From the UHGV virus genome UHGV-0135730: a stretch of DNA of 54,321 nt. One strand, written 5' to 3'. Shown one piece after another: positions 1-54,321 of the stretch. The notes under the pieces were generated by a model, which worked only from the letters and a program-made list of their open reading frames with translations, made no database searches and was not told the origin of the DNA. The position numbers and the translations under genes were made by a program. How positions within the stretch are numbered: the first letter of the stretch is position 1; each line of letters starts with the position of its first letter. The stretch comes from a virus.

Positions 1-361
1 CGTCATTGAGTAGTTTTAATAAGGTTGATGTTTTGAAGTTGGTTGCGCCTACGTTATAGGCGAAGGAATAAAGTGCAGCGCGGGTAAAATCTGATATTTC
101 GACTTTGATATATGGGTCAATCGCTTTTGCGGTTTTGTGCAGATCTTTATTCAATAAAGCATCGCATTCTGATTGCGTGTAAGTCTTACCAAGCATGATG
201 TCTTTTCCGGTGTGACCGTAGCAAACAGTCCATACACCTACAACATCACGATAGGGATCGTGTTCCACGCCCTCTAATGGCTTAATCATCACCGCCGCAA
301 TAGCGATCGCCCCACCAGCCGCCGCCGCAATAATCTTATTCTTCAGCGATTGGCTAATCAT
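1..361 (-). CDS. SAR endolysin (lysozyme), N-terminal segment; continues at 54191-54321
   Basis: ATG at 361; [24 protein letters not shown] signal-anchor then lysozyme-like core ([20 protein letters not shown]); frame continues into window end, resembles P21-type SAR endolysin. Confidence 0.8.
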
Positions 362-362
362 G

Positions 363-563
363 TTACTTATTCCCCATTCGCGCGTCGTGTTCCTCTTGCG
401 CTCGCTTGTTCTCCTGTGATTTAAAGTAATAGTTAACGGCAAATGTGCCTATGGTTGATAAGATACCCACAAAGACGGCAATGTCATTGATGGTTATCGC
501 GCCGAAAAAAGCAGTTACGGCCCCGGTCACATACGCACACGCCTCCCGTATTCTGTCGAACAT
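363..563 (-). CDS. Holin, pinholin-like (class II)
   Basis: 66 aa from MFDR with two hydrophobic helices and charged C-terminus; RBS GGAGG; directly upstream of endolysin. ORF-track N-terminal extension rejected. Confidence 0.65.
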
Positions 564-577
564 AGATTTTCCTCCAA

Positions 578-606
578 CAAAGCAAAAACCCGGCGCGGGG
601 GCCGGG
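578..606 (-). terminator. Rho-independent terminator upstream of holin (tR'-like)
   Basis: Hairpin CCCGGC-GCGGGG-GCCGGG followed on minus strand by TTTTTGCTTTG; 15 nt upstream of holin RBS. Confidence 0.6.
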
Positions 607-634
607 TAGTTACAGTTTCGCATTGTTAGGTAAT

Positions 635-663
635 ATTTTAATCTGTTTGTTTTCGACCCACAA
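635..663 (-). promoter_or_regulatory. Candidate late promoter (PR'-like) upstream of tR'-like terminator
   Basis: TTGTGG-17-TAAAAT on minus strand; weak -35; position inferred by analogy with lambda PR'/tR'. Confidence 0.25.
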
Positions 664-671
664 ATACGGCT

Positions 672-848
672 TTACGCAGTTCTGTATATCAGTCCGTTAT
701 CAAGCAATGTTTGCATGTGTTCGCGATCCATGTCGCTTAATTCCCAATAAGGAACATCTTCATTCCTTATCATCACCTCTTCGCCTCTTACCAAATAGGC
801 GATGTCAAATACCTTATGCAAATAGATGCCATCTTCGATCTCGTTCAT
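672..848 (-). CDS. Hypothetical small protein (58 aa), paralog of 845-1027
   Basis: MNEIEDGIYLHKVFDIAYLVRGEEV...; ATGA overlap with upstream gene; shares IEDG-Y...V.GE pattern with neighbour. Confidence 0.5.
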   Translation of the reverse strand: MNEIEDGIYLHKVFDIAYLVRGEEVMIRNEDVPYWELSDMDREHMQTLLDNGLIYRTA

Positions 849-1027
849 AGGTCGCTAACCTTTACCAGTTCACCAGCATCAAGAAATATTTTAATTGTTT
901 CTCGCGTCGTCTTAATGATTGGCGCTACCCACTCGCCACCGCCAACGCAGATACGAATATCATCGCCTTCTACGCGGTAAAACAGCCTGTCGACTACTGT
1001 TGCTGCGTACACGCCATCTTCAATCAT
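845..1027 (-). CDS. Hypothetical small protein (60 aa), paralog of 672-848
   Basis: Start at internal ATG with AAGGAG RBS; MIEDGVYAATVVDRLFYRVEGDD... Confidence 0.5.
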   Translation of the reverse strand: MIEDGVYAATVVDRLFYRVEGDDIRICVGGGEWVAPIIKTTRETIKIFLDAGELVKVSDL

Positions 1028-1223
1028 TTTTGCGCTCCTTAATGGCTCGCATGATGTTAATACGCATAGCGTCACTGAATGCGTATATCGTAATGAAAGG
1101 CCAGAAGACTAGCTCGAACCAAATAATGCCGTCACTATCAACAGCTTTCTGAAAAGCGCCCATTAAAATGACGCCAGCCAGGTAAATGATAACCGCCGCA
1201 ATAATAAGGCATTCAATCATCAT
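1020..1223 (-). CDS. Hypothetical membrane protein (two predicted TM helices)
   Basis: Hydrophobic segments IIAAVIIYLAGVILMGAF and FELVFWPFITIYAF; start codon uncertain (several ATGs). Confidence 0.45.
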   Translation of the reverse strand: MMIECLIIAAVIIYLAGVILMGAFQKAVDSDGIIWFELVFWPFITIYAFSDAMRINIMRAIKERKND

Positions 1224-1470
1224 CGTCATCGTCCTCATGTTCAGCCAGGAACTCATCAACCACTCTGTAAGTCACTGGCGGGATGTATTCGAAATCATCA
1301 GAATCAAGATCAAGCGTCCGGCTGTCGCCGTCATCGTCCAGCGTATTCATCCCTAATTCACCGAAAGGGCCGTACCCAATGTGGCCCAGGTATTCGCATC
1401 CAGTCGTAAAGCCAGGGTATTCGCCTTTGCACCTGATCTTGTACAGCTTACTTGATGCGCTCAATTTCAA
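1213..1470 (-). CDS. Hypothetical acidic protein
   Basis: 85 aa ORF with poly-Asp N-terminus; operon orientation. Confidence 0.4.
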   Translation of the reverse strand: MKLSASSKLYKIRCKGEYPGFTTGCEYLGHIGYGPFGELGMNTLDDDGDSRTLDLDSDDFEYIPPVTYRVVDEFLAEHEDDDDDD

Positions 1471-1771
1471 TTCCCCCTTCTACCCCTTCAGTCATTTTGT
1501 ATTCCGCAAACAGTTCAGCGCCAAGTAATTCGACATCAGTATCACCAATACCAGGGAACGCCAGATAAGCAAAAATAAGGCTTTTAATTCTATTCGGGTC
1601 TTCAAGATGGTCTGCATTAAAAGGCGGTTCAGTTACATGGAAGCATTTAACGTGCGTGTCGTCTTCAGTGGCTACACGGAAACATGCGCCAGGTTGTCCG
1701 GCGAATTGCCCCAATGTTTCCTTGCTCGGTAAAGTGCCACGAAAAACTTTAACGCTGATAAATTTGTACAT
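1448..1771 (-). CDS. Hypothetical protein
   Basis: 107 aa ORF in same-strand gene train. Confidence 0.45.
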   Translation of the reverse strand: MYKFISVKVFRGTLPSKETLGQFAGQPGACFRVATEDDTHVKCFHVTEPPFNADHLEDPNRIKSLIFAYLAFPGIGDTDVELLGAELFAEYKMTEGVEGGIEIERIK

Positions 1772-1794
1772 TGCTTATTCTCCTTAGTAATAAA

Positions 1795-2094
1795 TTAAAA
1801 TTCAGCACCAGGTAAGCTACGCGCTTTATTTATAACATCTTGTTTTAACAATAATAGTGAGTGATAATGCATGTTAAACATTCTGCAAAGTGGTGTTTCA
1901 CTATTTTCTGACTTAATTTTGAATAACTGGTTTGCAGTAAAAATCATGTCGTCGTCTGTTATGTATAACCAGTCGCCGCGCTTACCAACAACAATATGAG
2001 ATTTTCCCCAGCTATCTTTAAATTCATAATTGCAGAAGACATCACCTTTAGGCACTTCAACGAAACAGCACGCTATGAATTTATCGCTTTTCAT
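1795..2094 (-). CDS. Hypothetical protein (AT-rich)
   Basis: 99 aa ORF; lower GC than flanks. Confidence 0.45.
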   Translation of the reverse strand: MKSDKFIACCFVEVPKGDVFCNYEFKDSWGKSHIVVGKRGDWLYITDDDMIFTANQLFKIKSENSETPLCRMFNMHYHSLLLLKQDVINKARSLPGAEF

Positions 2095-2137
2095 GATTCA
2101 ACCCTTCTGGTTTGATGGGGCCATCCGACCCCGTGCT

Positions 2138-2278
2138 TTATCCTTCTTTGCCTCCTTTGAACCCCAAACACTCCGCGTATTCGTCAATGCTTAATGCTTC
2201 TTCACCTGGTGCCAGCAATTCAAAGTAGCGGGCATATAACTCAAAAACCCATGCCGGATATTTAGCGTTAGCGCTCAT
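2138..2278 (-). CDS. Hypothetical small protein (46 aa)
   Basis: MSANAKYPAWVFELYARYFELLAPGEE...; GGAGG RBS; not in ORF track (short). Confidence 0.4.
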   Translation of the reverse strand: MSANAKYPAWVFELYARYFELLAPGEEALSIDEYAECLGFKGGKEG

Positions 2279-2311
2279 CTTCTTGCCTCCCCTCCGCCTT
2301 TCCGTGGCTTA

Positions 2312-2355
2312 TATATAACAAAATGGCACTGTCGAAACAATGCCATTTCGTATAC
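2312..2355 (-). promoter_or_regulatory. Candidate sigma70 promoter with upstream TACGAAATGGC motif
   Basis: Minus strand GTATACGAAATGGC-A-TTGTTT-17-TATATA; palindromic arms AAATGGCA/TGCCATTT. Confidence 0.4.
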
Positions 2356-2392
2356 TTTGCGAGGTAGATCACATTTATTGGTGAGAACTATA

Positions 2393-2608
2393 TTACCACT
2401 TAACGAAACGCGCCATAACTCGATTGTCAAAGCTGCCCTTAACAACCCCTTTTGCGTGATCTCCGTAAAATTGCCACGCATCGCCATCATTATCTTTTAC
2501 ATAATGAATACCTACAGCGCCGCGCTTGCACCCATTGAGAAGGTCAACGCTATATGACTCACCAACAGTAAAGTGAACAGTGTCAGAGTAAACACATCTT
2601 GCAAACAT
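2393..2608 (-). CDS. Hypothetical protein
   Basis: 71 aa ORF in gene train. Confidence 0.4.
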   Translation of the reverse strand: MFARCVYSDTVHFTVGESYSVDLLNGCKRGAVGIHYVKDNDGDAWQFYGDHAKGVVKGSFDNRVMARFVKW

Positions 2609-2610
2609 AA

Positions 2611-2862
2611 TCAGAAAACCCCTTTATAATCTGCCGTGTATTTTGCAACCAATTTCCATTCACAATAGTTTTCCATGTCGCGCGGTTGCCAGCCTTTCAT
2701 GCCTACAGCACCACGCACGCCGTGGCGACGATAATTATCGTTATAGTCAGCTACGCACCACGGCTGAAGCACAAACATGTAATTGGCCTCGTTAACCAGG
2801 ATCGCCATCTGCTTTCCTGTTGCCTTATCTTTCGCCCGGAAATAACTTACCCTGATTTTCAT
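2611..2862 (-). CDS. Hypothetical protein
   Basis: 83 aa ORF; start may be a downstream ATG (overlap with upstream gene). Confidence 0.4.
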   Translation of the reverse strand: MKIRVSYFRAKDKATGKQMAILVNEANYMFVLQPWCVADYNDNYRRHGVRGAVGMKGWQPRDMENYCEWKLVAKYTADYKGVF

Positions 2863-3073
2863 TTTGATATACCTCTATCAACATTTCTTCCTCAAGGTTG
2901 GCAGGACGTTTACGGAATACCCCGGCAAAAACCAGATCGTCGAGCAAGTCTTTGCTCTTAAATAGCCATTCCTTCATTATTACCCCATCGTCGCTGCGAT
3001 ATACCACGCTGTTTTTCAGAAAATAAAACGTGTGCGTGTTTGTCTGGAGGTACAGATCTTCGTAAACGTCCAT
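2825..3073 (-). CDS. Hypothetical protein
   Basis: 82 aa ORF in gene train. Confidence 0.4.
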   Translation of the reverse strand: MDVYEDLYLQTNTHTFYFLKNSVVYRSDDGVIMKEWLFKSKDLLDDLVFAGVFRKRPANLEEEMLIEVYQNENQGKLFPGER

Positions 3074-3077
3074 GATG

Positions 3078-3305
3078 TTAACCCTCGACTACTTCCAGCC
3101 CGCGCCCCTTGTCGCCAACGAAGTCCCCCAGGCTGAACGTATACGACCATGCCGGATTAATGTAATGGTCATCAGCGCCAGCGGCTATCAGGTCAGCACC
3201 GTTAATCATGCAAGTGACATTATCACTATGCACAACTTTAACGACCTTACCAACAACCTGTTTCAGTGACGGATAACCGTGATCGTGCAAGAATTTTACT
3301 TTCAC
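3078..3305 (-). CDS. Hypothetical protein
   Basis: 75 aa ORF, tightly spaced. Confidence 0.4.
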   Translation of the reverse strand: MKVKFLHDHGYPSLKQVVGKVVKVVHSDNVTCMINGADLIAAGADDHYINPAWSYTFSLGDFVGDKGRGLEVVEG

Positions 3306-3580
3306 TCTTCTGCCTCCCAGCGCTCAATACTGATTAAAAAGTCCCGGATAGCGTGGCGCTCGTCGCGCGTTGGTTTGCGTTTCCGGTAGATCCTGAAATC
3401 GAACCATTCTTTTTCCTGCTCAAAATCCAGGTCGTAAGCAAGCGCCTCAATGTATCCGCATTCGTGATACCAGTACGCAACGCCAGCACGAACAAAAAAG
3501 CGGGTTTTATCCCGCTTGTGCTCATAGATACGCATATTCACCCCGTTATGCTGTTGTGTAGCTGTCAACCAGTTTTTCAT
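3302..3580 (-). CDS. Hypothetical protein
   Basis: 92 aa ORF, 4-nt overlap with next gene. Confidence 0.4.
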   Translation of the reverse strand: MKNWLTATQQHNGVNMRIYEHKRDKTRFFVRAGVAYWYHECGYIEALAYDLDFEQEKEWFDFRIYRKRKPTRDERHAIRDFLISIERWEAEE

Positions 3581-3776
3581 CTTTCATTCTGGCAAGCTGT
3601 GCGATGTTCATCGTGTAGCCGCCATCAGCGAAAAGCAATTCCGCCGCAGCGCGACGGAAAGCAATATCATCATGGTTACGTGTCCATGTAGCGATCACAA
3701 CGCGTTTCCCGTTAGTGGCGAACATAGACAATTCGTTATCAACAACGTCGATAGCACACCAGATTTTTAGCTCCAT
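3546..3776 (-). CDS. Hypothetical protein
   Basis: 76 aa ORF. Confidence 0.35.
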   Translation of the reverse strand: MELKIWCAIDVVDNELSMFATNGKRVVIATWTRNHDDIAFRRAAAELLFADGGYTMNIAQLARMKDEKLVDSYTTA

Positions 3777-4132
3777 GACTTATCCCCGTAGATCTTGAAT
3801 AGTTCGCGCTCTTCCTGGTCTTCAACTATCCCTATATGCAGATCACGCAGGCGGCGCATTGTGCGGAATCGTGGCCTGAACTCCTGGCTGCGTTTAATGT
3901 ACTTACCGCCAATTGAGTAAATGTGTCCGTATGAGTACCATCTATTCCCTACCCATATTTCATATTCCTTTCCTTCGTAATTGAATTTTATCGTTAGCTC
4001 TCCGACTTCAACTATTAACCCTTTGTCAATAATGTCGTTAAGCATTTCATCCCATTCTTTTAGAAATGGTTGTTGATAAAAACCAAAAATCGTATTAACA
4101 GCGTGACAGAGATAATCAATGATTATTTGCAT
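3767..4132 (-). CDS. Hypothetical protein (AT-rich)
   Basis: 121 aa ORF. Confidence 0.45.
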   Translation of the reverse strand: MQIIIDYLCHAVNTIFGFYQQPFLKEWDEMLNDIIDKGLIVEVGELTIKFNYEGKEYEIWVGNRWYSYGHIYSIGGKYIKRSQEFRPRFRTMRRLRDLHIGIVEDQEERELFKIYGDKSWS

Positions 4133-4136
4133 ATTA

Positions 4137-4352
4137 TCACCACATCATATAATAAACGTTGTCGTTAGCTACTTCGTCAGCTTGTTCTTGTGTTAATAGC
4201 GGTGCGCTTTCCATAAAAGCATCAGAGTAATGCCATTCATAAACAAGCATTCGCGCCCATTTACGGCGCTGGCGCTTATTGCGACGCAGATCATCAAAAG
4301 CCTTTAATGCTTTGTCATACGCCCTTACCAGGCGCTTACGGTTACTTTTCAT
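4137..4352 (-). CDS. Hypothetical basic protein
   Basis: 71 aa ORF, Arg/Lys-rich. Confidence 0.4.
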   Translation of the reverse strand: MKSNRKRLVRAYDKALKAFDDLRRNKRQRRKWARMLVYEWHYSDAFMESAPLLTQEQADEVANDNVYYMMW

Positions 4353-4654
4353 TTTTCACCTCTTAGCATCCAATTCACATCGCATTTAATTGCGAATACC
4401 TTAACAGGATCAGGGCCGAACAATGGATGTATGATTGTTTTCACTTCATAGCCAAAATAAGGTAGGTCTATAATCCGGTGTTTTTCGTGTCCTGCCGGAT
4501 AACCCCATTTAATGAACAAACGTTCATACTCCCGACCTTCCAGGCGCTTGCGCCAGTAGTCATTATAAAGCCGGTATTCCTCCACCTTCTTTCCCGCACG
4601 GATAGCGTGGAAGTATTCTCCTTTTAAATTCAAATGCAGGTGTTTACTTGCCAT
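4349..4654 (-). CDS. ASCH-domain-like protein
   Basis: GxKxxExR-type motif (IRAGKKVEEYR) typical of ASCH/PUA-like fold; start at MASKHL. Confidence 0.45.
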   Translation of the reverse strand: MASKHLHLNLKGEYFHAIRAGKKVEEYRLYNDYWRKRLEGREYERLFIKWGYPAGHEKHRIIDLPYFGYEVKTIIHPLFGPDPVKVFAIKCDVNWMLRGEK

Positions 4655-4913
4655 CGCTATGATCCTGTAAACAGTCGTTATAGCCTTCAATGTATCCAGT
4701 TAACCCAGTGTTGCTAACAGACCAGTCAGCCGAACGGCGCTTGATGGCCTTGTCTATAGTCATTTCATCGCCCTGGCCGCCTGGCTCAATGTATTTTCTC
4801 AAATCCCTTGCTATCCATTCCCTTAGCTGTTGCGTATCACTGAGCACACGCGCCGTCAGTGTCAGTTCGTTAACCAGCTTTGCAAATAGATGTTCTTTTA
4901 ATTTAGGCTTCAT
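4644..4913 (-). CDS. Hypothetical protein
   Basis: 89 aa ORF. Confidence 0.4.
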   Translation of the reverse strand: MKPKLKEHLFAKLVNELTLTARVLSDTQQLREWIARDLRKYIEPGGQGDEMTIDKAIKRRSADWSVSNTGLTGYIEGYNDCLQDHSDGK

Positions 4914-5103
4914 CTTTCACCTCGCGACGATAGATATTTACTGGCTTAACCGGGATGGCGTTAAAATCCCCTTCATCCAGTGCGGCAATAAACGTTAGCG
5001 CCAACCGTGCTTCAACACCGCTTAAATACTTGCACCATGCCTCACCGTTATGATCTTCAAAAAGAATAACCACTTTTTTCATGTTTATTTCTTGTTGTTC
5101 CAT
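4903..5103 (-). CDS. Hypothetical protein
   Basis: 66 aa ORF immediately downstream of Q. Confidence 0.4.
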   Translation of the reverse strand: MEQQEINMKKVVILFEDHNGEAWCKYLSGVEARLALTFIAALDEGDFNAIPVKPVNIYRREVKDEA

Positions 5104-5831
5104 TATTCACCCCGTGTCACTCGTTTAATTTCGTTATCAGCCCGCGCCTCTTCTTTGAACAATTCAGCAATGGCGTCTTCATAGAAAGCACGGTATTTCT
5201 TCCACCATGTTGATCGGCTTACCGGAAAAACAAGCTGATTAACCGCCTGTCGGACAAGATCTACAGGGAAACGCGAGTACCCGCGCCCGCCGCAGTGCTG
5301 GCACGTTTTGAACACTGGCATTTCCGCCGCTTCACTGGCTGCTTTATCCGGTACTTCGCCACGACCCTTGCACCGCTGGCAATGGTTTTTAACGTAGCCT
5401 TTGCCGCCGCACCGCGAGCAAACTGTCGATGCGTACTCACAATATGGATGTGGTGAAAGCCCGTTACCGCCGCACTTAGGGCAAACTTTTTCGGTCGCTG
5501 CACTCTGGCAATAATCCCGAAACGCGAAAACGGCAACAAGAATAATGAGATCATTGCGTTTGGCCTCGTCCAGTTCCATAACGTATTCATATTCTTTTGC
5601 CATAGCTCTTAAACGCTCTGTAAGCAAAACTACGGCCTTATGTTTTTCGGCTTGTGATAGTTCCATCTTTCCCAAAAAAGCGCTATAGCCAAGCTCTACG
5701 CGCGATTGCGCCATACCTGCGGCAGTTAGTGCATCCGTAGTATTAAGCGCATCCGGGGACGTGCCCCGGCTTTCATCTGATAAACGCGGTGATTTTGGGA
5801 AGTGGAATTTGAGAATAGATTCCAGATTCAT
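5103..5831 (-). CDS. Q: Late-gene antiterminator Q (lambda Q family)
   Basis: MNLESILKFHFPKSPRLSDESRGTSPD closely parallels lambda Q N-terminus; multiple CxxC zinc-binding motifs. Confidence 0.85.
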   Translation of the reverse strand: MNLESILKFHFPKSPRLSDESRGTSPDALNTTDALTAAGMAQSRVELGYSAFLGKMELSQAEKHKAVVLLTERLRAMAKEYEYVMELDEAKRNDLIILVAVFAFRDYCQSAATEKVCPKCGGNGLSPHPYCEYASTVCSRCGGKGYVKNHCQRCKGRGEVPDKAASEAAEMPVFKTCQHCGGRGYSRFPVDLVRQAVNQLVFPVSRSTWWKKYRAFYEDAIAELFKEEARADNEIKRVTRGE

Positions 5832-6013
5832 TACTTGCCCCCGTAACGCGCAACAAGTCTTTTGCGATCAGATATTGCCTGCACCAACTTTCTTTCAAGC
5901 TCTTTAAGTGCAAGCAATTCTCGCATGTGGAAAGCCTGTATTTGTCGCACAGTCTCTAAATCATGCTCATCGCGCTGAATATCTATTTGCAGATCTTTAA
6001 TTTCGTTTTTCAT
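5831..6013 (-). CDS. Hypothetical coiled-coil protein
   Basis: 60 aa ORF between RusA and Q. Confidence 0.4.
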   Translation of the reverse strand: MKNEIKDLQIDIQRDEHDLETVRQIQAFHMRELLALKELERKLVQAISDRKRLVARYGGK

Positions 6014-6016
6014 TTG

Positions 6017-6418
6017 TCACCCCCACATATTAGTTTCGTATTCACCAATATCCGGTAACAGGTCGCCGCGTTCGCGTACCTTAATAAACAATCGCCCGCC
6101 TTTTACCTTCCGGCAGCGAACAATTTTTATTGAGTCAATTTGCCCGTCATCCATCCAGAATCCGGCATAAGTAAGGCTGTCAAAAAGGCATTTAGGGATA
6201 TTATCCAGATCTCTGATCCGGTTATCCGGCGGCGCGGCGTAAATGGCAATTGCCAGTCGGCAAGGTAGGTTAATATTTAAATTTAATAGCTCGATGATGT
6301 CTCTTACTTGTTCCCTGTATTCCTTCCCTACTTTGCTGATATAATGAAAACCGCGCGAATGTCGGTAATAGCGATTATTCGATGGCGGGTAAGGCAGGCT
6401 AAAAGAATATTCATTCAT
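6017..6418 (-). CDS. rusA: Holliday junction resolvase RusA
   Basis: 133 aa, RusA-like size and conserved acidic residues; nin-region context. Confidence 0.7.
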   Translation of the reverse strand: MNEYSFSLPYPPSNNRYYRHSRGFHYISKVGKEYREQVRDIIELLNLNINLPCRLAIAIYAAPPDNRIRDLDNIPKCLFDSLTYAGFWMDDGQIDSIKIVRCRKVKGGRLFIKVRERGDLLPDIGEYETNMWG

Positions 6419-7020
6419 GCCGCCTTTCTCCTTAAGGCGTCCAATTTAGCCTGATAGACTTTTATGATTTCCTTACATTCTTCTATCGTCCATTTGTGAG
6501 TTTCGTTGTTGTTCTCCAGCGCTACCACCCTGGCGAGGCCAATTTTTCGAATCAGTGCCGGGCGATACCCTCCGATGTTGCCGTCTAGTGTCTGGTTGCA
6601 GTGCCTGCATTGTTTATGGCAATTATCCTCGTTAAAGCGAAGATGTCCGGCGGCGGCTACCGTCCTGTAATGGCCCGCATCCCACCCGCATTGCTCACCG
6701 TAGTAAGTACCGCAAGATATACACGGCAAGCGCGCGTCACGTTCGCGAATATAGGCGTTAAATACATTTTGAACTTGTTTGATCCAATAACTACGCGGAT
6801 TTAACTGCTTCCGCTTCCGGTTGCGCTCTTCCCGCTGGCGGTCGCGGCGTTTCTTCCGCTCCATAGCCTTCATAGCCTTCTCACGGTCGCGGCATAGCTG
6901 ATCAAATTTCAGCTCTTCCAGACACTCATCACTGCACCACGTTTGATTATGGTATTTAGGCTCAAAAAAAACGCCGCAGCATTTGCAACGGCGTTTTATG
7001 GGTTTTTTAGGGTTCTGCAT
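6415..7020 (-). CDS. ninG: NinG (Rap) recombination protein
   Basis: RSYWIKQVQNVFNAYIRERDARLPCISCGT...WDAGHYRTVAAAGHLRFNE..NCHKQC matches lambda NinG; ATG at 7020. Confidence 0.85.
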   Translation of the reverse strand: MQNPKKPIKRRCKCCGVFFEPKYHNQTWCSDECLEELKFDQLCRDREKAMKAMERKKRRDRQREERNRKRKQLNPRSYWIKQVQNVFNAYIRERDARLPCISCGTYYGEQCGWDAGHYRTVAAAGHLRFNEDNCHKQCRHCNQTLDGNIGGYRPALIRKIGLARVVALENNNETHKWTIEECKEIIKVYQAKLDALRRKAA

Positions 7021-7034
7021 AAAAACCACCCCGA

Positions 7035-7211
7035 TTATTTTTGATTCTCTGTTTCGTTCAGCCTTTCGGCGTGTCCGGCCCTTAGCCAATGATCTAAACA
7101 TTCGTTGCACTCGTTACAGCCTCCTTTCTTTGTGCTGCATACATTGCACATTGCACGCATGACGCTTTCTCGTTCATAGTCGTCATGCCATTGGTAATTA
7201 TCAAAAGACAT
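7035..7211 (-). CDS. Hypothetical Cys-rich small protein (58 aa)
   Basis: Strong AGGAGGG RBS; CNVC...CNECNEC motifs suggest zinc ribbon. Confidence 0.5.
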   Translation of the reverse strand: MSFDNYQWHDDYERESVMRAMCNVCSTKKGGCNECNECLDHWLRAGHAERLNETENQK

Positions 7212-7291
7212 AATGCTCCCTCCTTTTCAGGTGATTTATACGCATTTCAGCGCTGCCGGATTTTTAAAGAGCATTTTGTTTGCTTGAAGTA

Positions 7292-7366
7292 TACAAAATG
7301 GATACATGCAAACAAGACAAAAAGCGCCATTATGTGATCCGCATCACGCAATGACGCCATTTTGTA
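7292..7366. promoter_or_regulatory. Intergenic regulatory region: divergent TACAAAATGG motifs flanking palindrome TGTGATCCGCATCACG
   Basis: TACAAAATGG at 7292-7301 (+) and 7357-7366 (-); TGTGA-N6-TCACG palindrome at 7333-7348. Confidence 0.45.
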
Positions 7367-7370
7367 AACT

Positions 7371-8153
7371 TCAGTCCGGTAAAACGCGGTTGAGCGTAGT
7401 ACGATTGATGGCCCGGTCGTTAGCCATAAATACAGCACGGGCAAAGCCGCGCGGCGTTAGTGAGCGGATCATCTTTGTTCGTTTCGTCCGGCCTCCAGTT
7501 TTAGCCCACCCTGGGTTATCACCAGAATTAAGATCTACAGCCCTGAAAAGCGGCCGTTTGAATCCGTTGCCGCACCATATGCAAGTTTTCTTCGTGTAAG
7601 CGTCGCGCGGCGGGTAAACATCCGGGAAAGCAGGATGCTTGTCGTCTTCCGGCAGGTAGCCACCGTAAGCGCACGGATTGAAGATAAAATCCGGTTTACG
7701 CCATAGCGTTGACAGTGCTCCCACCGGATTTTCCACCATCCACGGCACGTTATACATATTCGCCAGTTTTTCTACCAATTTTGCGTTATACGCCGCCTTT
7801 ACCTGGAAGTCAGGATCTTCTTTTCGCTTGTCAGCGAACCAGCGAGCGCCAGACACGGCGAGATTGTCGCATGGCGGGAAGCCCAGGATAATATCAGGCT
7901 CCGGGTAAACTGATAATTCAGGCGAGAACATCACCAGGAAGTGACTGTCAATCCACACGTTAACGTATTCAATATTCGGGTGAATGATTTTAACGCCTTC
8001 ATAATCGCCGTGATTTGCGCCGTCATAGTTGAAGCAATAGCATTTATATCCTGCTTCCGCCCAGTCTTTAACGGCGTACCCGCTGCCGTCGTACAGCGAC
8101 CACACAACCCAGTTTCTTAGCCAGTTATTTAACCAGTGTTTAGCCTTGCTCAT
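7371..8153 (-). CDS. DNA cytosine-C5 methyltransferase-like protein (divergent)
   Basis: Order of motifs resembles C5-MTases: YDGSGY (motif I-like), GFPPCDNLAVSGA (motif IV-like, PCD in place of PCQ), ENPVG (motif VI-like). Confidence 0.35.
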   Translation of the reverse strand: MSKAKHWLNNWLRNWVVWSLYDGSGYAVKDWAEAGYKCYCFNYDGANHGDYEGVKIIHPNIEYVNVWIDSHFLVMFSPELSVYPEPDIILGFPPCDNLAVSGARWFADKRKEDPDFQVKAAYNAKLVEKLANMYNVPWMVENPVGALSTLWRKPDFIFNPCAYGGYLPEDDKHPAFPDVYPPRDAYTKKTCIWCGNGFKRPLFRAVDLNSGDNPGWAKTGGRTKRTKMIRSLTPRGFARAVFMANDRAINRTTLNRVLPD

Positions 8154-8695
8154 TTTTTGCCCTCAAACGTGAAATAGCGGCGCATGATGATAGTGATCAC
8201 CGTCACCGCTGCCATTTTTGAGATAAACTGCATCGCTGATATTTCCGGCATAAACGCCATAAACGATAGCGTCGGGAAAATTAACGCATCCCCGATGGCT
8301 GAAGCTATATTTGCAGGCCAGCGTTTCGAATCGAAATCACCAGGCAAAACCCGGTAAACACCGCCAGATATAAGCGCACCGGAAACAACCGCGACGAATG
8401 ACGCTATTGCTACCATTCCTGCATCGTAATTTATTAGCACCGTGATTGCGCCAGCGGCGGCGCATGTTGTAGCCGACCATTTCAGGCCGCCGTCATATAA
8501 CAGGAAGTCACGGATCATCATATTGACACATACAGCGGCTACCGTAGTGATCGGAATTACCCACGGGCCGCAATGGTTAACAATAAGGTTGATGATCACG
8601 AAAACGGCGACATAAACGCAGGCCAATAACCTGTCAATTGTCACCTTTTTCATTTGGGTCATACCTCTTATCGCGAATAGCTTCAGATCTGTCAA
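8150..8695 (-). CDS. Multi-pass inner membrane protein, unknown function
   Basis: 181 aa with at least 5 hydrophobic helices; overlaps neighbours. Confidence 0.5.
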   Translation of the reverse strand: MTDLKLFAIRGMTQMKKVTIDRLLACVYVAVFVIINLIVNHCGPWVIPITTVAAVCVNMMIRDFLLYDGGLKWSATTCAAAGAITVLINYDAGMVAIASFVAVVSGALISGGVYRVLPGDFDSKRWPANIASAIGDALIFPTLSFMAFMPEISAMQFISKMAAVTVITIIMRRYFTFEGKK

Positions 8696-9131
8696 AACTC
8701 AAATCAAGCCGAGTTGAAATACAACCGCATTGAGGGTTAAGCATTGAATGAGGCAATCCCTTACAGCTTGTTATTGCTGCGTCATTTATTATTCCATCAT
8801 TAATATTGGCGGCAGTGAACTGCCTTTTCTTCAGTTCCTCTTCCCTATCGTTTAATATTTGCTCCGCTTTTAGTGCGCTGTAGCTAATTAAATCAACCAA
8901 TGTATCAGTAGGATCGCTTTCATTAACTAAAATGGCCTCTAAACGCGCCTCCTTAAGACAAATCAACAGATCCCACACATCAAGTGGGGTTAAACTTGCC
9001 CCCTTCTTAGCGTTGTATATAGTGGCTATTTTTGGCGCTGATTTTTCCTCTTTTCTGTCGTAGCCGTTTTGTTTACCCCTTTGCTCTATTGTTTCCGCTG
9101 CAACTCGTAATAAATCTGCTGCACTAGTCAT
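8634..9131 (-). CDS. Hypothetical protein
   Basis: Start at MTSAADLL; between Dam-like methylase and membrane protein. Confidence 0.45.
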   Translation of the reverse strand: MTSAADLLRVAAETIEQRGKQNGYDRKEEKSAPKIATIYNAKKGASLTPLDVWDLLICLKEARLEAILVNESDPTDTLVDLISYSALKAEQILNDREEELKKRQFTAANINDGIINDAAITSCKGLPHSMLNPQCGCISTRLDLSFDRSEAIRDKRYDPNEKGDN

Positions 9132-9663
9132 TTTCTGCACCTCTTGCATATAGCTCTTTACGCGTTATGTGTGTGAAAATACATTCATGTCTGCACCGTG
9201 GATGCCAGATCAAAAACAAGCTCCCCTTGTTGTTTCCGCTAACTGGCTTACCAGTCGCAGCATTTATAAAAGCCAGCCGCCCGCGCGTTATTAATCTGCA
9301 TTCGTTTGCCGTCTCAACGCCGTTCATGAACCAGCTAACAGAAACGTCAGCGGGCAACAACATTACGCAACCAATGTGATTTCGTTGATGTTCAAGCGCC
9401 GCTTTATCAACGAATGGCCCTGGGTTTGAGTATGGCGGATTCATCCAGACATATTCACCAGGCATTGCCACCGCTCCCCACGGATAATGCAGCGTGTCCA
9501 TTTCTTCGGTTATATATCGCGGGATTAATGCGTTTGCCTTGTTTGCCGCCACGTCAGCGACAAATTCAAACTCGCGGTCCATTCCTCTAAAAACTGGTTT
9601 AGGTGTCTGCCACAGGTCTTTAATTTCCTTCGGCGTGCTGCTGCCTCCAAAATCATTTTTCAT
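9124..9663 (-). CDS. DNA N6-adenine methyltransferase (phage Dam-like)
   Basis: NPPY catalytic motif (VWMNPPYSN) and size typical of phage N6A methylases. Confidence 0.7.
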   Translation of the reverse strand: MKNDFGGSSTPKEIKDLWQTPKPVFRGMDREFEFVADVAANKANALIPRYITEEMDTLHYPWGAVAMPGEYVWMNPPYSNPGPFVDKAALEHQRNHIGCVMLLPADVSVSWFMNGVETANECRLITRGRLAFINAATGKPVSGNNKGSLFLIWHPRCRHECIFTHITRKELYARGAEND

Positions 9664-9672
9664 TACGCCCCC

Positions 9673-9921
9673 TTAAAAATAATCTTGTTCAGTCCCCCAA
9701 CGGTTGTTTAAATACCCAACCAACCAGATAAAACGCTCAATGCTGATTAGCGGGGCAACCTTGCGATAATGCTTTTCTAATATCAGCCGCGTAGCTTTAT
9801 CGCTGTAGCCGTTTCTTTCTACCTCTGCTTTGCAGGCAGAAAGCGCCGCACGCGCGGCAGTTTTTACGGCATTAAATTGCAGTTCTGACATATTGAACAA
9901 AGCCATAGGATCACCATTCAT
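9673..9921 (-). CDS. Hypothetical protein
   Basis: Start placed at MNGDPMALF to avoid long overlap. Confidence 0.35.
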   Translation of the reverse strand: MNGDPMALFNMSELQFNAVKTAARAALSACKAEVERNGYSDKATRLILEKHYRKVAPLISIERFIWLVGYLNNRWGTEQDYF

Positions 9922-10144
9922 CCCAATCCTGCGAAACGGTAAGGCAAAAACCGATGAATGCGCTACCAGCCAATAAAGCGCGCACAGTAAAAAGAATACT
10001 TTCAATGTCGTTAAATTCAGGTACTGACCATGTAACAAACATCATACCCAGCGTAAATATAACGATAGCGCCGCTGAACACCAAAAAAACAGAAAGCGTA
10101 GCCAAAAGCCACGCCTTTAACCAGTTTAAAAAGATTTTAACCAT
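9911..10144 (-). CDS. Hypothetical membrane protein (2 TM)
   Basis: 77 aa with two long hydrophobic helices. Confidence 0.45.
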   Translation of the reverse strand: MVKIFLNWLKAWLLATLSVFLVFSGAIVIFTLGMMFVTWSVPEFNDIESILFTVRALLAGSAFIGFCLTVSQDWDEW

Positions 10145-10145
10145 T

Positions 10146-10349
10146 TTAAACCTCGTCTATTACACCGCCTTGCACGCGCTCTTTAATGTCCCATGTATGA
10201 GGCTTGCATAATTCTTGATAATAGTGATCCGGCCTGCTGCCGAAATACCATTTACCTTCCATATAAAAATAAACGCCCGAAAATATTCCGGGCGCTGCCT
10301 TTGTTGCTGATTCTGGAATCTTCCAGTCTTTATACTGTTTAAACTTCAT
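10146..10349 (-). CDS. Hypothetical protein
   Basis: 67 aa ORF. Confidence 0.4.
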   Translation of the reverse strand: MKFKQYKDWKIPESATKAAPGIFSGVYFYMEGKWYFGSRPDHYYQELCKPHTWDIKERVQGGVIDEV

Positions 10350-10533
10350 GAGCTTTTAAGTAACCTCTTCTGAATGCTTTGATGTAAAGTCCTAGCCTTC
10401 TTATATGCTGAACGCCATCAATGATGCGCACCAAATAAATTTTCCCGTTTGTGTCAGATACAAAACGACAACCAAAACCAATGCCAACCAACGTCAGGTT
10501 GTCAGGTATTCTATAATCAGTTTTCTGTTCCAT
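10339..10533 (-). CDS. Hypothetical protein
   Basis: 64 aa ORF. Confidence 0.4.
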   Translation of the reverse strand: MEQKTDYRIPDNLTLVGIGFGCRFVSDTNGKIYLVRIIDGVQHIRRLGLYIKAFRRGYLKAHEV

Positions 10534-10536
10534 GCC

Positions 10537-10629
10537 TCACCTCATATGGTATTCAATAAACCACCTGATAAACAGGCATAAGGCAATAAAACCCCAGCAA
10601 CAGCACATATAAAACAATGTGTCGTCCAT
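10537..10629 (-). CDS. Small hydrophobic peptide (30 aa)
   Basis: MDDTLFYMCCCWGFIALCLFIRWFIEYHMR; packed between flanking genes (3-nt gaps). Confidence 0.4.
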   Translation of the reverse strand: MDDTLFYMCCCWGFIALCLFIRWFIEYHMR

Positions 10630-10631
10630 AA

Positions 10632-10850
10632 TTAAGCCTCAATAACACCGTAATCAAACGTGCCCAAATACCGTTCGATACTTACAACTTCAATACCATC
10701 AACGCACCGTTTCCACACAGACACCTGGCTTTCATTTTCTCTGAAGTGCATATTAGAAAGCACTTCATCGGCTGGATAGCCTTTCCCGGCGACGTAGGCA
10801 TCGTGACCTACTCCACCCTCAACACAATAAAGCATTAATTCGCGGGCCAT
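10632..10850 (-). CDS. Hypothetical protein
   Basis: 72 aa ORF downstream of predicted promoter. Confidence 0.45.
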   Translation of the reverse strand: MARELMLYCVEGGVGHDAYVAGKGYPADEVLSNMHFRENESQVSVWKRCVDGIEVVSIERYLGTFDYGVIEA

Positions 10851-10924
10851 CTTATTTCCCTCCGCACCGTAAACCTTTTGATTTCAGTTCACAAAACGGA
10901 TTCGCGATCACAATACAAAACGTA

Positions 10925-10953
10925 TATTTATGTGATCGCAATCACGATGTCAA
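10925..10953 (-). promoter_or_regulatory. Candidate sigma70 promoter with operator-like palindrome in spacer
   Basis: Minus strand TTGACA-17-TAAATA; the 17-nt spacer contains palindrome TGTGATCGCAATCACG (10931-10946). Confidence 0.5.
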
Positions 10954-11570
10954 TGAAGTACGCGTTTTTCAGGTTCTGGCATTGGCTGTGCGTCTTTCCG
11001 TGCGTCATTAAGCACGGCTATAGCTGCCTGTACACCTAAATCATTTGCGCGCATATTATTGCCAACCATTTCGCCGTAAAATAATGGCATGATCGCCTTT
11101 ACTTCTTCCTCTGTGTGCCCTTCATCAATACACTTCTGTAACGCTTTAGCCTCGAATACTTTTTTCATTACGCCGCGCATAGAATACAGCGCAACGCTAC
11201 CCATATGATTTTTATCTAACGGGAAAATAACCGCACTTCCGAACGCCAGCGGGTCAATTTCTTCCGGCACTGGCACGCGACCATACTCCTCTTCCATGCG
11301 CTTTACGAAAGTAAGGCAGAAGACATAGCGAGCTACGGCAGTTTTTTCTTCAGCGTTTAAAGACACATAATCGCGGATCGACGCGTCCATCACAATATCA
11401 ACAATCTGTAACGCCAGATTCAAATCGGCGTCATACTTGCCAGATTCCATATCTTTCAATACTTCGTGATAATCTTTAATTTCCACTTCATGAAAACTTG
11501 CGTCTTCAGTGTAGCGAGTGATTAACATGCCTTCGCTGCCGAGTGAATAAGCTGTTTTGATGTCTTTCAT
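10950..11570 (-). CDS. Hypothetical protein
   Basis: 206 aa ORF. Confidence 0.5.
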   Translation of the reverse strand: MKDIKTAYSLGSEGMLITRYTEDASFHEVEIKDYHEVLKDMESGKYDADLNLALQIVDIVMDASIRDYVSLNAEEKTAVARYVFCLTFVKRMEEEYGRVPVPEEIDPLAFGSAVIFPLDKNHMGSVALYSMRGVMKKVFEAKALQKCIDEGHTEEEVKAIMPLFYGEMVGNNMRANDLGVQAAIAVLNDARKDAQPMPEPEKRVLH

Positions 11571-11583
11571 GATATTTATCCTT

Positions 11584-11916
11584 TTATAGTGGGTGATGCC
11601 ATTTCATTTCTGTTTCTGAATTAAACGGGTTTCCTTCGCTTGAAAGGAATAAATCACGCTCCCGTTTCAGTTCTTCCGGGCTTATTTCTATTTCATCAAT
11701 CTGACCGAACGATCCCGGCATCATTCGTTTTAAATCAGATAGCGGACGCATAAGGCCGCAGCCGCGTAACAGCATATCGACCGCGAATTGTCTACGTCCG
11801 GCGGCGTCATTAAAGCGCCGCGCCCAGGGCACAACCACGATCCGGCGTTCGAATTCGATAAATAGTGATAGCTTGTTTGTTTCGCTATCATATGCTTTAT
11901 GGAATTTAATTTTCAT
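11584..11916 (-). CDS. Hypothetical protein
   Basis: 110 aa ORF. Confidence 0.45.
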   Translation of the reverse strand: MKIKFHKAYDSETNKLSLFIEFERRIVVVPWARRFNDAAGRRQFAVDMLLRGCGLMRPLSDLKRMMPGSFGQIDEIEISPEELKRERDLFLSSEGNPFNSETEMKWHHPL

Positions 11917-12097
11917 TTAACACCTCAACATATTGTTCAAGATGCCATTGACCCACCTCATCATCTTCCTCGTCAAATAATGTTACCTGACCACCAGGCC
12001 CAAAAGAAAAGGCAGCTATGATAAATTTATACCCATACCACGTACGGATCTTTTCGCCGCCTTTTAAATCTTTAACTTTCACCAATTTTATAGCCAT
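11906..12097 (-). CDS. Hypothetical protein
   Basis: 63 aa ORF. Confidence 0.4.
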   Translation of the reverse strand: MAIKLVKVKDLKGGEKIRTWYGYKFIIAAFSFGPGGQVTLFDEEDDEVGQWHLEQYVEVLNEN

Positions 12098-12360
12098 ACG
12101 CCGAACATCCCATTCAGTCCGGCGAACAATTTCCGCCAGTGGTTTTCAACATAAGCCCGGAACGGCTTAACGCGAACATTGCGGGCCTTCAGTTCAATCT
12201 TGTCGAAGAAACGCGGCTCTATAATTGTTCCATCTAGATATTTAACCAGGATCGGGCGCTCAAGATCGTTATATGTCTTGTTCAGCACAACCAGACCAGG
12301 GTCTTTACGGTATTCCGGGAGCACGACCAGATCGCCCGTTTTGATATTCATGAATGGCAT
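12088..12360 (-). CDS. Hypothetical protein
   Basis: 90 aa; ATG at 12360 overlaps stop of upstream peptide gene (TGATG). Confidence 0.45.
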   Translation of the reverse strand: MPFMNIKTGDLVVLPEYRKDPGLVVLNKTYNDLERPILVKYLDGTIIEPRFFDKIELKARNVRVKPFRAYVENHWRKLFAGLNGMFGVWL

Positions 12361-12476
12361 CACATCACCCCGCCGATATAGCTAATAATTGCCGCAGTCG
12401 CGCCAGCCATTACCACCATGAAGACGAAAGCGACCACGCAGAAAACAGCCTTGACAGTATTTTTGTCGACTCGCAT
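12360..12476 (-). CDS. Small hydrophobic peptide (38 aa)
   Basis: MRVDKNTVKAVFCVVAFVFMVVMAGATAAIISYIGGVM; single predicted TM helix. Confidence 0.45.
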   Translation of the reverse strand: MRVDKNTVKAVFCVVAFVFMVVMAGATAAIISYIGGVM

Positions 12477-12483
12477 ATAAACC

Positions 12484-12591
12484 TCACATGTCAGTAATCA
12501 GCTTAACAATCGCCACAGTGATATAAAGTGACGCAATAAGGTAAACAGCCGCCACAGCAACGGCGGCGGATAACATTGCAATCTTTTTCAT
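12484..12591 (-). CDS. Small hydrophobic peptide (35 aa)
   Basis: MKKIAMLSAAVAVAAVYLIASLYITVAIVKLITDM; ATGA overlap with upstream gene. Confidence 0.45.
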   Translation of the reverse strand: MKKIAMLSAAVAVAAVYLIASLYITVAIVKLITDM

Positions 12592-12827
12592 TTGCCACCC
12601 TCCGCAATGAACTTATCAAGCCATTTGTTATTAGCCAGCCGTTCTTTGTCATTACCAAAACTGTTTCTGCTTAAAAGCTCCTGTTTTGTTAATTGCGGCC
12701 ACTTATCCGTCCACCCAGCCGACGTATCGAACTCATACAGACCGCCGTCAAAAGTAACAAAGTCATCAGCCGTGTCAGGCACTTCTTTATCAACTTCTTT
12801 TTCTTCGATCATGATTTGATACCTCAT
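12588..12827 (-). CDS. Hypothetical protein
   Basis: 79 aa ORF. Confidence 0.45.
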   Translation of the reverse strand: MRYQIMIEEKEVDKEVPDTADDFVTFDGGLYEFDTSAGWTDKWPQLTKQELLSRNSFGNDKERLANNKWLDKFIAEGGK

Positions 12828-13120
12828 TAATCGTTAATGACCTGGCCCATACGCCCGCGATATTTGCGCATACGTGGATCGACATATTCAGGCCAATGCA
12901 TATCCGGTTTTCTTTGCAGTGGGTAAAAACTTGCCTGCCAGTTGTCGAACCATATTTGCTTTGCGTACAGGTCACTAAATCTTTTCGCCATTCGTTCCGC
13001 TGCCGTGCCGCATAAAAAAAGCCCGCGATCGATTTGATCACGGGCTTCTCTTAAAACTTGCTCTTTTGTTCGCGGAATCGGTGGCGCATTAAGATAATGC
13101 GTGGATTCTGCTTTTTCCAT
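12827..13120 (-). CDS. Hypothetical protein
   Basis: Start at MEKAEST; downstream of SSB. Confidence 0.4.
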   Translation of the reverse strand: MEKAESTHYLNAPPIPRTKEQVLREARDQIDRGLFLCGTAAERMAKRFSDLYAKQIWFDNWQASFYPLQRKPDMHWPEYVDPRMRKYRGRMGQVIND

Positions 13121-13556
13121 ATTGTAACCCAATAGGAGCAAATGGAATATCGTCGTCGAGGTCCATCGGCGGCGCATTATTCCCGTTATTATTCTGCTGC
13201 TGCGGCGGCGCTTTCTGCTGCTGGCCTTGCTGCTGGCCTTGTTGGTTAACGTTCATGAATTCGAATTCGTTAACCGCCACTTCAACCGCCGTCCCCTTCG
13301 TGCCGTCGTTCCGGTCATATTGCCGAACATCCAGGCGACCGCTTACCACTATTTTTCCACCCTTACGAATATGTGGCGCTAATTTTTCCGCACGCTCGCC
13401 AAATACCAGGCAAGTGATCCACATTACCCGCTTATTATCGCCGTAGCCATTCGTTACAGCTAACGGAAAGCTACCAATAGCTTTACCGTTTTGCGTGTAG
13501 CGAACTTCCATATCATTTCCGATATTACCGCCCAGCATGATTGAATTTAAGCTCAT
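13089..13556 (-). CDS. ssb: Single-stranded DNA-binding protein
   Basis: OB-fold-like N-terminus, Gln/Gly-rich linker, C-terminal acidic tip DDDIPF. Confidence 0.85.
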   Translation of the reverse strand: MSLNSIMLGGNIGNDMEVRYTQNGKAIGSFPLAVTNGYGDNKRVMWITCLVFGERAEKLAPHIRKGGKIVVSGRLDVRQYDRNDGTKGTAVEVAVNEFEFMNVNQQGQQQGQQQKAPPQQQNNNGNNAPPMDLDDDIPFAPIGLQYGKSRIHALS

Positions 13557-14209
13557 TAACCGATCTCCCCGTTAAGCTCTTTTAAGCGAATATCATAAAC
13601 GTCTTTAGCTTTCTGTTGCTGCTCTGAATCTTTAGGAAGTAGCTTCCAGCACTTTCCGAAGATCTCGCGTAACTTGTTAGCGTCCGGCGCTTTCGCTGCC
13701 GCATCACAGAAACGCGCTAACACTTCATCAGGATTTGGCGGCGCTTTCTGCTGCTGTGGTTTCTGATTAGTTTGTTGTTTTGGTGGGTTTTTCTGTTGGC
13801 GAGGCTGCTGGCCTGTCTGCTTAGCGTATGCGTCAGTATCAGGATCTCGCGCATCGTCAATGCAGAACAATCCGTTCAACGCGTATTTACGCGCATAACT
13901 TGATGTCGCGCCAGTTAACTGGCTTGCGTCCATTCCCTTCTTGCTTTCTTCTTCCCTGGCGTAAGCAGTTACCGCAATTTCATCTTCGCCGTCGCTTAGT
14001 GTAGCCGTGGCTTTCACATAATAGCGATTGCCGATCAGGACGATTTCATCGCTAACAGTCAGCGTTATATTTTGAAGAAGTGGCTTAACCGCCTCCAAAA
14101 TATCCTCCGCCGACCTGTAATTGTACCCACCAAAATTATTACGCTGATTTTTCGGCGCGTTCAACGTTTGTTGAATCGTCCACAGCTTTTTGTGTAACTC
14201 TGTTTTCAC
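13556..14209 (-). CDS. erf: ERF-family single-strand annealing recombinase
   Basis: N-terminal FGGYNYRSAEDILEAVKPLL and TGATSSYARKYALNGLF typical of ERF; GTG start with AGGAG RBS. Confidence 0.75.
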   Translation of the reverse strand: MKTELHKKLWTIQQTLNAPKNQRNNFGGYNYRSAEDILEAVKPLLQNITLTVSDEIVLIGNRYYVKATATLSDGEDEIAVTAYAREEESKKGMDASQLTGATSSYARKYALNGLFCIDDARDPDTDAYAKQTGQQPRQQKNPPKQQTNQKPQQQKAPPNPDEVLARFCDAAAKAPDANKLREIFGKCWKLLPKDSEQQQKAKDVYDIRLKELNGEIG

Positions 14210-14328
14210 TCTTTGATCTCCTTCGCTGTTAACACTATGTATAAGGCTTTATTCGCGGCGCTCCACATTTCGGCATCGTGAAGCATTTCCGCTACTGCCA
14301 GTTTGAATTGAAGCGCCTCGATAACCAT
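14206..14328 (-). CDS. Hypothetical small protein (40 aa)
   Basis: GGAGG RBS; stop overlaps erf start (GTGA). Confidence 0.35.
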   Translation of the reverse strand: MVIEALQFKLAVAEMLHDAEMWSAANKALYIVLTAKEIKE

Positions 14329-14358
14329 AATGTAACCTCCGAATGTTTACATTTTGTA

Positions 14359-14649
14359 TTAATGGTAACGGACTTTATCCAGGGGTTTCTCCCCTAAATG
14401 GCGTGGTTGCGTTGCGTGGTAGTAGCTGCCACTTTCATTTTCCGTATACCATTTTACTGATCCTTTGCGACGTTCTTTTTTGCCATCTGGCTTGCATCTT
14501 TCGTCACTTGCCATTCGAATGGCTTTTTCCACATTGTCAGTTTTATTAATTGCAGGTGATGATTTTCTTTCGTTTTCTCTTTTTATCCTTCTGCGTTCCC
14601 TGGCATTTATTTTGCTATCACATTTACCATATATAATTGTAACGCTCAT
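14359..14649 (-). CDS. Arg-rich basic protein, candidate N-like antiterminator
   Basis: First gene after the pL-like promoter and a 340-nt leader; N-terminal arginine-rich motif NARERRRIKRENERK resembles N-family ARM. Confidence 0.4.
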   Translation of the reverse strand: MSVTIIYGKCDSKINARERRRIKRENERKSSPAINKTDNVEKAIRMASDERCKPDGKKERRKGSVKWYTENESGSYYHATQPRHLGEKPLDKVRYH

Positions 14650-14705
14650 AATCTGATCTCCGTATATCCTTGATGATACTTAATAAAAAATCATCTTCGT
14701 TAATT

Positions 14706-14743
14706 GCCGCACTTCCAGCGGCTGACCAGATTGTTAATGAGCG
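14706..14743 (-). promoter_or_regulatory. Candidate nutL (boxA-like plus boxB-like hairpin)
   Basis: Minus strand CGCTCATTA (boxA-like) then 12 nt then hairpin GCCGC-UGGAAGU-GCGGC, upstream of the N-like gene. Confidence 0.35.
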
Positions 14744-14997
14744 GCTTAACATCTTTCAACTAATCCCGCAATCATCGCCGTTCCCGGCGTGACCTTGCTC
14801 ACTCCAAGCAAGCTGACTCGTCGCCTTGCGTGCGGTTTCGTGGGGGATGTAACGCTTTAAACACCCCATGCGCCTTGTTATCAGTGCCGCTTTCGGTCCC
14901 CCATCGGGGAGTTACTCCACGGTTGACAAGGTGTTAAGCCTGATTTTTAAAGTGCCAGGAAGTTGCTTTTGTTGCCTGCTCCCTTCCTTTGATTCGC

Positions 14998-15040
14998 AAT
15001 ATACGCCCCGTAAAACACCGAGTCAATCCATTTTGTATAC
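14998..15040 (-). promoter_or_regulatory. Early leftward promoter (pL-like)
   Basis: Minus strand GTATACAAAATGG-A-TTGACT-17-TATATT. Confidence 0.6.
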
Positions 15041-15107
15041 TTTTTTAAAATATTTTATATACTATTGATATTTAAACAATAAATAGCGTTTTCTGTTTAC
15101 GTTTTGG

Positions 15108-15145
15108 TGTTTTTTCGAACAAAGAAAAGCCGCCACCAGGCGGCT
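15108..15145 (-). terminator. Rho-independent terminator after repressor gene
   Basis: Hairpin AGCCGCC-ACCA-GGCGGCT followed by T-rich run on minus strand. Confidence 0.6.
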
Positions 15146-15150
15146 AATGT

Positions 15151-15798
15151 TTATGGCAGGTTTACGATCTTCGCATCAACAACCACGCCAATGATTTTTG
15201 ACTCTGGATTCATAGGGATCGGCGGATACAACGGATTCAGTGAACGCAAAAGTTTTCGGCCTCCATCAATAATCAACTGTTTAAACGTAGGTATCTGCCC
15301 TTCCTCCAGTTGTGCTATAACAAGTTTTCCGTCAATAGCTGGCGCGTGCGGGTCAACGAGTATCATAGTCCCCGCCGGGATGCTTAACCCCTGCGGTGCG
15401 TTCATTGATTCACCTTTAGCAACCAGCCAATAACTATCATCCGAACAAATAACGCTAGTAGCAACGTGTGGCAATGTTGATCGGTGTGTGCCTTCCATAT
15501 TGTTTGCTACATCCTTCCAGTCAACAACCGGGTAACTGCCTAAATCACGCGGTGGCGCTCCCGACAACGTGTTAGAAACAGAATCATCAATGACCATTCC
15601 GTCATGAGTAACAGTAAATTGCCGACGCCCAAGCGCCCGCATGATACGCGCAATATCTTCAAGATTCGGCTCACGGCGACCGTTCAGCCAGTGAGAAAGG
15701 CCGCCTTTGGTTATCCCCATAAGATCAGCCAATGAATCCTGGCTCATGCCCTGCGCCCGCATGAGTTGTTTTGCTAAGTCATACCATTTTGTTTTCAT
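15151..15798 (-). CDS. CI-like prophage repressor (HTH plus S24 LexA-like peptidase)
   Basis: N-terminal HTH (QDSLADLMGITKGGLSHWLNG), C-terminal S24 domain with GESM serine motif. Confidence 0.85.
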   Translation of the reverse strand: MKTKWYDLAKQLMRAQGMSQDSLADLMGITKGGLSHWLNGRREPNLEDIARIMRALGRRQFTVTHDGMVIDDSVSNTLSGAPPRDLGSYPVVDWKDVANNMEGTHRSTLPHVATSVICSDDSYWLVAKGESMNAPQGLSIPAGTMILVDPHAPAIDGKLVIAQLEEGQIPTFKQLIIDGGRKLLRSLNPLYPPIPMNPESKIIGVVVDAKIVNLP

Positions 15799-15857
15799 GT
15801 CGCTACCCTATAACCTAAAAAATTTTGATGCAAGTCACAAAACGTGTTTTTCAAGCC

Positions 15858-15885
15858 TTGACCTGTTAGCGCCATTATGTAAACT
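15858..15885 (+). promoter_or_regulatory. Early rightward promoter (pR-like) within operator region
   Basis: TTGACC-16-TAAACT; flanked by TTGATGCAAG / CTTGCAATGATGCAAGG operator-like repeats. Confidence 0.45.
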
Positions 15886-15961
15886 TGCTGACAAGGTAAA
15901 GCCATACTTGCAATGATGCAAGGAAAAAGATAAGGGAAAGCACAAAAAGGCCGACGCCTTA

Positions 15962-15995
15962 AGCTCTTTAAAAATCCGGTGTCGCTGCGAAGCGA
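15962..15995 (+). promoter_or_regulatory. Candidate nutR (boxA-like plus short hairpin)
   Basis: AGCTCTTTA followed by hairpin TCGC-TGCGAA-GCGA in the rightward leader. Confidence 0.25.
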
Positions 15996-16103
15996 AAAAC
16001 AAATATCACGCAACGGCGGGATCTGTTGAGCGGTCAGTCACTGCTATCTAATGCTAATGGGATGCCCGCCCGCGCGTTCACTCTAACCATAGGAGAAAAG
16101 AAT

Positions 16104-16349
16104 ATGTATTACGTGCGCAAGGCTTTTGATATTCGCCTGAATAACAATGATCCGGCGCAAAAACTCATCTTAATTGCACTGGCAACAAAGGCCGGATGCA
16201 ACGGCAAAAGCGAAGTAACGCCAGAAGAGATCGCGGAAATGTGCGAAATTTCGTTACGCGATACTATCTCTGCACTGCATCAACTGAAAAGAAGCGGCCT
16301 AATCAGCCAGCTGCCAGGTTTCTTCTGTGTTTATCAGTTAATGTTTTAG
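16104..16349 (+). CDS. HTH protein, paralog of replication-initiator N-terminal domain (possible Cro/cII-like regulator)
   Basis: First rightward gene, AGGAGA RBS; LILIALATKAGCNGKSEVTPEEIAEMCEISLRDTISALHQLKRSGLI parallels N-terminus of 16356-17363 product. Confidence 0.55.
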   Translation: MYYVRKAFDIRLNNNDPAQKLILIALATKAGCNGKSEVTPEEIAEMCEISLRDTISALHQLKRSGLISQLPGFFCVYQLMF

Positions 16350-16355
16350 TTCGTC

Positions 16356-17363
16356 ATGAGGTTAATGCTTATGAGTATGCGGCTAATGGTAGAGGTCTTC
16401 CATACTGAGGTTGGCGACCCAATGCACAAACTGGTGCTGTTGAAGTTGGCTGATAACGCTAATGATAACGGCGAGTGTTACCCTTCTTACCATCACATAG
16501 CAAAGGAGTGTGAGATCAGCAAAAGAACAGCTATGAGGGCTGTAGACTCACTTTGTGAAAAAGGGTTGTTGATTAAACAACCAAGATATTTAATCGGAGG
16601 AAAAGAGCAAACTAGTAATTTCTATGTAATAGTCCTTCCGTCATTGCATGGTAGTGTCACTATGACACCGGGGGTAGTGACACAGAGTCACCAGGGTAGT
16701 GACACAGAGTCACCGGGGGTAGTGTCACAGAGTCACCCTAACCAGTCATATATAACCAGTAAAGAGAACATTAAAAACAATACACTCCGTGTATTGGAAA
16801 AAGACCGGTCTATCAGCGAAGAAGATCGGGAGGTTAATCTGGCGGCATTGCGTTGCCTGGCCTTCTACAACGACAAGGCAGGATGCAAATGTCGTGATGC
16901 AAAGCCATTCGTAGAACTACTGACAGAAACAAAAACACGTAAAGCGTATACGGAGGATGAAATCACATTAGTGATTGAGTGGGCTTTAACACAATGGCGT
17001 AGCCGTGGTGGAACACCTAAGCCTATAAACATTTGCCGGGTAACTAAATTTGATGGGTATCTGGCTGACGCTGAAAAATGGCACAAACTGTCAGCCACTG
17101 CAAACGCTGCCGACGTAGTGGAGGCATTTAACAGCACGTTTGATGGCCTGTTGCCACCTGCCGAACTGGATCGGGATCTTGAACGCAAGATTTATGCGTT
17201 CACTGACTACCTGAAAGACAAAAGCATCAACGGCTTTGTCGCCTACTTTGAAACGTTCAAAAACACGGCTTCAGATTTTTACTTCGGCAATGGCTTCACA
17301 GCGACACTTGATTTCCTGCTTAAACCAAAAACGCTACGTGATACACGATGTGGCGCTCTTTGA
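16356..17363 (+). CDS. Replication initiator (lambda O-like, winged-HTH N-terminus)
   Basis: HTH replication-protein-like N-terminus; iterons within coding sequence as in lambda O; start may be ATG 16371. Confidence 0.7.
   Translation: MRLMLMSMRLMVEVFHTEVGDPMHKLVLLKLADNANDNGECYPSYHHIAKECEISKRTAMRAVDSLCEKGLLIKQPRYLIGGKEQTSNFYVIVLPSLHGSVTMTPGVVTQSHQGSDTESPGVVSQSHPNQSYITSKENIKNNTLRVLEKDRSISEEDREVNLAALRCLAFYNDKAGCKCRDAKPFVELLTETKTRKAYTEDEITLVIEWALTQWRSRGGTPKPINICRVTKFDGYLADAEKWHKLSATANAADVVEAFNSTFDGLLPPAELDRDLERKIYAFTDYLKDKSINGFVAYFETFKNTASDFYFGNGFTATLDFLLKPKTLRDTRCGAL
16650..16737. repeat. Origin iterons (4 direct repeats, about 22-bp period) inside initiator gene
   Basis: GGTAGTGACACAGAGTCACC at 16673, 16695, 16718 plus degenerate copy at 16650; each contains GTGAC/GTCAC inverted half-sites; AT-rich stretch follows. 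Confidence 0.8.
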
Positions 17364-17496
17364 CCAACCACGATCTGCAAAAATCCAAAATTACCCACAA
17401 AACAACCTCACCGGCGAGCTAAAACACGCATGGTGCTACGACTGCATATCTTTAGCGGTCTAGCTCGTTATAGAGCGTTTTAGAGAGGATTTTAAA

Positions 17497-17598
17497 ATGG
17501 ACGGTAAACACGTTTTCGCCCTGGCCTTTGCCATCGCTGCTGCAATCGCTGTTAACGTCGCTTTGTTCGGCGGTTTGTTCCTTCTTATCAATCCATAA
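17497..17598 (+). CDS. Small hydrophobic peptide (33 aa)
   Basis: MDGKHVFALAFAIAAAIAVNVALFGGLFLLINP; GAGAGGA RBS; intergenic between initiator and antirepressor. Confidence 0.4.
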   Translation: MDGKHVFALAFAIAAAIAVNVALFGGLFLLINP

Positions 17599-17730
17599 CC
17601 TTCATACCAGTCTGTAAATCAAAAATTAGCCACCTGAAAGCGCCTCTGACGCAATAAGACACTGCAACCTGTGCAAACGGGTTACGCGGTGGGATTTTTG
17701 CGTTGTAGCGCGTTTTACGGAGAAATTACA

Positions 17731-18474
17731 ATGTCTGAGTTGATGTGTTTTAATTTTGATGACAATAAAATCACTGCTGTAATTTATGATGGTAAACCTG
17801 CTTTTGTTGCAATGGATGTGGCGCGGGCGCTTGGGTACGCTACGCCGCAAGATGCCATTAAAAAGCATTGTAAGTCATTGATAAAAATAAAATGTCGTGA
17901 AATGCGACATTTGGGTTTCGAACCAATCCCGCAAGGCGTAACGCTAATCCATGAATCAGATGTTTACCGCCTGGTGATGCGATCAAAAGTAGAATTGGCT
18001 GAGCGCTTCCAGGATTGGGTGTGCGAGGATGTTCTCCCTGCTTTGCGTGAAAATGGACATTACGGCTTTAAACCAGCTTTGCCGGATTTCACTGACCCAG
18101 TTGTTGCGGCTCGCGCATGGGCGGATGAGGTAGAGCAAAAACTATTAGCACAGAAGGAAGTTGATCGTCTGGCGCTGGAAAACAAGGAATTAGCGCCAAA
18201 AGCGGCTGTCTGTGATGCGATTGTAAGAAACGAACAGCATCGCAACGCGACACAGGTTGCCAAGCCTTTGGGTATGACTGCTACGCAACTCAACAAAAAA
18301 CTTGAACAGGTCGACGTCTACGATACGCGGATTAAGCGAGGCGGTCGTATGTTCAAGCAGTGGTTCGTAGACAAAGGCTACGGAGTGGTAAAATGTTCGG
18401 CTGAAGGTTACGTCCAATCACTATTTACTGCTAAGGGTCAGATTTGGGTGTCTGAACTTTTTGCGTGTAAGTAG
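17731..18474 (+). CDS. Antirepressor (Bro-N domain plus C-terminal KilA-C-like region)
   Basis: Bro-N-like N-terminus (FNFDDNKITAVIYDGKPAFVAMDVARALGY); GGAG RBS. Confidence 0.65.
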   Translation: MSELMCFNFDDNKITAVIYDGKPAFVAMDVARALGYATPQDAIKKHCKSLIKIKCREMRHLGFEPIPQGVTLIHESDVYRLVMRSKVELAERFQDWVCEDVLPALRENGHYGFKPALPDFTDPVVAARAWADEVEQKLLAQKEVDRLALENKELAPKAAVCDAIVRNEQHRNATQVAKPLGMTATQLNKKLEQVDVYDTRIKRGGRMFKQWFVDKGYGVVKCSAEGYVQSLFTAKGQIWVSELFACK

Positions 18475-18507
18475 GTATACATTTTGTTAACTGGAGGGAT
18501 TAACATT

Positions 18508-19626
18508 ATGTCGCAAAGAAAAATCAGCGATGAGCAATTGATCGCTGAATACAACAACGGTTTAACGTACAAACAGATTGCTGAGAAGTACGGCATGTCT
18601 AAACGCAATGTCGAGCGCCTGGGCGCAAAACTGGCGAAACGTGGTTTATTATCAACACGCCGCGCGCCTGGTTTTGGCGTCAATGGCGAGTCGTTGCTAG
18701 TCGATAAAAACGGCAATGTGATCATGCGCTGGATTAAAACAGCCCGTGACCGCGACGAAATGGAACAGCTAATGGAAGCGGCCCGCGACGCTTTCACGGA
18801 TGAAATACCACGCGCGGAGGCTGTGCCAGTGCCTGAAATTGATTTTCAAAAAAGCCTGGCACTTTACCCGGTATTTGACCTGCATATCGGGGCGCTTGCT
18901 CATAAAGCTGAATGCGGAGAGAGCTACGATACTGGGATCGCTGAGCGCGTGTTGAATGACTTCTTTGACTACGCTGTTGGCGCTGCTCCGATGTCTGAAA
19001 AAGCAGTACTGCTCCTCGGTGGCGATCTACTTCATTCTGACGGTATGGTCCCGGTGACGCCAACAAGCGGGCACATTCTTGATCAAGATAGTCGCTACGC
19101 AAAACTTGTTTATGTGGCGATCCGGTCTGTCCGGCGGGCGGTAGGAAAGATGTTGTTAAATCATAAAGATGTTGAAATCCAGGTGTTATCAGGCAATCAC
19201 GATCAGTCGGGCATGATTTGGCTACGTGCGGCGCTGGCGGCTTTTTACGAAGATGAACCGCGCGTGACGGTTGATGTATCACCTGCTATTGTCCACCACA
19301 CACAGTACGGTAAAACATTCCTTGCATATCATCACGGTCATACTATCAAAAAACCTGAAAATTTGTTGTCTGCCTGCGTATCTGACTGGCGTGAGGATTT
19401 CGGCAAGTCGGCGGCTGTTTACGCTCACACTGGACATCTACATCACCAATCTGTTGTTGAAACATCATTGGGGATCGTTGAACACCACGGCACGTTAGCT
19501 GGCAAAGACGCATATTCGACTAATGGCGGCTGGCGGTCGCGGCGGCTGGCAGCGGTGATTATTTACAGCCCGGATCATGGGGAAATTGGGCGCTTTGTTT
19601 ATTACCCTGAATATTCCATTTTGTAA
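18508..19626 (+). CDS. HTH domain fused to calcineurin-like metallophosphoesterase
   Basis: N-terminal HTH (LTYKQIAEKYGMSKRNVERL); phosphoesterase motifs DLH, GGDLLH, GNHD, HHGH, GHLHH in canonical order. Confidence 0.6.
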   Translation: MSQRKISDEQLIAEYNNGLTYKQIAEKYGMSKRNVERLGAKLAKRGLLSTRRAPGFGVNGESLLVDKNGNVIMRWIKTARDRDEMEQLMEAARDAFTDEIPRAEAVPVPEIDFQKSLALYPVFDLHIGALAHKAECGESYDTGIAERVLNDFFDYAVGAAPMSEKAVLLLGGDLLHSDGMVPVTPTSGHILDQDSRYAKLVYVAIRSVRRAVGKMLLNHKDVEIQVLSGNHDQSGMIWLRAALAAFYEDEPRVTVDVSPAIVHHTQYGKTFLAYHHGHTIKKPENLLSACVSDWREDFGKSAAVYAHTGHLHHQSVVETSLGIVEHHGTLAGKDAYSTNGGWRSRRLAAVIIYSPDHGEIGRFVYYPEYSIL

Positions 19627-19644
19627 ACCGGAGGTAATGACATA

Positions 19645-21060
19645 ATGGTAACTGAGCAAATAAACTCACTACGGCAGGAACGTGAAGCGTCAGTTATCGG
19701 CGGGCTGCTGTTAGGTGGCCTCACTCCTAACGCGCAAGATGTTCTCGCCACTCTGGATCCTGAAGTGTTCACGATCTCGCTTTACAAACGTGCGTTTGAA
19801 GTTATCCGGGCGCAAGCCAGAAACAGGAATCTTATCGACGCGTTATTGGTTGGCGATGAGATTGGGAATGAAAACTTTGTTCCTCTGATGCAAACGGCGC
19901 GATCGTGTCCTTCTGCCGCCAACCTGAAGGGATACGCACAGCTACTACGTGAAGAGCACCAGCGGCGGCAGATGTTGGAACTCATCGACGATATGCGCTA
20001 CAAGCTGGAAACGGGGACGCTTGAAGTCGTCAAAGAGACGATGAAAGATTTTGATTCCCGGTACTCAAAATTAAAAGTAACTAAAGACAAGATCATTCCT
20101 GTTCTGTTGCGCGATGCGGTACAGGAATACACGGAGGTTTTAAGCAAGCGCATGGAATGCGGTGTCAATTCTGACAACATCAAAACAGGGATAGAACCAC
20201 TCGACGAAATGTTAGGCGGCATTAACGCTACTGATTTGGTGCTTCTCGCCGGACGTCCTGGGTCTGGTAAATCTGCGTTGGCGCTTGCAATTGCCCGCGA
20301 GGCTGCCGAACGCCCTTACCCTGGCGGCGAAGGTCAGCGGGTAGGCGTTTTGCTGTTTACGCTTGAAATGTCACTCGATCAGATGACTGAGCGGGCTATA
20401 GCTGGCGCTGGCAATTTATCAACTGACTGCCTGCGCAATCCGGTAAAACTTGATGATGAGGGGTGGGCGCATGTCGGCCAGGGTATGAGCGCACTTGCTA
20501 ATCTTGATGTGTGGATCGTTGACGCGTCGCAGTTAACGGTTGAGGAAATACGCGCAACAACGGAACGCATGAAGCAGGATCACCCGAACCTGGGTATGGT
20601 AATGATTGACTATATCGGGTTAATGAAGCTGGCTAAAGCCGAACGTCACGATCTCGCCGTGGGGCAATTATCGTGGTCGTTAAAGATGATGGCTAAAGAA
20701 TTGCGCGTACCAGTGTTGGCGCTGGCGCAATTGTCACGCCGAGTTGAGGAACGACCAAACAAGCGCCCTAATAATTCTGATCTTCGTGATTCTGGCAACC
20801 TTGAGCAAGATGCCGACAGGATAATCATGGTTTACCGCGATGGATATTACGACGAACAGTCTGTTGCCCGCGAATATATGGAAATCATTGTGTCAAAAAA
20901 CCGTCATGGTAAGTCTGGAACTGTTTACCAGCGGTTTGATGACAACGGTAATATCTTGCCATGCGACCAGGCGCGCGCAGCCGCAGCGTGCATTCAGTCA
21001 ATGAATCATCGCACAAGCCGTTTTAACCAACGAAACAATCAGAATAACGCATCTTTTTAA
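19645..21060 (+). CDS. DnaB-family replicative helicase
   Basis: Walker A GRPGSGKS, RecA-like C-terminal domain; 471 aa. Confidence 0.85.
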   Translation: MVTEQINSLRQEREASVIGGLLLGGLTPNAQDVLATLDPEVFTISLYKRAFEVIRAQARNRNLIDALLVGDEIGNENFVPLMQTARSCPSAANLKGYAQLLREEHQRRQMLELIDDMRYKLETGTLEVVKETMKDFDSRYSKLKVTKDKIIPVLLRDAVQEYTEVLSKRMECGVNSDNIKTGIEPLDEMLGGINATDLVLLAGRPGSGKSALALAIAREAAERPYPGGEGQRVGVLLFTLEMSLDQMTERAIAGAGNLSTDCLRNPVKLDDEGWAHVGQGMSALANLDVWIVDASQLTVEEIRATTERMKQDHPNLGMVMIDYIGLMKLAKAERHDLAVGQLSWSLKMMAKELRVPVLALAQLSRRVEERPNKRPNNSDLRDSGNLEQDADRIIMVYRDGYYDEQSVAREYMEIIVSKNRHGKSGTVYQRFDDNGNILPCDQARAAAACIQSMNHRTSRFNQRNNQNNASF

Positions 21061-21136
21061 TCAATATTAGCAAACAGCTTGCCGGAAAGTTTACCGCTTT
21101 CTGGTGGCTGTTATCGCGTTTTAAACGAGGCTAAAA

Positions 21137-21694
21137 ATGAGCGCTGAAATTGAAACAAAAATTATCAATATCCTTGAACTTGATGGCATCGCAACAATGC
21201 ACCAGTTACGCCAGAAAACAGGGTTATTGGCTTGGTATGATAAGGACGGAATCATGCCTGAGACAATTAAACACTTAATAAAAAACGGCATCGTCGAGCG
21301 CGTGTATACATGTTTTGGACGCCGCCGCCGCCTGCTGGGTTATCGCATTAAACAGTTATATGCTGAACGTCGTGAGCGTGTTGCGTCGTTATTTGGTGAC
21401 TACAGCGTTAAAAAACGTATGCGCGACATTAGCGCTGAGACTGGTATCCCGTGGAATTATCTTTCTCGTACTCTTCGCCTAATGGTGATTGATGAAACAC
21501 TTTGCGTTGATCCAAATAGGCACGGCGTTAACTTTTACTCACTGTTTAAACCTGGGCGATTCGGTCACGCTAATGATTTGGCGTTTGACTTTGACAGCCG
21601 CCTGAGCGAATACCGGAAAAATAACGGCCTGCTACCTGATAAACCAGTGTTTGAGATTGAAAAACTTAACGGTGAAACGGGGTTGGAATTATGA
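21137..21694 (+). CDS. Hypothetical protein
   Basis: 185 aa ORF downstream of helicase. Confidence 0.5.
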   Translation: MSAEIETKIINILELDGIATMHQLRQKTGLLAWYDKDGIMPETIKHLIKNGIVERVYTCFGRRRRLLGYRIKQLYAERRERVASLFGDYSVKKRMRDISAETGIPWNYLSRTLRLMVIDETLCVDPNRHGVNFYSLFKPGRFGHANDLAFDFDSRLSEYRKNNGLLPDKPVFEIEKLNGETGLEL

Positions 21695-21897
21695 GACGGG
21701 TAATTTTTTATTCAGTTGAAACGTTTATTGACGAATCTCACTTTAAATTCACACGCGATCCTTGCGGAACGATGGTTTATACGCCTCCACTAATGCGCAA
21801 GTATAAGCACGTAAAATTTAACCGTGCTTTTGTGCCGATTCGTTACGCTTTGCAGGCGTTGCGCGGTGAATTACGAAACACAATGCGTATTGTGTAA
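21691..21897 (+). CDS. Hypothetical protein
   Basis: 68 aa ORF, ATGA overlap. Confidence 0.4.
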   Translation: MRRVIFYSVETFIDESHFKFTRDPCGTMVYTPPLMRKYKHVKFNRAFVPIRYALQALRGELRNTMRIV

Positions 21898-21907
21898 GGG
21901 GGAGATC

Positions 21908-22105
21908 ATGAACAGGGAATTGGATTTGACCGTGGAAGACTTAAGCACGATTGCGGAATACATGCGCGGCGGCGATCCTGATAAGCCTGTTGTTGTTGAT
22001 ATGAGGTACTTAAAAAGCGCTTTTATGACAAGCTCGCGCCTAATTTCTTTGCGGGCGATCATGTATGCGCGGGCACAGTGGAAAAATAGTAACGGTGTAT
22101 CATGA
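21908..22105 (+). CDS. Hypothetical protein
   Basis: Start at MNRELD with GGGGGAG RBS. Confidence 0.4.
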   Translation: MNRELDLTVEDLSTIAEYMRGGDPDKPVVVDMRYLKSAFMTSSRLISLRAIMYARAQWKNSNGVS

Positions 22106-22533
22106 GGCAAATAAGATTTGAAATAGTAAACGACGCCGTAAAAGAAAACGCTATCAGGCAGATAAGAGAGATCCAGCCTGATAGCAAAAGCCCGCTGGTA
22201 ATTACCATCCGTGAGAAGACACGCTCACTGAGTCAAAATGCGTTGCTTTGGGCGCTATTAACAGACGTTAGCGATCAGGTTAATTGGTACGGAAAAAAGC
22301 TGTCGCCGGAAGATTGGAAAGCGGTATTTACTGCCGGGCTTAAGAAATATGGCGTTGTCCCTAACCTGGATAAATCAGGTTTTGTTGTGCTGGGTACGTC
22401 AACCAGCCGGATGAGTAAGGCTGAATTTAGCGAATTAATCGAACTGATCTACTCGTTCGGCGCTGAACATGGTGTTCAGTGGTCTGGCGATACGAAGTTA
22501 AACGAGGAATTTATAAAACGCTGGGGGCAATAA
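22102..22533 (+). CDS. ninB: NinB (Orf-family recombination mediator)
   Basis: 143 aa; SLSQNALLWA motif characteristic of lambda NinB. Confidence 0.75.
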   Translation: MRQIRFEIVNDAVKENAIRQIREIQPDSKSPLVITIREKTRSLSQNALLWALLTDVSDQVNWYGKKLSPEDWKAVFTAGLKKYGVVPNLDKSGFVVLGTSTSRMSKAEFSELIELIYSFGAEHGVQWSGDTKLNEEFIKRWGQ

Positions 22534-22709
22534 TGGTTCGTTACTACATGGCTAAACCTACAGGCATTTTGTATAAGATTGATGGCGAATATGTTTATTA
22601 CTTTCACAATCAGGCGCGTGAGTGGCGATTATGTCACGCGCACTTTCAGCACGAAATAGAAAACCATCCTGAATATTTTATCAAAGTTGACAATGTAACG
22701 GTGGCGTAA
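22533..22709 (+). CDS. Hypothetical protein
   Basis: 58 aa ORF with overlapping stop-start. Confidence 0.35.
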   Translation: MVRYYMAKPTGILYKIDGEYVYYFHNQAREWRLCHAHFQHEIENHPEYFIKVDNVTVA

Positions 22710-22723
22710 TTGAGGATAAGAAA

Positions 22724-23383
22724 ATGAATAAACTTAAAGTAATTGGCGTGATTAGCCATCGTACTAACCCTGAGTGTTACCCATCGTTTGAGGTAACAAC
22801 ATGCCGCACAGAATATAATTTTGGATCATGCTATTTAATGGGCATTCGCGCTGACACTGGCGGCACTTATTCTGTTATGGCTGCAAGCTGGAAATTTGAA
22901 AAATACGATGATTTATCGAATAAGGATGATGACGGCATGAATAAAGAAAGTGAAGTTGTTGATGAATTAATCGAAGACGAACGCCGTGACTGCGAAACGA
23001 AACAAGAAAAAACGGAATGGAAGCCAGGAGAAAAGCCGCCGTGCGGCGTGTGGCTTGAATGTTATTATCCTGATGGTTATCTAGTTGGGATTGTAATGTT
23101 TAAATTTGTCGGTGATAAATTCGGTGTGTACACTGAAAAAGGCAGTAAACAGCAAGAACATACTATTGATTGGGGTTTTTGTAATTATTTTTTATATGTT
23201 GACCCGAAAGAAAAAGCACTTGCTGAAATCGCGTTTGCACTTGCTATCAAAGTTATGGGTGAAGACGCGGCAAAAGAGATTGACTTTAACCATGACAATG
23301 ATTTTTCGTGCGATTATCGCAATATGGCGCAAGCTATTATTGATGGATGTATCGGACACGTTGAATACACGGGGAAAAGATAA
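22724..23383 (+). CDS. Hypothetical protein (AT-rich, possible cargo)
   Basis: 219 aa ORF; lower GC. Confidence 0.5.
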   Translation: MNKLKVIGVISHRTNPECYPSFEVTTCRTEYNFGSCYLMGIRADTGGTYSVMAASWKFEKYDDLSNKDDDGMNKESEVVDELIEDERRDCETKQEKTEWKPGEKPPCGVWLECYYPDGYLVGIVMFKFVGDKFGVYTEKGSKQQEHTIDWGFCNYFLYVDPKEKALAEIAFALAIKVMGEDAAKEIDFNHDNDFSCDYRNMAQAIIDGCIGHVEYTGKR

Positions 23384-23613
23384 TGGATAAAACGGCAACA
23401 ATTCTTCTTAGTCGCCCTGCCATCTGCCGTATGCTTGGGGGAATTAGCAGGGGAACGTTCTATTCATGGCGTAAAAAGTGGGAGGAAAACGGAACTCCAT
23501 TCCCGGACCCTGTTGATGTGTTGGGGACCGGGAGGGGCGTCATGTACCGCTATCAGGATGTAATGCGGTTCTTTGATAAGATCGGATTAACGCCAGCCAG
23601 GGATAAGACGTAA
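23383..23613 (+). CDS. AlpA-family DNA-binding protein / excisionase candidate
   Basis: Short HTH protein (ICRMLGGISRGTFYSWRKK) adjacent to integrase; 3' end overlaps int 3' end convergently. Confidence 0.6.
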   Translation: MDKTATILLSRPAICRMLGGISRGTFYSWRKKWEENGTPFPDPVDVLGTGRGVMYRYQDVMRFFDKIGLTPARDKT

Positions 23614-24767
23614 TCCGCAAATTTATTTAACGCCTCCTTTTGTTCATCAAGATAATCATATTTGTCGTACACTGCCAGTATTCCTCTGAGTGAATGGCCT
23701 AATACCTTTTCCGCGATATGTACCGGAACACCTATAGCTGAAAGGTGTGTACGGCACGTCCTGCGGAGGTCGTGACAGGACCATGATTTGCCTCCCATCC
23801 TTTTACGCACGAAGATTGCAGCTACTTTTATCACTGATGCGTTTACTGGCTTGTTGCCGCCGTTAATCACTGGCGGGAACACATAATCATACTCATGGGA
23901 GGCTAATACCTCCCTGAGCATTTTTATCGACAAATCTGATAATCCCCGCCTGATTTCACTTCTTGTCTTCGCCACTGCCGCCGGGACGGTCCATACCCCG
24001 TTATCCAGGTCGAGGTGTTCCCTTCTCATTTTCTGCAACTCCCCCACCCTGCACCCAGTTAGCAATAATAGCCTTAATGCTATCTTGTTTTGACGGTAGA
24101 TCTGCGAATCATCCACCGTTCGCCAGAAATGGCCTATTTCATCGCATGATAAATAACGCTCGCCAACCGCATAATTTTCGCCTACGTCAACAACCCTGAT
24201 ATTGTTTATCGCTGTACTGGTCATTAGCCCGCGCCGGATAGCGCTGTTTACAACAATCTTCATTCGCTTAAGTATCAGCCCAGCCGTAACCGCGTGGCCC
24301 GCCGCAGTGATCTCGCCAAATATATCCATCCATTGCTTCGTGCTGACATCATCGGCAATATACTCACCGAATTTATCGACAACGTGGCGCTTAAGCGCGC
24401 TCCTGACGTCATTATATGCAACCAGCTTAATAACGTTCGGCAGGGATAAATAGTCACTCACAATGGCGCTTATTGTTAATTTGCCACGCTCAATATTTAT
24501 CGCTTGCTTTACTGAAACAGTCGGGTTCTTCCCCTTCGCTAATAGCTCTTTGTATTCTGCCACCGCGTAGCGTGCATCTTTCAATGTCATGTTGCCATAA
24601 TCGCCAATCTTCATCCTTACAGGTTTACCGTTGAACCTGTACCTGAACTGGAAAATGATTTTCCCCTTCGGGCTTATCCTGGCAGACAAGCCATCGCGAT
24701 CCGCTATCTCGTTCGGGCCGTCATATGGCTTGTTTGCTATTGCGCGTAATTTCGTATCCGTCAGCAT
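23553..24767 (-). CDS. int: Tyrosine integrase (P4-like)
   Basis: N-terminal arm-binding-like domain, C-terminal catalytic region with HDLRRT...HxxxH...Y. Confidence 0.85.
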   Translation of the reverse strand: MLTDTKLRAIANKPYDGPNEIADRDGLSARISPKGKIIFQFRYRFNGKPVRMKIGDYGNMTLKDARYAVAEYKELLAKGKNPTVSVKQAINIERGKLTISAIVSDYLSLPNVIKLVAYNDVRSALKRHVVDKFGEYIADDVSTKQWMDIFGEITAAGHAVTAGLILKRMKIVVNSAIRRGLMTSTAINNIRVVDVGENYAVGERYLSCDEIGHFWRTVDDSQIYRQNKIALRLLLLTGCRVGELQKMRREHLDLDNGVWTVPAAVAKTRSEIRRGLSDLSIKMLREVLASHEYDYVFPPVINGGNKPVNASVIKVAAIFVRKRMGGKSWSCHDLRRTCRTHLSAIGVPVHIAEKVLGHSLRGILAVYDKYDYLDEQKEALNKFADYVLSLAGVNPILSKNRITS

Positions 24768-24785
24768 TCTGATACCTCTTTTTTT

Positions 24786-25046
24786 TGGTCACGATTTGGT
24801 ACACATTTTTATCTGAACGGATATTAACACCATCGAACGGATTTAAACACACGACATGATGATTTATGCGTAACTTAGTGAATTTAAATGGTATTTTTTA
24901 TCAACCGTGAACGAGTATGAACAGGATTGAACACCACTAATCGTTACTGTCTGGAATGGTTAGCGCCGTGAATAATCACTTATAAAACAGTATGTTACAG
25001 TGCTTTTGCTTTTGGTTTTTGATATTTGGTCACAATTTGGTACACA
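24786..25046. other. attP-like region with arm-type direct repeats
   Basis: 20-bp direct repeats TGGTCAC(G/A)ATTTGGTACACA at 24786 and 25027; three GAAC(G/A)GAT(A/T)T(A/G)AACAC repeats at 24815, 24835, 24919; intergenic next to int. Confidence 0.5.
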
Positions 25047-25073
25047 AAAAGAAACGAGGCGTAAGCCTCGTTT
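25044..25073 (-). terminator. Rho-independent terminator after tail-fibre gene
   Basis: Hairpin CGAGG-CGTAAG-CCTCG followed on minus strand by TTTCTTTTTGT. Confidence 0.6.
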
Positions 25074-25103
25074 CGCGCGGCGATGTTCTTCGCACATCAC
25101 CTC

Positions 25104-28100
25104 TTATTCTTCGCTTCCTGTTAACTGCCGGACAAGCGCTTCAAGTTTTGCGATACGCTCATCCATTGCGGCAATGTTGGCGCGTAGGCTGGCGTTTTCC
25201 TCTTCCAGTTCGGTTACGCGGTTATCTGTTTCGCGTGCCACCTGGACAAGTAAACCAGTCACCGCCGCATAGTCAACATTGAGGTAACGAGTTTCCTCGC
25301 GTAGCTCGTTGCCGTCAGTGGTCGGGCCTTGTAACGCTTCACCGTAATGAGTAAATGATCCAACAGCTTCCGGCAGCGCCTCCATGACCTCCTGAGCGAT
25401 AACGCCAGCGTAAGGCAGGCCGTTTTCCTTAAGGGTATAAGTGTACCCGTTCATTTTACGGATTGCTTCGGTAGCGTCACCTATAACCTGAATGTTGTCT
25501 TTAAGATCGCGGTCTGATGTTTGGGTAACTGTTGTGCATGTAATACTACCTCCTACCTGCAACTGGGCAGAACCATCTGAGAGGTATTTAGCCATAAACA
25601 GTGATTTCAATGATGTCTCACTACTGTTTGTATCAGCCGCTATGACTTCATAATACAACGGGACAGATTTATCACCCCACGATACTATTTTGGCGTTCAC
25701 TGTCGATGATGCGGAACACTGATGTTTCATGAAACGTGTGTGCGTGCTATCAAAGACATAATGAACAGTAAAATGATTGTCTCCTGTCCATAAGTTTTTT
25801 GTGTCAAGCGTAGCAAGTTGATGCCAGCCTTTATCAACTCCCGCCTCAAAACTTCTTGCATAGAATGATGAGTTTCGCCCGGCGAACTGGGTGGCATGTG
25901 TACCGCTAAATCCAACATGAAAACCGCCATATGTAACGTTGCTTTCAGGTGCATTAACATTACCCGCAATAGGCTTAAAATTGTTTAAGCTACCTGACTG
26001 CTGCGTGTTCCAGTCAGCGCCAGTTTCTGCAGCGTAACCTTTAGACGATCCTATCGTGCCATTTATAGTTAGCTTCGGCATCGTCATAGATATTTCTTCG
26101 CCGACGGTAATCCCGCTAAACAGACCTACGCGAGCACCACTACAAATATAATGGAGTCCTTCAGTTGTTGCGGAATAAAAACCACAACGCCCCATCCTGA
26201 AGTCAAACATAACCTGTAGGTTTTTATATGAACCTAAAGGATCTGATACACCCCACGGGATGATCGTTTCTGTATCTTTACCACTATTATATACAACCTG
26301 GGCGGTTGGTACTTGTACTGTTACGCCTACAGGCAAGCGCATTTTAACAGGGAATGCCCTTGCTTCAACAAAAACAAAGAGCAAGTTTTCTTTGTCTTTG
26401 CTGGAACTGCAGATAGAATGTAAAGCGATTTCTTTGTCGGTATAGCGATTATAAAAACCGTACCCGGCATCTTTTCTGTCACTCCACCCGCCAGTCCTTA
26501 TATACCCTGAAAAGGTGTTACAGTTCATTGGGTAACTACCAGCGCCAGACGCTGTAACAATATCGACCTGATAGCCAGTCAGGTAAGCGTTGTAATAATT
26601 GGCGTTTATAATTATAGGGTAATACTTCCCATCCTCAACGCCTTCCGGTGCTTCGATTGTCATCAACTCGCCACCGCCTATGGTTGGGATATTGAGATTT
26701 CTCCTTGTCTGTTGAGCGTTCTTAGCTTTGAAAGAGTCGGCTATAAATTCGCCGTTCGCGGTAAGGCTGGCGTATTTGCTCACGCCGCCAGTTCTCAAAT
26801 GCATTGTTAGCTGATCAGGCTCAGTAAGATGCGTTTCTGGATACACAGCACCATAAACACGCTCCGTTCCTGTTGTACCAACCAAAGCGCTAGATAAAAG
26901 ACCACCAGCAACCCACCCGGTAGTTACGTCAGTAGCCCTTTTTAGTGAAACATTAAGGAACTGCGGGCTATTTGAAGACCCGACGCCGAGGTTTGCCCTT
27001 GCTGTCTCTGCATTTGTTGCACCAGTACCACCCTGAGCAACGGCGAGCGGGATCCATTTTTTCTGCGTGTCGCTGTAACAACCCCATAATGAGGCTGATA
27101 AACCCATGCGCATAGAGTTGTCAGCGTTATATATCCACGTCTCGCTTCCCCACTCATCAACCCTTTCTGTTACTACAATTTTCTTCCATGCGCTCCAACC
27201 TTCCCCGTTAAACACCCTTCTATAGCTGGTTTTTACATCGTTAAACACATAATAGGTCTGGATGCACCCCTTAGCGTCACCCGCGCCAGTTTTTTGCACT
27301 AACAGTGATCCCGCAACCTGTTTAGGGTAATTTAACTCAGGTTTTGCGTTTGCTGATAAATATTGATGATAAAAGCCTGCCGAGTCTCCTTTTAAATCAT
27401 CAAGATTCTGAGTCGAACTAAGGGAAGATTTTGCATCATGCATAACCATTAGGTTATTTCTGGCTTCTGCTGCGTTTCCTGCACCAGTACCGCCATACAT
27501 AATGCCTAACTTAATTGCCCCAGTTGTTGAATAAGCACCCCACCCAGTGTTATTAACGAAGATATAATTTTTCTTGTCCCCGTCCCATAACTGACTTTCT
27601 TTTGAGGAACCAGCACTTTGAAGTAAGCGATCCACTTCATCCTTGCGTGCGTGGCGTGTCCAGTTCGCGCCTGATGATGCAATCCATGTATAGGTATAAA
27701 GTGATCGCGTAGACCAGCCGACAAAGACGCCTGTATATGAAGGCGTTGTGTCTCGTTGACAGATAAATCCACTCAAAAATGATTCACCAGCCGCCACGGA
27801 AGGAAAACCCTTAGTCGTTTCCTTTATGCGCAAAAATCCAACGTAAGAAGACGGATTGCCTGATATATCGGTGCAATCTCGCGGCTCTGGCCCCAAGCCA
27901 ATATTGCTGCCATCTATTGCGCTGGATATTTCATCTTCCTTTTCCTGATAAAAACGAAGCGTTTCCGCTACATCCTGAGCAAGCCCATCAACTGAGATCG
28001 AGTCAGAAAGCAGAATGCTAAATTTTGTCCCGGCAGCGATTGCAGGGCTAGCCGCTGGCGTTACTGACAGTTCAGTACCGCTCTTGATTTCAGTAATGGT

Positions 28101-28235
28101 AAAGATCTGGATAGGGTTGCTAATAGCAATAAGCGTGCAACCTACACGAATGAGAGAAAGCGGCGCGGAGAAGTTTGTGCCCGTGCCTTTAACAGTGTTG
28201 CCGTTGATGGCAATTGTTCCAGTTGTGTAAATCAT
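25104..28235 (-). CDS. Side tail fibre with C-terminal intramolecular chaperone (S74-like) domain
   Basis: 1043 aa; C-terminal TSDRDLKDNIQVIGDATEAIRKMNGYTY...coiled coil resembles self-cleaving chaperone domains of tail fibres/tailspikes. Confidence 0.75.
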   Translation of the reverse strand: MIYTTGTIAINGNTVKGTGTNFSAPLSLIRVGCTLIAISNPIQIFTITEIKSGTELSVTPAASPAIAAGTKFSILLSDSISVDGLAQDVAETLRFYQEKEDEISSAIDGSNIGLGPEPRDCTDISGNPSSYVGFLRIKETTKGFPSVAAGESFLSGFICQRDTTPSYTGVFVGWSTRSLYTYTWIASSGANWTRHARKDEVDRLLQSAGSSKESQLWDGDKKNYIFVNNTGWGAYSTTGAIKLGIMYGGTGAGNAAEARNNLMVMHDAKSSLSSTQNLDDLKGDSAGFYHQYLSANAKPELNYPKQVAGSLLVQKTGAGDAKGCIQTYYVFNDVKTSYRRVFNGEGWSAWKKIVVTERVDEWGSETWIYNADNSMRMGLSASLWGCYSDTQKKWIPLAVAQGGTGATNAETARANLGVGSSNSPQFLNVSLKRATDVTTGWVAGGLLSSALVGTTGTERVYGAVYPETHLTEPDQLTMHLRTGGVSKYASLTANGEFIADSFKAKNAQQTRRNLNIPTIGGGELMTIEAPEGVEDGKYYPIIINANYYNAYLTGYQVDIVTASGAGSYPMNCNTFSGYIRTGGWSDRKDAGYGFYNRYTDKEIALHSICSSSKDKENLLFVFVEARAFPVKMRLPVGVTVQVPTAQVVYNSGKDTETIIPWGVSDPLGSYKNLQVMFDFRMGRCGFYSATTEGLHYICSGARVGLFSGITVGEEISMTMPKLTINGTIGSSKGYAAETGADWNTQQSGSLNNFKPIAGNVNAPESNVTYGGFHVGFSGTHATQFAGRNSSFYARSFEAGVDKGWHQLATLDTKNLWTGDNHFTVHYVFDSTHTRFMKHQCSASSTVNAKIVSWGDKSVPLYYEVIAADTNSSETSLKSLFMAKYLSDGSAQLQVGGSITCTTVTQTSDRDLKDNIQVIGDATEAIRKMNGYTYTLKENGLPYAGVIAQEVMEALPEAVGSFTHYGEALQGPTTDGNELREETRYLNVDYAAVTGLLVQVARETDNRVTELEEENASLRANIAAMDERIAKLEALVRQLTGSEE

Positions 28236-28412
28236 CGCAATGACTCCATAATGTTAATTAACGGAATAATTCTACCATTTTGTGATCTGTGTTGCATTTT
28301 CTGCTTACACAAAATGTATTTGTTGATTTTTATCAATATACGAAATGTGGTTTTGTCGGATATTTAAGTCACCGGATGAACCGGACGAACCAACAAGAGC
28401 GAGGATTCAAAG

Positions 28413-28661
28413 ATGAAAAACGTATTCAAAGTGGTTTTGTTCGCTGCGGCTGTAGCTCTTACTGGTTGTGCTGTTGACAAAGAGGCTGCATTGCATAACC
28501 TGCCGAACAGCGGAGTGATTCCACAGGATGTTGTCTATGATGGTAGCGGTCATCTTGTCTATGACACTGAAAAGCTACCGTATACTGGGCAATGGTGTCA
28601 TGAACTCGATCACAACATGCGCCGCATCGGTAGCCCGTCAAACTGTGTAGCTAACTACTAA
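28413..28661 (+). CDS. Small lipoprotein (opposite-strand cargo between fibre genes)
   Basis: Signal peptide with lipobox LTGC (MKNVFKVVLFAAAVALTGCA); own terminator. Confidence 0.65.
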   Translation: MKNVFKVVLFAAAVALTGCAVDKEAALHNLPNSGVIPQDVVYDGSGHLVYDTEKLPYTGQWCHELDHNMRRIGSPSNCVANY

Positions 28662-28666
28662 AAGAA

Positions 28667-28694
28667 AACCCCGCGCGAAGCGGGGTTGTTTTTT
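28667..28694. terminator. Bidirectional rho-independent terminator
   Basis: Hairpin CCCCGC-GCGAA-GCGGGG flanked by A-run and T-run. Confidence 0.7.
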
Positions 28695-31600
28695 AACCTG
28701 AGAATGTACCAGAACCGCGCGACACAATGACAGTCGGCGAGTTTATATATGCCCCCTTACTATTTTGAGCGGATACACTAATTATCACTGTAACGCTCCT
28801 GTTAGCTACTGATGCTGCGTGCATAACAAGGCGCTCTTCGCCAGTCATAGAAAGTTGTTTCTGCGAACCGCTGATGTTTATCGTACATCCGCCGAAGCCC
28901 TTAACGTTTGCTATGACACAAACATGTCGGGCGTATGCTGCGTCTGTTGTATCGTAGTACTGAATTGTTTTTTGCAATACGCCATTTTGTAACCTGCTAA
29001 CGTCAGATCCCGTATACATGTTCGCAACGTCACCGATAAATGTCTTCGCTTCCAGTTGTCCTGAGAATTTACCGTTGGTTGCGTACACTGTACCGTTAAA
29101 CACCCCATCATTAGCGTATACCGTGCCCCTTATTGTTGCCTGGTTAAATACTGCTGCACCGTTTTTGTTTATCGCCCAGCCTGTACCGTTTTCCCAGCTG
29201 TAATTACTGGATTGTATTTGCTGAGCTATTTTTGCAGTAGTGATCGATGCGTCTTTAATAAACGCTTCTTTCACATACATTGCACCGTTAGACACATAGA
29301 ATGGCGTTGTATATGTGCCGTTTGCAGCCGTCATCAACACGAAGCGGTCAACAAGGAAGATACACTGCGATTGGACGTTAGTACCGTTGCCAGTCAGCCC
29401 AAGCGACATACCTGTCGCATACTTCATGCCGTTGTTGTCGGTTGCCAGCTTGATGGAATACGTCGCATCGACATTACCTTTGAAGTCGGTTAACGCTTTC
29501 GAAGTAGTCTGTATAGCTGTTGTGTTCCCGTTAACGGTCACTGTTAGCTGATCGATTTTGCTTGATAATGCCTCGTCAGCCGTTGCCATTGTCTGTGACC
29601 ATTCTGTAATACTTGAGTTTACAGAATCGAAAGACGCTGAGATCTGGCCGAATTTTTCCGCGCTTGATGCCTCATGCGTAGAAAGCGCCGTTGATACCTC
29701 AGACACCTTCGAGTTAATCGTACTGGTAAGCGATGAGTTAAGGTTACTTATCGCGTCAGTGCGTGCCTTCGTTTCGTCAGCGACGGCCTTGTCGAGACGG
29801 TTAACGTTGCTTGTCACTTTGCCATCAAGGGTTGAAATTGATGCGTTCACGCCAGTGATGGCTTGTGCTCTGGCGCTGGACTCGTCAGCAATCGCCTGGT
29901 CCAGTCTGCTAACCTCGGATTCAGTGTTGCTTTCGAGGGTGTTAATGCTCGCATTCACTCCACTGATAGCTTCTGTTCTTGCGCTGGTTTCGTTGGCAAT
30001 AGCCTGATCTAAACGTTTAACGCTGGCGTCGGTTTTCTTGTCGAGCGCTGAAATGCTTGCGTTAACGTTGCTCACCGCCTGGCTGCGTGCGTTGGTTTCG
30101 TCAGCGATAGCCTTATCGAGACGTGAAACGCTGGCATCGGTTTTCTTATCAAGATCCGTGATCGATGCTTTTACCACGCCGATTGCTTCGGCTGTAGCTT
30201 TTTTCTCTTCAGCGATAACACTGTCAATACGATCAATCTGCGCGCTTGTTTCCTTGCGACCTTTCTTGTACTGGGCCGTAAGCGTAACACGCGTGTTGGT
30301 TTGAGCGATTGAGTTGTTAATCAGAGCAATAGATGCGTTTTGCAGGCTTGCTTTGGTCTGGCTTATTTCGTCGCTGTTCTTGTCAACGTTATTTTCAACC
30401 TTGCCAAGCTCGGCGCTGATTCCAGATATAGCCTGAGCACGGGCGCTTGATTCGTCAGCAATAGCCTGGTCTAAGCGTTTTACGCTGGCGTTTGTGTTAC
30501 TTTCGAGCGTTGTTAAATCAGCTTTAACCTCTGTTATTGCGTCGCTTCTTGCCTGCGTTTCATCTGCTATTGCTTTATCGAGTCTGGAAACGCTGGCGTC
30601 TGTTTTGCTTTCAAGGTTGCTTATTGATGCTTTCACATCGCTCACAGCCTGGGCGCGGGCGCTGACCTCGTCAGCAATAGACTGGTCAAGGCGTTTAACT
30701 GCCGAATTGGTGTTACCTTCAAGCGTGTCAATACTTGCTTTGACACTACTGATAGCTTCAGTTCTTGCACTGGTTTCGTCTGCTATTGCTTGATCCAGGC
30801 GTTTAACGCTGGCGTCGGTTTTCTTGTCAAGCGCTGAAATGCTTGCGTTAACGTCACTGACTGCCTGTGTGCGGGCGTTCGTTTCGTCTGCAATAGCCTG
30901 ATCAAGTCTATTGACGCTGGCATCGGTTTTCTTGTCGAGATTGCTTATTGATGCGTTCACGCCGTTAATTGCTTCGGCGCGGGCACTGGTTTCGTCAGCT
31001 ACTGCGCGTTCCACGCTGGAGATCTGACCCTTGAGGTTGGAATCCATCGTGTTCATTTCTGCCGTGATGGTTTTCAGAGATTCAGCCGTGGCCTGTTTCT
31101 CATCAGCAATAACGTTGTCAATGCGGTCAATTTCAGCCTTCGTCTCTGTCCTGCCTTTCTTGTACTGTGCAGTGAGAGTAACCCGCGTGTTGGTCTGAGC
31201 AAGGGAGTTGTTGATAAGTGCCAACGACGCGTTTTGCAGGCTTGCTTTTGCTTGCGCCAGTTCACTGCCAACTTTTTCGCTGGATACCTCCAGAGAGTCT
31301 ATTCTTGCCTCATGCTGTCCAATATCGTCGGCGTTTTCCCCAACCTTTTTGTAAAGATCTTCCGTCTCTTTTTTCAGTGTGTCCGTGTCAGCTTTTATGG
31401 CCCCTGTTTCTGTGATTAGGCCGTCCGTATCAGTCCTCAATTCGTCAGTGATGTTTGTCAGGTTGTCAGTGTCAACCCTTAAATCGTCAGTGATGTTTGT
31501 CAGGTTATCAGTTGCAGTTTTGAGGCTGTCAGTAGCGTCTTTAAGGTCATTTGTAGCGCTTTCGATAAGGTCGGCGCGGTTGCCAAGATCTTCAATATCG

Positions 31601-34077
31601 CTAATCATGCCCTTGAACTGCTCTGACCCCATGACGTCCTTCATCACGTAGTCGCTGATTTCGTCAAAGTTTTCAGTCGGTTTACCTGATGCCTCAACGA
31701 AGTCTGACACACCGAAAGCGTTACGCGTGCGCACATAAACGTAATAGGTGTGGCCCGTGTTCATGCCGCCAAAAGTCCATTGGTAGCCGCGCCCGGTGAA
31801 TTGCGCCAGCGTGGTTACTTTTGACGGGTCTGTGATCTGATTCTCACCTGAGTAGTAAAACTCATATGCCGTATCAGTGGTCAGCGTTGTTTTGCTGATC
31901 GGGTAGACTGTTGCCTGGAAGACGCCCGGAATCCAGTTGACTCCAATCGGGGCCGCTGGCGCACCAATAACCAGGTCAACAATACTTTCCGCACCCTTCA
32001 TACCAGTGTCATTACGCCCGCGAATACCAAGCGTGTAGCTGCCAGCGTTGAGGCCATAGAAATCATAACGGTAATTCGTGGTTTCATAAGTTGCCACTAC
32101 ACGCCCATCTGCGTTATATACGCGGATTTCAAAGGTCAGGCGATGCGTTGTTGTCTGTGTTTCCCACGTTGCGCGGCATTGAACCGTCTCAGAACCAACA
32201 TTTAACACCCTCAGGTTTTCGATGTTCGGAACGCGGAAGTGATTAAGCGTGTCGTTGTTTACCTCGAAGATTGCACCTTCATCAACTACAGCCTGTTTAT
32301 GCGGATCGTGCTGTGCAGCCTCAATGGTGTACACGCTGTTATTTTCGGTTTCCGCTACACTGGTAATTCGGCACAGAACCGGTTTTGCAGATTCAGTAGA
32401 CACGGCGAATACGGTTCCGTTGCGGATCCATGCTGGCGCTGCCGCAAGGGTAATATTGTTTCCGTTAACCCCAGTGATCTGATGTTTTTTAAACTTGCCA
32501 TCGCTGTCCAGCAAGCTGATGGTGTCACCAGCCGCCACCAGGTCAGAATCAACCTTGTCTACAGTTATTACTTTCCCGTTATTCGCCACGATGCGACCGC
32601 CTAAACGAGCGCCTGCGCGGTTATTGTCGAGTATCTCGATAATATCCCCTGGGGTGAAGTGAATTGCGTCACGGGCCATTTTAAACGTGAATTTTGAGGG
32701 TTCGCGTTTTGCTGTTTCTATCAGCCATTTGCCTGCGCGGTACGCCTGCCCGCGTGATGTGCAACCAAAAGCCTCCAACGTGGTTTCGTTGTAACCATCG
32801 CGGGCGATCAGTTCATCATCTGCCACGTATTCTTTTGATTGTTCCCAACCGTTTTCCGGGTCAGTCCATGATACGATCACGGCGTTGTAAGATTCTGCGC
32901 GAGCGATACTTGAACGAGTGAACGCGCCATCAACGACGTTAGCATTCGTGATGGTGGCAATTGGATCCTGAGGCGCATCAATCATCACAGTAAGGCGCTG
33001 CCCGTCCCATAACGCGATACCACGGAACATGCCCGCAATGTTGTCCAGCAAGTCGCGTGCGCTCATTTGCTCAGTGATGTATGCGTTAAGCGTCATGCGT
33101 GGTTCAAGGCCACCGTAACCGTCGTTTACCAACTGGTCGCAGTATTGAGAAAGCGTATACAGTGCGCCGTCATCAACGTCGATGTAACCAGCGTGGCGGG
33201 CAAGCCCGAAGCGTTCATTTTTAACCAGATACCGGAAAAGCCATGCAGGGTTGTTGGTATATGCCTTTTTAAAGCCACCAAGCCATAAACCTGAATATGT
33301 GCGCGTTTCCGGGTCGTAGTTATCAGGCACGTCAACAATCAGACCGCGCATGTGATAGGTACGTGTCGGCGTGTCAGTATACTGATCGTGGTCAATTACC
33401 GCGCCTGCTACAGCGGTGTGAGGATAAGATAAATTATCGTCGATTATCTCGCTGTAACTGCTCCACCTGGTGTCATTGCGAAGTAGATCGCTTTTGCTGT
33501 CTGGCGTTATGCGACGAACGCGGATGTCAAACGGTTTTTCATCCGGTGCCTGGATGATATGCGCTTCCATGTACTCGCCGCTTTGCTTACCAGGGCCAAT
33601 GGTAATGCCTTTAACAATTGACCATGTTGTTGATGATGAAGGCTTAACGTCAACAGCCAACGTAACAGATGTGTTGTATTGATTGCCTTTATCATCTGAC
33701 TGAACCAGAGAATCGACACCAAGATTCAGCCTTACGCGGTTAACGTTTGGATCTGAAACGGTTCGGATTATTGGTGTATCGTAAGTCACTTTTGCGTTAA
33801 CAATAACGGTTGATTCAATGGCGTTGAATCCGTTGATTGGTGACTGGTCTGCCGTACCATTACGCCACGCCACGCTGACGCCGGGGACTGATGTATTACC
33901 GTTGGCGTCAGTGATTGGGCTGTCATTAAGCATTACGCTGTTTAATGGCGCTTTCTGGTTTACAGGTCCATAGATTGGGCCCTCGCTGAGAATGTCCAAA
34001 ACGCGATAGAACTGTTTATGGAACAGGTTATCGTTTAATAGTGTTGGTGTTTTGGCTTTGCCGCCGCCGCTACTCAT
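28693..34077 (-). CDS. Central tail fibre / host-specificity protein (lambda J-like) with inserted coiled-coil repeat region
   Basis: 1794 aa; N-terminus MSSGGGKAKTPTLLNDNLFHKQFYRVLDILSEGPIYGPV parallels lambda J; central 36-aa tandem repeats; J-like C-terminal domain. Confidence 0.8.
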   Translation of the reverse strand: MSSGGGKAKTPTLLNDNLFHKQFYRVLDILSEGPIYGPVNQKAPLNSVMLNDSPITDANGNTSVPGVSVAWRNGTADQSPINGFNAIESTVIVNAKVTYDTPIIRTVSDPNVNRVRLNLGVDSLVQSDDKGNQYNTSVTLAVDVKPSSSTTWSIVKGITIGPGKQSGEYMEAHIIQAPDEKPFDIRVRRITPDSKSDLLRNDTRWSSYSEIIDDNLSYPHTAVAGAVIDHDQYTDTPTRTYHMRGLIVDVPDNYDPETRTYSGLWLGGFKKAYTNNPAWLFRYLVKNERFGLARHAGYIDVDDGALYTLSQYCDQLVNDGYGGLEPRMTLNAYITEQMSARDLLDNIAGMFRGIALWDGQRLTVMIDAPQDPIATITNANVVDGAFTRSSIARAESYNAVIVSWTDPENGWEQSKEYVADDELIARDGYNETTLEAFGCTSRGQAYRAGKWLIETAKREPSKFTFKMARDAIHFTPGDIIEILDNNRAGARLGGRIVANNGKVITVDKVDSDLVAAGDTISLLDSDGKFKKHQITGVNGNNITLAAAPAWIRNGTVFAVSTESAKPVLCRITSVAETENNSVYTIEAAQHDPHKQAVVDEGAIFEVNNDTLNHFRVPNIENLRVLNVGSETVQCRATWETQTTTHRLTFEIRVYNADGRVVATYETTNYRYDFYGLNAGSYTLGIRGRNDTGMKGAESIVDLVIGAPAAPIGVNWIPGVFQATVYPISKTTLTTDTAYEFYYSGENQITDPSKVTTLAQFTGRGYQWTFGGMNTGHTYYVYVRTRNAFGVSDFVEASGKPTENFDEISDYVMKDVMGSEQFKGMISDIEDLGNRADLIESATNDLKDATDSLKTATDNLTNITDDLRVDTDNLTNITDELRTDTDGLITETGAIKADTDTLKKETEDLYKKVGENADDIGQHEARIDSLEVSSEKVGSELAQAKASLQNASLALINNSLAQTNTRVTLTAQYKKGRTETKAEIDRIDNVIADEKQATAESLKTITAEMNTMDSNLKGQISSVERAVADETSARAEAINGVNASISNLDKKTDASVNRLDQAIADETNARTQAVSDVNASISALDKKTDASVKRLDQAIADETSARTEAISSVKASIDTLEGNTNSAVKRLDQSIADEVSARAQAVSDVKASISNLESKTDASVSRLDKAIADETQARSDAITEVKADLTTLESNTNASVKRLDQAIADESSARAQAISGISAELGKVENNVDKNSDEISQTKASLQNASIALINNSIAQTNTRVTLTAQYKKGRKETSAQIDRIDSVIAEEKKATAEAIGVVKASITDLDKKTDASVSRLDKAIADETNARSQAVSNVNASISALDKKTDASVKRLDQAIANETSARTEAISGVNASINTLESNTESEVSRLDQAIADESSARAQAITGVNASISTLDGKVTSNVNRLDKAVADETKARTDAISNLNSSLTSTINSKVSEVSTALSTHEASSAEKFGQISASFDSVNSSITEWSQTMATADEALSSKIDQLTVTVNGNTTAIQTTSKALTDFKGNVDATYSIKLATDNNGMKYATGMSLGLTGNGTNVQSQCIFLVDRFVLMTAANGTYTTPFYVSNGAMYVKEAFIKDASITTAKIAQQIQSSNYSWENGTGWAINKNGAAVFNQATIRGTVYANDGVFNGTVYATNGKFSGQLEAKTFIGDVANMYTGSDVSRLQNGVLQKTIQYYDTTDAAYARHVCVIANVKGFGGCTINISGSQKQLSMTGEERLVMHAASVANRSVTVIISVSAQNSKGAYINSPTVIVSRGSGTFSG
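29560..31560. repeat. In-frame tandem repeats within J-like gene (about 108-bp units plus a higher-order duplication)
   Basis: Repeated units encoding ...KKTDASVKRLDQAIADETSARTEAISGVNASI...; duplicated block encoding LTAQYKKGR... at about 30260 and 31160. Confidence 0.75.
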
Positions 34078-34090
34078 GGTTTTTCTCCTG

Positions 34091-34621
34091 TTAACTTACA
34101 ACGTCAAGGGCGTCTCTGTTGTTACTTGTGTCTATGCCTAACGACCCGACATTTGAACCTATTTTCATTTCACCCAACAGGATCGGCACTGGTCTACCCT
34201 GGCCTACCTTGTTTTCAACGCTGGTGTATGTGTTGTTAGATATGGTGTTATCTTGTGCGCTTTCTGCTGATGTTTTTATCTTCATGTTGCGTGACATAAA
34301 GATCGAGAATGCAACGCTAACAACCGAAACACCAATCAAAATCCAGCCTACAACGCCAATCCCCGCAATACCACCTTCCACAACTGGTGCAACAATGACT
34401 GTGGTTCCGTCCGGGTATTTACTGTTAACCGCTGCGGGCGCGGTCTTTTCGTCATAATCTTTCCCGGCAATCCTCAGGCGCAAAGGGGTATTTAAAAACG
34501 CCTTCTTGAACTCATGATTCTGCGCAACCAATAAGTTAAGACCTTGCGCTGGCGTATCAACGTTCAAACACACCTTGCCGTAATATCTTCGAAGATTGCC
34601 CGTAAATCTAAACTTGAGCAT
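34091..34621 (-). CDS. Tail assembly protein I-like
   Basis: 176 aa, position between K and J, hydrophobic central segment. Confidence 0.6.
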   Translation of the reverse strand: MLKFRFTGNLRRYYGKVCLNVDTPAQGLNLLVAQNHEFKKAFLNTPLRLRIAGKDYDEKTAPAAVNSKYPDGTTVIVAPVVEGGIAGIGVVGWILIGVSVVSVAFSIFMSRNMKIKTSAESAQDNTISNNTYTSVENKVGQGRPVPILLGEMKIGSNVGSLGIDTSNNRDALDVVS

Positions 34622-35295
34622 TTGTCAGATCTCCATATTGAATTGGTCTGTCGAACATACGCGGGCCGCATTTGCTCGCGGCGGCTTAACAGTCCGGCAT
34701 TGTCATGATGCAAAACAGTGTTATCGCCCAGGTAAATCATCGCGTGGCATGGGTCAGCGCCTTTAAACGGCTGGCGGATAATCACGTCACCGGGCTGAAT
34801 GCTTTGCGCGTCAACCATGAAAAACCCGTTCAATGGCAGGTTCTTTATGTACAGGTTTTCCCCACGCAGCCACCACCCGTCGTGGCGTTCAAAGTCAGGC
34901 AGATCCACGCCGCATAGGTGATAGGCGTCACGGAAAAGCGAATAACAGTCTGTTTTCCCGTGCTCAAATTTACGGCCTAACAGGTGCGCCACTGGGCGGA
35001 ATTTTCTCACCCTGCCACCGGAGCACAAAAACCACGGCAGGCCGGAAATAACCTGCTGTTGTCGATCCCGCGCTGACAACACCAATGAATCATTAGTATG
35101 TGAGTGGAAAACAGCTGTTATAACGCCCAATTCGTCAGCTTTGATATAATCGTCAGGAGAGATTTTAAAACTGTTGTGCGGCGTTTCAGACACGTTAGCG
35201 CACGGGTAAAAATAATCGTTATCTATCACCAGCCCGCACACTTCCTCGCGCGGGTGGGCTGCCGCATAGCGAATCATTTTATCTTCAAGTGCCAT
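34564..35295 (-). CDS. Tail assembly protein K-like (MPN/JAMM plus NlpC/P60)
   Basis: HSHT JAMM-like motif (FHSHTNDS) and C-terminal Cys/His peptidase-like region; start at MALEDK. Confidence 0.7.
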   Translation of the reverse strand: MALEDKMIRYAAAHPREEVCGLVIDNDYFYPCANVSETPHNSFKISPDDYIKADELGVITAVFHSHTNDSLVLSARDRQQQVISGLPWFLCSGGRVRKFRPVAHLLGRKFEHGKTDCYSLFRDAYHLCGVDLPDFERHDGWWLRGENLYIKNLPLNGFFMVDAQSIQPGDVIIRQPFKGADPCHAMIYLGDNTVLHHDNAGLLSRREQMRPAYVRQTNSIWRSDKCSSLDLRAIFEDITARCV

Positions 35296-35297
35296 AA

Positions 35298-36002
35298 TTA
35301 ACCGACCTTGCTTGATCCGGGAAAACATGAAATTGGTAACGGATTGGGGCGCGGGAAACGCAAACGGCAACCGCTCAGGCGGTGGCTGCATTTATCCAGC
35401 TTTGGATCGCTGGTCGATTCGTCTTTATCTGTAGCTACAGGGCCGCCACTGTATCCGCAACCGTCGCCCCGGTATTGCCACTGGCAAACGTCAGCAAGGA
35501 TTGTGCGCCCAGGAATAACCGCCTTGTCAGCATCAATTGGCGTTGACAGTTCATACTGCACCTGGTCGGCTGTTTCTTCGCTCATCGCCTCAACGACGTA
35601 AAAAGATACAGCCTCGATAGATGGATCTGCATCCGGGTTGCCGTTGGGGAAATTAACGGCGTCCAGGTATTTTACTTCCACTTGGCGGCGCGTAACCTTC
35701 ATTCCTCGCAGGTCGTTAAAATCGTTGTTCATCCCGGTGATTAGCCCGCCAATGTTGGCTACTACCATTTGCGGGCGCGAGTAAACGCCTTCGTTTTTCA
35801 TTTCGAAGCCAGTAGCCTCGATTGGGTAGCTGTTGTAAGTCACTCCCTTCCAGATAACCGGGCCGTAATAACCATTCGCGCCGGAATGGAAGCGGATAAC
35901 CTCGCCACCCAGGGGTGTGAGGTCTAATTCAAACAGGTCAATTACCGCGCCGACTCCGGCATCGACGGAATCAATAATCATTTCTGTAGGTATGGTGCGC
36001 AT
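35298..36002 (-). CDS. Minor tail protein L-like
   Basis: 234 aa, position and C-terminal Cys cluster as in lambda L. Confidence 0.65.
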   Translation of the reverse strand: MRTIPTEMIIDSVDAGVGAVIDLFELDLTPLGGEVIRFHSGANGYYGPVIWKGVTYNSYPIEATGFEMKNEGVYSRPQMVVANIGGLITGMNNDFNDLRGMKVTRRQVEVKYLDAVNFPNGNPDADPSIEAVSFYVVEAMSEETADQVQYELSTPIDADKAVIPGRTILADVCQWQYRGDGCGYSGGPVATDKDESTSDPKLDKCSHRLSGCRLRFPRPNPLPISCFPGSSKVG

Positions 36003-36020
36003 TTTATCACCTTGTCATTT

Positions 36021-36084
36021 TGTGATCGCCATCACGCTAAATCATACCAAAACGGTTGATCGCGTTTTTTACAATACGTATATT
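36021..36084 (+). promoter_or_regulatory. CRP-like palindrome plus sigma70 promoter for cargo cassette
   Basis: TGTGATCGCCATCACG (36021-36036) centred about 62 bp upstream of predicted start; TTGATC-17-TATATT at 36056-36084. Confidence 0.5.
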
Positions 36085-36100
36085 GTACTCAAAAGGAAGC

Positions 36101-36286
36101 ATGGTTAACAAAATGGCGCGGAGGTGTGAGGTGGATGATAAGGTGTGGAGGTTGACGGTGTTCCTTAGTGATGGCAGGAAAATGACTGTAGCTCTGTATA
36201 AGGATGAAGGCGAGGCACTGACTGACGCGCTTTTACTTGCTGAAGACGATCGCGTTTTGGGGTACAGGATCGAACCTGTCAAATGA
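36101..36286 (+). CDS. Hypothetical protein (cargo cassette)
   Basis: Start at MVNK with AAGGAAG RBS. Confidence 0.5.
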   Translation: MVNKMARRCEVDDKVWRLTVFLSDGRKMTVALYKDEGEALTDALLLAEDDRVLGYRIEPVK

Positions 36287-36298
36287 GAGGTTAACGAA

Positions 36299-36646
36299 AT
36301 GCAAAAATATAGTCTTGATGTGTGGTTAAGTGGTTGCAAGGAGTGTTTCGGATTATTTGATAGCGAAGAGGCAGCTTTGGAAGAAGGAAGGATTCTTGAA
36401 TGTAGTTTAGGCCATCCAGTGAAATATGCTGCTAATCCGGTGCAGGTAAATGATGAGGTGGAAAACATGAACCCGAAAGATATTAACTTTAACGTCAATG
36501 TTGAATTTGCAGGCTCTATGGATCAGGCTTGCCCTGGTGAAATCCACGCAAAAGGCTTCCCGGCTGACGATCCTGAGGCAAAACGCGAATACGAAAAAGC
36601 GGCGAAAGACTTCTGCATTGATAACCTGGGCGCATTCGATAAATAA
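36299..36646 (+). CDS. Hypothetical protein (cargo cassette)
   Basis: 115 aa ORF on strand opposite to tail operon. Confidence 0.55.
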   Translation: MQKYSLDVWLSGCKECFGLFDSEEAALEEGRILECSLGHPVKYAANPVQVNDEVENMNPKDINFNVNVEFAGSMDQACPGEIHAKGFPADDPEAKREYEKAAKDFCIDNLGAFDK

Positions 36647-36655
36647 GGCGGCAAC

Positions 36656-36904
36656 ATGGGGCGGCGCAATCACGGCGATTATGTGTACACGTTGAAACAG
36701 GCCGCCCGCCTAGTTGGTTATCATGAACACGAATTTATTGATTTGCTGATTGAGCGCGGGATACTGTACCAGGTCTGTTTAACGCTGTACCCGAAAGCGA
36801 AATACCTACAGGAAAAGTTATTCATCATCATGACGGATGAAAACCAGGTTAACCATTCATTCGTCACGGATAAGGGCGTTAATTATCTGCGTGATAACTT
36901 ATAG
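36656..36904 (+). CDS. Putative HTH DNA-binding protein (cargo cassette)
   Basis: YTLKQAARLVGYHEHEFIDLLIERGIL resembles MerR/excisionase-type HTH. Confidence 0.45.
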   Translation: MGRRNHGDYVYTLKQAARLVGYHEHEFIDLLIERGILYQVCLTLYPKAKYLQEKLFIIMTDENQVNHSFVTDKGVNYLRDNL

Positions 36905-36914
36905 GTGACAGATT

Positions 36915-37031
36915 ATGAAAATAGAAGTTTTGGCGCTAATAATAATGGGATTGATAGTATTTGGCGTTCATGCTGTAGATCTGGACTGGAAAACGATAGC
37001 GGAAAATATAGCATTAATGGAAATGGAATAA
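36915..37031 (+). CDS. Small hydrophobic peptide (38 aa)
   Basis: MKIEVLALIIMGLIVFGVHAVDLDWKT...; last ORF before terminator. Confidence 0.35.
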   Translation: MKIEVLALIIMGLIVFGVHAVDLDWKTIAENIALMEME

Positions 37032-37034
37032 TAA

Positions 37035-37062
37035 TAACCCCGCTTCTCGCGGGGTCGTGTTT
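37035..37062. terminator. Bidirectional terminator hairpin
   Basis: Hairpin CCCCGC-TTCTC-GCGGGG with flanking A/T runs. Confidence 0.55.
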
Positions 37063-37258
37063 ATACGCCATCAACCAAAAATAAAACCTCCTTCCCTTCC
37101 CGGGATCTACACCCCACGTACCCATCGCCAACGTCGTGAAGATACCATATATCGCCGTTGTCAGCTTTTACAGTAAGGTCGTTGATCTCATAGTCGTCAA
37201 ACAATGTAAAAGCGTAAGTTTTGTCAACTACACAAGTCCCGTACATAACAACCCCCAT
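37061..37258 (-). CDS. Hypothetical protein downstream of M
   Basis: 65 aa ORF, start overlaps M stop. Confidence 0.4.
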   Translation of the reverse strand: MGVVMYGTCVVDKTYAFTLFDDYEINDLTVKADNGDIWYLHDVGDGYVGCRSREGKEVLFLVDGV

Positions 37259-37611
37259 TAGCCAACAACTTGTTCAAACGTTGCGTTTAGCGTGTACACA
37301 GGCCCGTCTTTGGTCATGCTCCAGCTACGGCAAACGAAAAGCCTTTGCACCCCGTCGATCGATGGAGTCCAGTAAAACGCCTCGACAGCGCCGCGCGCCC
37401 TCAAAAATGCTTCGGCCTGGATCGCCACGTTTCCACCATCACCACATCCCGCGCTACTGCCTTTGAAAACCAGGGTGTAACTATCAAGCAACGTGTTAAT
37501 CCCTTTCGCCTGGCGCTGTTCATAACCATCACCAAGTTTAACGACAGACACATTTGGTTCCCTGGTCACGCTGTAGCTTCTTTGCGGCGTCCATCTGAAA
37601 ACTTCTGGCAT
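37258..37611 (-). CDS. Minor tail protein M-like
   Basis: 117 aa; position after tape measure; GGGGG RBS. Confidence 0.65.
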   Translation of the reverse strand: MPEVFRWTPQRSYSVTREPNVSVVKLGDGYEQRQAKGINTLLDSYTLVFKGSSAGCGDGGNVAIQAEAFLRARGAVEAFYWTPSIDGVQRLFVCRSWSMTKDGPVYTLNATFEQVVG

Positions 37612-37639
37612 GATTCCCCCTATAAGTTACATATTGCAT

Positions 37640-37668
37640 ACATCTTTACGCGCCTCTACGCGAAAAAT
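37640..37668 (-). promoter_or_regulatory. Conserved 29-nt element upstream of M (second copy at portal start)
   Basis: Minus strand ATTTTTCGCGTAGAGGCGCGTAAAGATGT; near-identical to 49853-49881. Confidence 0.45.
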
Positions 37669-37739
37669 GAGAAATTCATCACAAGAATTATAACCAGTTT
37701 ACAAAATGGCTTCACATAAGGCGTGACAAGATGTATATA
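37668..37739 (+). promoter_or_regulatory. CRP-like site plus TACAAAATGG-type promoter for cargo cassette
   Basis: TGAGAAATTCATCACA (37668-37683); GTTTACAAAATGGC then TTCACA-17-TATATA (37711-37739). Confidence 0.5.
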
Positions 37740-37779
37740 GTAAGCAAGAAGAAAAAGCAGTACCGACAAGGGGGGCAAT

Positions 37780-37935
37780 ATGGAACGCTATGTGGTTGTG
37801 ATGCTGAACAAAGCATTCGAACAGGTGGAAGTTGCGATTGTGAAGGGCTTTGATGATGCATTCAAATACGGTCAATTCATGATGAATGCAAAAGAAGATG
37901 AATACCGTGATTTCTTCCTGAAAGTGGTCAACTAA
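37780..37935 (+). CDS. Hypothetical small protein (cargo cassette)
   Basis: 51 aa ORF. Confidence 0.45.
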   Translation: MERYVVVMLNKAFEQVEVAIVKGFDDAFKYGQFMMNAKEDEYRDFFLKVVN

Positions 37936-37953
37936 TGGATTGCGGGGTGGGTT

Positions 37954-38208
37954 ATGAAATTGGTAATGATTGGTAAAAACCTGAAAGCACAGAAAAACGC
38001 ACAGGACCGGATCATCAAAAAGGGCAAGGCTTTATTAAATGCTTTCCTGAAAAAAGAGGCCAACCCCAAAAAATTACGCGATGGCTACGGTTATAAATTT
38101 GACATCAACCCCGATTGGCGGTTATTCAGCGAAGATTTAAAGATGTGGTTAATTATTGACCACCTGGAATATAACAGGCACTGTGGGGTGAAAGGTGCTC
38201 ACAAGTGA
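37954..38208 (+). CDS. Hypothetical basic protein (cargo cassette)
   Basis: 84 aa ORF. Confidence 0.5.
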   Translation: MKLVMIGKNLKAQKNAQDRIIKKGKALLNAFLKKEANPKKLRDGYGYKFDINPDWRLFSEDLKMWLIIDHLEYNRHCGVKGAHK

Positions 38209-38239
38209 CACGGATTTGAATGTTGCGGAGGAAAACAAA

Positions 38240-38410
38240 ATGAAAAATCCGGCAAATAAAAGCAACGTAAAACGCATAGCCTGGGTGCTAAAATATATGG
38301 ATAGTAAAGGGGATACATATACATGCCCATTTTTCAGGTATACTGACGCGGTATTTGCCAGAAGTGTACACGGAGGGAAAATTGAGAGAGGATATACAAG
38401 ATTTGAGTAA
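38240..38410 (+). CDS. Hypothetical small protein (cargo cassette)
   Basis: Start at MKNPANK with GGAGG RBS. Confidence 0.45.
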   Translation: MKNPANKSNVKRIAWVLKYMDSKGDTYTCPFFRYTDAVFARSVHGGKIERGYTRFE

Positions 38411-38448
38411 ATTTATTCACGAAATCAATAACATGACGAAGGTTAACA

Positions 38449-38628
38449 ATGGTTATTCATGAGACTGAAGAATGCAGAAGTATTAATCTTAGTATTGAAG
38501 ATGACGGGAGATTATGGATCGTTAGCGACTGCGAGATGATTGTAATAGACCAAAAGCAAGCTGACGAACTAATAAGAGCATTACAGCTTTATGCAAACGG
38601 CGAATTTAAAAATGATGAAATTGAATAA
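38449..38628 (+). CDS. Hypothetical small protein (cargo cassette)
   Basis: 59 aa ORF ending at terminator. Confidence 0.45.
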   Translation: MVIHETEECRSINLSIEDDGRLWIVSDCEMIVIDQKQADELIRALQLYANGEFKNDEIE

Positions 38629-38632
38629 AGAT

Positions 38633-38665
38633 AACCCCGGCATTGTACCGGGGTTTTGTTTATTT
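38633..38665. terminator. Bidirectional rho-independent terminator
   Basis: Hairpin CCCCGG-CATTGTA-CCGGGG followed by TTTTGTTTATTT. Confidence 0.7.
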
Positions 38666-41008
38666 CCTGCGAGGTTGCAACATTCCTCCGGGTCGTTGCG
38701 ATTCCCTTGCCATCATTTTCATCGCGACGCGTTCCATCGTCTGTTCAAGTCTGCGACTGTCTTCGTCGCTAAATCCGTTTGTGGTCTGTACGGTGATGTT
38801 AACAGGCATATTGATGCCGCCGCCGCTGAAGAGATCACGGCCAGGAATTACCCTACCATTCTCGCCAGGAATCATATACTGACGCCCGTTGCTCGTCTGG
38901 AATAGCTCTGGGATTCCGTGCTCACCTACGCGATACAGGCTGCCACCATTAACAGAACCACCATTATAACGCCCGCCACCAAAGATTGACGTTGCCAGCG
39001 ACATGATCGCAGAAAGCGCCGCAGCACCAGCCGCCGCCCAGCTACCACCAGTTGACGCCGCAGTCGCCGCCGCCGCTGGGGCCGCCGCCGCTGCAATCTG
39101 GCCTTGTGCCGCTACTGCGCCAGCCGTTGTACTTGCCTGGGTAGCCTTGCTTTGCGTTTCCATCATCAATTGATCTGCTATCCAGTTAGCGGCAATTTCT
39201 GACAGTTTGTTGCCAACGGTGTTAAGTATGCTACTTCCCAGGTTGGCGAAAACCTCGCTTAATGATTGAGTGCCGTTTAGCAGTCCGGTAAGGGCATTAC
39301 CCATGCCACCCTTCAGGCCGCTGACGCACGCACCAATCAGGCCGTTTGTTTCGCTTTGCGCCTGCCATTGTTCCCATTTCAGATCTCTGATCTGTTGTTC
39401 ATATTCCAATAGCGCCTGTTTCTGTTGCGCCTCTGTAGCGCCCAAGTCTATCAGCATTTGTTTGCGAACGGCCCATTCATTTTGTGCCTGCTTGATTGGG
39501 TCAATTTCTCCCTTAAGCTGGTCCATCGGGCTGACTATGTGATCCCATTTGTCGCGTAGCTCATCAACAGGGATTTGCGCCAATTCGTCCTTCAGTTCCT
39601 TGCCTATCCCTTTCTGCGCGGCCTTGTACTCAAGTAGGGTTATTTTGCCCTGGGCGAATGCAGCTTCAATGGCCTTGCCGTTCTCTAATGCTTTGCGCAT
39701 AGCGGCGGCGTCCTTGTTGTACTGGTCGGACACTTTTATGCCTTCATCACCAAGCCGATCAGCTTCAGATTTCTTGTCCTTTTTGCCCTTTTTCCCTTTT
39801 TTAGGCTTACCGACTGGCTGATCGAATCCGGTGATCTTGCCATCGTCAGCCTCATCCTGTTTCTGCATTAACTCATCATAGGCGGCGGTCGCGTTTTTAA
39901 TGTCGTTTGCAAACGTCATGACTTTGCCGACGGTGGGGCCAAATTTTTTCTCGTTGTTGCTGTTTAGCTCTTCCTTGCGTTTATCGACGATCTCCTTCAT
40001 CCACTTGTAACCATCCATTAGCGCTTTGATTGGCGTTACCATTTTGATGATTTCTTCCGCCACCTCACCAGCCTTAACAGCAACGTCGTCAAACATGTCG
40101 ATGAACTCGTTACCAGCGGTTTTAAGTGTGTTGAAACAGGTTGCGGCGAATTTTGCGCCTTTACCCAATCCCTCAACGCCACCAGTGATTAAGTCTATTG
40201 CTGTTACAACGCCGTCAGATATGCCGAAAAGATCATCAAGCTGTTCGACAAGTCCCATAACCTCAACTTTAAGCTCGTTGAAGGCCATGCCGGATGTGCG
40301 AGGCAACTGCGCAAACTTCTCGTTTGTTTCCTGCGTAGCGGCCTGGATCGCGTTAAGCATCCTTTCAGCCGTGATCTTGCCGTCCAGCATTTCAGCGCGG
40401 AACTGACCCATAGACAACCCCATTTGGCGGGCCATTTCCTGTATGATTGTTGGTGTGTTGTCACGTATTGAGTTAAATTCCTCAGCCTGCAACACGCCAG
40501 CATCAATAGCCTGGCGGAACTGAAGCATGGAGTTTGATAGTTGTTCCGCAGACACGCCGCCCAGGTTGCCGAGTTTTTGCAGCGTGCTAACCAGGTTGAG
40601 TACCTGGCCTTCTGTAGCGGATGTGTTTTTTAGCGATATAGCAAGACCTTGCCACAGGGCACCAGTATCCTTGAGGCTTTGGCCTGTTTCTTTTGATATA
40701 TCTTTCAGTCTGTTGAAAACACGTTCCGTGGCCTCCGCTTCACCTGTAAGCAGTTTGATTTTTACGCGAAGCATTTTCGCTTGCTCCGCCATGTCAATAA
40801 ACTGGCGTACAGCCTCCGCAGCAAGTAGCAAATGGATAACCCTGGATAGCGCTTTGATTGAAGTCTTAAGCGTGTTCACCTGGCGGTCAGCGCGTTTTGC
40901 GCCACGCTCGATGCTGTCAAAAGCCTGGTCTGCCTGTCGTTGAGCAACGAGAAGTTGACCAGTTTTTGCATCAACTTCGTAGTAAATTGTACCTAAACTA
41001 GTTGCCAT
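38660..41008 (-). CDS. Tail tape measure protein
   Basis: 782 aa, coiled-coil rich with Gly/Ala-rich segment; between chaperone and M. Confidence 0.85.
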   Translation of the reverse strand: MATSLGTIYYEVDAKTGQLLVAQRQADQAFDSIERGAKRADRQVNTLKTSIKALSRVIHLLLAAEAVRQFIDMAEQAKMLRVKIKLLTGEAEATERVFNRLKDISKETGQSLKDTGALWQGLAISLKNTSATEGQVLNLVSTLQKLGNLGGVSAEQLSNSMLQFRQAIDAGVLQAEEFNSIRDNTPTIIQEMARQMGLSMGQFRAEMLDGKITAERMLNAIQAATQETNEKFAQLPRTSGMAFNELKVEVMGLVEQLDDLFGISDGVVTAIDLITGGVEGLGKGAKFAATCFNTLKTAGNEFIDMFDDVAVKAGEVAEEIIKMVTPIKALMDGYKWMKEIVDKRKEELNSNNEKKFGPTVGKVMTFANDIKNATAAYDELMQKQDEADDGKITGFDQPVGKPKKGKKGKKDKKSEADRLGDEGIKVSDQYNKDAAAMRKALENGKAIEAAFAQGKITLLEYKAAQKGIGKELKDELAQIPVDELRDKWDHIVSPMDQLKGEIDPIKQAQNEWAVRKQMLIDLGATEAQQKQALLEYEQQIRDLKWEQWQAQSETNGLIGACVSGLKGGMGNALTGLLNGTQSLSEVFANLGSSILNTVGNKLSEIAANWIADQLMMETQSKATQASTTAGAVAAQGQIAAAAAPAAAATAASTGGSWAAAGAAALSAIMSLATSIFGGGRYNGGSVNGGSLYRVGEHGIPELFQTSNGRQYMIPGENGRVIPGRDLFSGGGINMPVNITVQTTNGFSDEDSRRLEQTMERVAMKMMARESQRPGGMLQPRRK

Positions 41009-41027
41009 GATTTAACCTCATGAAAAT

Positions 41028-41089
41028 TGTGATCTAGATCTCTATTCTATACAAAATGGCTTCAGTTCAACGAATACATTTTGTATAAA
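41028..41089 (+). promoter_or_regulatory. CRP-like site plus TACAAAATGG-type promoter for cargo cassette
   Basis: TGTGATCTAGATCTCT (41028-41043) centred about 60 bp upstream of predicted start; TATACAAAATGGC then TTCAGT-17-TATAAA. Confidence 0.5.
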
Positions 41090-41165
41090 GAAGATAAAAG
41101 AAAGGGATAGAGCGAAGGGACTTAAAAGGCCGGATTAACCGGAGGAAGCAAAAGAGGATAAGAAA

Positions 41166-41255
41166 ATGAAAAACGTAAACTACCACCCCAACGAGCATGA
41201 GCGTTATGCCGACTTCATCAAAGAAATGTTGAAAGCACTTAAAAACAAAAACTAA
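41166..41255 (+). CDS. Hypothetical small protein (29 aa)
   Basis: MKNVNYHPNEHERYADFIKEMLKALKNKN; precedes secreted-protein gene. Confidence 0.35.
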   Translation: MKNVNYHPNEHERYADFIKEMLKALKNKN

Positions 41256-41267
41256 GCGGGGTGAGTT

Positions 41268-41684
41268 ATGAAACGGTTAATTAGAGCGGCAATGATGGCG
41301 GTAATGGTTGGTTTGGCATTCAACGCAAATGCAAACGATGTAATAAATATAAACTGCGATGAAGTAGCAAATAACGTTGCCGAATACCATAAAATTTTCA
41401 AGAAGGAACCCGCAGCCATCAAGGTTTTTTATAAAGCAATTGACAAGCATTTCGAAGGTAAACCAGTTTATGCAAGATGGTTTAATTATGGGCTTGTGAA
41501 GGAGGCTGCTGTAGGTGTCGTATTCGAAGGTAACAATGAAATAAGAAACAGAATAGCCAACGAGTGCAACGCTGATAAAGCCGCATTTGCTGAAAGAATA
41601 TTTAACGAAGGCGGCGCGGGTGTTAAAAATCATGCTATCGTTGATTTAGGTAACGGCAGAATTGAAATTGTAAGGATCAGATAA
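41268..41684 (+). CDS. Secreted protein of unknown function (cargo)
   Basis: Cleavable signal peptide MKRLIRAAMMAVMVGLAFNANA; own promoter and terminator on opposite strand. Confidence 0.6.
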   Translation: MKRLIRAAMMAVMVGLAFNANANDVININCDEVANNVAEYHKIFKKEPAAIKVFYKAIDKHFEGKPVYARWFNYGLVKEAAVGVVFEGNNEIRNRIANECNADKAAFAERIFNEGGAGVKNHAIVDLGNGRIEIVRIR

Positions 41685-41708
41685 TGAGCACTATCAAAAA
41701 GCATCATC

Positions 41709-41733
41709 GACATATAACGCCCGGTTCTACCGG
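41709..41733 (+). terminator. Rho-independent terminator after secreted-protein gene
   Basis: Hairpin GCCCGG-TTCTA-CCGGGC followed by TTTTTCTT. Confidence 0.7.
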
Positions 41734-42413
41734 GCTTTTTCTTGCTCGCGTTTTTTCATCAATTCCAGCACCCTTTTAGCCGCTCCCATTTGCTCATCAT
41801 AATCACGTTTATTTATATGAACGTTTGGTTTACCTTTCTCGTTTCTTTCGTCTGGCGGCGTTTTAGCGCGTACAGCGGCCCTATATCCGGTCATTGTCAT
41901 GCCCCACGCTTCAGATTCAGACAATCCCAAGTGAGCAACGGCGGAGTAAACATACTCAAGGATGTCGAATGTTGGCTTGTACTCACCTTCCTGGTTTGTG
42001 ACCGTGTCTTCTTCTGGACCGTCACCAATTAAACCGTGATACATACAGTGTTGCGCCAGCGTGATAACGTCGCTGGTGGGCATCAATCCCGGTTTCATTC
42101 TCAACTTACCCGAAGGAGTAAAGCTGCATTCGCCCAATAACGGGCCTATTTCGCATTCTGAGCAACATTTCAGTACGTGGATGGACGTTTGCACCAGTTC
42201 ACCATAACAACGCGCCAGAATGCGATTGCGGAGGTCTGAATCAGTTGGCAAACGTTGTGGGTATCTGCCACCGTGCACCGTTGCGAAGTATTCTACCAGC
42301 TCCCTGTCGCTGCCGATCTTAGCCATTGCAGCAAAGCAGGGATTGAACTCGTAACGTCTGCCATCAACCACAACCGCAAATTGTCCTGTTCGAACATGGA
42401 TCATAACTGTCAC
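41727..42413 (-). CDS. Tail assembly chaperone-like protein
   Basis: Position between major tail and tape measure; basic C-terminus; no frameshift site identified. Confidence 0.4.
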   Translation of the reverse strand: MTVMIHVRTGQFAVVVDGRRYEFNPCFAAMAKIGSDRELVEYFATVHGGRYPQRLPTDSDLRNRILARCYGELVQTSIHVLKCCSECEIGPLLGECSFTPSGKLRMKPGLMPTSDVITLAQHCMYHGLIGDGPEEDTVTNQEGEYKPTFDILEYVYSAVAHLGLSESEAWGMTMTGYRAAVRAKTPPDERNEKGKPNVHINKRDYDEQMGAAKRVLELMKKREQEKAR

Positions 42414-42458
42414 CCTAAAAATAAAGGGGCCAAATGGCCCCGATGTTAATATTTACTG

Positions 42459-42935
42459 TTACATTGACGGAACGTCACCTACTGTGACCTTGCCAGCGCT
42501 TTCGCACTCAATGGACCAGGTGGACACATCGTCGTGCGGATCTTCTTCTTTAAAGGAGGTGCAAAGGAATGGGCCTTCGGTTACGTCGAGCGGGGAAACA
42601 AGTTTTAGCCAGACGTAAGGCTGCGCACCAGTTGTTTCGCCAGGGTTAATAACGTGGCGTTTAAGTGCTTTCTGGTTGTGGATCTCTTCGGTGCGGGATA
42701 CGCCGTCGCCGGAGAAAGAAACGGACTTGTAAGTTACCATTGATTCTTTGGTATAGTCTGCTGATTTATCAGCGGTGGCGTCTGCAGTTTCCCATTCTAC
42801 GGAAAGCGATTTGCCACGCATCATACCTAACGCTTTATAAGCGCTTTCTTCAGGTTTCGCATTAGGGCAAGCGATAGCGTAAAATGCGGCAACGTCGCGG
42901 CCTAAGAACGAACCTTTATCACAAGTCTGAGACAT
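42459..42935 (-). CDS. Major tail protein
   Basis: 158 aa, position upstream of chaperone/tape measure. Confidence 0.6.
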   Translation of the reverse strand: MSQTCDKGSFLGRDVAAFYAIACPNAKPEESAYKALGMMRGKSLSVEWETADATADKSADYTKESMVTYKSVSFSGDGVSRTEEIHNQKALKRHVINPGETTGAQPYVWLKLVSPLDVTEGPFLCTSFKEEDPHDDVSTWSIECESAGKVTVGDVPSM

Positions 42936-42948
42936 GTTTAGTTACCTC

Positions 42949-43335
42949 TTATCTTGATATGATGGTTTGGAAAGCTACGGTGAAGATGAAGCGCCCTTCC
43001 CTTGTCTGCATTGCAGGAATCGCGCCAATTGGTTTCATGTGTGTAATTTTATCAGTTTTGTATTCGGTTATCATACTCTGGCGTATTGCGTCGGCGAGAT
43101 CTTCCACTTCACTGATATTTGCGTCATTCCGCGCTGAAATAACCAGGATGCGAAAATAGTCACGGGTTACTGCTTCTTCACCAGCCGCACCGCCGTTTTG
43201 CTGTATGACAATATATCTGCTGTTATTCGAATTGGATCGCTCATTCCAGAAACGGGCCTGCAAAATATAACCTTCGTCGTACCCGTGGGATTTAATCCAA
43301 TCCCTTATTTCGTCATATACTTCGCTGCGTTTCAT
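42949..43335 (-). CDS. Tail completion / neck protein
   Basis: 128 aa, position between head-tail joining genes and major tail. Confidence 0.45.
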   Translation of the reverse strand: MKRSEVYDEIRDWIKSHGYDEGYILQARFWNERSNSNNSRYIVIQQNGGAAGEEAVTRDYFRILVISARNDANISEVEDLADAIRQSMITEYKTDKITHMKPIGAIPAMQTREGRFIFTVAFQTIISR

Positions 43336-43805
43336 GATTGTTTCGTCCAGTACCCAAGTTTAATCGTGTTCCAGATCTCATTGAAATTATCTGGTTCCTC
43401 GAACGCCTTGCGCAAAAATTCAGGTTCCGCGTTTGGATCCCAGTAATAACCCTTCCCAGTACCGCCGCCGAACTCAACTACCTGTTTCGGGCCGAAATCT
43501 GAAAGGTTATTGGTTTTCCCGAAATGCTCGCGAGGCTGTCCCATTAATGTCCCCGGCATGTCATGCACCCATTCAGCATAGCGGGCGGTATATCCAACCA
43601 TGAGACAAAGGCCGTTACCGTTTTTCTCGACAGTCTGGTACATGCTGTTAATTAAAAAACCCGTATCAACTGGCGTCATTCCAGATGCAAGGCCGGACGC
43701 GACATTGCCAACAATCCATAGCACTTCATAAGTCTTTTTGTCTGCTATGTTCCTGATTTCTTCCGTCATTTTCATACGGACGCGTTTGACGCCTTTCAGT
43801 GGCAT
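43332..43805 (-). CDS. Head-tail joining protein (HK97 gp10-like)
   Basis: 157 aa; size and position consistent with HK97 gp10 family. Confidence 0.5.
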   Translation of the reverse strand: MPLKGVKRVRMKMTEEIRNIADKKTYEVLWIVGNVASGLASGMTPVDTGFLINSMYQTVEKNGNGLCLMVGYTARYAEWVHDMPGTLMGQPREHFGKTNNLSDFGPKQVVEFGGGTGKGYYWDPNAEPEFLRKAFEEPDNFNEIWNTIKLGYWTKQS

Positions 43806-43807
43806 GA

Positions 43808-44182
43808 TTAACCTCCTGTGACGATCTTATAATCCGGCGTGTCGTTAAACATACTCATGTCCCATTCAACGATCCCAGTTATAAAGTTGGCCCCAGCCGC
43901 CAGCGGGTCAGAAATAGCAGTGGTGTCACCAGTGGCAAGCATCCATCCTTTTTCCGGGAGCTGCACTGGCTGCATCTTGTGAAGCAGTTCGGTATATACG
44001 GTTATCGTGTTGCTAACCTCATTCCCGTTTGCGTCTGTTGCGGTTCCGTCAGTACGCTCCCATGCACAATCTACCAGGTATGGCGCACCGTATACGTCGG
44101 AGTTTGTCCAGTCGTCACGCGTTACGGGGTAAATGGTGGCTAATGCCTTGTAACTGAATCTCGCGATCTTACTCATAGCCAT
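43808..44182 (-). CDS. Head closure / head-tail adaptor protein
   Basis: 124 aa, position. Confidence 0.45.
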   Translation of the reverse strand: MAMSKIARFSYKALATIYPVTRDDWTNSDVYGAPYLVDCAWERTDGTATDANGNEVSNTITVYTELLHKMQPVQLPEKGWMLATGDTTAISDPLAAGANFITGIVEWDMSMFNDTPDYKIVTGG

Positions 44183-44354
44183 AGCTCCATTTAACGATTT
44201 TCGGATGGGTTTTCGCCACTCGCGGGCATAGAATTACCCATTCGCCAGCGTCATTGAGATAGGCCGCCACCTGTCGCCCGGTGTCAGTCTTCACCCACAC
44301 GCGAGTAAACAGTTTCGGCAATAGCGGATCCGGTAATGTCAGGTCGTTCCACAT
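44169..44354 (-). CDS. Hypothetical small structural-module protein
   Basis: 61 aa ORF. Confidence 0.35.
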   Translation of the reverse strand: MWNDLTLPDPLLPKLFTRVWVKTDTGRQVAAYLNDAGEWVILCPRVAKTHPKIVKWSYGYE

Positions 44355-44356
44355 TG

Positions 44357-44743
44357 TTACATCCTCCCGCTTTTACCTATCCAAAGCCCAGCGTGCGCGG
44401 TATTTTCTGGATCTGGTGGGATCAGTTCGGCTGTACAGTGATGTTTATCAAGGGAGTAAAGCAACGAGTAGGCTGCCTTCCATTTTTTATTGAAATCGAC
44501 ATAGCGGTATGACTGGCTTGCACCGTTAGGACCAGTTTGCGAGGAAACGTACTTGTTAGCCTGGGTAAGTCCTAACAGGCCAATAAGATAAAGTTGAATC
44601 AATGTTGCACTGGAGGCCGGATAGTTGGCATCAAGGCATTCATTAACGCTGTTTGCCTGCTCCACCAGCAAGGATAAGATAACGTCTGGCAGGTCAATAC
44701 CCTGGCTTTCAAGATATTCCCGCGCCTGTTCTGTAGTGACCAT
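44357..44743 (-). CDS. Head-tail connector-like protein
   Basis: Start at MVTTEQ (GGAG RBS); first ATG of the ORF lies inside the terminator hairpin. Confidence 0.45.
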   Translation of the reverse strand: MVTTEQAREYLESQGIDLPDVILSLLVEQANSVNECLDANYPASSATLIQLYLIGLLGLTQANKYVSSQTGPNGASQSYRYVDFNKKWKAAYSLLYSLDKHHCTAELIPPDPENTAHAGLWIGKSGRM

Positions 44744-44761
44744 TTTGTTTGCTCCACATAC

Positions 44762-44790
44762 AAAAAAAATCCCCGGCATCGCGCCGGGGA
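44762..44790 (-). terminator. Rho-independent terminator after major capsid gene
   Basis: Hairpin TCCCCGGC-ATCGC-GCCGGGGA followed on minus strand by TTTTTTTT. Confidence 0.75.
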
Positions 44791-44808
44791 GTTACAGGAA
44801 ATGCGAAA

Positions 44809-45861
44809 TTATTTGTGACCGTAAACGACACCGGAACGGCCCAGCATGTCGCAGGTGATTTGTAAACCTTCGGCAGACATGATTTTGAAATTGTAGTTAT
44901 CGGTAGGCATGGTGCGCGGCAGAGGCACTACGCCAGTAGTCATACCAACCAGCGGGGTAATGACGTTGCGGCGGCGTTGATAGGCAATGAACTCGTTGCC
45001 TTTCAGTGCATAGGTCTGACGGATCTCTTTAACCGGAATGAACGGTTTAACGATATTCAGAACACTGCCTACGACAGTCCCGTTTGCAATGTGCGGCGCT
45101 GCCAGGTTAGCCATAATTTCAGGTGACACCCACATGAGATCATACTGGTCAACGCGGTTGTTGCGGGCCATAACACCGAATGCACCAGTGGTGAAGAATT
45201 TGATGAGAGCATCGAATCCGTCAGTGGTGAGATCTTCGGAGGTCATGACTAGTTGCTGGGTATTGCGGTGATTTTTAATACCCTGGCCCGGTTTACCGTT
45301 GACGTTGATTTTTGCGTTACCGTTAAGGTAATACTCAACGCGGGCCTTGTTGAATTTTTGCAGTTTCAGGCGCTGGCTATCCAGTGCAAGGTCAATACCC
45401 ACAGTTTTCAGACCCTCGGAATGACGCCAGCTGACACCGTAACCCGCTGCGAACATCGGGATCGGGTCGCCATCGCTGCCATATTCAGTGTGATCGAAGC
45501 CATGCGGGGCTTGACCATCGATACTAACGACAACCTCATCGTTAATATCACCGGATACGCTGTACATTTTCTCGGTTTTACCGATTGGCAATACGGTTTG
45601 CACAGCCATCAAATCGTTTACGATTTCAATGCCAGTCTCTTCGGTGCTCATTTCGATAATCTGGTTATCGACAGCTTTCCAGAACTCCTGATCGAAGCCG
45701 CCAACGGCATTACATGCCAGGATGTCAGCGGTCATGTTTGCCATATTTGCGGCAATAAGAGCGCCGTCCTGCTCATTGAACATGTTGCGCTGCGCCCAAA
45801 GGTGATCCCACTGGGCACGAATGCGGCTGTTGGTAGCAAGGTTGTGTTTATTAAACAACAT
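44809..45861 (-). CDS. Major capsid protein
   Basis: 350 aa, followed by strong terminator, preceded by decoration and scaffold genes. Confidence 0.7.
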   Translation of the reverse strand: MLFNKHNLATNSRIRAQWDHLWAQRNMFNEQDGALIAANMANMTADILACNAVGGFDQEFWKAVDNQIIEMSTEETGIEIVNDLMAVQTVLPIGKTEKMYSVSGDINDEVVVSIDGQAPHGFDHTEYGSDGDPIPMFAAGYGVSWRHSEGLKTVGIDLALDSQRLKLQKFNKARVEYYLNGNAKINVNGKPGQGIKNHRNTQQLVMTSEDLTTDGFDALIKFFTTGAFGVMARNNRVDQYDLMWVSPEIMANLAAPHIANGTVVGSVLNIVKPFIPVKEIRQTYALKGNEFIAYQRRRNVITPLVGMTTGVVPLPRTMPTDNYNFKIMSAEGLQITCDMLGRSGVVYGHK

Positions 45862-45880
45862 AGTTTTTCACCTCTTATTA

Positions 45881-46291
45881 TTATGCAACGCGGACACGTA
45901 CAAAATCAGCCGCTTCAAGGGTTACAGTTTCCTGGCAGAAAGCGAAAACCGGATCGGCAGATTCACCAGTTGCTGCGACCTTAAAGCCATCAGCACCAAT
46001 GGTGATACCAGCGTCTTTGGTGTAAGTGCCAGTCGGAAGCAGGATTGCGAATTCGCGCCCTTCTTCTGCGTAGTCAGCGACCACGGAATGACCAACCGGG
46101 ATCGCATCTTCAATGCCTAATCCTTCATGGTATGCTGGATTAACAACATAAATACGGCCTACGGTATCGGTGGCGGCAACGAATTTACCAGCCGTCATTT
46201 TTACCGGGGTACCTGGTTTAAGCTCTGCGGCAGATACTGCGGTTTCGGTAATAGATTTACCGTCAATATTCACACGACGAAAACGGGCCAT
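45881..46291 (-). CDS. Head decoration-like protein
   Basis: 136 aa, immediately upstream of capsid gene. Confidence 0.4.
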   Translation of the reverse strand: MARFRRVNIDGKSITETAVSAAELKPGTPVKMTAGKFVAATDTVGRIYVVNPAYHEGLGIEDAIPVGHSVVADYAEEGREFAILLPTGTYTKDAGITIGADGFKVAATGESADPVFAFCQETVTLEAADFVRVRVA

Positions 46292-46301
46292 AATTCACCT
46301 C

Positions 46302-47588
46302 TTATGCGAAATAGTTGTTAATGTCAGGGGTGGCAGGTTTATTTCCACCAGCGGCGGAGTTTGCTGCCATTGGTGCTGCTTTACCCAGAGATTTAAACAT
46401 TGCTTCTAACGCTTCCCCACTTAATGCGTTAGCAACAATTTCGCCGTGTACTTTCGCAACTGCGGCGCGTTTTTCTGCTACTTCTTTATTTGCGTTTGCT
46501 GCGATCTCTTCTTTAATCGCTTTTTGATTGGTCTGTAATTCTTCAACGCTTGCCTGTACTGGTTTAAGCGCTTCAGCGATTGCATTAGCCATATTTGCAG
46601 TGATGCTTTCGTTAATTTCTTTTACCAGTTCGGCGCGTTCTTCTTTGGTCAAAGGCATGGGATCGTCCTCCGATTTATTGGCCTTAATTTTTTCGTTTAA
46701 TGAGAAAAGATTGGATAGGTGTTCAGCGAACTGAGCGAACCAGGATTTACCTTCCTCATTGGTTGCAAGCTCGCCATTATTGAGAATTATTTTATCAGCC
46801 TGTTTTTCATACGTGCAAACTTGAGCATTTTCAGCGTTAGTAGCAATCGTCACTTCTTTATCAGTGAAGTCCACGACATAGACATAATCTGCATCGGGGA
46901 ACAGTTTACGCGCCGCTTCCTCAAGTTGTCTTTCAAGCGTGCGATAGCTGTTTTCTTTCATTGCCACCGCCATTAATGGCTTCGCCTGGTCAGTGTTAAC
47001 CATCAGGCCAACGCCCTGTTCAGGCGATGCGGCTGGCGGTTCATGCAATAAGATAGCGTCATGGTCAATCGACATAATTTTGACAACGCTGTCAGCACCC
47101 TGTGCTTTCATCTCTTCAGTAGCTGGCATGCGCTGACGATATACGGCAACAGATGACCAGATCGGATCTTTGCTTTCGCCTTTTTCCAGTGCTTCCAGTC
47201 GGCTTAATAATTCGCGGCCTTGTTCTGAATGGCTGGCGGTTTCCACATCCACCCATTTTTCCACATAAACACGGTTGCCGCGTAATTCAACATTTCTGTT
47301 CCACGCTCCACAAAAGCCAATATTCAGACCTTCCGGGCTAAATGCGGAAACAAATTCACCGTCAACCGTAGGATGGCCCAGCGGTGCGAGCGTGCCTTCC
47401 AGAGATTGATAATTAGCAATGATTTCGGCTTCCGGGTAATATTCCCGATTCATAACGATATTGAAGGGCAACGTATAAGACGGGACCACAATATGTTCGC
47501 GCCCGTTATATGTTTCCCGGCGGATGGTATTAGCGGTTAATTTGGTATTAACCTGAATCAGTTCTTTACTCACGGTTTTTACTCCCAA
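46302..47588 (-). CDS. Scaffolding / prohead protease-like protein
   Basis: 428 aa, coiled-coil Ala/Glu/Lys-rich C-terminal half; position between head morphogenesis and capsid genes. Confidence 0.45.
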   Translation of the reverse strand: MGVKTVSKELIQVNTKLTANTIRRETYNGREHIVVPSYTLPFNIVMNREYYPEAEIIANYQSLEGTLAPLGHPTVDGEFVSAFSPEGLNIGFCGAWNRNVELRGNRVYVEKWVDVETASHSEQGRELLSRLEALEKGESKDPIWSSVAVYRQRMPATEEMKAQGADSVVKIMSIDHDAILLHEPPAASPEQGVGLMVNTDQAKPLMAVAMKENSYRTLERQLEEAARKLFPDADYVYVVDFTDKEVTIATNAENAQVCTYEKQADKIILNNGELATNEEGKSWFAQFAEHLSNLFSLNEKIKANKSEDDPMPLTKEERAELVKEINESITANMANAIAEALKPVQASVEELQTNQKAIKEEIAANANKEVAEKRAAVAKVHGEIVANALSGEALEAMFKSLGKAAPMAANSAAGGNKPATPDINNYFA

Positions 47589-48523
47589 TCTTCGCCATAT
47601 TTAGCGTGCGCAACTTTATAGTTTTCTTGCGCCCGATCTAATATTCGTTTGTTTAATATATTACCGTCTTCGTCAACTAATACGGTAATCGTGCTACATT
47701 TGCAGTTAATTGAATTAGGGGATTTGCTCCACCATTCGCGCTGCTCTTCTATGGTGTACGTTTTCCCGTGTCGCTGTGCGTGTGACAGCCTGGTAGTCGG
47801 TGACAATGCCGAAATATGCATCTGCATAGTGCGCAAGTTAAGCTCATCCGATGCGGCCTCTGCCTCATCCATACGCGCTGTGCGTAACGCTGTGCATATT
47901 TCAGTACGGGCAATACGTTTGCACCTGTATAGCGGCAATTGCGTTTCCTGCTGCAATGTGCGCGCTATTTCCAGTGGGTTTAGGCCACGGGCCATGCCTT
48001 CGGTTAATCGGCGGGCCATATCCTTCTTGATCTGTGCGGTAAGACCGCGCATCTCTTCAAATACACGGGTACGGACCAGGGCAAGGCGCGTGCGATAGGT
48101 CTGACTGGTTAATACTGCCGACACTTCAGGATAAGCCCTGGAATATGTGACTGACTGGTTAGCGAGGTTGGCATATTCCTGAGAAGTGCCGCGCTGATAT
48201 GCCACCTTCACGTATTCCTGCCAGAACCAGAAGTTTTCCGGGTCTGTTAACTCGAATATTTCATCAATCATGACGCTGGCGTCTTCCAGCAAATCATGCA
48301 ATTCGTCAATGTAGATCTGGAAGGTGTATTTCTTGTTAACAGCCAGGCTATATTGCATCCTGTCCAGTATGGCGATATACGGATCCGCAACTTTCTTCAG
48401 GCAGGTTTTAAAACGCTTGATAGCTCCCGACCGTAACTTACCTGTCATGGTCGGGTCTTCGGTGTTAGATGGCATTATCGCGGCTGGAGGTATTCGCCTG
48501 ATTATCTTCTTCACCCTCATCAT
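47579..48523 (-). CDS. Head morphogenesis protein (Mu F-like)
   Basis: 314 aa following portal; strong GAGGAGG RBS at first ATG; 3' overlap with portal. Confidence 0.55.
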   Translation of the reverse strand: MMRVKKIIRRIPPAAIMPSNTEDPTMTGKLRSGAIKRFKTCLKKVADPYIAILDRMQYSLAVNKKYTFQIYIDELHDLLEDASVMIDEIFELTDPENFWFWQEYVKVAYQRGTSQEYANLANQSVTYSRAYPEVSAVLTSQTYRTRLALVRTRVFEEMRGLTAQIKKDMARRLTEGMARGLNPLEIARTLQQETQLPLYRCKRIARTEICTALRTARMDEAEAASDELNLRTMQMHISALSPTTRLSHAQRHGKTYTIEEQREWWSKSPNSINCKCSTITVLVDEDGNILNKRILDRAQENYKVAHAKYGEDWE

Positions 48524-49835
48524 CGTCCTCCTCTTCCGTTTCTACTTCACTGGCTGGGCCATCGTATCCGGCAGCCTCGCGGATCTCGTCACCGCTAAAT
48601 ATTTCTTCACCAGTAGCCAGACAAGCCTGATTGATTTGTGCCATTTTGTATGCCGCTTCCAGTAGTTCGGCTTTGGTCATAGCGTTCAGGTCGTCCCATA
48701 TCACTGATACGTCTACTGGCATACTGATAAGGCGTAGCGCTGCCATCTTGCTAAACAGATCTTCAAGCTCACCCCCGATTTCCTCCCTGCGAGTCATACA
48801 GCGGCTGTTGAAGTAGCGGAGGTCTTCGGTTGATGCGCGTTCGCCCTGCTGGTTCCCAACCAGGATGCGGGTCGGAATATCAATACCAGCGGCGGCGGTT
48901 TGCAGGTTGACGTCATAGGTTGCTGACGGGTCAGATACGGCAGTCACCAGCGGGCTTACTGTCGCCCCTTGTAATGCCATCATCACGTCGTTACCCTTAT
49001 TCATTTCAGCCGCTGCCTCATTGAATCTTTCTCGCAGCTCTGTGACGTCGCAATCGTATGTTGCAGCCAGGGAGCGGAAGTCGATTTCCTTATCGAATGA
49101 GATAGCAAGCTGGCGGGCGGCGTTTTTCAGGAATGATTCACCGCTACCCCCTTCCACCTTCTCAAGTGACACAAAGGCGTTATAGGACGGTTCAAGGAAA
49201 GCGATGGCATCATCAGAATAGTCGCCAAAGATGAAAATACGGTCAGGGTGGATCCTTCTTGCTATGGTCTTACTGTTAATGCGTTCTTTGTATTCCCACC
49301 ACGTCGGCAGGCCATAGTTTTCACTGTTTGGGTCTTCTTCGAACTCCTTCGGCGTAAGCGCACCAGCCCATACCGGGGTAAATTTGGCAATGCCTACGCC
49401 TTTTGTGACTGGCTTATCCCACGGCTGGTTATCTCTGACATGAATCAACAGGCCAGCATAACGACCGATGAGGCGGCGGCGGTCACATTCGGCAATGGTG
49501 CGCCAAAATCTGTTGTCGAATTGTTTCTTGATTTCTCTTTCCCAGGGTGTTTCCTTTTCGGCTTTCTCGTCTTCGGTTCCCTCGATTAGCGTTGGCATGG
49601 TTCGCCAGCAAGTGGTAACAATCTTCTCAACAGCACCGTGAGCGATACCACCGCGCCTGTACAGTTTGTATAGATCGTCGTACGTGATCTCTTCTTTGAA
49701 TCCGTATTCACTCCATGCAGCATCGCGTTTGGCATCTATCCCCATAGTGAATGGGTGGGCTGCGGCATAGCGGGCATATGCAGCCTGGCGTTGAGACAAG
49801 GCAGCATTAACCGCCAATTCTAAATTGGATGGCAT
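48465..49835 (-). CDS. Portal protein
   Basis: Follows terminase large subunit; acidic C-terminal tail; start reassigned to ATG 49835 (AGGAG RBS). Confidence 0.65.
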   Translation of the reverse strand: MPSNLELAVNAALSQRQAAYARYAAAHPFTMGIDAKRDAAWSEYGFKEEITYDDLYKLYRRGGIAHGAVEKIVTTCWRTMPTLIEGTEDEKAEKETPWEREIKKQFDNRFWRTIAECDRRRLIGRYAGLLIHVRDNQPWDKPVTKGVGIAKFTPVWAGALTPKEFEEDPNSENYGLPTWWEYKERINSKTIARRIHPDRIFIFGDYSDDAIAFLEPSYNAFVSLEKVEGGSGESFLKNAARQLAISFDKEIDFRSLAATYDCDVTELRERFNEAAAEMNKGNDVMMALQGATVSPLVTAVSDPSATYDVNLQTAAAGIDIPTRILVGNQQGERASTEDLRYFNSRCMTRREEIGGELEDLFSKMAALRLISMPVDVSVIWDDLNAMTKAELLEAAYKMAQINQACLATGEEIFSGDEIREAAGYDGPASEVETEEEDDDEGEEDNQANTSSRDNAI

Positions 49836-49852
49836 AATGTTTACTCCTGAAT

Positions 49853-49881
49853 ACATGTTTACGCGTTGCTACGCGAAAAAT
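49853..49881 (-). promoter_or_regulatory. Conserved 29-nt element at portal gene start (copy of 37640-37668)
   Basis: Minus strand ATTTTTCGCGTAGCAACGCGTAAACATGT. Confidence 0.45.
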
Positions 49882-49912
49882 AGAAAAACTTGTGGGTAGT
49901 TGTGAGGCAGAT

Positions 49913-51397
49913 TTAAAATCCGCGCAGGCGCTTCGGTAACATAAGGCCCATCGCCTGTGGCTGGCTTAGTTCAGTGATACCCCATACCATTGCGTCCATA
50001 CGGTCAGGGGATTTTTTAGCGGTTGCTGGCACGTATTCCATCATTTGATTTTCCAGCGTGTACAGGCTGCCAGTGTGGGCCACCCTTCCTTGTGCATACA
50101 GTGCCGATATTGGTTCGGCACGGGCGAATTTACCCTTGCTTGCGTGCACCTTAACAATGCGGCCTTTGAATCCGGCGTTACGTAGCGTGGCCTCTGCCAT
50201 TTCGCCGCCCTGGTTGGTTTCGATAACCATCGCGTCAGCTTCATGGATGTTGTAGGCGTTCATTGCTGCTTGCGCCCAGTCGTTAGGAGACATGCGGCCT
50301 GAGTAGTCACCATCAACAGAATACTGAGCATTCTTGCCGCCACCATAAGCGGAACACGCCATGATCCCCGTTTCGTCCGACTCATCAGATGACGTTGTCG
50401 CCGGGTCAATGGCTATTACCGTGCGGATCTTGTCCTGCGTTATCTGCATCCGGTGCGCTGCGGTTATCATCGCTTCAGTCCACAATGCACCCTCTTCGTC
50501 GAACTTACGCGGGCGCTGCATGTACTGGGCCTCAAATGACCGTCTGTGTGCCTTCAATCCAGCTTCATGGGCGTCATTGTGTTTTTTAGGCCATAGCCAG
50601 CCATCAGGCAGGTTGTGAGCAATAGGGATAGCGAACTCGTTTTCAGGGTACAGATCCCGGTAGTCAACGCTGTTGTCGATCTTCACTGGCAGGTTAAGGT
50701 GATACCACTTTTCACCGCTCCCACCGCGTAGCAGGTAGCCGGACAAATCATCGTAGTGGATGCGCTGCATGATGACGATAACAGGCGTCGTTTGCACTGC
50801 CAGACGTGAAGCAAGCGTGTCGTTATAGTTGGTGTTAACCTGCTTTCTCACCACGTCAGAATAAGCGTCAGCGGGTTTTAATGGGTCGTCGATGATTAAC
50901 GCGCCGTTAAATCCTGGTTCCATATACCCCGCACGGAACCCAGTAACCTGGCCAAGCGATGACGTTGCATACACGCCGCCACCGTATTCAGTCCACCACA
51001 TCGATTTACTGTTTGCATCGTTGCGGATCTTCATGGGCCACATTGCCTGATATTCAGGCGTGCAGATCATATTTCTTACAGTCGAGGAATTGAGTAGCGC
51101 CAGGTTGTTGGAATAGGAAACGTGAAGGAATCGTGTGCGGGGATTTATTGCGAGGGACCGCGCCATCATATTGATAGTTGCGATCATGGTTTTACCGTAC
51201 CCTGGGGGAATGTTAATAATGAGGCGGGTTATCTCACCATTAATAACGCGTTGCAATGCATCACGGATAGCTAAATGATGGCCTGATAATAACATCTTCG
51301 TTCCGTTCGCTTGCTTATAGAAGTAGCGATTGAAAAACAGGCCATCGTTTTCACATTTGGACTGAATAACTCGTTCTTTGATTGTCAACATAATCAC
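49913..51397 (-). CDS. Terminase large subunit
   Basis: Walker A-like PPGYGKT; C-terminal nuclease-like acidic residues; 494 aa. Confidence 0.85.
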   Translation of the reverse strand: MIMLTIKERVIQSKCENDGLFFNRYFYKQANGTKMLLSGHHLAIRDALQRVINGEITRLIINIPPGYGKTMIATINMMARSLAINPRTRFLHVSYSNNLALLNSSTVRNMICTPEYQAMWPMKIRNDANSKSMWWTEYGGGVYATSSLGQVTGFRAGYMEPGFNGALIIDDPLKPADAYSDVVRKQVNTNYNDTLASRLAVQTTPVIVIMQRIHYDDLSGYLLRGGSGEKWYHLNLPVKIDNSVDYRDLYPENEFAIPIAHNLPDGWLWPKKHNDAHEAGLKAHRRSFEAQYMQRPRKFDEEGALWTEAMITAAHRMQITQDKIRTVIAIDPATTSSDESDETGIMACSAYGGGKNAQYSVDGDYSGRMSPNDWAQAAMNAYNIHEADAMVIETNQGGEMAEATLRNAGFKGRIVKVHASKGKFARAEPISALYAQGRVAHTGSLYTLENQMMEYVPATAKKSPDRMDAMVWGITELSQPQAMGLMLPKRLRGF

Positions 51398-51879
51398 ACC
51401 TCATCTTCTACTTCCTGAACGATGCGGGCGATCTCTTCTTTTGTGACTTCTACCTGTACGGGCGCTTCTTCCCTGTTGCCTACGATTTCCTGCGTAACGC
51501 GTTCGCCATACTTACGCGGTTGCAGTTTTGCCAATAGCCATTTACGCGTTTCAATCATCAGTTGATGGCGGCGGCATTCGTCTTTATCGATGTTCTCCGC
51601 TGCATCGGCTATATCGATGATCTCATCAGCCAATACCTCAAAACCGATCTCCTTCGCGCGCATGTACATGTCCGAGAACCCTGGCACGTCTCTGAACCAT
51701 TTAAGGATTGTTGAACGCGCAGGCATATCAGGCATCTTCGAAATTTTGTTAATACTCTGACCGTCCGCCACCAGCTCACAGATTTCTAATGCCTTTTCTT
51801 CGGTATAACCATGCGGACGGCCCGTCTTTTTGGCTGCTGGCTTTTTATCGTCAGCCTTTGCCTTTTTCGTGCGGGCCAT
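51394..51879 (-). CDS. Terminase small subunit
   Basis: 161 aa, HTH-like N-terminal region, ATGA coupling to large subunit. Confidence 0.7.
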   Translation of the reverse strand: MARTKKAKADDKKPAAKKTGRPHGYTEEKALEICELVADGQSINKISKMPDMPARSTILKWFRDVPGFSDMYMRAKEIGFEVLADEIIDIADAAENIDKDECRRHQLMIETRKWLLAKLQPRKYGERVTQEIVGNREEAPVQVEVTKEEIARIVQEVEDEV

Positions 51880-51889
51880 AATTCACCTC

Positions 51890-51973
51890 TTAATATTTAT
51901 TGATGATATATACGCAAGCCACAAAACTTGCGCAGTATGTTAATACTTCCAACCAGTCGAATAGCTCTTTCAT
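51890..51973 (-). CDS. Small hydrophobic peptide 0 (27 aa)
   Basis: MKELFDWLEVLTYCASFVACVYIINKY; RBS AAGGG; first member of tandem array next to terS. Confidence 0.45.
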   Translation of the reverse strand: MKELFDWLEVLTYCASFVACVYIINKY

Positions 51974-51983
51974 TGCTTACCCT

Positions 51984-52052
51984 TTATGCGAAGAAAACGA
52001 TAACGACTAACAGCGAACTTATAGCTATGATTAAGAAATCGACGTCAGACAT
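51984..52052 (-). CDS. Small hydrophobic peptide 1 (22 aa)
   Basis: MSDVDFLIIAISSLLVVIVFFA; ATGTCTGA overlap with upstream peptide gene. Confidence 0.5.
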   Translation of the reverse strand: MSDVDFLIIAISSLLVVIVFFA

Positions 52053-52119
52053 TGATAATAAACCCAATAATAACAACCGCAGCGATGCACACGAATAATA
52101 CTGCTTCGATAGTTTCCAT
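52045..52119 (-). CDS. Small hydrophobic peptide 2 (24 aa)
   Basis: METIEAVLFVCIAAVVIIGFIINV; RBS AGGTGA. Confidence 0.5.
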   Translation of the reverse strand: METIEAVLFVCIAAVVIIGFIINV

Positions 52120-52127
52120 ATATTCAC

Positions 52128-52196
52128 CTATTGAGTCAGCGCGGTCATGGTAAGAACAATCGCAACAATCAGGAAAAAGAAATCAAGCAGTTTCAT
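52128..52196 (-). CDS. Small hydrophobic peptide 3 (22 aa)
   Basis: MKLLDFFFLIVAIVLTMTALTQ; strong RBS AGGAGG. Confidence 0.55.
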   Translation of the reverse strand: MKLLDFFFLIVAIVLTMTALTQ

Positions 52197-52213
52197 TTTT
52201 AACCTCCTGCGAT

Positions 52214-52285
52214 TCAGTTAACGCTTAAAAGGACGGCAACGATGACGATCACTATAATCATGCAAAAGAAGTCTGCTTCTCTCAT
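52214..52285 (-). CDS. Small hydrophobic peptide 4 (23 aa)
   Basis: MREADFFCMIIVIVIVAVLLSVN; ATGA overlap with upstream peptide gene. Confidence 0.5.
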   Translation of the reverse strand: MREADFFCMIIVIVIVAVLLSVN

Positions 52286-52362
52286 CTTTTCAACCCTCGA
52301 TAAAAATCTACGGCGATAACTGTAATAACAGCCACCAGCAATAGCATTTCGTATGCATTCAT
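52282..52362 (-). CDS. Small hydrophobic peptide 5 (26 aa)
   Basis: MNAYEMLLLVAVITVIAVDFYRGLKR; ATGA overlap. Confidence 0.5.
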   Translation of the reverse strand: MNAYEMLLLVAVITVIAVDFYRGLKR

Positions 52363-52457
52363 TTGATGCTACCCATAACAAGGCCGATGATGATAATTAT
52401 GGCGACAATGCCTAACATCATTCCGCACATAATCGCCAGTAATTCGAATATATCCAT
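52359..52457 (-). CDS. Small hydrophobic peptide 6 (32 aa)
   Basis: MDIFELLAIMCGMMLGIVAIIIIIGLVMGSIK; RBS AGGTGA. Confidence 0.5.
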   Translation of the reverse strand: MDIFELLAIMCGMMLGIVAIIIIIGLVMGSIK

Positions 52458-52465
52458 GCCGTCAC

Positions 52466-52540
52466 CTATACAACATTCTTCCACCAGAAATAGATAATGA
52501 CGGCGACCACCAACCACCAGATGAGATCGTAAATATTCAT
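52466..52540 (-). CDS. Small hydrophobic peptide 7 (24 aa)
   Basis: MNIYDLIWWLVVAVIIYFWWKNVV; RBS AAAGG. Confidence 0.5.
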   Translation of the reverse strand: MNIYDLIWWLVVAVIIYFWWKNVV

Positions 52541-52551
52541 GATGAGAACCT

Positions 52552-52626
52552 TTAGCTTTCAATGAATATCATGATCGCCAGCCATACAGCGACGCAGGCA
52601 GAAAGGATAATGAGCGGGTCAATCAT
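52552..52626 (-). CDS. Small hydrophobic peptide 8 (24 aa)
   Basis: MIDPLIILSACVAVWLAIMIFIES; RBS GGGGTGG. Confidence 0.5.
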   Translation of the reverse strand: MIDPLIILSACVAVWLAIMIFIES

Positions 52627-52639
52627 CTTGCCACCCCAT

Positions 52640-52735
52640 CTAATACTTGCTCTTTACGGTTATCAGTACAGCAATAACAAAACTCACCAGAAATACAGAA
52701 ACGCCGATTAATCCGGCGATGATATAATCGTCCAT
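52640..52735 (-). CDS. Small hydrophobic peptide 9 (31 aa)
   Basis: MDDYIIAGLIGVSVFLVSFVIAVLITVKSKY; RBS GGTGA. Confidence 0.5.
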   Translation of the reverse strand: MDDYIIAGLIGVSVFLVSFVIAVLITVKSKY

Positions 52736-52739
52736 AACA

Positions 52740-54321: not shown

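Follow-up and report, generated by a model that had tools for sequence, protein, structure and literature searches.

Accessory cassettes and CRP-type palindromes in the tail operon

The window, i.e., the whole stretch of 54,321 nucleotides analysed, is a complete mEp021-type (mEpimmI) temperate coliphage whose recorded hosts are E. coli. The initial annotation had listed three palindromes in the tail operon as matches to the CRP consensus TGTGA-N6-TCACA. Their strings and coordinates proved correct: site A (TGTGATCGCCATCACG, 36021-36036) and site B (TGAGAAATTCATCACA, 37668-37683) agree with the consensus at 9/10 specified positions each, site C (TGTGATCTAGATCTCT, 41028-41043) at 8/10.

Site A precedes the start codon of the minus-strand tail gene L (36002) by 19 bp and scored 14.1 bits with the CRP matrix, rank 5 of ~54,300 positions. 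On the plus strand, a promoter scan found the predicted promoter P_A+ (36046-36084), comprising the A-rich, UP-like element ACCAAAACGG, a -35 hexamer TTGATC (36056-36061), 17 nt and a -10 hexamer TATATT (36079-36084) that is invariant among relatives. Cassette A (36113-37055, plus strand) has four small ORFs (36113-36286, 36299-36646, 36656-36904 and 36915-37031) and a bidirectional terminator (37037-37055). Its proteins belong to the families phrog_29559, 38567 and 5689; the ORF at 36656-36904 encodes a KilAC/ANT-type domain (Pfam ANT). Some relatives carry a different cassette A content.

Site B precedes the start codon of an M-like tail gene (37611, minus strand) by 57 bp and is the weakest of the three, with 8.9 bits and rank 15 in the window. 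The predicted promoter P_B+ (37700-37739, plus strand) consists of TACAAAATGG (37700-37709), the -35 hexamer TTCACA (37711-37716), 17 nt and the -10 hexamer TATATA (37734-37739), with both hexamers conserved among relatives. Cassette B (37780-38655, plus strand) comprises a 51-aa ORF, a ParE-like toxin (37954-38208; Pfam ParE_like, E = 7e-12) and two small ORFs, with PHROG family assignments, and a bidirectional terminator at 38633-38655.

Site C (15.1 bits, rank 4) precedes the tape-measure gene, whose start codon (41008, minus strand) is 20 bp away. The predicted promoter P_C+ (41050-41089, plus strand) contains TACAAAATGG (41050-41059), the -35 hexamer TTCAGT (41061-41066), 17 nt and an invariant -10 hexamer TATAAA (41084-41089). 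Cassette C (41167-41735, plus strand) encodes a 29-aa ORF and a 138-aa protein (41268-41684). A family search gave no match for the latter, and its N-terminus resembles, by eye, a signal peptide. In some relatives this cargo is swapped for other genes. A bidirectional terminator is located at 41719-41735. Because each of the three cassettes ends in its own bidirectional terminator, each looks like an autonomous moron-type unit.

Promoters were read from conserved hexamers, with the start site assumed 7 nt after the -10. The predicted starts at ~36091, ~37746 and ~41096 place the centres of sites A, B and C at -62.5, -70.5 and -60.5, in agreement with the 60-70 bp upstream originally proposed, a distance measured from predicted start sites only. 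Several centres (-59.5, -60.5, -62.5/-63.5) are 1-2 bp off the canonical -61.5; the start positions rest on predicted -10 hexamers and may be in error by 1-2 bp, or wrong. The cassette promoters are of the sigma-70 type, with a good -10, an imperfect -35 and the A-rich TACAAAATGG element at -46 to -37. The best -35 is that of PL (TTGACT-17-TATATT), a promoter that by eye has no CRP-type site, whereas site-bearing promoters have weaker -35 hexamers. Read as its reverse complement, TACAAAATGG is similar to the flank and left half-site (CCATTTTGT[G/A]...), which could point to a different binder.

A conserved family of sites across the phage

The CRP matrix is an approximate 22-bp matrix, rebuilt from known sites. 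A scan of the window, proposed as a check in the initial annotation, supported the assignment. The top seven scores are all in non-coding DNA, which makes up 8.7% of the window, and range from 12.9 to 16.9 bits; known sites, when scored leave-one-out, have a median of 11.3 bits. The window has 8 sites with up to one mismatch to TGTGA-N6-TCACA versus 1.65 +/- 1.29 in 500 dinucleotide shuffles, one of which reached 8. The non-coding segments (4.4 kb) have 6 such sites versus 0.10 expected and, with up to two mismatches, 9 versus 1.66 expected (0/1000 shuffles in both cases); the nine include a palindrome at 15878 that the CRP matrix rejects with -1.3 bits. Flanks and inner spacer, positions unused in finding the sites, fit CRP with +1.68 bits versus -2.76 bits for random non-coding 22-mers (P ~5e-5).

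Four further sites are located outside the cassettes. Site D (TGCGAGGTAGATCACA, 2358-2373; 16.9 bits, rank 1) is situated between Q and the lysis genes, at ~-60 relative to the minus-strand promoter predicted there (TACGAAATGG, ATTGTT-17-TTATAT). Site E (TGTGATCCGCATCACG, 7333-7348; 16.2 bits, rank 3) is located between a cytosine methyltransferase gene and ninF/ninG. Its centre is at ~-59.5 relative to another predicted promoter of the minus strand (TTGTTT 7315-7310, 16 nt, TATACT 7293-7288), which closely precedes the published nutR2 (boxA ~7272-7245; PMC11893012). Site F (TGTGATCGCAATCACG, 10931-10946; 13.0 bits, rank 6) falls between the two hexamers of a predicted minus-strand promoter (TTGACA 10953-10948, 17 nt, TAAATA 10930-10925); with this promoter prediction, its location is a repressing position. 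Site G (TGTGATCTGTGTTGCA, 28281-28296; 12.9 bits, rank 7) is flanked by the tail-fibre gene (25104-28235, minus strand) and the exclusion-lipoprotein gene (28413-28661, plus strand; family phrog_12984), the Lpp function being taken from PMC11893012. A perfect FNR-type box (TTGATTTTTATCAA, 28323-28336), the sole exact match in the window, follows 42 bp downstream of site G. Relatives keep its half-sites and vary its spacer. With the inferred -10 GATATT (28359-28364), the FNR-type box is at -41.5 and site G at -82.5.

About 40 related phages, all sharing one immunity type, were compared. The half-sites are fixed, and no stretch varies more than the 6-nt spacer: entropy averages 0.20 bits in the half-sites, 0.30 in the flanks and 0.65 in the spacers, and the spacers of sites A-G range from 0.42 to 0.85 bits. 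Site A has 0.02 bits in the half-sites and 0.70 in the spacer (35 unique relatives), site B 0.23 and 0.82, and site E 0.10 and 0.85, with 0.07 in the flanks; the half-sites of site F are less well kept (0.38 bits). Sites B, C, D and G each keep one good half-site in relatives. For site B this is the right half TCACA, the left half being degenerate (TGAGA, TAAGA or TGATA); for site C it is the invariant left half TGTGAT, the right half not being CRP-like. The distance from site to -10 is constant in 40/40 unique relatives for B, 34/34 for C, 12/12 for D and 30/31 for E. For site A it is 58 or 59 nt, and the centre is at -63.5 in 19 of the 35 unique relative sequences. Indels are common downstream of the -10.

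The three sequences are thus real, conserved and not due to chance, and in silico they are supported as protein-binding sites with the geometry and sequence of CRP sites. They are three of at least seven sites of this kind (A-G) at internal promoter regions, with a palindrome at 15824 in the immunity region as a possible eighth.

Predicted control by host cAMP-CRP

E. coli has CRP, a regulator of sugar starvation. The CRP site of lacP1 matches the consensus at 9/10 positions, and sites this near to consensus are expected to bind cAMP-CRP. We consider it rather probable that the three palindromes are functional sites for a dimeric regulator of CRP specificity, most probably host CRP, and part of a phage-wide family, with binder, start sites and direction of the effect deduced from the DNA sequence. 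At high cAMP, CRP bound at about -61 or -71 would contact RNA polymerase through the C-terminal domain of its alpha subunit, as in class I activation. Docking of the alpha domain on the A-rich element would increase transcription of the accessory genes, i.e., the ParE-like toxin module, the KilAC-type protein and the putative secreted protein. The bidirectional cassette terminators would stop this transcription from running into the antisense tail genes.

The initial annotation had proposed that cargo genes are wired to host cAMP-CRP. Conserved CRP-type sites at a fixed distance from the cassette promoters support this part in silico, but a restriction to cargo is too narrow. The family extends to the early/Q region, the pre-lysis region, the DNA upstream of the exclusion-lipoprotein gene and places beside the starts of other-strand tail genes. 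Like sites are found at ~-60 relative to the predicted promoters that precede nutR2-ninG-Q and the lysis region; one is at -82.5 from the putative FNR-type exclusion-lipoprotein promoter and another inside a promoter core. The wiring would therefore extend over the whole phage and may in part be repressive. Host nutrition is thus probably linked to the accessory genes and to part of the phage's own programme. In phage T1, cAMP-CRP acts on several promoters (PMC6737242). This is a precedent for the regulator acting on phage promoters.

Repression, phage-encoded binders and other readings

From the site positions, repression is as readable as activation. Host CRP or another protein may act mainly negatively, by occluding minus-strand promoters or start points of tail L, the M-like gene, the tape measure and, at sites E and F, early genes. 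The position upstream of the cassette promoters would then be secondary. As the main role this is improbable, though a real contender; it may also coexist with activation in a bidirectional switch. Sites E and F fall precisely into 17-nt spacers, those of the promoter-like elements GTCATT...TAATGG and TTGACA...TAAATA, and have their centres at ~-20. On the minus strand, where the start codons of tail L, the M-like gene and the tape measure follow 19-57 bp downstream, sites A, B and C are 0-4 nt past -10-like hexamers (TGgTATGAT, TATAAT, TAGAAT/TAAAAT). The resulting minus-strand centres are +5.5, +4.5 and +1.5, and by this overlap with predicted start points the sites may have a tail-side effect. 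The minus-strand TATAAT at 37687-37692 is invariant in 40 relatives, and the pir, dam and recE promoters of phage T1 are repressed by cAMP-CRP (PMC6737242). However, most of the minus-strand elements are without a credible -35, the -10 on the A side has lost its first T in five relatives, and the strict conservation of spacing is toward the plus-strand -10 elements. The phage also encodes a Q-type antiterminator. By analogy with lambda, Q-modified polymerase could read through the cassette terminators, so that internal tail promoters would not be needed.

Somewhat less probable than such repression is a phage-encoded dimeric protein of CRP-like specificity; small uncharacterised proteins, early or late, would be examples. 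On this reading the sites would form a phage regulon, and their likeness to CRP sites would be convergent or incidental. CRP-type sites occur at 0.11-0.17 per kb in mEpimmI loci versus 0.016-0.059 per kb elsewhere, and the matches in other phage loci fall inside ORFs. A phage-encoded binder would also explain this specificity for the mEpimmI group, and the presence of sites at nearly every internal promoter region is what a phage regulon would predict. TACAAAATGG resembles a half-site plus flank, and many early proteins are without known function. One phage protein has a weak Crp-like HTH match (E = 6.6e-4, below the curated cut-off), but its domain is of the replication-initiator N-terminal type. 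This winged-helix protein, encoded at the cro position, is hypervariable: in most relatives its counterpart is only 32-40% identical, against invariant half-sites. Besides it, the repressor is the sole candidate DNA-binding family in the Pfam summary. In that summary, which covers a Pfam scan of 59 early-region proteins, no cNMP-binding (CRP/FNR-type) domain was listed. The preferences in flanks and inner spacer agree with CRP, and host CRP should bind such sites regardless.

The palindromes are very unlikely to be small RNA or DNA hairpins (e.g., in 5' leaders of tail-gene mRNAs) or recombination linkers at cassette borders. A hairpin would also show constant arms around a variable loop, sites A, E and F allow stems of 5-6 bp (-3.8 to -5.7 kcal/mol) and the sites adjoin borders of variable cassettes, but hairpins fail for three to four of the seven sites (0 to -1.7 kcal/mol for B, C and G, only -1.0 and -3.6 kcal/mol for D), B, C, D and G keep just one half-site in relatives, the arms are invariant and not covarying, with no compensatory changes seen, and an Rfam search gave no match for the sites.

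Equally slight is the chance that the sites are extra, stoperator-like operators of the CI-type prophage repressor, silencing internal promoters in the lysogen. The repressor is conserved (91-97%) in all relatives, and its control region has two CRP-like 16-mers, at 15824 and 15878; the module GCGCCATTATGT precedes the 15878 site and also site E. However, the operator-region sites keep their central bases, with spacer entropies of 0.18 and 0.05 bits, in contrast to sites A-G. The core ACTTGCA occurs three times within 100 bp of the operator region and is absent from A-G, and for PL, an expected repressor target, inspection of the printed sequence by eye revealed no TGTGA-N6-TCACA. The 16-mer at 15824-15839 (TTTGATGCAAGTCACA; 16.7 bits, rank 2) belongs to the cI/PR control region, at ~-60.5 relative to the predicted PR (TTGACC-16-TAAACT). 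A repressor operator is a likelier identity for it than a CRP site, because its central bases are conserved and it has ACTTGCA in common with two neighbouring sites.

Distribution and conservation of CRP-type sites

The three 16-mers that the initial annotation had read as CRP palindromes (sites A, B and C) start at 36021, 37668 and 41028, as it had reported, and match TGTGA-N6-TCACA at 9, 9 and 8 of the 10 consensus positions. Its assignment of the motif to cargo promoters was too narrow. The three sites are genuine, and the motif also occurs outside the cargo at site D (2358-2373, interval between Q and lysis), site E (7333-7348, ahead of nutR2-ninF-ninG-rusA-Q), site F (10931-10946, early intergenic region) and site G (28281-28296, tail-fibre/lipoprotein intergenic region). 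Site F fills the spacer of a TTGACA-17-TAAATA element, a repressing position.

Eight sites with at most one mismatch were found in the whole window, compared with 1.65 expected, and one of 500 dinucleotide shuffles reached eight. Six of them fall in the non-coding 8.7% of the window. The gene list was compiled by hand from ORFs and annotated relatives, which alters the exact non-coding fraction and not the direction of the result. When the non-coding segments were shuffled alone, 0.10 sites were expected and none of 1000 shuffles reached six; sites A to G may have a common ancestry, so the occurrences are not fully independent. With up to two mismatches, nine non-coding sites were present versus 1.66 expected. 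In an unbiased scan for inverted 5-mers at all spacings, TGTGA separated by 6 nt ranked near the top of the non-coding palindromes.

In a matrix scan of the genome, as proposed together with the CRP claim, every one of the seven highest-scoring positions lay in non-coding DNA (2358, 15824, 7333, 41028, 36021, 10931 and 28281; 12.9-16.9 bits). Known CRP sites had a median of 11.3 bits in a leave-one-out analysis with the same 22-bp matrix, which was built from classical E. coli sites and is approximate. Sites A and C scored 14.1 and 15.1 bits. Site B ranked 15th with 8.9 bits and is marginal as a CRP site. The 16-mer at 15878 in the control region of cI and the predicted promoter PR, one of the nine sites with up to two mismatches, scored -1.3 bits, and its reading as a CRP site was dropped.

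Relatives were taken from IMG/VR, all of one and the same immunity type: about 40 covered the surroundings of tail gene L and about 37 those of the cytosine methyltransferase. Seven intergenic regions were aligned. Mean column entropy was 0.20 bits for the half-sites, 0.65 bits for the spacers and 0.30 bits for the 12-nt flanks (seven sites, 12-40 unique relatives each). The spacer is the most variable stretch in each aligned intergenic region and the half-sites are retained, as expected for selection as a binding site. Site A has 0.02 bits in the half-sites and 0.70 bits in the spacer, with 13 spacer variants; the values of site E are 0.10 (half-sites), 0.85 (spacer) and 0.07 bits (flanks). 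Judged from these alignments, the footprint is that of a dimeric protein reading two half-sites 6 bp apart. Natural CRP sites often pair a good half with a poor half, for example the gal site TGTGA-N6-ATAAA. In the relatives, site C retains TGTGAT only, site D retains GATCAC only and site G retains TGTGAT and TT[G/A]CA. Site B retains TCACA, with a degenerate left half.

In sites A (36027-36032) and E (7339-7344), the central four spacer nucleotides exceed every neighbouring non-coding position in variability, and many of the variants make or break GATC. These nucleotides may simply be the one part free of constraint, or mutation may be locally elevated there.

Tail-operon cassettes and predicted promoters

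The interval 35000-42000 is 85-91% identical to the Escherichia phages mEp010, mEp044, mEp554 and mEp021. These form the non-lambdoid, Nus-dependent temperate 'mEpimmI' group (PMC11893012), a family for which chromosomal integration into the host has been demonstrated. E. coli is the recorded host. Of 5426 complete E. coli genomes, 30 carry the region, strains N1286, 190, STEC308 and RM9245 among them. Judged against the records of annotated relatives, the minus strand is a single long transcription direction. It originates at a predicted PL-type promoter (15026-14998, minus strand, TTGACT-17-TATATT), passes an N-like gene, recombination genes, methyltransferases, ninG, rusA, Q and the lysis genes, wraps past the window ends and continues with head and tail genes to 25104. 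The tail genes on this strand include the tape measure (38660-41008), an M-like gene (37258-37611), L (35298-36002), K (34564-35391), I (34091-34621) and J (28693-34077). Plus-strand cassettes A, B and C break the tail operon at about 36113-37031, 37780-38628 and 41167-41684, and a fourth plus-strand gene (28413-28661) encodes a lipoprotein. About 930 bp at 51880-52810, between the small terminase gene and a gp49-like gene, are without a convincing ORF and may be a cos/packaging region or carry small genes. Rfam and tRNA scans of the window yielded nothing.

Cassette A encodes products of unknown families and an 82-aa KilAC/ANT-domain protein. In cassette B (37780-38208), a 51-aa ORF precedes an 84-aa ParE-like toxin (Pfam PF24732, E = 7e-12), and the order of the two makes a toxin-antitoxin pair inside the tail operon probable. 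The 138-aa protein of cassette C has no family match and, by eye, a signal-peptide-like N-terminus. The product of 28413-28661 belongs to an exclusion-lipoprotein family which, expressed from a plasmid, excluded superinfecting phages in experiments (PMC11893012). The functions are thus of the toxin, antirepressor-domain and lipoprotein types. Each of the three cassettes ends in a strong bidirectional terminator, a G+C-rich hairpin with T runs (A, 37037-37055; B, 38633-38655; C, 41719-41735), and terminators are annotated at the corresponding places in the mEp010 and mEp021 records.

Phage morons, as in lambda and HK97, are autonomous units of accessory genes, each equipped with a promoter and a terminator of its own. 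The units described here are likewise small accessory genes among essential tail genes, and the cassettes each have an intrinsic terminator and a promoter-like element with conserved -35 and -10 hexamers of the same design as the predicted PL. Cassette genes differ among the window, mEp010 and mEp021, and alignments diverge 3' of the promoters in subsets of relatives; since the content varies and the promoter regions stay, the cassettes fit the moron concept. One unit encodes the exclusion lipoprotein with experimentally shown function (PMC11893012). Unlike the lambda and HK97 morons, four units lie in one late operon, all against its direction, with one promoter design and a conserved upstream CRP-type site. 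For this phage group, no host regulator has been described as a common input to a set of morons (CRP is not mentioned in PMC11893012).

The predicted PL and the predicted cassette promoters P_A+, P_B+ and P_C+ consist of TACAAAATGG (ACCAAAACGG at A), 0-1 nt, a -35 hexamer, 17 nt and a -10 hexamer of TATATT, TATATA or TATAAA. The TACAAAATGG 10-mer is enriched, with 23 matches at up to one mismatch versus 6.0 expected. Copies lie on the plus strand at 37700-37709, 41050-41059, 7292-7301, 2317-2326 and 36046-36055, and on the minus strand at 15028-15037, 7357-7366 and 2343-2352. Directly preceding the -35 of these promoters, it spans -46 to -37. The proximal UP-element subsite has this position, and the alpha C-terminal domain of the polymerase docks there in class I complexes; docking on TACAAAATGG would be the equivalent step here. 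PL has the best -35 (TTGACT) and lacks a CRP-type site; the site-bearing cassette promoters have the weaker -35 hexamers TTGATC, TTCACA and TTCAGT. A generic promoter scan gave no overall enrichment and detected only P_A+ and PL, so the remaining promoters were read from conservation. The reverse complement of TACAAAATGG (CCATTTTGTA...) looks like the flank and left half of CRP-type sites (CCATTTTGTGATC).

The initial annotation had placed the palindromes 60-70 bp upstream of the predicted cassette start sites and proposed class I activation. With the start set 7 nt past the predicted -10 (near 36091, 37746 and 41096 for A, B and C), on which every position hangs, the sites on the plus strand have predicted centres at -62.5 (A; -63.5 in 19 of 35 unique relative sequences), -70.5 (B) and -60.5 (C), in line with that distance. 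On the minus strand, the predicted centre of site D is at about -60 and that of site E at -59.5 of a predicted TTGTTT-16-TATACT, which closely precedes the published nutR2. Relatives keep the same length between site and -10 (B, 40/40; C, 34/34; D, 12/12; E, 30/31). At site E, the sequence in between is highly variable and its length is constant. Indels are common just 3' of the -10 elements. Within 7245-7293, the boxA-like GCTCTTTAAAAA, the published nutR2, follows the predicted TTGTTT-16-TATACT promoter within a few bases, so nutR2 may serve local transcripts besides PL read-through.

On the opposite strand, sites A, B and C precede the start codons of L, the M-like gene and the tape measure by only 19, 57 and 20 bp, respectively. 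They follow minus-strand -10-like hexamers at a distance of 0-4 nt, with centres at about +1.5 to +5.5: TGgTATGAT (36041-36049) next to A, TATAAT (37687-37692, invariant in 40 relatives) next to B and TAGAAT/TAAAAT (41044-41051) next to C. These hexamers may belong to internal promoters that serve the stretch of tail genes beyond each cassette. If they fire, binding of a dimer would shut them off and at the same time stimulate the cassette promoter. If they are silent, late transcripts would just cross the sites, and Q-modified polymerase should read through.

Candidate binders

The simplest answer for the binder is host cAMP-CRP, which fits the recorded E. coli hosts and has moderate support from the sequence. 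The closeness of the sites to the consensus equals that of lacP1 (9/10). Positions not used in the search (flanks 1-3 and 20-22, inner positions 9-14) scored +1.68 bits with the approximate CRP matrix, compared with -2.76 for random non-coding 22-mers (P about 5e-5).

Binding by a phage-encoded dimeric protein, such as an uncharacterised small one, is improbable. Only this phage group has the enrichment, a restriction that suits such a protein and the capture of a host factor equally well. More distant phages (L046-L082, L120-L161) had no intergenic enrichment, and this does not discriminate between a host and a phage factor. When 59 proteins of the early region were scanned against Pfam, the family summary listed no CRP/FNR-type cNMP-binding domain.

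The CI-type repressor is 91-97% conserved in the relatives. The interval 15822-15922, which lies between the minus-strand gene cI (15151-15798) and the rightward operon, holds three operator-like sequences (TTTGATGCAAGTCACA, TGTAAACTTGCTGACA and ACTTGCAATGATGCAAG) with a common ACTTGCA core. They are conserved throughout, also at the central bases, where the spacer entropy is 0.18 and 0.05 bits, and are probably the repressor's operators. The core is absent from sites A to G, whose spacers are free, and by eye no TGTGA-N6-TCACA is visible in the PL sequence. CI was rejected as the binder because the operator core differs and the operators' central bases are conserved. The CRP-like site at 15824 (16.7 bits) would have its centre at -60.5 relative to the predicted PR, and the conservation of its central bases speaks for the repressor. 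The stoperators of mycobacteriophage L5 are many genome-spread repressor sites, asymmetric, orientation-dependent and identical to the repressor's operator. The sites described here share with them the intergenic recurrence of one short motif across a temperate phage genome. Unlike stoperators, they are symmetric, free in the spacer and distinct from the operator-like sequences at cI. A -10-like TTATAG at 15813-15808 would leave the cI mRNA almost leaderless.

The winged-helix protein at the cro position (16104-16349, first gene of the rightward operon) was rejected as well. Its HTH_36 and Crp-like HTH matches are weak and below the curated cut-off, it has a replication-initiator N-terminal domain type, and it is hypervariable: the product is 32-40% identical in most relatives, and the half-sites meanwhile never change. 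This 81-aa protein is paralogous to the N-terminus of the following replication protein (16371-17363), which aligns over only about half of its length. The variation of both suggests exchangeable origin-specificity modules. Hairpin formation was rejected for three to four of the seven sites, as folding yields 0 to -1.7 kcal/mol for B, C and G and is weak on one strand for D, and the arms are invariant in the relatives' alignments, without covariation or compensatory changes.

Known regulatory systems and the lipoprotein gene

Class I CRP sites are centred at -61.5, -71.5, -82.5 or -92.5, and activating region 1 contacts the alpha C-terminal domain. Promoters of the lacP1 type share with the phage promoters a 22-bp site with 8-9 of 10 consensus positions and A/T-rich flanks, a weak -35 with a good -10, an A-rich stretch at -46 to -37 and centres in this range, here predicted at -60.5, -62.5, -70.5 and -82.5. 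They differ in that several predicted centres are 1-2 bp from the canonical values and that the sites are in a phage genome, overlapping the 5' regions of divergent tail genes. As far as sequence can tell, the mechanism looks like textbook class I CRP activation put on phage morons. The sequence feature is well supported and the mechanism moderately.

In coliphage T1, cAMP-CRP represses the pir, dam and recE promoters, as shown experimentally (Laganenka et al. 2019, PMC6737242). As proposed for the present phage, host CRP is placed at several promoters of one coliphage, tying phage behaviour to sugar supply. The effect in T1 is repression, and the T1 text consulted discusses no binding-site sequence; the sites predicted here are at activating and repressing positions in an unrelated temperate phage. 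The mEpimmI group paper does not mention CRP, morons or internal promoters (PMC11893012), and the literature search found no paper connecting CRP or its sites to mEp021-type phages or to morons.

A wider reading, tentative and rather doubtful as a whole, puts nearly all internal promoters of the mEpimmI group under host cAMP-CRP as compact bidirectional switches, with booster, pre-lysis and FNR parts. A single CRP dimer would activate the moron promoter from about -61 or -71 and cover the start of the divergent tail promoter. Further sites would set the output of the nutR2-ninG-Q booster promoter and of the pre-lysis promoter. Accessory genes and part of lytic timing would then form a gut-tuned regulon that senses catabolites.

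Should this reading of the sites be correct, a group of human-gut temperate coliphages ties accessory genes, including a toxin module and an exclusion lipoprotein, to the host cAMP signal, and the same may hold for promoters that supply the Q antiterminator and the lysis region. This would be a sequence-defined route from diet and carbon supply to prophage expression and would extend the single experimental precedent, phage T1, to an integrating temperate phage family. The approach also shows that host-regulator inputs can be found in metagenomic phage contigs by looking for half-sites that are conserved around a hypervariable spacer. The prediction is directly testable with seven defined 16-bp targets.

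The FNR part concerns the exclusion lipoprotein, to which an FNR box would bring oxygen sensing. A perfect FNR consensus, TTGATTTTTATCAA, lies upstream of its gene at 28323-28336 and is the window's only exact match. In the relatives its half-sites are retained and the 4-nt spacer varies. With a start predicted near 28371, the box would be centred at -41.5 and site G at -82.5, and their distance is kept in 14 of 16 relatives. The arrangement resembles co-dependent FNR/CRP (class III-type) promoters, a likeness that depends on one predicted -10 (GATATT). A TACAAAATGG-type promoter was rejected for this gene due to its poor -10, and the FNR-box reading was adopted instead.

The lipoprotein gene and cassette C have a leader in common (28372-28423 and 41130-41177, respectively). 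It consists of a hairpin, CCGGAT(T/G)AACCGG, a GAGGAT ribosome-binding site and the start ATGAAAAACGT, and both products begin with MKNV. The sequence suggests a common leader module serving different cargo.

What the first reader, a model, noticed from the sequence alone, without database searches (positions are those of the whole stretch)
37640..49881. Conserved 29-nt element precedes two late structural genes (portal and M)
Minus-strand ATTTTTCGCGTAG-NNNN-CGCGTAAA-N-ATGT occurs 29 nt upstream of the M start (37640-37668) and overlaps the first ATG of the portal ORF (49853-49881), about 18 nt upstream of the RBS-supported portal start. Near-identical 29-mers at two late-gene 5' ends suggest a shared internal promoter, RNA processing site or translational control element.
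Basis: seen in the sequence. Interest (0 to 1): 0.5.

Follow-up and report, generated by a model that had tools for sequence, protein, structure and literature searches.

The report
Conserved leader hairpin before portal and M
A roughly 40-base sequence able to fold into a small hairpin sits just upstream of two late structural genes (portal and tail-tip protein M) of an mEp021-like E. coli phage and is kept almost unchanged in every relative, so it is a real but uncharacterised control element, most likely acting in the messenger RNA rather than as a promoter.

Summary
The window is a near-complete mEp021-like (mEpimmI group) temperate siphophage genome. On the minus strand, a 39-40-nt block occurs exactly twice. 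One copy lies in the 75-nt gap between the large terminase and portal genes. The other lies in the leader of the lambda-M-like gene. The block reads TTTCT(C)ATTTTT-CGCG-TAG-NNN-CGCG-TAAA-N-ATGTAT-N-CA.

Both copies are present, in the same places and orientation, in all 7 GenBank relatives and in about 70 metagenomic relatives. Diversity per site is 0.007 and 0.047 in the element, against about 0.18 in adjacent non-coding DNA and 0.27-0.33 at third codon positions. No phage outside this group has it, and Rfam has no match.

The element has no promoter hexamers. At the portal gene it ends 12 nt from the ribosome-binding site, so it must be part of the translated mRNA. It folds as a CGCG/CGCG stem extended by U-run/A-run pairing. 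Natural variants keep the fold through G·U changes, a free 3' half of the loop and a 1-nt loop deletion. True covariation is absent.

The best reading is a sense-strand RNA leader element for processing, stability or translational control. A DNA operator remains possible. It is a new element of a familiar kind and of moderate interest.

The parts
37635..37674 (-). M-site copy of the element: TTTCTC ATTTTT CGCG TAGAGG CGCG TAAAGATGTATGCA. The stem arms are 37662-37659 and 37652-37649. The loop is 37658-37653.
   Evidence: Conserved in all relatives. The hairpin is the minimum-free-energy fold at -11.9 kcal/mol, z = -2.6.
49848..49886 (-). Portal-site copy of the element: TTTCT ATTTTT CGCG TAGCAA CGCG TAAACATGTATTCA. 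The stem arms are 49875-49872 and 49865-49862. The loop is 49871-49866. The copy contains the first in-frame ATG (49856-49854) of the portal ORF.
   Evidence: The stem is invariant in 49 IMG/VR loci and 7 GenBank phages. The core hairpin has -6 kcal/mol.
37687..37715 (-). Promoter-like block upstream of the M-site copy: GTGAAG (37715-37710), a 17-nt spacer, then TATAAT (37692-37687). It ends 18 nt before the element and is not shared with the portal site.
   Evidence: Sequence. TATAAT is invariant and GTGAAG nearly invariant in 25 distinct relatives. The block falls below the scan threshold because the first hexamer matches only 3/6.
37258..37611 (-). Lambda-M-like minor tail (tail-tip) protein gene, 117 aa. 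The GGGGG ribosome-binding site is at 37620-37616.
   Evidence: Pfam Phage_min_tail, E = 2e-29; PHROG 14.
37061..37258 (-). 65-aa ORF with a start that overlaps the M stop codon, followed by an intrinsic terminator. Its function is unknown.
   Evidence: PHROG 3249. Homologues also occur in Rtp/T1-like phages that lack the element.
48465..49835 (-). Portal gene, 456 aa counted from the ATG backed by the ribosome-binding site. AGGAG is at 49848-49844.
   Evidence: Pfam Phage_portal_3, PHROG 146.
49913..51397 (-). Large terminase gene. Its TAA stop (49915-49913) lies 31 nt upstream of the start of the 29-nt core of the portal-site copy (49881).
38633..38655 (.). Bidirectional intrinsic terminator immediately after the tape-measure gene. 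It separates the head/tail-shaft genes from the antisense island and from M.
   Evidence: The equivalent terminators are annotated in the relatives.
37780..38628 (+). Island of small ORFs between the tape-measure gene and M, on the opposite strand to the late genes. It includes a 51-aa ORF and an 84-aa ORF with a ParE-like toxin domain. It is transcribed away from the element.
   Evidence: The content of the island differs between relatives while the element stays the same (L120 and L121 have a different neighbour).

Best explanation
The element is a cis-acting signal in the sense-strand late mRNA, not a promoter.

**Proposed structure.** It is transcribed as part of the leader of the portal and M cistrons. 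It folds into a small stem-loop: a 4-bp CGCG/CGCG core, a 6-nt loop UAGNNN, and an extension in which the 5' U-run pairs with the 3' UAAA(N)RU.

**Proposed function (inferred).** The stem-loop controls expression of the downstream cistron after transcription. The mechanism I consider most likely has two steps:
1. The long Q-antiterminated late transcript (and the transcript from the M-proximal promoter) is cut in the A/U-rich run just 5' of the stem. AU|UUU fits the RNase E preference as I recall it.
2. The hairpin then forms a base-paired 5' end that stabilises the downstream message and insulates the ribosome-binding site from upstream RNA.

This would set portal and M output independently of terminase and of the antisense read-through RNA.

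**A close variant.** The same hairpin could be the operator for a sequence-specific RNA-binding factor that adjusts translation of both cistrons. The invariant unpaired bases (U19, A20, G21, U29, A38, C41 of alignment A1) argue that something reads the sequence and not only the fold.

**What is shown and what is inferred.**
- Shown: existence, copy number, position, orientation, conservation, and compatibility with the fold.
- Inferred: that the element acts as RNA, the cleavage step, and the effect on stability or translation.
For: 1. **Exactly two copies per genome.** This holds in the window and in all 7 GenBank relatives. Both copies have the same orientation as the gene they precede, 12 and 24 nt upstream of the ribosome-binding site.
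2. **Strong purifying selection**:
   - Portal site: per-site diversity 0.007 in the element, 0.177 in the 30 nt upstream, 0.271 at codon position 3.
   - M site: 0.047, 0.18 and 0.334 for the same three classes.
3. **At the portal gene there is no room for a promoter downstream of the element.** No promoter or terminator pattern was found at either site. The element must therefore lie in the translated mRNA.
4. **The hairpin is the predicted minimum-free-energy fold of every natural variant tested**, at -6 to -12 kcal/mol.
5. **Variants retrieved without requiring the motif respect the fold**:
   - The 3' half of the loop varies freely, with 7 different triplets.
   - One lineage has a 1-nt loop deletion.
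   - Seven distinct sequence variants at 4 stem positions (columns 9, 15, 25, 34 of alignment A1) turn Watson-Crick pairs into G·U in the sense RNA. They would be A·C mismatches in the antisense RNA.
   - Only one variant breaks a pair.
   - 93% of cells pair, against 23-75% when partners are slid by 1-3 columns.
6. **The element stays with the leader when neighbours change.** An HNH endonuclease gene is inserted between the leader and M in L083. A 75-nt insert lies upstream of the portal-site block in 14 loci. The antisense neighbour differs in L120 and L121.
Against: - **No genuine covariation.** Only one pair (8-36) has changes on both sides, and that pair is unpaired in 13 of 38 sequences. 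Shuffles reach the observed scores. The clade is shallow, so the fold is compatible with the data but not demonstrated.
- **The hairpin is weak at the portal site.** The fold has z = -1.6, or 0.3 in 91 nt of context.
- **The same bases can be read two other ways:**
  - as a DNA inverted repeat, TTTWCGCG-N6-CGCGWAAA;
  - as a 10-bp-spaced direct repeat, CGCGTAR-N3-CGCGTAR. This would also explain why TAG in the 'loop' is conserved, and why both C-to-T variants hit position 1 of the repeat unit.
- **No trans-acting factor was identified, and there are no expression or 5'-end data.**
- **A 5' stabiliser alone does not obviously need the conserved loop bases.**
Confidence: 0.5

Rival explanations
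1. The element is a DNA operator, acting as a transcriptional roadblock. A phage-encoded (or host) DNA-binding protein would bind either the inverted repeat TTTWCGCG-N6-CGCGWAAA or the direct repeat CGCGTAR-N3-CGCGTAR. Binding would block RNA polymerase from entering the portal and M genes, for example in the lysogen or early in infection. This would work like the orientation-dependent stoperators of Cluster A mycobacteriophages.
For: - The element shows good two-fold and direct-repeat symmetry.
- At the M site it lies about +12 to +40 downstream of a conserved TATAAT, which is a classic repressor position.
- Both copies are in short intergenic gaps and in one orientation.
- The conserved TAG/TAA after each CGCG fits a repeated half-site.
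- The stoperator precedent is documented in PMC9283540.
Against: - There is no third copy anywhere in the genome, even with 3 mismatches allowed. In particular there is none in the immunity region or at any regulator's own promoter. The repeats near the repressor gene in the immunity region of mEp021, read by eye (TTGCATCA-like), are unrelated to the element.
- A 1-nt deletion in the spacer is tolerated in one lineage. That would change half-site phasing.
- The substitutions seen are biased towards those that keep RNA pairing, 7 to 1.
- The neighbouring TA-like antitoxin candidate is not linked to the element.
Confidence: 0.2
2. The element is a nut-like or put-like RNA loading site for an antitermination factor. 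Candidates are the N-like Gp17 or another RNA-polymerase modifier. The site would renew terminator read-through at the start of the head module and at the M operon.
For: - The hairpin has boxB-like size: a 4-5-bp G+C stem and a purine-rich loop.
- This phage group uses an N-like protein with three nut sites (PMC11893012).
- Several intrinsic terminators lie downstream of each copy.
- An identical sequence at two sites is what a shared RNA-binding factor would need.
Against: - There is no boxA. The group's own nut sites, which I located by eye in mEp021 from the positions given in PMC11893012, read TGCTCTTTAA, GCTCTTTAA and CGCTCATTAACAA. The element has only TTTCTCATTTTT or TTTTCTATTTTT directly abutting the stem.
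- The loop sequences differ from those boxB loops and vary freely in their 3' half.
- The late operon already has a Q-type antiterminator (Pfam Antiterm).
- The partial match to the element near the putative late promoter is not conserved in mEp021 and is not significant.
Confidence: 0.08
3. The element is part of an internal late promoter, either the promoter core or an activator site.
For: - It sits at the 5' end of two gene blocks.
- The M copy lies next to a conserved TATAAT.
- The portal copy is preceded by TAAAAT-like and CACAAT-like hexamers in most relatives.
- Late promoters of P1, P2 and Mu carry activator sites instead of a -35 (from memory).
Against: - There is no -35/-10 pair within the shared block, and the scans were negative.
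- The portal copy ends 12 nt before AGGAG, so initiation downstream of it would yield an mRNA without a ribosome-binding site.
- The candidate -10 hexamers upstream are not shared between the two sites. They sit at different distances (18 versus 29 nt for TAAAAT) and are degenerate in the window itself (TTAAAT, CACAAC).
- Upstream similarity between the two sites is at most marginal. Local alignment was not significant. Anchored identity was 20/46, p about 0.003 before correction for six tests.
Confidence: 0.07
4. The element is a duplication relic or recombination linker with no regulatory function. It would be kept similar by gene conversion between the two copies.
For: Loop triplets are sometimes exchanged between the two sites. 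The portal site carries AAG in L008 and L027, and the M site carries CAA in L062 and L122. In each case the triplet matches the other copy in the same genome. This suggests occasional conversion.
Against: - The element is far more conserved than its flanks and than synonymous sites at both loci.
- It is retained through insertions and neighbour replacements.
- Direct repeats flanking 12 kb of essential genes would favour lethal deletions and give no benefit.
- The mosaic breakpoints observed do not fall in the element.
Confidence: 0.05

Closest known systems
Start-associated sequences and extended SAS (ESAS) of Cluster K mycobacteriophages (Pope et al. 2011, PMC3203893)
   Same: - Both are short, lineage-specific conserved repeats.
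- Both are almost always in one orientation, immediately upstream of start codons of particular genes.
- Both are conserved across a phage cluster even when the neighbouring genes differ.
- ESAS is an imperfect inverted repeat with a variable spacer.
- The function of SAS/ESAS is also unknown and suspected to be translational.
   Different: - SAS overlaps or replaces the ribosome-binding site, whereas this element lies 12-24 nt upstream of it.
- SAS/ESAS occur about 10-20 times per genome, in the non-structural half. This element occurs twice, before structural genes.
- There is no sequence similarity.
- The ESAS arms did not support an RNA hairpin, whereas variants of this element do keep pairing.
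Stoperators of Cluster A mycobacteriophages (L5 gp71-type repressor sites; PMC9283540)
   Same: Both are short sites in intergenic gaps inside transcribed regions, oriented with respect to transcription. They could silence structural genes by blocking elongation.
   Different: - Stoperators share their sequence with the operator at the early promoter and number in the tens. Here there are only two copies and none in the immunity region.
- Stoperators are 13-14 bp and asymmetric, whereas this element is about 30-40 nt and has dyad symmetry.
Lambda-type nut sites (boxA + boxB), including nutL, nutR1 and nutR2 of mEp021 (PMC11893012)
   Same: Both involve a small G+C-stemmed hairpin with a purine-rich loop in the sense transcript. 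In both, the same sequence is reused at more than one place in the genome.
   Different: - This element has no boxA.
- It sits directly in front of a ribosome-binding site in the late operon, not downstream of an early promoter.
- The 3' half of its loop is free to vary.
5' stem-loop stabilisers and RNase E or RNase III processing sites in polycistronic phage and bacterial mRNAs (ompA leader, T4 gene 32, T7 intercistronic RNase III sites; from memory, not tested here)
   Same: Both are an intercistronic hairpin preceded by an A/U-rich single strand, lying just upstream of the cistron whose expression it would set.
   Different: - Those elements are defined by experiment, and none is available here.
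- T7 RNase III sites are about 20-bp or longer irregular helices, whereas this stem is 4-12 bp.
- Stabilisers usually do not need conserved loop bases.
Translational operators bound by phage proteins (MS2/Qbeta coat-protein hairpin, T4 RegA, gp32 and gp43 operators; from memory)
   Same: Both are short, sequence-specific RNA hairpins or motifs near a start site, with conserved unpaired bases, that allow one protein to control one or several cistrons.
   Different: - Known operators overlap the ribosome-binding site or the start codon. This element ends 12-24 nt upstream of the ribosome-binding site.
- No candidate binding protein was found.

Membership tests
Sigma-70 promoter | A -35-like and a -10-like hexamer 16-18 nt apart, placed so that the transcript includes the ribosome-binding site | tested here: not met
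   - The scans found none at either copy.
- The best in-element hexamers lack A at -11 or T at -7.
- At the portal gene the start site would fall inside or after AGGAG.
- A separate GTGAAG-17-TATAAT lies upstream of the M copy only.
Intrinsic terminator | A G+C-rich hairpin followed by a T-run on the transcribed strand | tested here: not met
   On both strands the T-run precedes the stem and an A-run follows it. The terminator scan was negative at both copies.
Lambda-type nut site | A boxA (CGCTCTTTA-like) 5' of the hairpin | tested here: not met
   The element has TTTCTCATTTTT or TTTTCTATTTTT. The mEp021 boxA sequences, located by eye from the positions given in PMC11893012, are TGCTCTTTAA, GCTCTTTAA and CGCTCATTAACAA.
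Lambda-type nut site | A boxB hairpin with a conserved purine-rich (GNRA-like) loop bound by the N arginine-rich motif | tested here: inconclusive
   A hairpin of similar size is present. However, its loop is UAG followed by a free triplet (AAG, AGG, AAT, AAA, CAA, CTA, CGA). Binding cannot be tested with these tools.
Stoperator-type repressor sites | The same sequence as the operator at the early lytic promoter, present in many copies across the genome | tested here: not met
   There are only two copies, with up to 3 mismatches allowed. None lies in the immunity region.
Stoperator-type repressor sites | Located in short intergenic gaps and oriented with the direction of transcription | tested here: met
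   Both copies are in intergenic gaps and on the coding strand of the downstream gene, in all relatives.
Start-associated sequences (Cluster K SAS/ESAS) | A conserved repeat within a few nucleotides of start codons that overlaps the ribosome-binding-site position | tested here: not met
   The ribosome-binding sites (AGGAG, GGGGG) lie outside the element, 12 and 24 nt downstream of the stem. There is no sequence similarity to GGGATAGGAGCCC.
Any curated RNA family (Rfam 15) | A covariance-model match | tested here: not met
   There were no hits at the gathering threshold in the whole window. There were none at E <= 10 in 250-300-nt stretches around each copy.
Structured cis-regulatory RNA (generic) | Base pairs supported by compensatory (double-sided) substitutions | tested here: inconclusive
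   93% of cells pair and 4 pairs show one-sided G·U changes. Only one weak pair has double changes, and the shuffles are not exceeded. The clade is too shallow to decide.
Dispersed selfish repeat (REP/MITE-like) | Many copies, in both orientations, with variable presence among close relatives | tested here: not met
   There are two copies, in one orientation, at fixed positions in every relative examined.

The most novel reading that the evidence does not exclude
The two hairpins are operators of a small, dedicated post-transcriptional regulon. A phage-encoded (or co-opted host) RNA-binding factor would recognise the same sequence-specific stem-loop at the first gene of the head module (portal) and at the tail-tip gene M. 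That would couple or time the synthesis of the two proteins that nucleate or complete assembly intermediates. No such control layer has been described for the late operon of a lambda-style, Q-antiterminated siphophage.
Probability: 0.15. Interest if true: 0.6.

Novelty: new member of a known kind. Interest (0 to 1): 0.35.

Why it matters
Late operons of lambda-style temperate phages are usually described as one long, Q-antiterminated transcript whose protein ratios are set only by ribosome-binding-site strength.

A sequence-specific leader element shared by just two structural cistrons, and held under selection as tight as second codon positions, points to extra post-transcriptional (or roadblock) control. 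It occurs in a recently defined and prevalent group of gut coliphages (mEpimmI).

The element also gives a compact, easily mutated target of about 40 nt for testing how such phages balance expression of portal and tail-tip proteins. It is also a diagnostic DNA signature of this phage group.

Tried and rejected
1. **Further or degenerate copies in the window.** I searched with the 30-mer allowing 3 mismatches, with CGCGTA-N-CGCGTA, and with loose hairpin and leader patterns. Only the two copies were found. A CGCGTAAATACGCG palindrome at 13880-13893 lies inside a gene and lacks the flanks.
2. **Rfam.** Nothing was found.
3. **Portal and M homologues outside the group.** I examined ES18, Salmonella phage S107, Klebsiella phage RAH1, and the ES18-like IMG/VR loci. 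Pseudomonas phage BR161a was fetched, but its upstream sequence was not inspected. None of those examined has the element, and ES18 has no analogous repeat between its own portal and M upstream regions. A portal-based scan of species-representative genomes found no relatives.
4. **Extended homology upstream of the two copies, to test for a duplicated promoter.** Local alignment was not significant, and anchored identity was marginal.
5. **A link to the Q-dependent late promoter.** GCGTAAAGCCGTAT at 664-677 is a third exact match to the pattern GCGTAAANNNGTAT. It is not conserved in mEp021 (GCCGTAAAGCCGTAT), and alignment of the region to either copy is not significant. I treat it as chance.
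6. **The neighbouring TA-like pair, with its antitoxin as binder.** The element lies about 50 nt upstream of the likely plus-strand promoter, persists when that neighbour is replaced, and has a copy at the portal gene where there is no TA pair.
7. **The small ORF after M as a co-occurring factor.** Its homologues occur in Rtp/T1-like phages that lack the element.
8. **Pfam scan for nucleic-acid-binding domains.** I scanned ten ORFs: the ORF between the lysis genes and the small terminase, Q, the two ORFs upstream of Q, and six small ORFs downstream of Q. Only Q, RusA and NinG were recognised.
9. **A uORF mechanism.** The ATG inside the element is in frame with portal, but it is lost (ATA) at most M sites.
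10. **Literature.** The mEpimmI genome paper does not mention the element. The 2023 Gp17 paper is not in the library.

Full report
**What the window is.** The 54.3-kb window is a near-complete, circularly permuted genome of a temperate siphophage. It belongs to the mEp021-like 'mEpimmI' group of E. coli phages. The 12.8 kb spanning the finding is 86-92% identical to phages mEp010, mEp554, mEp021, mEp044, mEp013, mEp515 and MagusPhagus.

On the minus strand the late-gene order is:
- a Q-type antiterminator at 5103-5831 (Pfam Antiterm);
- small ORFs, a terminator and the lysis genes, which run across the window ends;
- the small and large terminase genes;
- the portal gene (Pfam Phage_portal_3);
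- the head genes, the tail shaft genes and the tape-measure gene;
- a roughly 1-kb island of plus-strand ORFs;
- the lambda-M-like gene (Pfam Phage_min_tail) plus a 65-aa ORF;
- a second plus-strand island;
- then L, K, I and J.

**The observation.** The variable block is 3 nt, not 4. The similarity extends to 40 aligned columns, 37674-37635 versus 49886-49848, with 34 identities and one indel. The block reads TTTCT(C)-ATTTTT-CGCG-TAG-NNN-CGCG-TAAA-N-ATGTAT-N-CA.

With three mismatches allowed, the pattern matches nowhere else in the window, and it never matched in shuffled sequence. Looser searches for hairpins, direct repeats and leader motifs found no third copy.

**Conservation.** Each of the 7 GenBank relatives has exactly two copies, at the same two places. 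A pattern scan of IMG/VR returned 88 stretches, and all but three were these two sites in phages of the same group.

That scan required the stem to be present. I therefore also retrieved homologous sites through the M and portal proteins and through an anchor in the M-site promoter block in metagenomes. In these unbiased sets the element is present at every group member.

Per-site nucleotide diversity:

| Region | Portal site | M site |
|---|---|---|
| Element, excluding the free positions | 0.007 | 0.047 |
| 30 nt upstream | 0.177 | 0.18 |
| Third codon positions of the adjacent gene | 0.271 | 0.334 |

The element is therefore as constrained as second codon positions.

It survives three kinds of change around it:
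- insertion of an HNH endonuclease gene between the M leader and M (L083);
- a 75-nt insertion between the terminase stop and the portal-site block, in 14 loci;
- replacement of the antisense neighbour (L120 and L121).

The portal-site block occurs once each in 34 of 5,426 complete E. coli genomes.

Outside the group the element is absent:
- ES18 has the same gene order, including an antisense moron before M. It has neither this element nor any repeat shared between its own portal and M upstream regions.
- Phages S107 and RAH1 have portals 55-60% identical to this one, and the element is absent upstream of them.
- A blastn search of 50,697 phage records finds only the seven relatives.
- Rfam has no match.

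**Why it is not a promoter.** The shared block contains no acceptable -35/-10 pair, and the consensus scans are negative at both sites. At the portal gene the stem ends 12 nt before AGGAG. A transcript that started downstream of the element would therefore have no ribosome-binding site. The element must be part of the mRNA that is translated.

The M site does have a conserved promoter-like block, GTGAAG-17-TATAAT, that ends 18 nt upstream of the element. TATAAT is invariant in 25 distinct relatives. This makes sense because a bidirectional terminator (38633-38655) and an antisense island separate M from the upstream late genes.

That block is not part of the repeat. Similarity between the two sites upstream of the repeat is at best marginal.

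**Structure.** In the sense strand the element folds as a 4-bp CGCG/CGCG stem with a 6-nt loop UAGNNN. The stem is extended by pairing of the 5' AUUUUU with the 3' (U)AAANRU. The fold energy is -11.9 kcal/mol (z = -2.6) at the M site, and about -6 kcal/mol (z = -1.6) for the core at the portal site. Every natural variant tested keeps this fold as its minimum-free-energy structure.

Across 38 distinct sequences, 93% of pair cells are standard pairs, against 23-75% when partners are slid by 1-3 columns. The variants are informative:
- The 3' loop triplet is free (AAG, AGG, AAT, AAA, CAA, CTA, CGA).
- One lineage has a 1-nt loop deletion.
- Substitutions at four stem positions give G·U in the sense RNA: C to U in the left CGCG, C to U in the right CGCG, A to G at column 34 in four sequences, and A to G at column 9. 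All of these would be A·C in the antisense RNA. Only one variant breaks a pair.

This bias, the single orientation and the leader position favour an RNA-level role.

The evidence has limits. There is no real double-sided covariation, the shuffles are not exceeded, and the clade is shallow. The same bases can also be read as a DNA inverted repeat, or as a direct repeat CGCGTAR-N3-CGCGTAR with a 10-bp period. The direct-repeat reading would also explain why TAG is conserved in the 'loop'.

Several unpaired positions are invariant (U19, A20, G21, U29, A38, C41). This suggests that something reads the sequence, not just the fold.

**Mechanism.** The reading I favour (confidence 0.5 for an RNA-level function) is a post-transcriptional leader element. 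The specific steps below are inferred, not shown:
1. The late transcript is cleaved in the A/U-rich run just 5' of the stem. AU|UUU fits the RNase E preference as I recall it.
2. The base-paired 5' end stabilises the downstream message and insulates its ribosome-binding site.
3. Portal and M output is thereby uncoupled from terminase and from the antisense read-through RNA.

A close variant is an operator for a sequence-specific RNA-binding factor that acts on both cistrons.

The rivals are:
- A DNA operator or roadblock (0.2). It is weakened by the absence of any third copy, including in the immunity region, and by the tolerated spacer deletion.
- A nut-like antitermination site (0.08). There is no boxA when the element is compared with the group's own nut sites, and a Q protein is already present.
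- An internal promoter or activator site (0.07).
- A functionless duplication kept alike by conversion (0.05). Loop triplets do occasionally match the other copy in the same genome, but the selection data argue against neutrality.

**Leads that failed.** A third exact match to GCGTAAANNNGTAT lies just upstream of the putative late promoter (664-677). It is not conserved in mEp021, and the regional alignment is not significant.

No protein partner emerged:
- The TA-like neighbour is not linked to the element.
- Homologues of the small ORF after M occur in phages that lack the element.
- The unknown late-region ORFs have no recognisable nucleic-acid-binding domains.

The mEpimmI genome paper does not mention the element.

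**Comparison with known systems.** The nearest analogues are:
- the start-associated sequences and their inverted-repeat extensions in Cluster K mycobacteriophages (PMC3203893);
- the stoperators of Cluster A mycobacteriophages (PMC9283540);
- nut sites;
- generic 5' stabiliser or processing hairpins;
- translational operators.

The element fails the defining tests for a promoter, a terminator, a nut site, a stoperator, an SAS and any Rfam family. It is a new, lineage-specific example of a familiar kind of feature: a gene-start-associated leader element.

**Verdict.** The element is real, strongly conserved and undescribed. It is probably RNA-level, and its mechanism is unproven. Interest is moderate at 0.35.

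Noticed in passing
window 37780-38628 (+), terminator 38633-38655: An island of small plus-strand ORFs sits between the tape-measure gene and M, antisense to the late operon. It includes a 51-aa ORF followed by an 84-aa ORF with a ParE-like toxin domain (Pfam PF24732, E = 7e-12). The pair looks like a toxin-antitoxin moron. The island is closed by a bidirectional terminator shared with the tape-measure gene.
   Followed up: partly
window 36041-36087 (-), upstream of L (ATG 36002): A perfect 18-bp palindrome TACAATATACGTATTGTA (36087-36070) lies in front of the lambda-L-like gene, after a second antisense island (36056-36904, +). It is followed by an extended -10-like TGGTATGAT (36049-36041). 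This may be an operator plus promoter for the L-K-I-J block or for the divergent island.
   Followed up: no
L083 3668-4508 (IMGVR_UViG_2695420423_000006): A 157-aa HNH endonuclease ORF is inserted exactly between the M leader (element and ATGTAACTTAT retained) and the M gene. A free-standing homing endonuclease is therefore using this leader.
   Followed up: partly
L191 about 1355-1430, and 13 other IMG/VR loci: A roughly 75-nt insertion lies between the large-terminase stop and the conserved portal-site block. It contains the palindrome CTTCGAAAAATTTTCGAAG. Homology with the other lineage resumes about 33 nt upstream of the element.
   Followed up: partly
window 48465-49835 (-); RefSeq hits H90-H119: NCBI PGAP names this portal protein 'anti-CBASS protein Acb1 family protein' in most E. 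coli prophages. Pfam (Phage_portal_3) and PHROG 146 both identify it as a portal protein. This is probably a misleading family name in RefSeq.
   Followed up: partly
window 664-677 (-), with about 585-660: GCGTAAAGCCGTAT lies just upstream of a putative late promoter (TTGTGG-17-TAAAAT). Downstream of that come a short leader and the strong terminator that precedes the holin. It is the only other exact match to the pattern GCGTAAANNNGTAT taken from the 3' half of the element. mEp021 has GCCGTAAAGCCGTAT (a direct repeat of GCCGTA) at this position. The resemblance to the element is not significant.
   Followed up: yes
window 52811-53395 (-): A 194-aa ORF lies between the lysis genes and the small terminase. 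It has an HExxH-type motif (HECAH) and a lysine-rich C-terminal tail. It has no Pfam match.
   Followed up: partly
window 37622-37632 (-): The M leader contains ATGTAACTTAT, which is nearly invariant in relatives. It includes a start-stop pair, ATG-TAA; one relative has ATG-TGA and another GTG-TAA. The UAACUUAU stretch resembles the T7 gene 10 'epsilon' translational enhancer as I recall it. This motif is not present in the portal leader.
   Followed up: no
L001 14600-14640 (mEp021, MH706966.1): In the mEp021 record the portal ATG backed by the ribosome-binding site is replaced (…AACATTATATTGCG…). The portal CDS is annotated from the ATG that lies inside the element. All other relatives keep ATGCCATC. 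This may be a sequencing or annotation difference.
   Followed up: no
L008/L027 and L062/L122/L248: The free loop triplet is occasionally the one typical of the other site: AAG at the portal site, CAA at the M site. In each case it matches the second copy in the same genome, which suggests rare conversion between the two copies 12 kb apart.
   Followed up: partly

Follow-up and report, generated by a model that had tools for sequence, protein, structure and literature searches.

A small antisense moron in the tail region of an mEp021-group Escherichia coli phage carries a gene for a predicted Sec-exported 13-kDa protein in an exchangeable cassette slot

A small self-contained operon of the moron type lies on the opposite strand between two late genes of an mEp021-group (mEpimmI) temperate siphophage or prophage of Escherichia coli, and one of its genes codes for a 138-aa protein with the features of an exported precursor. 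The operon spans positions 41028-41741 of the window (the whole 54,321-nt stretch of UHGV virus genome UHGV-0135730 that was analysed), and we have high confidence in this anatomy. Its parts are a conserved upstream module, a gene for a 29-aa small protein, the gene for the 138-aa secreted protein (41268..41684, + strand) and an intrinsic terminator. To its left lies the tape-measure gene (38660..41008, - strand; PF20155) and to its right a DUF6246 gene (41727..42413, - strand) that occupies the position expected of the tail-assembly chaperone. Base composition deviates as is typical of morons, with a GC content of 0.38 at 41000-41600 (flanks, 0.48-0.52) and with skews reversed relative to the flanks. 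Together with the presence of the gene in some relatives and its absence from others, and with a terminator of its own, this makes the gene for the 138-aa protein a new member of the known moron class, of uncharacterised function. The first-pass annotation had described a secreted cargo protein whose gene runs antisense to the tail operon, behind a 29-aa mini-ORF. This description holds: the ORF runs on the + strand between the - strand tape-measure and DUF6246 genes with exactly the N-terminus given there, the mini-ORF precedes it at 41166..41255 (+), and the gene is a swappable cargo within a cassette hotspot and has a moron-type base composition. Morons of prophages are a main route by which temperate phages alter the surface and defences of gut E. 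coli, and most of their products are without known function.

The slot occupied by this operon was compared across 58 related loci, which carry about nine alternative families of cargo when the mini-ORF and an ORF of 30-32 aa that is probably spurious are left aside. All but two rare ones of the sister cargoes are envelope proteins, i.e., secreted proteins, lipoproteins or small transmembrane (TM) proteins. Relatives about 90% identical in the flanks carry other cargoes or do without the 138-aa cargo, which is missing or replaced in the plaque-forming phages mEp013, mEp044, mEp515 and mEp554. The 138-aa ORF is intact in 25 of the 58 loci and in hundreds of contigs; its family was found in the moron slot in all 12 contigs sampled, and no homologs of it were found on plasmids or in other phage groups. 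One sister cargo, a lipoprotein of 203-219 aa, belongs to the VasI/TagO family (its PF11319 score of 57.6 bits exceeds the cut-off of 26.5, and the NCBI annotation is concordant); the 138-aa protein gives no match to this family (PF11319/TIGR03360). The secreted cargo families A, B and C align with each other over residues 1-25 or 1-33 only, and no homology was found past the signal peptide, whose motif is common to the sister families B and C. At the nucleotide level, identity to strain 127 is at least 90% until about position 41320 and then collapses. The recombination breakpoint thus coincides with the end of the signal-peptide codons. The slot is a cassette-exchange hotspot in which the promoter/leader and terminator flanks are conserved. 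Recombination between such flanks would swap unrelated mature domains, and for soluble cargoes the conserved flank would also take in the signal-peptide codons. The part coding for residues 1-22 (MKRLIRAAMMAVMVGLAFNANA; 41268..41333, + strand) appears to double in this way as the conserved 5' flank for cassette exchange. The natural allelic series of the slot includes these three families of soluble secreted cargo, which have one signal peptide in common.

Export of the 138-aa precursor by the Sec pathway is very likely, judging from its N-terminal sequence. The signal peptide consists of an n-region with a charge of +3 (MKRLIR), a 12-residue h-region (AAMMAVMVGLAF) and the segment N-A-N-A/N. 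The h-region coincides with the peak hydropathy of the protein (KD(11) 2.34 at residues 8-18), A-N-A occupies positions -3 to -1, and there is no lipobox Cys, nor any Cys within residues 1-29. The motif A17-F18-N19-A20-x-A22 is invariant in 16 homologs. These are the features of a tripartite Sec/SPase I signal peptide, in keeping with the cleavable Sec signal peptide proposed earlier. The precursor would be cleaved after Ala22, leaving a predicted periplasmic domain of 116 aa (encoded, with the stop codon, by 41334..41684, + strand; 13.0 kDa, pI about 8) that is hydrophilic, i.e., soluble once the signal peptide is removed. Structure prediction followed by a fold search had been suggested as a check; the AlphaFold2 model (pLDDT 78.5, pTM 0.74) has five helices followed by a C-terminal β-hairpin, and fold searches returned no relatives. 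We infer that the mature protein folds as a compact, mostly helical 13-kDa periplasmic protein. It is probably stapled by a disulfide between Cys30 and Cys100, both of which belong to the 61 residues that are invariant in the family. Because the pN/pS of the cargo gene is 0.23 over seven distinct alleles (against 0.17 and 0.14 in the neighbouring genes), the 138-aa ORF is a real gene under selection and not a chance ORF; for the mature domain the value is 0.21, with a pS of 0.5.

The first gene of the operon (41166..41255, + strand) encodes a hydrophilic, basic small protein of 29 aa (MKNVNYHPNEHERYADFIKEMLKALKNKN) and is preceded by a GAGGA ribosome-binding site at 41154-41158. Over 13 loci its pN/pS is 0.115, variable columns are distributed 8/5/19 over the three codon positions and a 3-nt indel keeps the frame, while the other two reading frames give pN/pS values above 1.1. 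The mini-ORF is a genuine, selected protein-coding gene, a conclusion absent from the first-pass annotation. It is present in 45 of the 58 loci and restricted to the mEp021-type phage lineage.

Upstream of the two genes, the sequence holds a series of conserved elements. The outermost one (TGTGATCTAGATCTCT; 41028..41043, + strand), in which TGTGAT is invariant in 16 aligned loci, resembles a CRP site in the window, with 18 of 22 positions matching the textbook consensus, and its right half is not conserved in relatives. The composite TGTGATC-N8-30-TAYACRAAATG occurs three times in the window and in none of 100 shuffles. The second element is the box TATACAAAATG (41048..41058, + strand), invariant in 16 of 16 loci. 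It forms an 11-bp perfect inverted repeat with CATTTTGTATA at 41077..41087, the box being the left arm and CATTTTGTATA the right; the repeat was also found in 43 IMG/VR contigs of the same lineage. The box ends 2 nt before a -35-like hexamer, and the right arm overlaps a -10-like hexamer. These hexamers define a candidate σ70 promoter on the + strand (41061..41089), read from the sequence as TTCAGT (41061-66), a 17-nt spacer and TATAAA (41084-89). It sits in the sole upstream block kept in all 16 aligned loci, even in loci where only about 128 nt separate the start of the cargo from that of TMP, and the geometry of box, -35, 17-nt spacer and -10 recurs at 15029(-) and 37698(+). The earlier claim that the gene has its own promoter stands in part: the TTCAGT-17-TATAAA element is conserved across the 16 loci, but a consensus promoter scan reports no promoter on the + strand, the candidate falling below threshold with a weak -35 (3/6 match). 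The promoter is thus a prediction that rests on a conserved element of weak consensus. As the inverted repeat covers the -10, it could be an operator that shuts the promoter in lysogens. A reading of the box as a CI-type repressor operator is not supported, the palindromes of the PR region (CTTGCA-N4-TGCAAG) being different by our reading. Further downstream, the 5' leader contains a hairpin, CCGG-ATTAA-CCGG (41130..41142, + strand), the stem of which is kept among loci while the loop varies. At the other end of the operon, the terminator proposed earlier is confirmed as GCCCGGTTCTACCGGGC followed by TTTTTC (41719..41741, + strand), overlapping the 3' end of the convergent DUF6246 gene. Its 7-bp stem (41719-41735; six G-C pairs) is followed by TTTTTCTT, with a T-run on the + strand only, and the annotations of mEp021 and mEp010 likewise place a terminator here. 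A search of 40900-41800 against Rfam (E up to 1) gave no RNA family.

Several of these elements are repeated elsewhere in the window. The 11-mer box is found in 15 copies (with at most one mismatch) where 1.65 are expected, and its 8-mer core in 23 copies where 4.0 are expected, an over-representation that would be expected of a putative binding site for a phage regulator. One copy, at 15029(-), lies on a strong promoter (TTGACT-17-TATATT) adjoining the repressor gene. A copy of the module at 2344(-) heads cytoplasmic-looking ORFs, so the shared modules also precede non-envelope genes. The same upstream combination of TGTGATC and box as in the operon described here is carried by a lipoprotein gene (28413..28661) that is 100% identical to mEp010 gp116, i.e., Lpp010, a protein that excludes mEp010, mEp044, mEp554 and lambda (PMC11893012). 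A 49-nt stretch at 41129-41177 is homologous to the Lpp010 leader, with which it shares the hairpin, the ribosome-binding site and the first four codons (MKNV); its local alignment with 28371-28424 has a score of 45, whereas shuffled sequences average 17.7 (sd 2.4) and none of 500 shuffles attains 45. Through its repeated copies, the ACAAAATG-box module could explain both the co-regulation and the shuffling of several antisense islands. A comparable arrangement is known from the PeSL cassettes of T4-type phages, in which a promoter and stem-loop module is likewise repeated and flanks variable ORFs (PMC2839356, PMC4122927). Since both modules are repeated in their genomes, they can act as homology for modular shuffling. 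The two differ in motif and in phage type, and in the case described here the flank reaches into coding sequence (the signal peptide or the first codons), the cassettes are antisense in late operons and recombination is deduced from breakpoints.

A more far-reaching proposal, to which we give little credence, is that the locus is a dedicated 'export slot' in which the repeated cassette is at once a common control unit and a recombination handle, the 29-aa protein a regulator or partner, and the 138-aa protein a soluble exclusion factor. The cassette would then comprise the TGTGATC element, the ACAAAATG box, the promoter, the CCGG hairpin, the ribosome-binding site and the first codons, coupled to a signal peptide. 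All antisense islands of the tail operon would form one moron regulon under a single box-binding factor, and unrelated mature domains could be exchanged behind a common export signal. The 138-aa protein, with a new fold, would be the first periplasmic exclusion factor that is soluble.

That the 138-aa protein has no recognisable domain, as noted in the first reading, was confirmed by searches of Pfam, PHROGs, NCBIfam and PADLOC, which returned nothing, and by a profile search of 1.84 billion representatives. The latter, an exhaustive HMM search, recovered the protein's own family and three repeat proteins, and a Pfam scan with E up to 1 gave a spurious DUF3836 match only. In a word-indexed search of 5.8 billion proteins the hits fell into 17 clusters; every one came from E. 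coli, and none had less than 71% identity. Domain, PADLOC and fold searches revealed no likeness in sequence or fold to known exclusion, immunity or defence proteins, and domain and fold searches none to binding proteins, chaperones or virulence factors. PADLOC matched neither the 138-aa protein nor five of the sister cargoes, and no functional PHROG annotation was found for the latter. In the paper on the mEpimmI phages, gp62-gp64 are not mentioned by name and gp63, the 138-aa protein, is not discussed. An EF-hand was considered and rejected, since the array matches are the sum of up to 14 repeats, a single unit has an hhalign probability of 9.8%, and neither a solved EF-hand protein nor a Pfam EF-hand family matches. 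The canonical 12-residue EF-hand loop reads D-x-[DNS]-x-[DNS]-G-x-[ILV]-x-x-x-E, and the candidate loop D59-K-H-F-E-G-K-P-V-Y-A-R70 is without ligands at positions 3, 8 and 12. Tai (tail assembly inhibition) systems were likewise set aside, as they are cytoplasmic and lie mainly upstream of the packaging module.

By analogy with known morons, the operon may serve the prophage by protecting its lysogen at the envelope, which is a plausible role that we hold with considerable reserve. The narrower proposal that the 138-aa protein is a superinfection exclusion factor is more tentative still. We infer, rather than show, such a function because HK97 gp15 occupies the same slot, the leader is shared with Lpp010 and the sister cargoes are envelope proteins. 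Expression of the operon in the lysogen is, again by analogy, slightly more probable than its silence; host RNA polymerase would transcribe it there, and antisense late tail transcription would silence it in lytic growth. The most likely mechanism would be exclusion by the periplasmic protein at the periplasmic stage of DNA injection, for example through binding of the tape-measure or tail-tip complex as it comes in, or of a host factor in the periplasm or inner membrane on which that complex depends. If the 138-aa protein does exclude phages, a class in which membrane proteins and lipoproteins have so far predominated would gain a soluble member with a new fold, and the periplasmic stage of siphophage DNA injection, which is poorly understood, would become easier to approach. 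The locus is experimentally tractable: mEp021 and mEp010 are available in culture as phages of K-12, and for the same genome a published exclusion assay exists (Lpp010).

The closest parallel is gene 15 of HK97, the archetypal moron, located between the tail-tube chaperone and tape-measure genes; its product resides in the envelope and prevents genome injection, an effect that depends on the phage tail (PMC3594210). Both loci lie at the same place, next to the tape-measure gene on the side of the tail chaperone position, and both are morons that are present in some relatives and absent from others and whose product goes to the envelope, here by prediction (PMC3594210). HK97 gene 15 has transcription signals of its own, which in the operon described here are the terminator and the candidate promoter. 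HK97 gp15 belongs to the inner membrane and is a small relative of YebO; the protein described here is predicted to be a soluble, Sec-exported, helical protein of 13 kDa that gave no match to the YebO-type exclusion family in the Pfam scan (E up to 1), and its gene lies in an antisense two-gene operon with a leader mini-protein. With Lpp010/Lpp021 the operon has in common the genome, the position as an antisense moron in the tail region, a terminator of its own, the ACAAAATG-box module, the leader and, by prediction, export to the envelope. Functionally, Lpp010 and Lpp021 are like Cor and T5 Llp, which are membrane-anchored or lipoproteins. Lpp, however, is an 82-aa lipoprotein with the lipobox LTGC for which exclusion has been demonstrated (PMC11893012). 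The 138-aa protein lacks a lipobox, is a candidate exclusion factor and bears no sequence relationship to Lpp. The bor and lom genes of lambda also encode accessory envelope proteins, in or next to late genes and expressed by the prophage (PMC3594210), but they are not homologous, and Bor is a lipoprotein and Lom an outer-membrane β-barrel, in contrast to the soluble, helical periplasmic protein predicted here. Several observations count against the preferred reading. The exclusion proteins compared (HK97 gp15, P22 SieA and Lpp010) are membrane-anchored or lipoproteins, and none is soluble in the periplasm (PMC3594210, PMC11436027). One validated exclusion lipoprotein is already encoded by the phage, and the purifying selection on the mature domain (pN/pS 0.21) shows no trace of an arms race. 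The lack of likeness to known exclusion, immunity or defence proteins, the weak -35, the possible operator at the -10 and the module copy ahead of cytoplasmic-looking ORFs at 2344(-) belong here as well.

Protection might also be directed at antagonists other than phages. The 138-aa protein could be a periplasmic antidote, i.e., an orphan immunity protein, given to the host by the prophage, that neutralises an envelope-targeting toxin of competitors. Such a toxin might be an amidase, muramidase or lipase effector of type VI secretion, a bacteriocin resembling colicin or pesticin, or host lysozyme; we regard this reading as rather unlikely. The small, soluble periplasmic protein with two invariant Cys residues would suit such a role, as several T6SS amidase immunity proteins are small, helical and periplasmic; one sister cargo is a VasI/TagO lipoprotein, of a family linked to type VI secretion loci, and the diversity of cassettes would suit an immunity repertoire. 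Less probable is a host-fitness or interaction factor comparable to Bor and Lom of lambda, benefiting the lysogen in the gut by acting in envelope physiology, stress, serum or bile resistance, adhesion or nutrient binding and having no role against phages or toxins. The moron architecture and the predicted export agree with it, the lineage is common in gut and clinical E. coli (PMC11893012) and diverse lysogenic-conversion roles are known for morons (PMC3594210), but the searches gave no resemblance to binding proteins, chaperones or virulence factors, and the strict linkage to the tail slot and the leader of an exclusion gene point to phage-related functions.

The operon might instead be off in the lysogen, through a factor binding the inverted repeat, and on early after infection or induction, when the periplasmic protein would serve the phage itself, for instance in blocking late superinfection, in the timing of lysis or in keeping the cell wall protected until then. 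The repeat does straddle the -35 and -10 as an operator would, and the same box is over-represented genome-wide and present at the strong promoter adjoining the repressor gene at 15029(-). We nonetheless consider such a lytic accessory role quite improbable, since late tail transcription runs towards the gene and would interfere with it in lytic growth, the cargo is missing or replaced in many viable relatives, including the four plaque-forming mEp phages named above, and the PR-region palindromes differ, as we read them, from the box. It is hardly credible, finally, that the ORF is decaying or functionless and merely carried along with the cassette. The orphan family is narrowly distributed and the neighbouring TM partner gene has decayed in the window, but the pN/pS and pS of the mature domain, the 61 invariant residues including both Cys, the intact ORF in 25 of 58 loci and hundreds of contigs and the confident, compact AlphaFold2 model all argue otherwise. 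Protection of the lysogen at the envelope remains our preferred reading.

The TM partner gene points to a further variant of the operon. In some relatives a small TM gene directly follows the cargo gene with a TAATG overlap, and the resulting order of mini-ORF, A cargo and TM gene (mini-A-TM35) was found in at least six loci. By comparison with L014 and L023, in which the TM gene is intact, positions 41684..41713 (+ strand) of the window hold a frameshifted remnant of this 33-35-aa transmembrane partner gene.

The focal 138-aa open reading frame (ORF), which starts with ATG (41268..41684, +), and the 29-aa mini-ORF just 5' of it (41166..41255, +) lie between two minus-strand tail genes, which puts the focal ORF in antisense orientation to the tail operon. 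Both ORFs, the N-terminus of the longer one and this orientation are as described in the first-pass annotation. The flanking genes are the tape-measure gene (38660..41008, −; PF20155, 166.7 bits; phrog_1538) and a DUF6246 gene (41727..42413, −; PF19759, 190.5 bits), which comes next after the tail-tube gene and is thus in the place expected for a tail-assembly chaperone. GC content falls to 0.38 over 41000-41600 (flanks, 0.48-0.52), where both the GC skew and the AT skew reverse; low GC with flipped skews is the usual signature of a moron, i.e., a small self-contained accessory operon. The terminator proposed at first reading is present 3' of the focal ORF (41719-41735, +), as a 7-bp stem with six G-C pairs followed by TTTTTCTT. 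Because the same hairpin has no T-run on the minus strand, late tail transcription should pass it unstopped. At the tail-chaperone position the DUF6246 gene is a single ORF. A lambda-type G/GT frameshift extension into the next ~720 nt on its strand seems unlikely, as this stretch is antisense to a swappable cassette, and a long untranslated spacer must precede the tape-measure gene in the late tail transcript.

The N-terminus of the focal protein (family A) fits a Sec/SPase I signal peptide, in agreement with the first reading of the sequence: the n-region MKRLIR (+3) precedes an h-region of 12 residues, where hydropathy peaks in the protein, A-N-A occupies positions -3 to -1, the cleavage motif is invariant among homologs and there is no lipobox cysteine. 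The protein is thus predicted to be exported by Sec and cleaved after Ala22, which would leave a hydrophilic mature part of 116 aa (13.0 kDa, pI ~8). In the P0011 and P0012 alleles the Asn-Ala repeat at the cleavage site is expanded from NANA to NANANA or NANANANA (equivalent to 41322-41336), which suggests slippage in the AAC/AAT-GCA repeat. The protein matches nothing in Pfam, PHROGs, NCBIfam or PADLOC and so has, as annotated, no recognisable domain. Structure prediction followed by a fold search, proposed earlier as a check, gave a compact helical AlphaFold2 model from a 16-sequence alignment (pLDDT 78.5, pTM 0.74), with predicted helices at 30-46, 50-61, 67-86, 89-102 and 104-115 and a C-terminal beta-hairpin at 122-136; Foldseek searches with this model returned no fold relative (best E 0.75 vs PDB and 0.12 vs BFVD). 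Sixty-one residues are invariant in the family, including Cys30, Cys100 and an FEGKP loop. Two invariant cysteines in a predicted exported protein suggest a disulfide, and the mature product may be a helical periplasmic protein containing this bond. Among seven distinct alleles pS is 0.51 and pN/pS 0.23 (0.31 in the signal peptide, 0.21 in the mature part), compared with a pN/pS of 0.17 in DUF6246 and of 0.14 in the tape-measure N-terminus. Ordinary purifying selection acts on the focal gene, which is not in decay and shows no obvious arms race.

The window belongs to the temperate E. coli siphophages of the mEp021 group, or 'mEpimmI' phages, which depend on Nus and are not lambdoid (PMC11893012). 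Locus identity is ~91% to mEp010 and mEp021 and 95.7% to a prophage of strain WCHEC025970. The orthologs mEp021 gp63 and mEp010 gp97 are both annotated as 'hypothetical protein', and no discussion of them was found in the mEpimmI paper (PMC11893012). A search of 5.8 billion proteins yielded 17 clusters of the family, which come exclusively from E. coli and show identities of 71% or more. When 1.84 billion cluster representatives were searched exhaustively with a profile, the sole matches were the family itself and three repeat proteins. No relative beyond the family was detectable by sequence or fold, the plasmid collection searched held no homologs, and those in the phage collection were restricted to the mEp021-group lineage. 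In all 12 sampled contigs, which carry two different alleles, the gene occupies exactly the same slot. Homology to EF-hand proteins was rejected, as a single unit reaches an hhalign probability of 9.8% and the corresponding loop of the focal protein is missing the calcium ligands; the score of the EF-hand array matches is a sum over up to 14 repeats. Two of these very long, eukaryote-like arrays, P0018 (2847 aa) and P0019 (1404 aa), reach E-values down to 5e-19 against the small helical profile by repeat summation alone, so that profile matches to repeat proteins should be read with caution.

Relatives with flanks ~90% identical carry other cargo at the same site. An IMG/VR scan with the hallmark of the site, its invariant inverted repeat, added 43 contigs of the same lineage, and the cargo repertoire was counted over 58 loci. 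A mini-ORF of 27-29 aa is present in 45 of the 58, secreted family A (137-138 aa) in 25, a 33-35-aa transmembrane protein (TM35) in 18, a 203-219-aa lipoprotein of the VasI/TagO family (PF11319, 57.6 bits vs cut-off 26.5) in 14, a 100-107-aa transmembrane protein (TM100) in 13, a 124-aa lipoprotein in 11, secreted family B (116-119 aa) in eight, a 106-aa non-secreted protein in four, secreted family C (165 aa) in two and a 74-aa non-secreted protein in one. All cargo families except the two rare non-secreted ones are envelope-targeted. The elements of the slot combine in a modular fashion: mini-ORF and A (16 loci), mini-ORF, TM35 and TM100 (8), VasI/TagO and 124-aa lipoproteins (8), mini-ORF, A and TM35 (6), mini-ORF and B (4), and others. 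Families A, B and C do not align past the signal peptide (residues 1-25 or 1-33). Nucleotide identity to strain 127, which has B-type cargo, is at least 90% through the leader and signal-peptide codons to ~41320 and then collapses; the signal-peptide codons are therefore part of the conserved 5' flank, and cassette exchange, with its breakpoint inside these codons, swaps the mature domain. At the terminator, identity to most relatives is restored. The 30 nt after the focal stop (41684-41713) are the remnant of a frameshifted TM35 gene, which in loci such as L014 and L023 follows family A intact with a TAATG overlap.

The mini-ORF is a real gene and not a mere leader. This conclusion follows from its pN/pS of 0.115 (pS 0.52; 13 loci), the 8/5/19 distribution of variable columns over codon positions in the same loci, where a 3-nt indel is in-frame, pN/pS values >1.1 in the other two frames, and a GAGGA ribosome-binding site. 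Its predicted product is a small, basic, hydrophilic protein. The gene is confined to the mEp021-group lineage and is dispensable, since 13 of the 58 loci lack it.

The promoter assigned to the focal gene at first reading is only partly supported, because a simple sigma-70 scan found none on the plus strand whereas candidate hexamers do lie in a conserved block. This block, 41028-41089, is the best conserved in 16 aligned loci. In it, TGTGAT precedes an inverted repeat with perfect 11-bp arms (TATACAAAATG, 41048-58; CATTTTGTATA, 41077-87). A -35-like TTCAGT, which reads TTCACT in most relatives, and a -10-like TATAAA, separated by a 17-nt spacer, lie between and over these arms. In loci without the mini-ORF, where cargo starts ~128 nt past the tape-measure start, the block is the sole conserved upstream sequence, and any promoter must therefore lie in it. 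Only in the window, a 10-bp palindrome with two Dam sites, GATCTAGATC (41031-41040), lies inside the TGTGAT element and brings it to 18/22 of the textbook CRP consensus; relatives differ there. The leader (41129-41177) comprises a CCGG hairpin, a ribosome-binding site and ATG AAA AAC GTA. Eight loci, L007 (E. coli UMNK88) and seven from IMG/VR, have a 92-nt purine-rich insertion between promoter block and hairpin, in which a 30-32-aa arginine-rich ORF is probably spurious.

The left arm of the repeat is a box that recurs in the phage genome. This 11-mer has 15 copies in the window at ≤1 mismatch vs 1.65 expected (maximum of 6 in 100 shuffles), its 8-mer core ACAAAATG 23 vs 4.0 expected, and the composite TGTGATC-N(8-30)-TAYACRAAATG three vs none expected. 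Examples are 2344-2354(-), 7290-7300(+), 7358-7368(-), 15029-15039(-), 22565-22575(-), 28306-28316(+), 28337-28347(+), 37698-37708(+), 41048-41058(+) and 41077-41087(-). The box often forms inverted pairs or ends 2 nt 5' of a -35-like hexamer, and the sites at 15029(-), 37698(+) and 41048(+) share one geometry (box, 2 nt, -35-like, 17 nt, -10-like). At 15029(-) this is a strong TTGACT-17-TATATT promoter just beyond the terminator of the repressor gene; this promoter (14990-15045, −) has the box and an A/T-rich tract immediately 5' of it and a leader of ~330 nt 3' of it, and is probably the leftward early promoter. The box may be a phage-wide regulatory element: an operator, the site of an activator or an activating UP-like element. 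Its A-tract and its location at -48 to -38 fit a proximal UP subsite. The inverted second copy, which covers the -10, resembles an operator more. The PR-region palindromes are unlike the box.

All three plus-strand accessory islands within the minus-strand tail operon are headed by the box. One of them (28271-28695; terminator ~28667-28695), between the genes for a 1043-aa tail fibre and a 1794-aa J-like protein, has a TGTGATC and box module upstream of an 82-aa lipoprotein gene (28413..28661, +), the product of which is 100% identical to mEp010 gp116 (Lpp010). This gene, cloned as pLpp010, excludes mEp010, mEp044, mEp554 and lambda (PMC11893012). The focal leader aligns with the leader and first four codons of this validated exclusion gene with a local score of 45 (shuffle mean 17.7, sd 2.4; 0/500), and the focal promoter block with the module at 2344(-) with a score of 30 (mean 16.9, sd 2.4; 0/500 shuffles); both pairs are homologous by these alignments. 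The latter module (2300-2384, −; region 1448-2384) contains TGTGATC, box, inverted arm and TATATA and heads a 46-aa ORF (2138..2278) followed by ORFs of 99 and 107 aa without signal peptides. The 46-aa protein and the 29-aa mini-protein seem, by eye, to have an E-x-Y-A-x-[FY]-[IF] stretch in common. The remaining island (37780-38628, +; region 37698-38655), between a minor-tail gene and the tape-measure 3' end, is headed by the box promoter TTTACAAAATG-GC-TTCACA-17-TATATA and ends in a terminator (38633-38655). Of its three ORFs (51, 84 and 59 aa), the 84-aa one has the position and length of a protein that in relatives matches PF24732 ParE_like.

By analogy, the focal gene would be expressed from the prophage and its product would have a protective role at the envelope. 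Superinfection exclusion at injection is ranked first, as a tentative proposal, on the basis of two analogies and because the periplasmic step in injection, reported in PMID 25532427 (2015; as cited in PMC11364771), is one that a soluble factor could block. The first analogy is gp15 of HK97, an exclusion moron in the same slot that blocks genome entry in a phage-tail-dependent manner (PMC3594210), and the second is the Lpp010 gene of the same genome, with its leader in common with the focal operon. Against exclusion, the exclusion proteins considered for comparison are membrane-bound or lipoproteins, the focal gene shows no trace of diversifying selection, Lpp is already present in the phage, and non-envelope genes too are preceded by the shared modules. 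Periplasmic immunity against bacterial toxins, ranked second and rather unlikely, has its only hint in the VasI/TagO sister cassette, a family whose function is not known (PMC13584744). A fitness factor of the Bor/Lom type is less likely still, an accessory role in the lytic cycle improbable, and a gene without any function hardly credible.

As a kind, a moron with envelope-targeted cargo is well known, and the focal one is very tractable experimentally and unsurprising in principle; its protein family is uncharacterised, restricted to a single lineage and without fold relative. That the locus represents a box-controlled moron regulon with an 'export slot', including a novel small regulator and an exclusion factor that is soluble and has a new fold, seems unlikely. 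The arrangement, in which a repeated promoter/leader module and a common signal peptide flank the swapped mature domains, resembles the PeSL cassettes of T4-type phages (PMC2839356, PMC4122927). In contrast to these, the focal system has another motif and belongs to another phage type, and its flank reaches into coding sequence.
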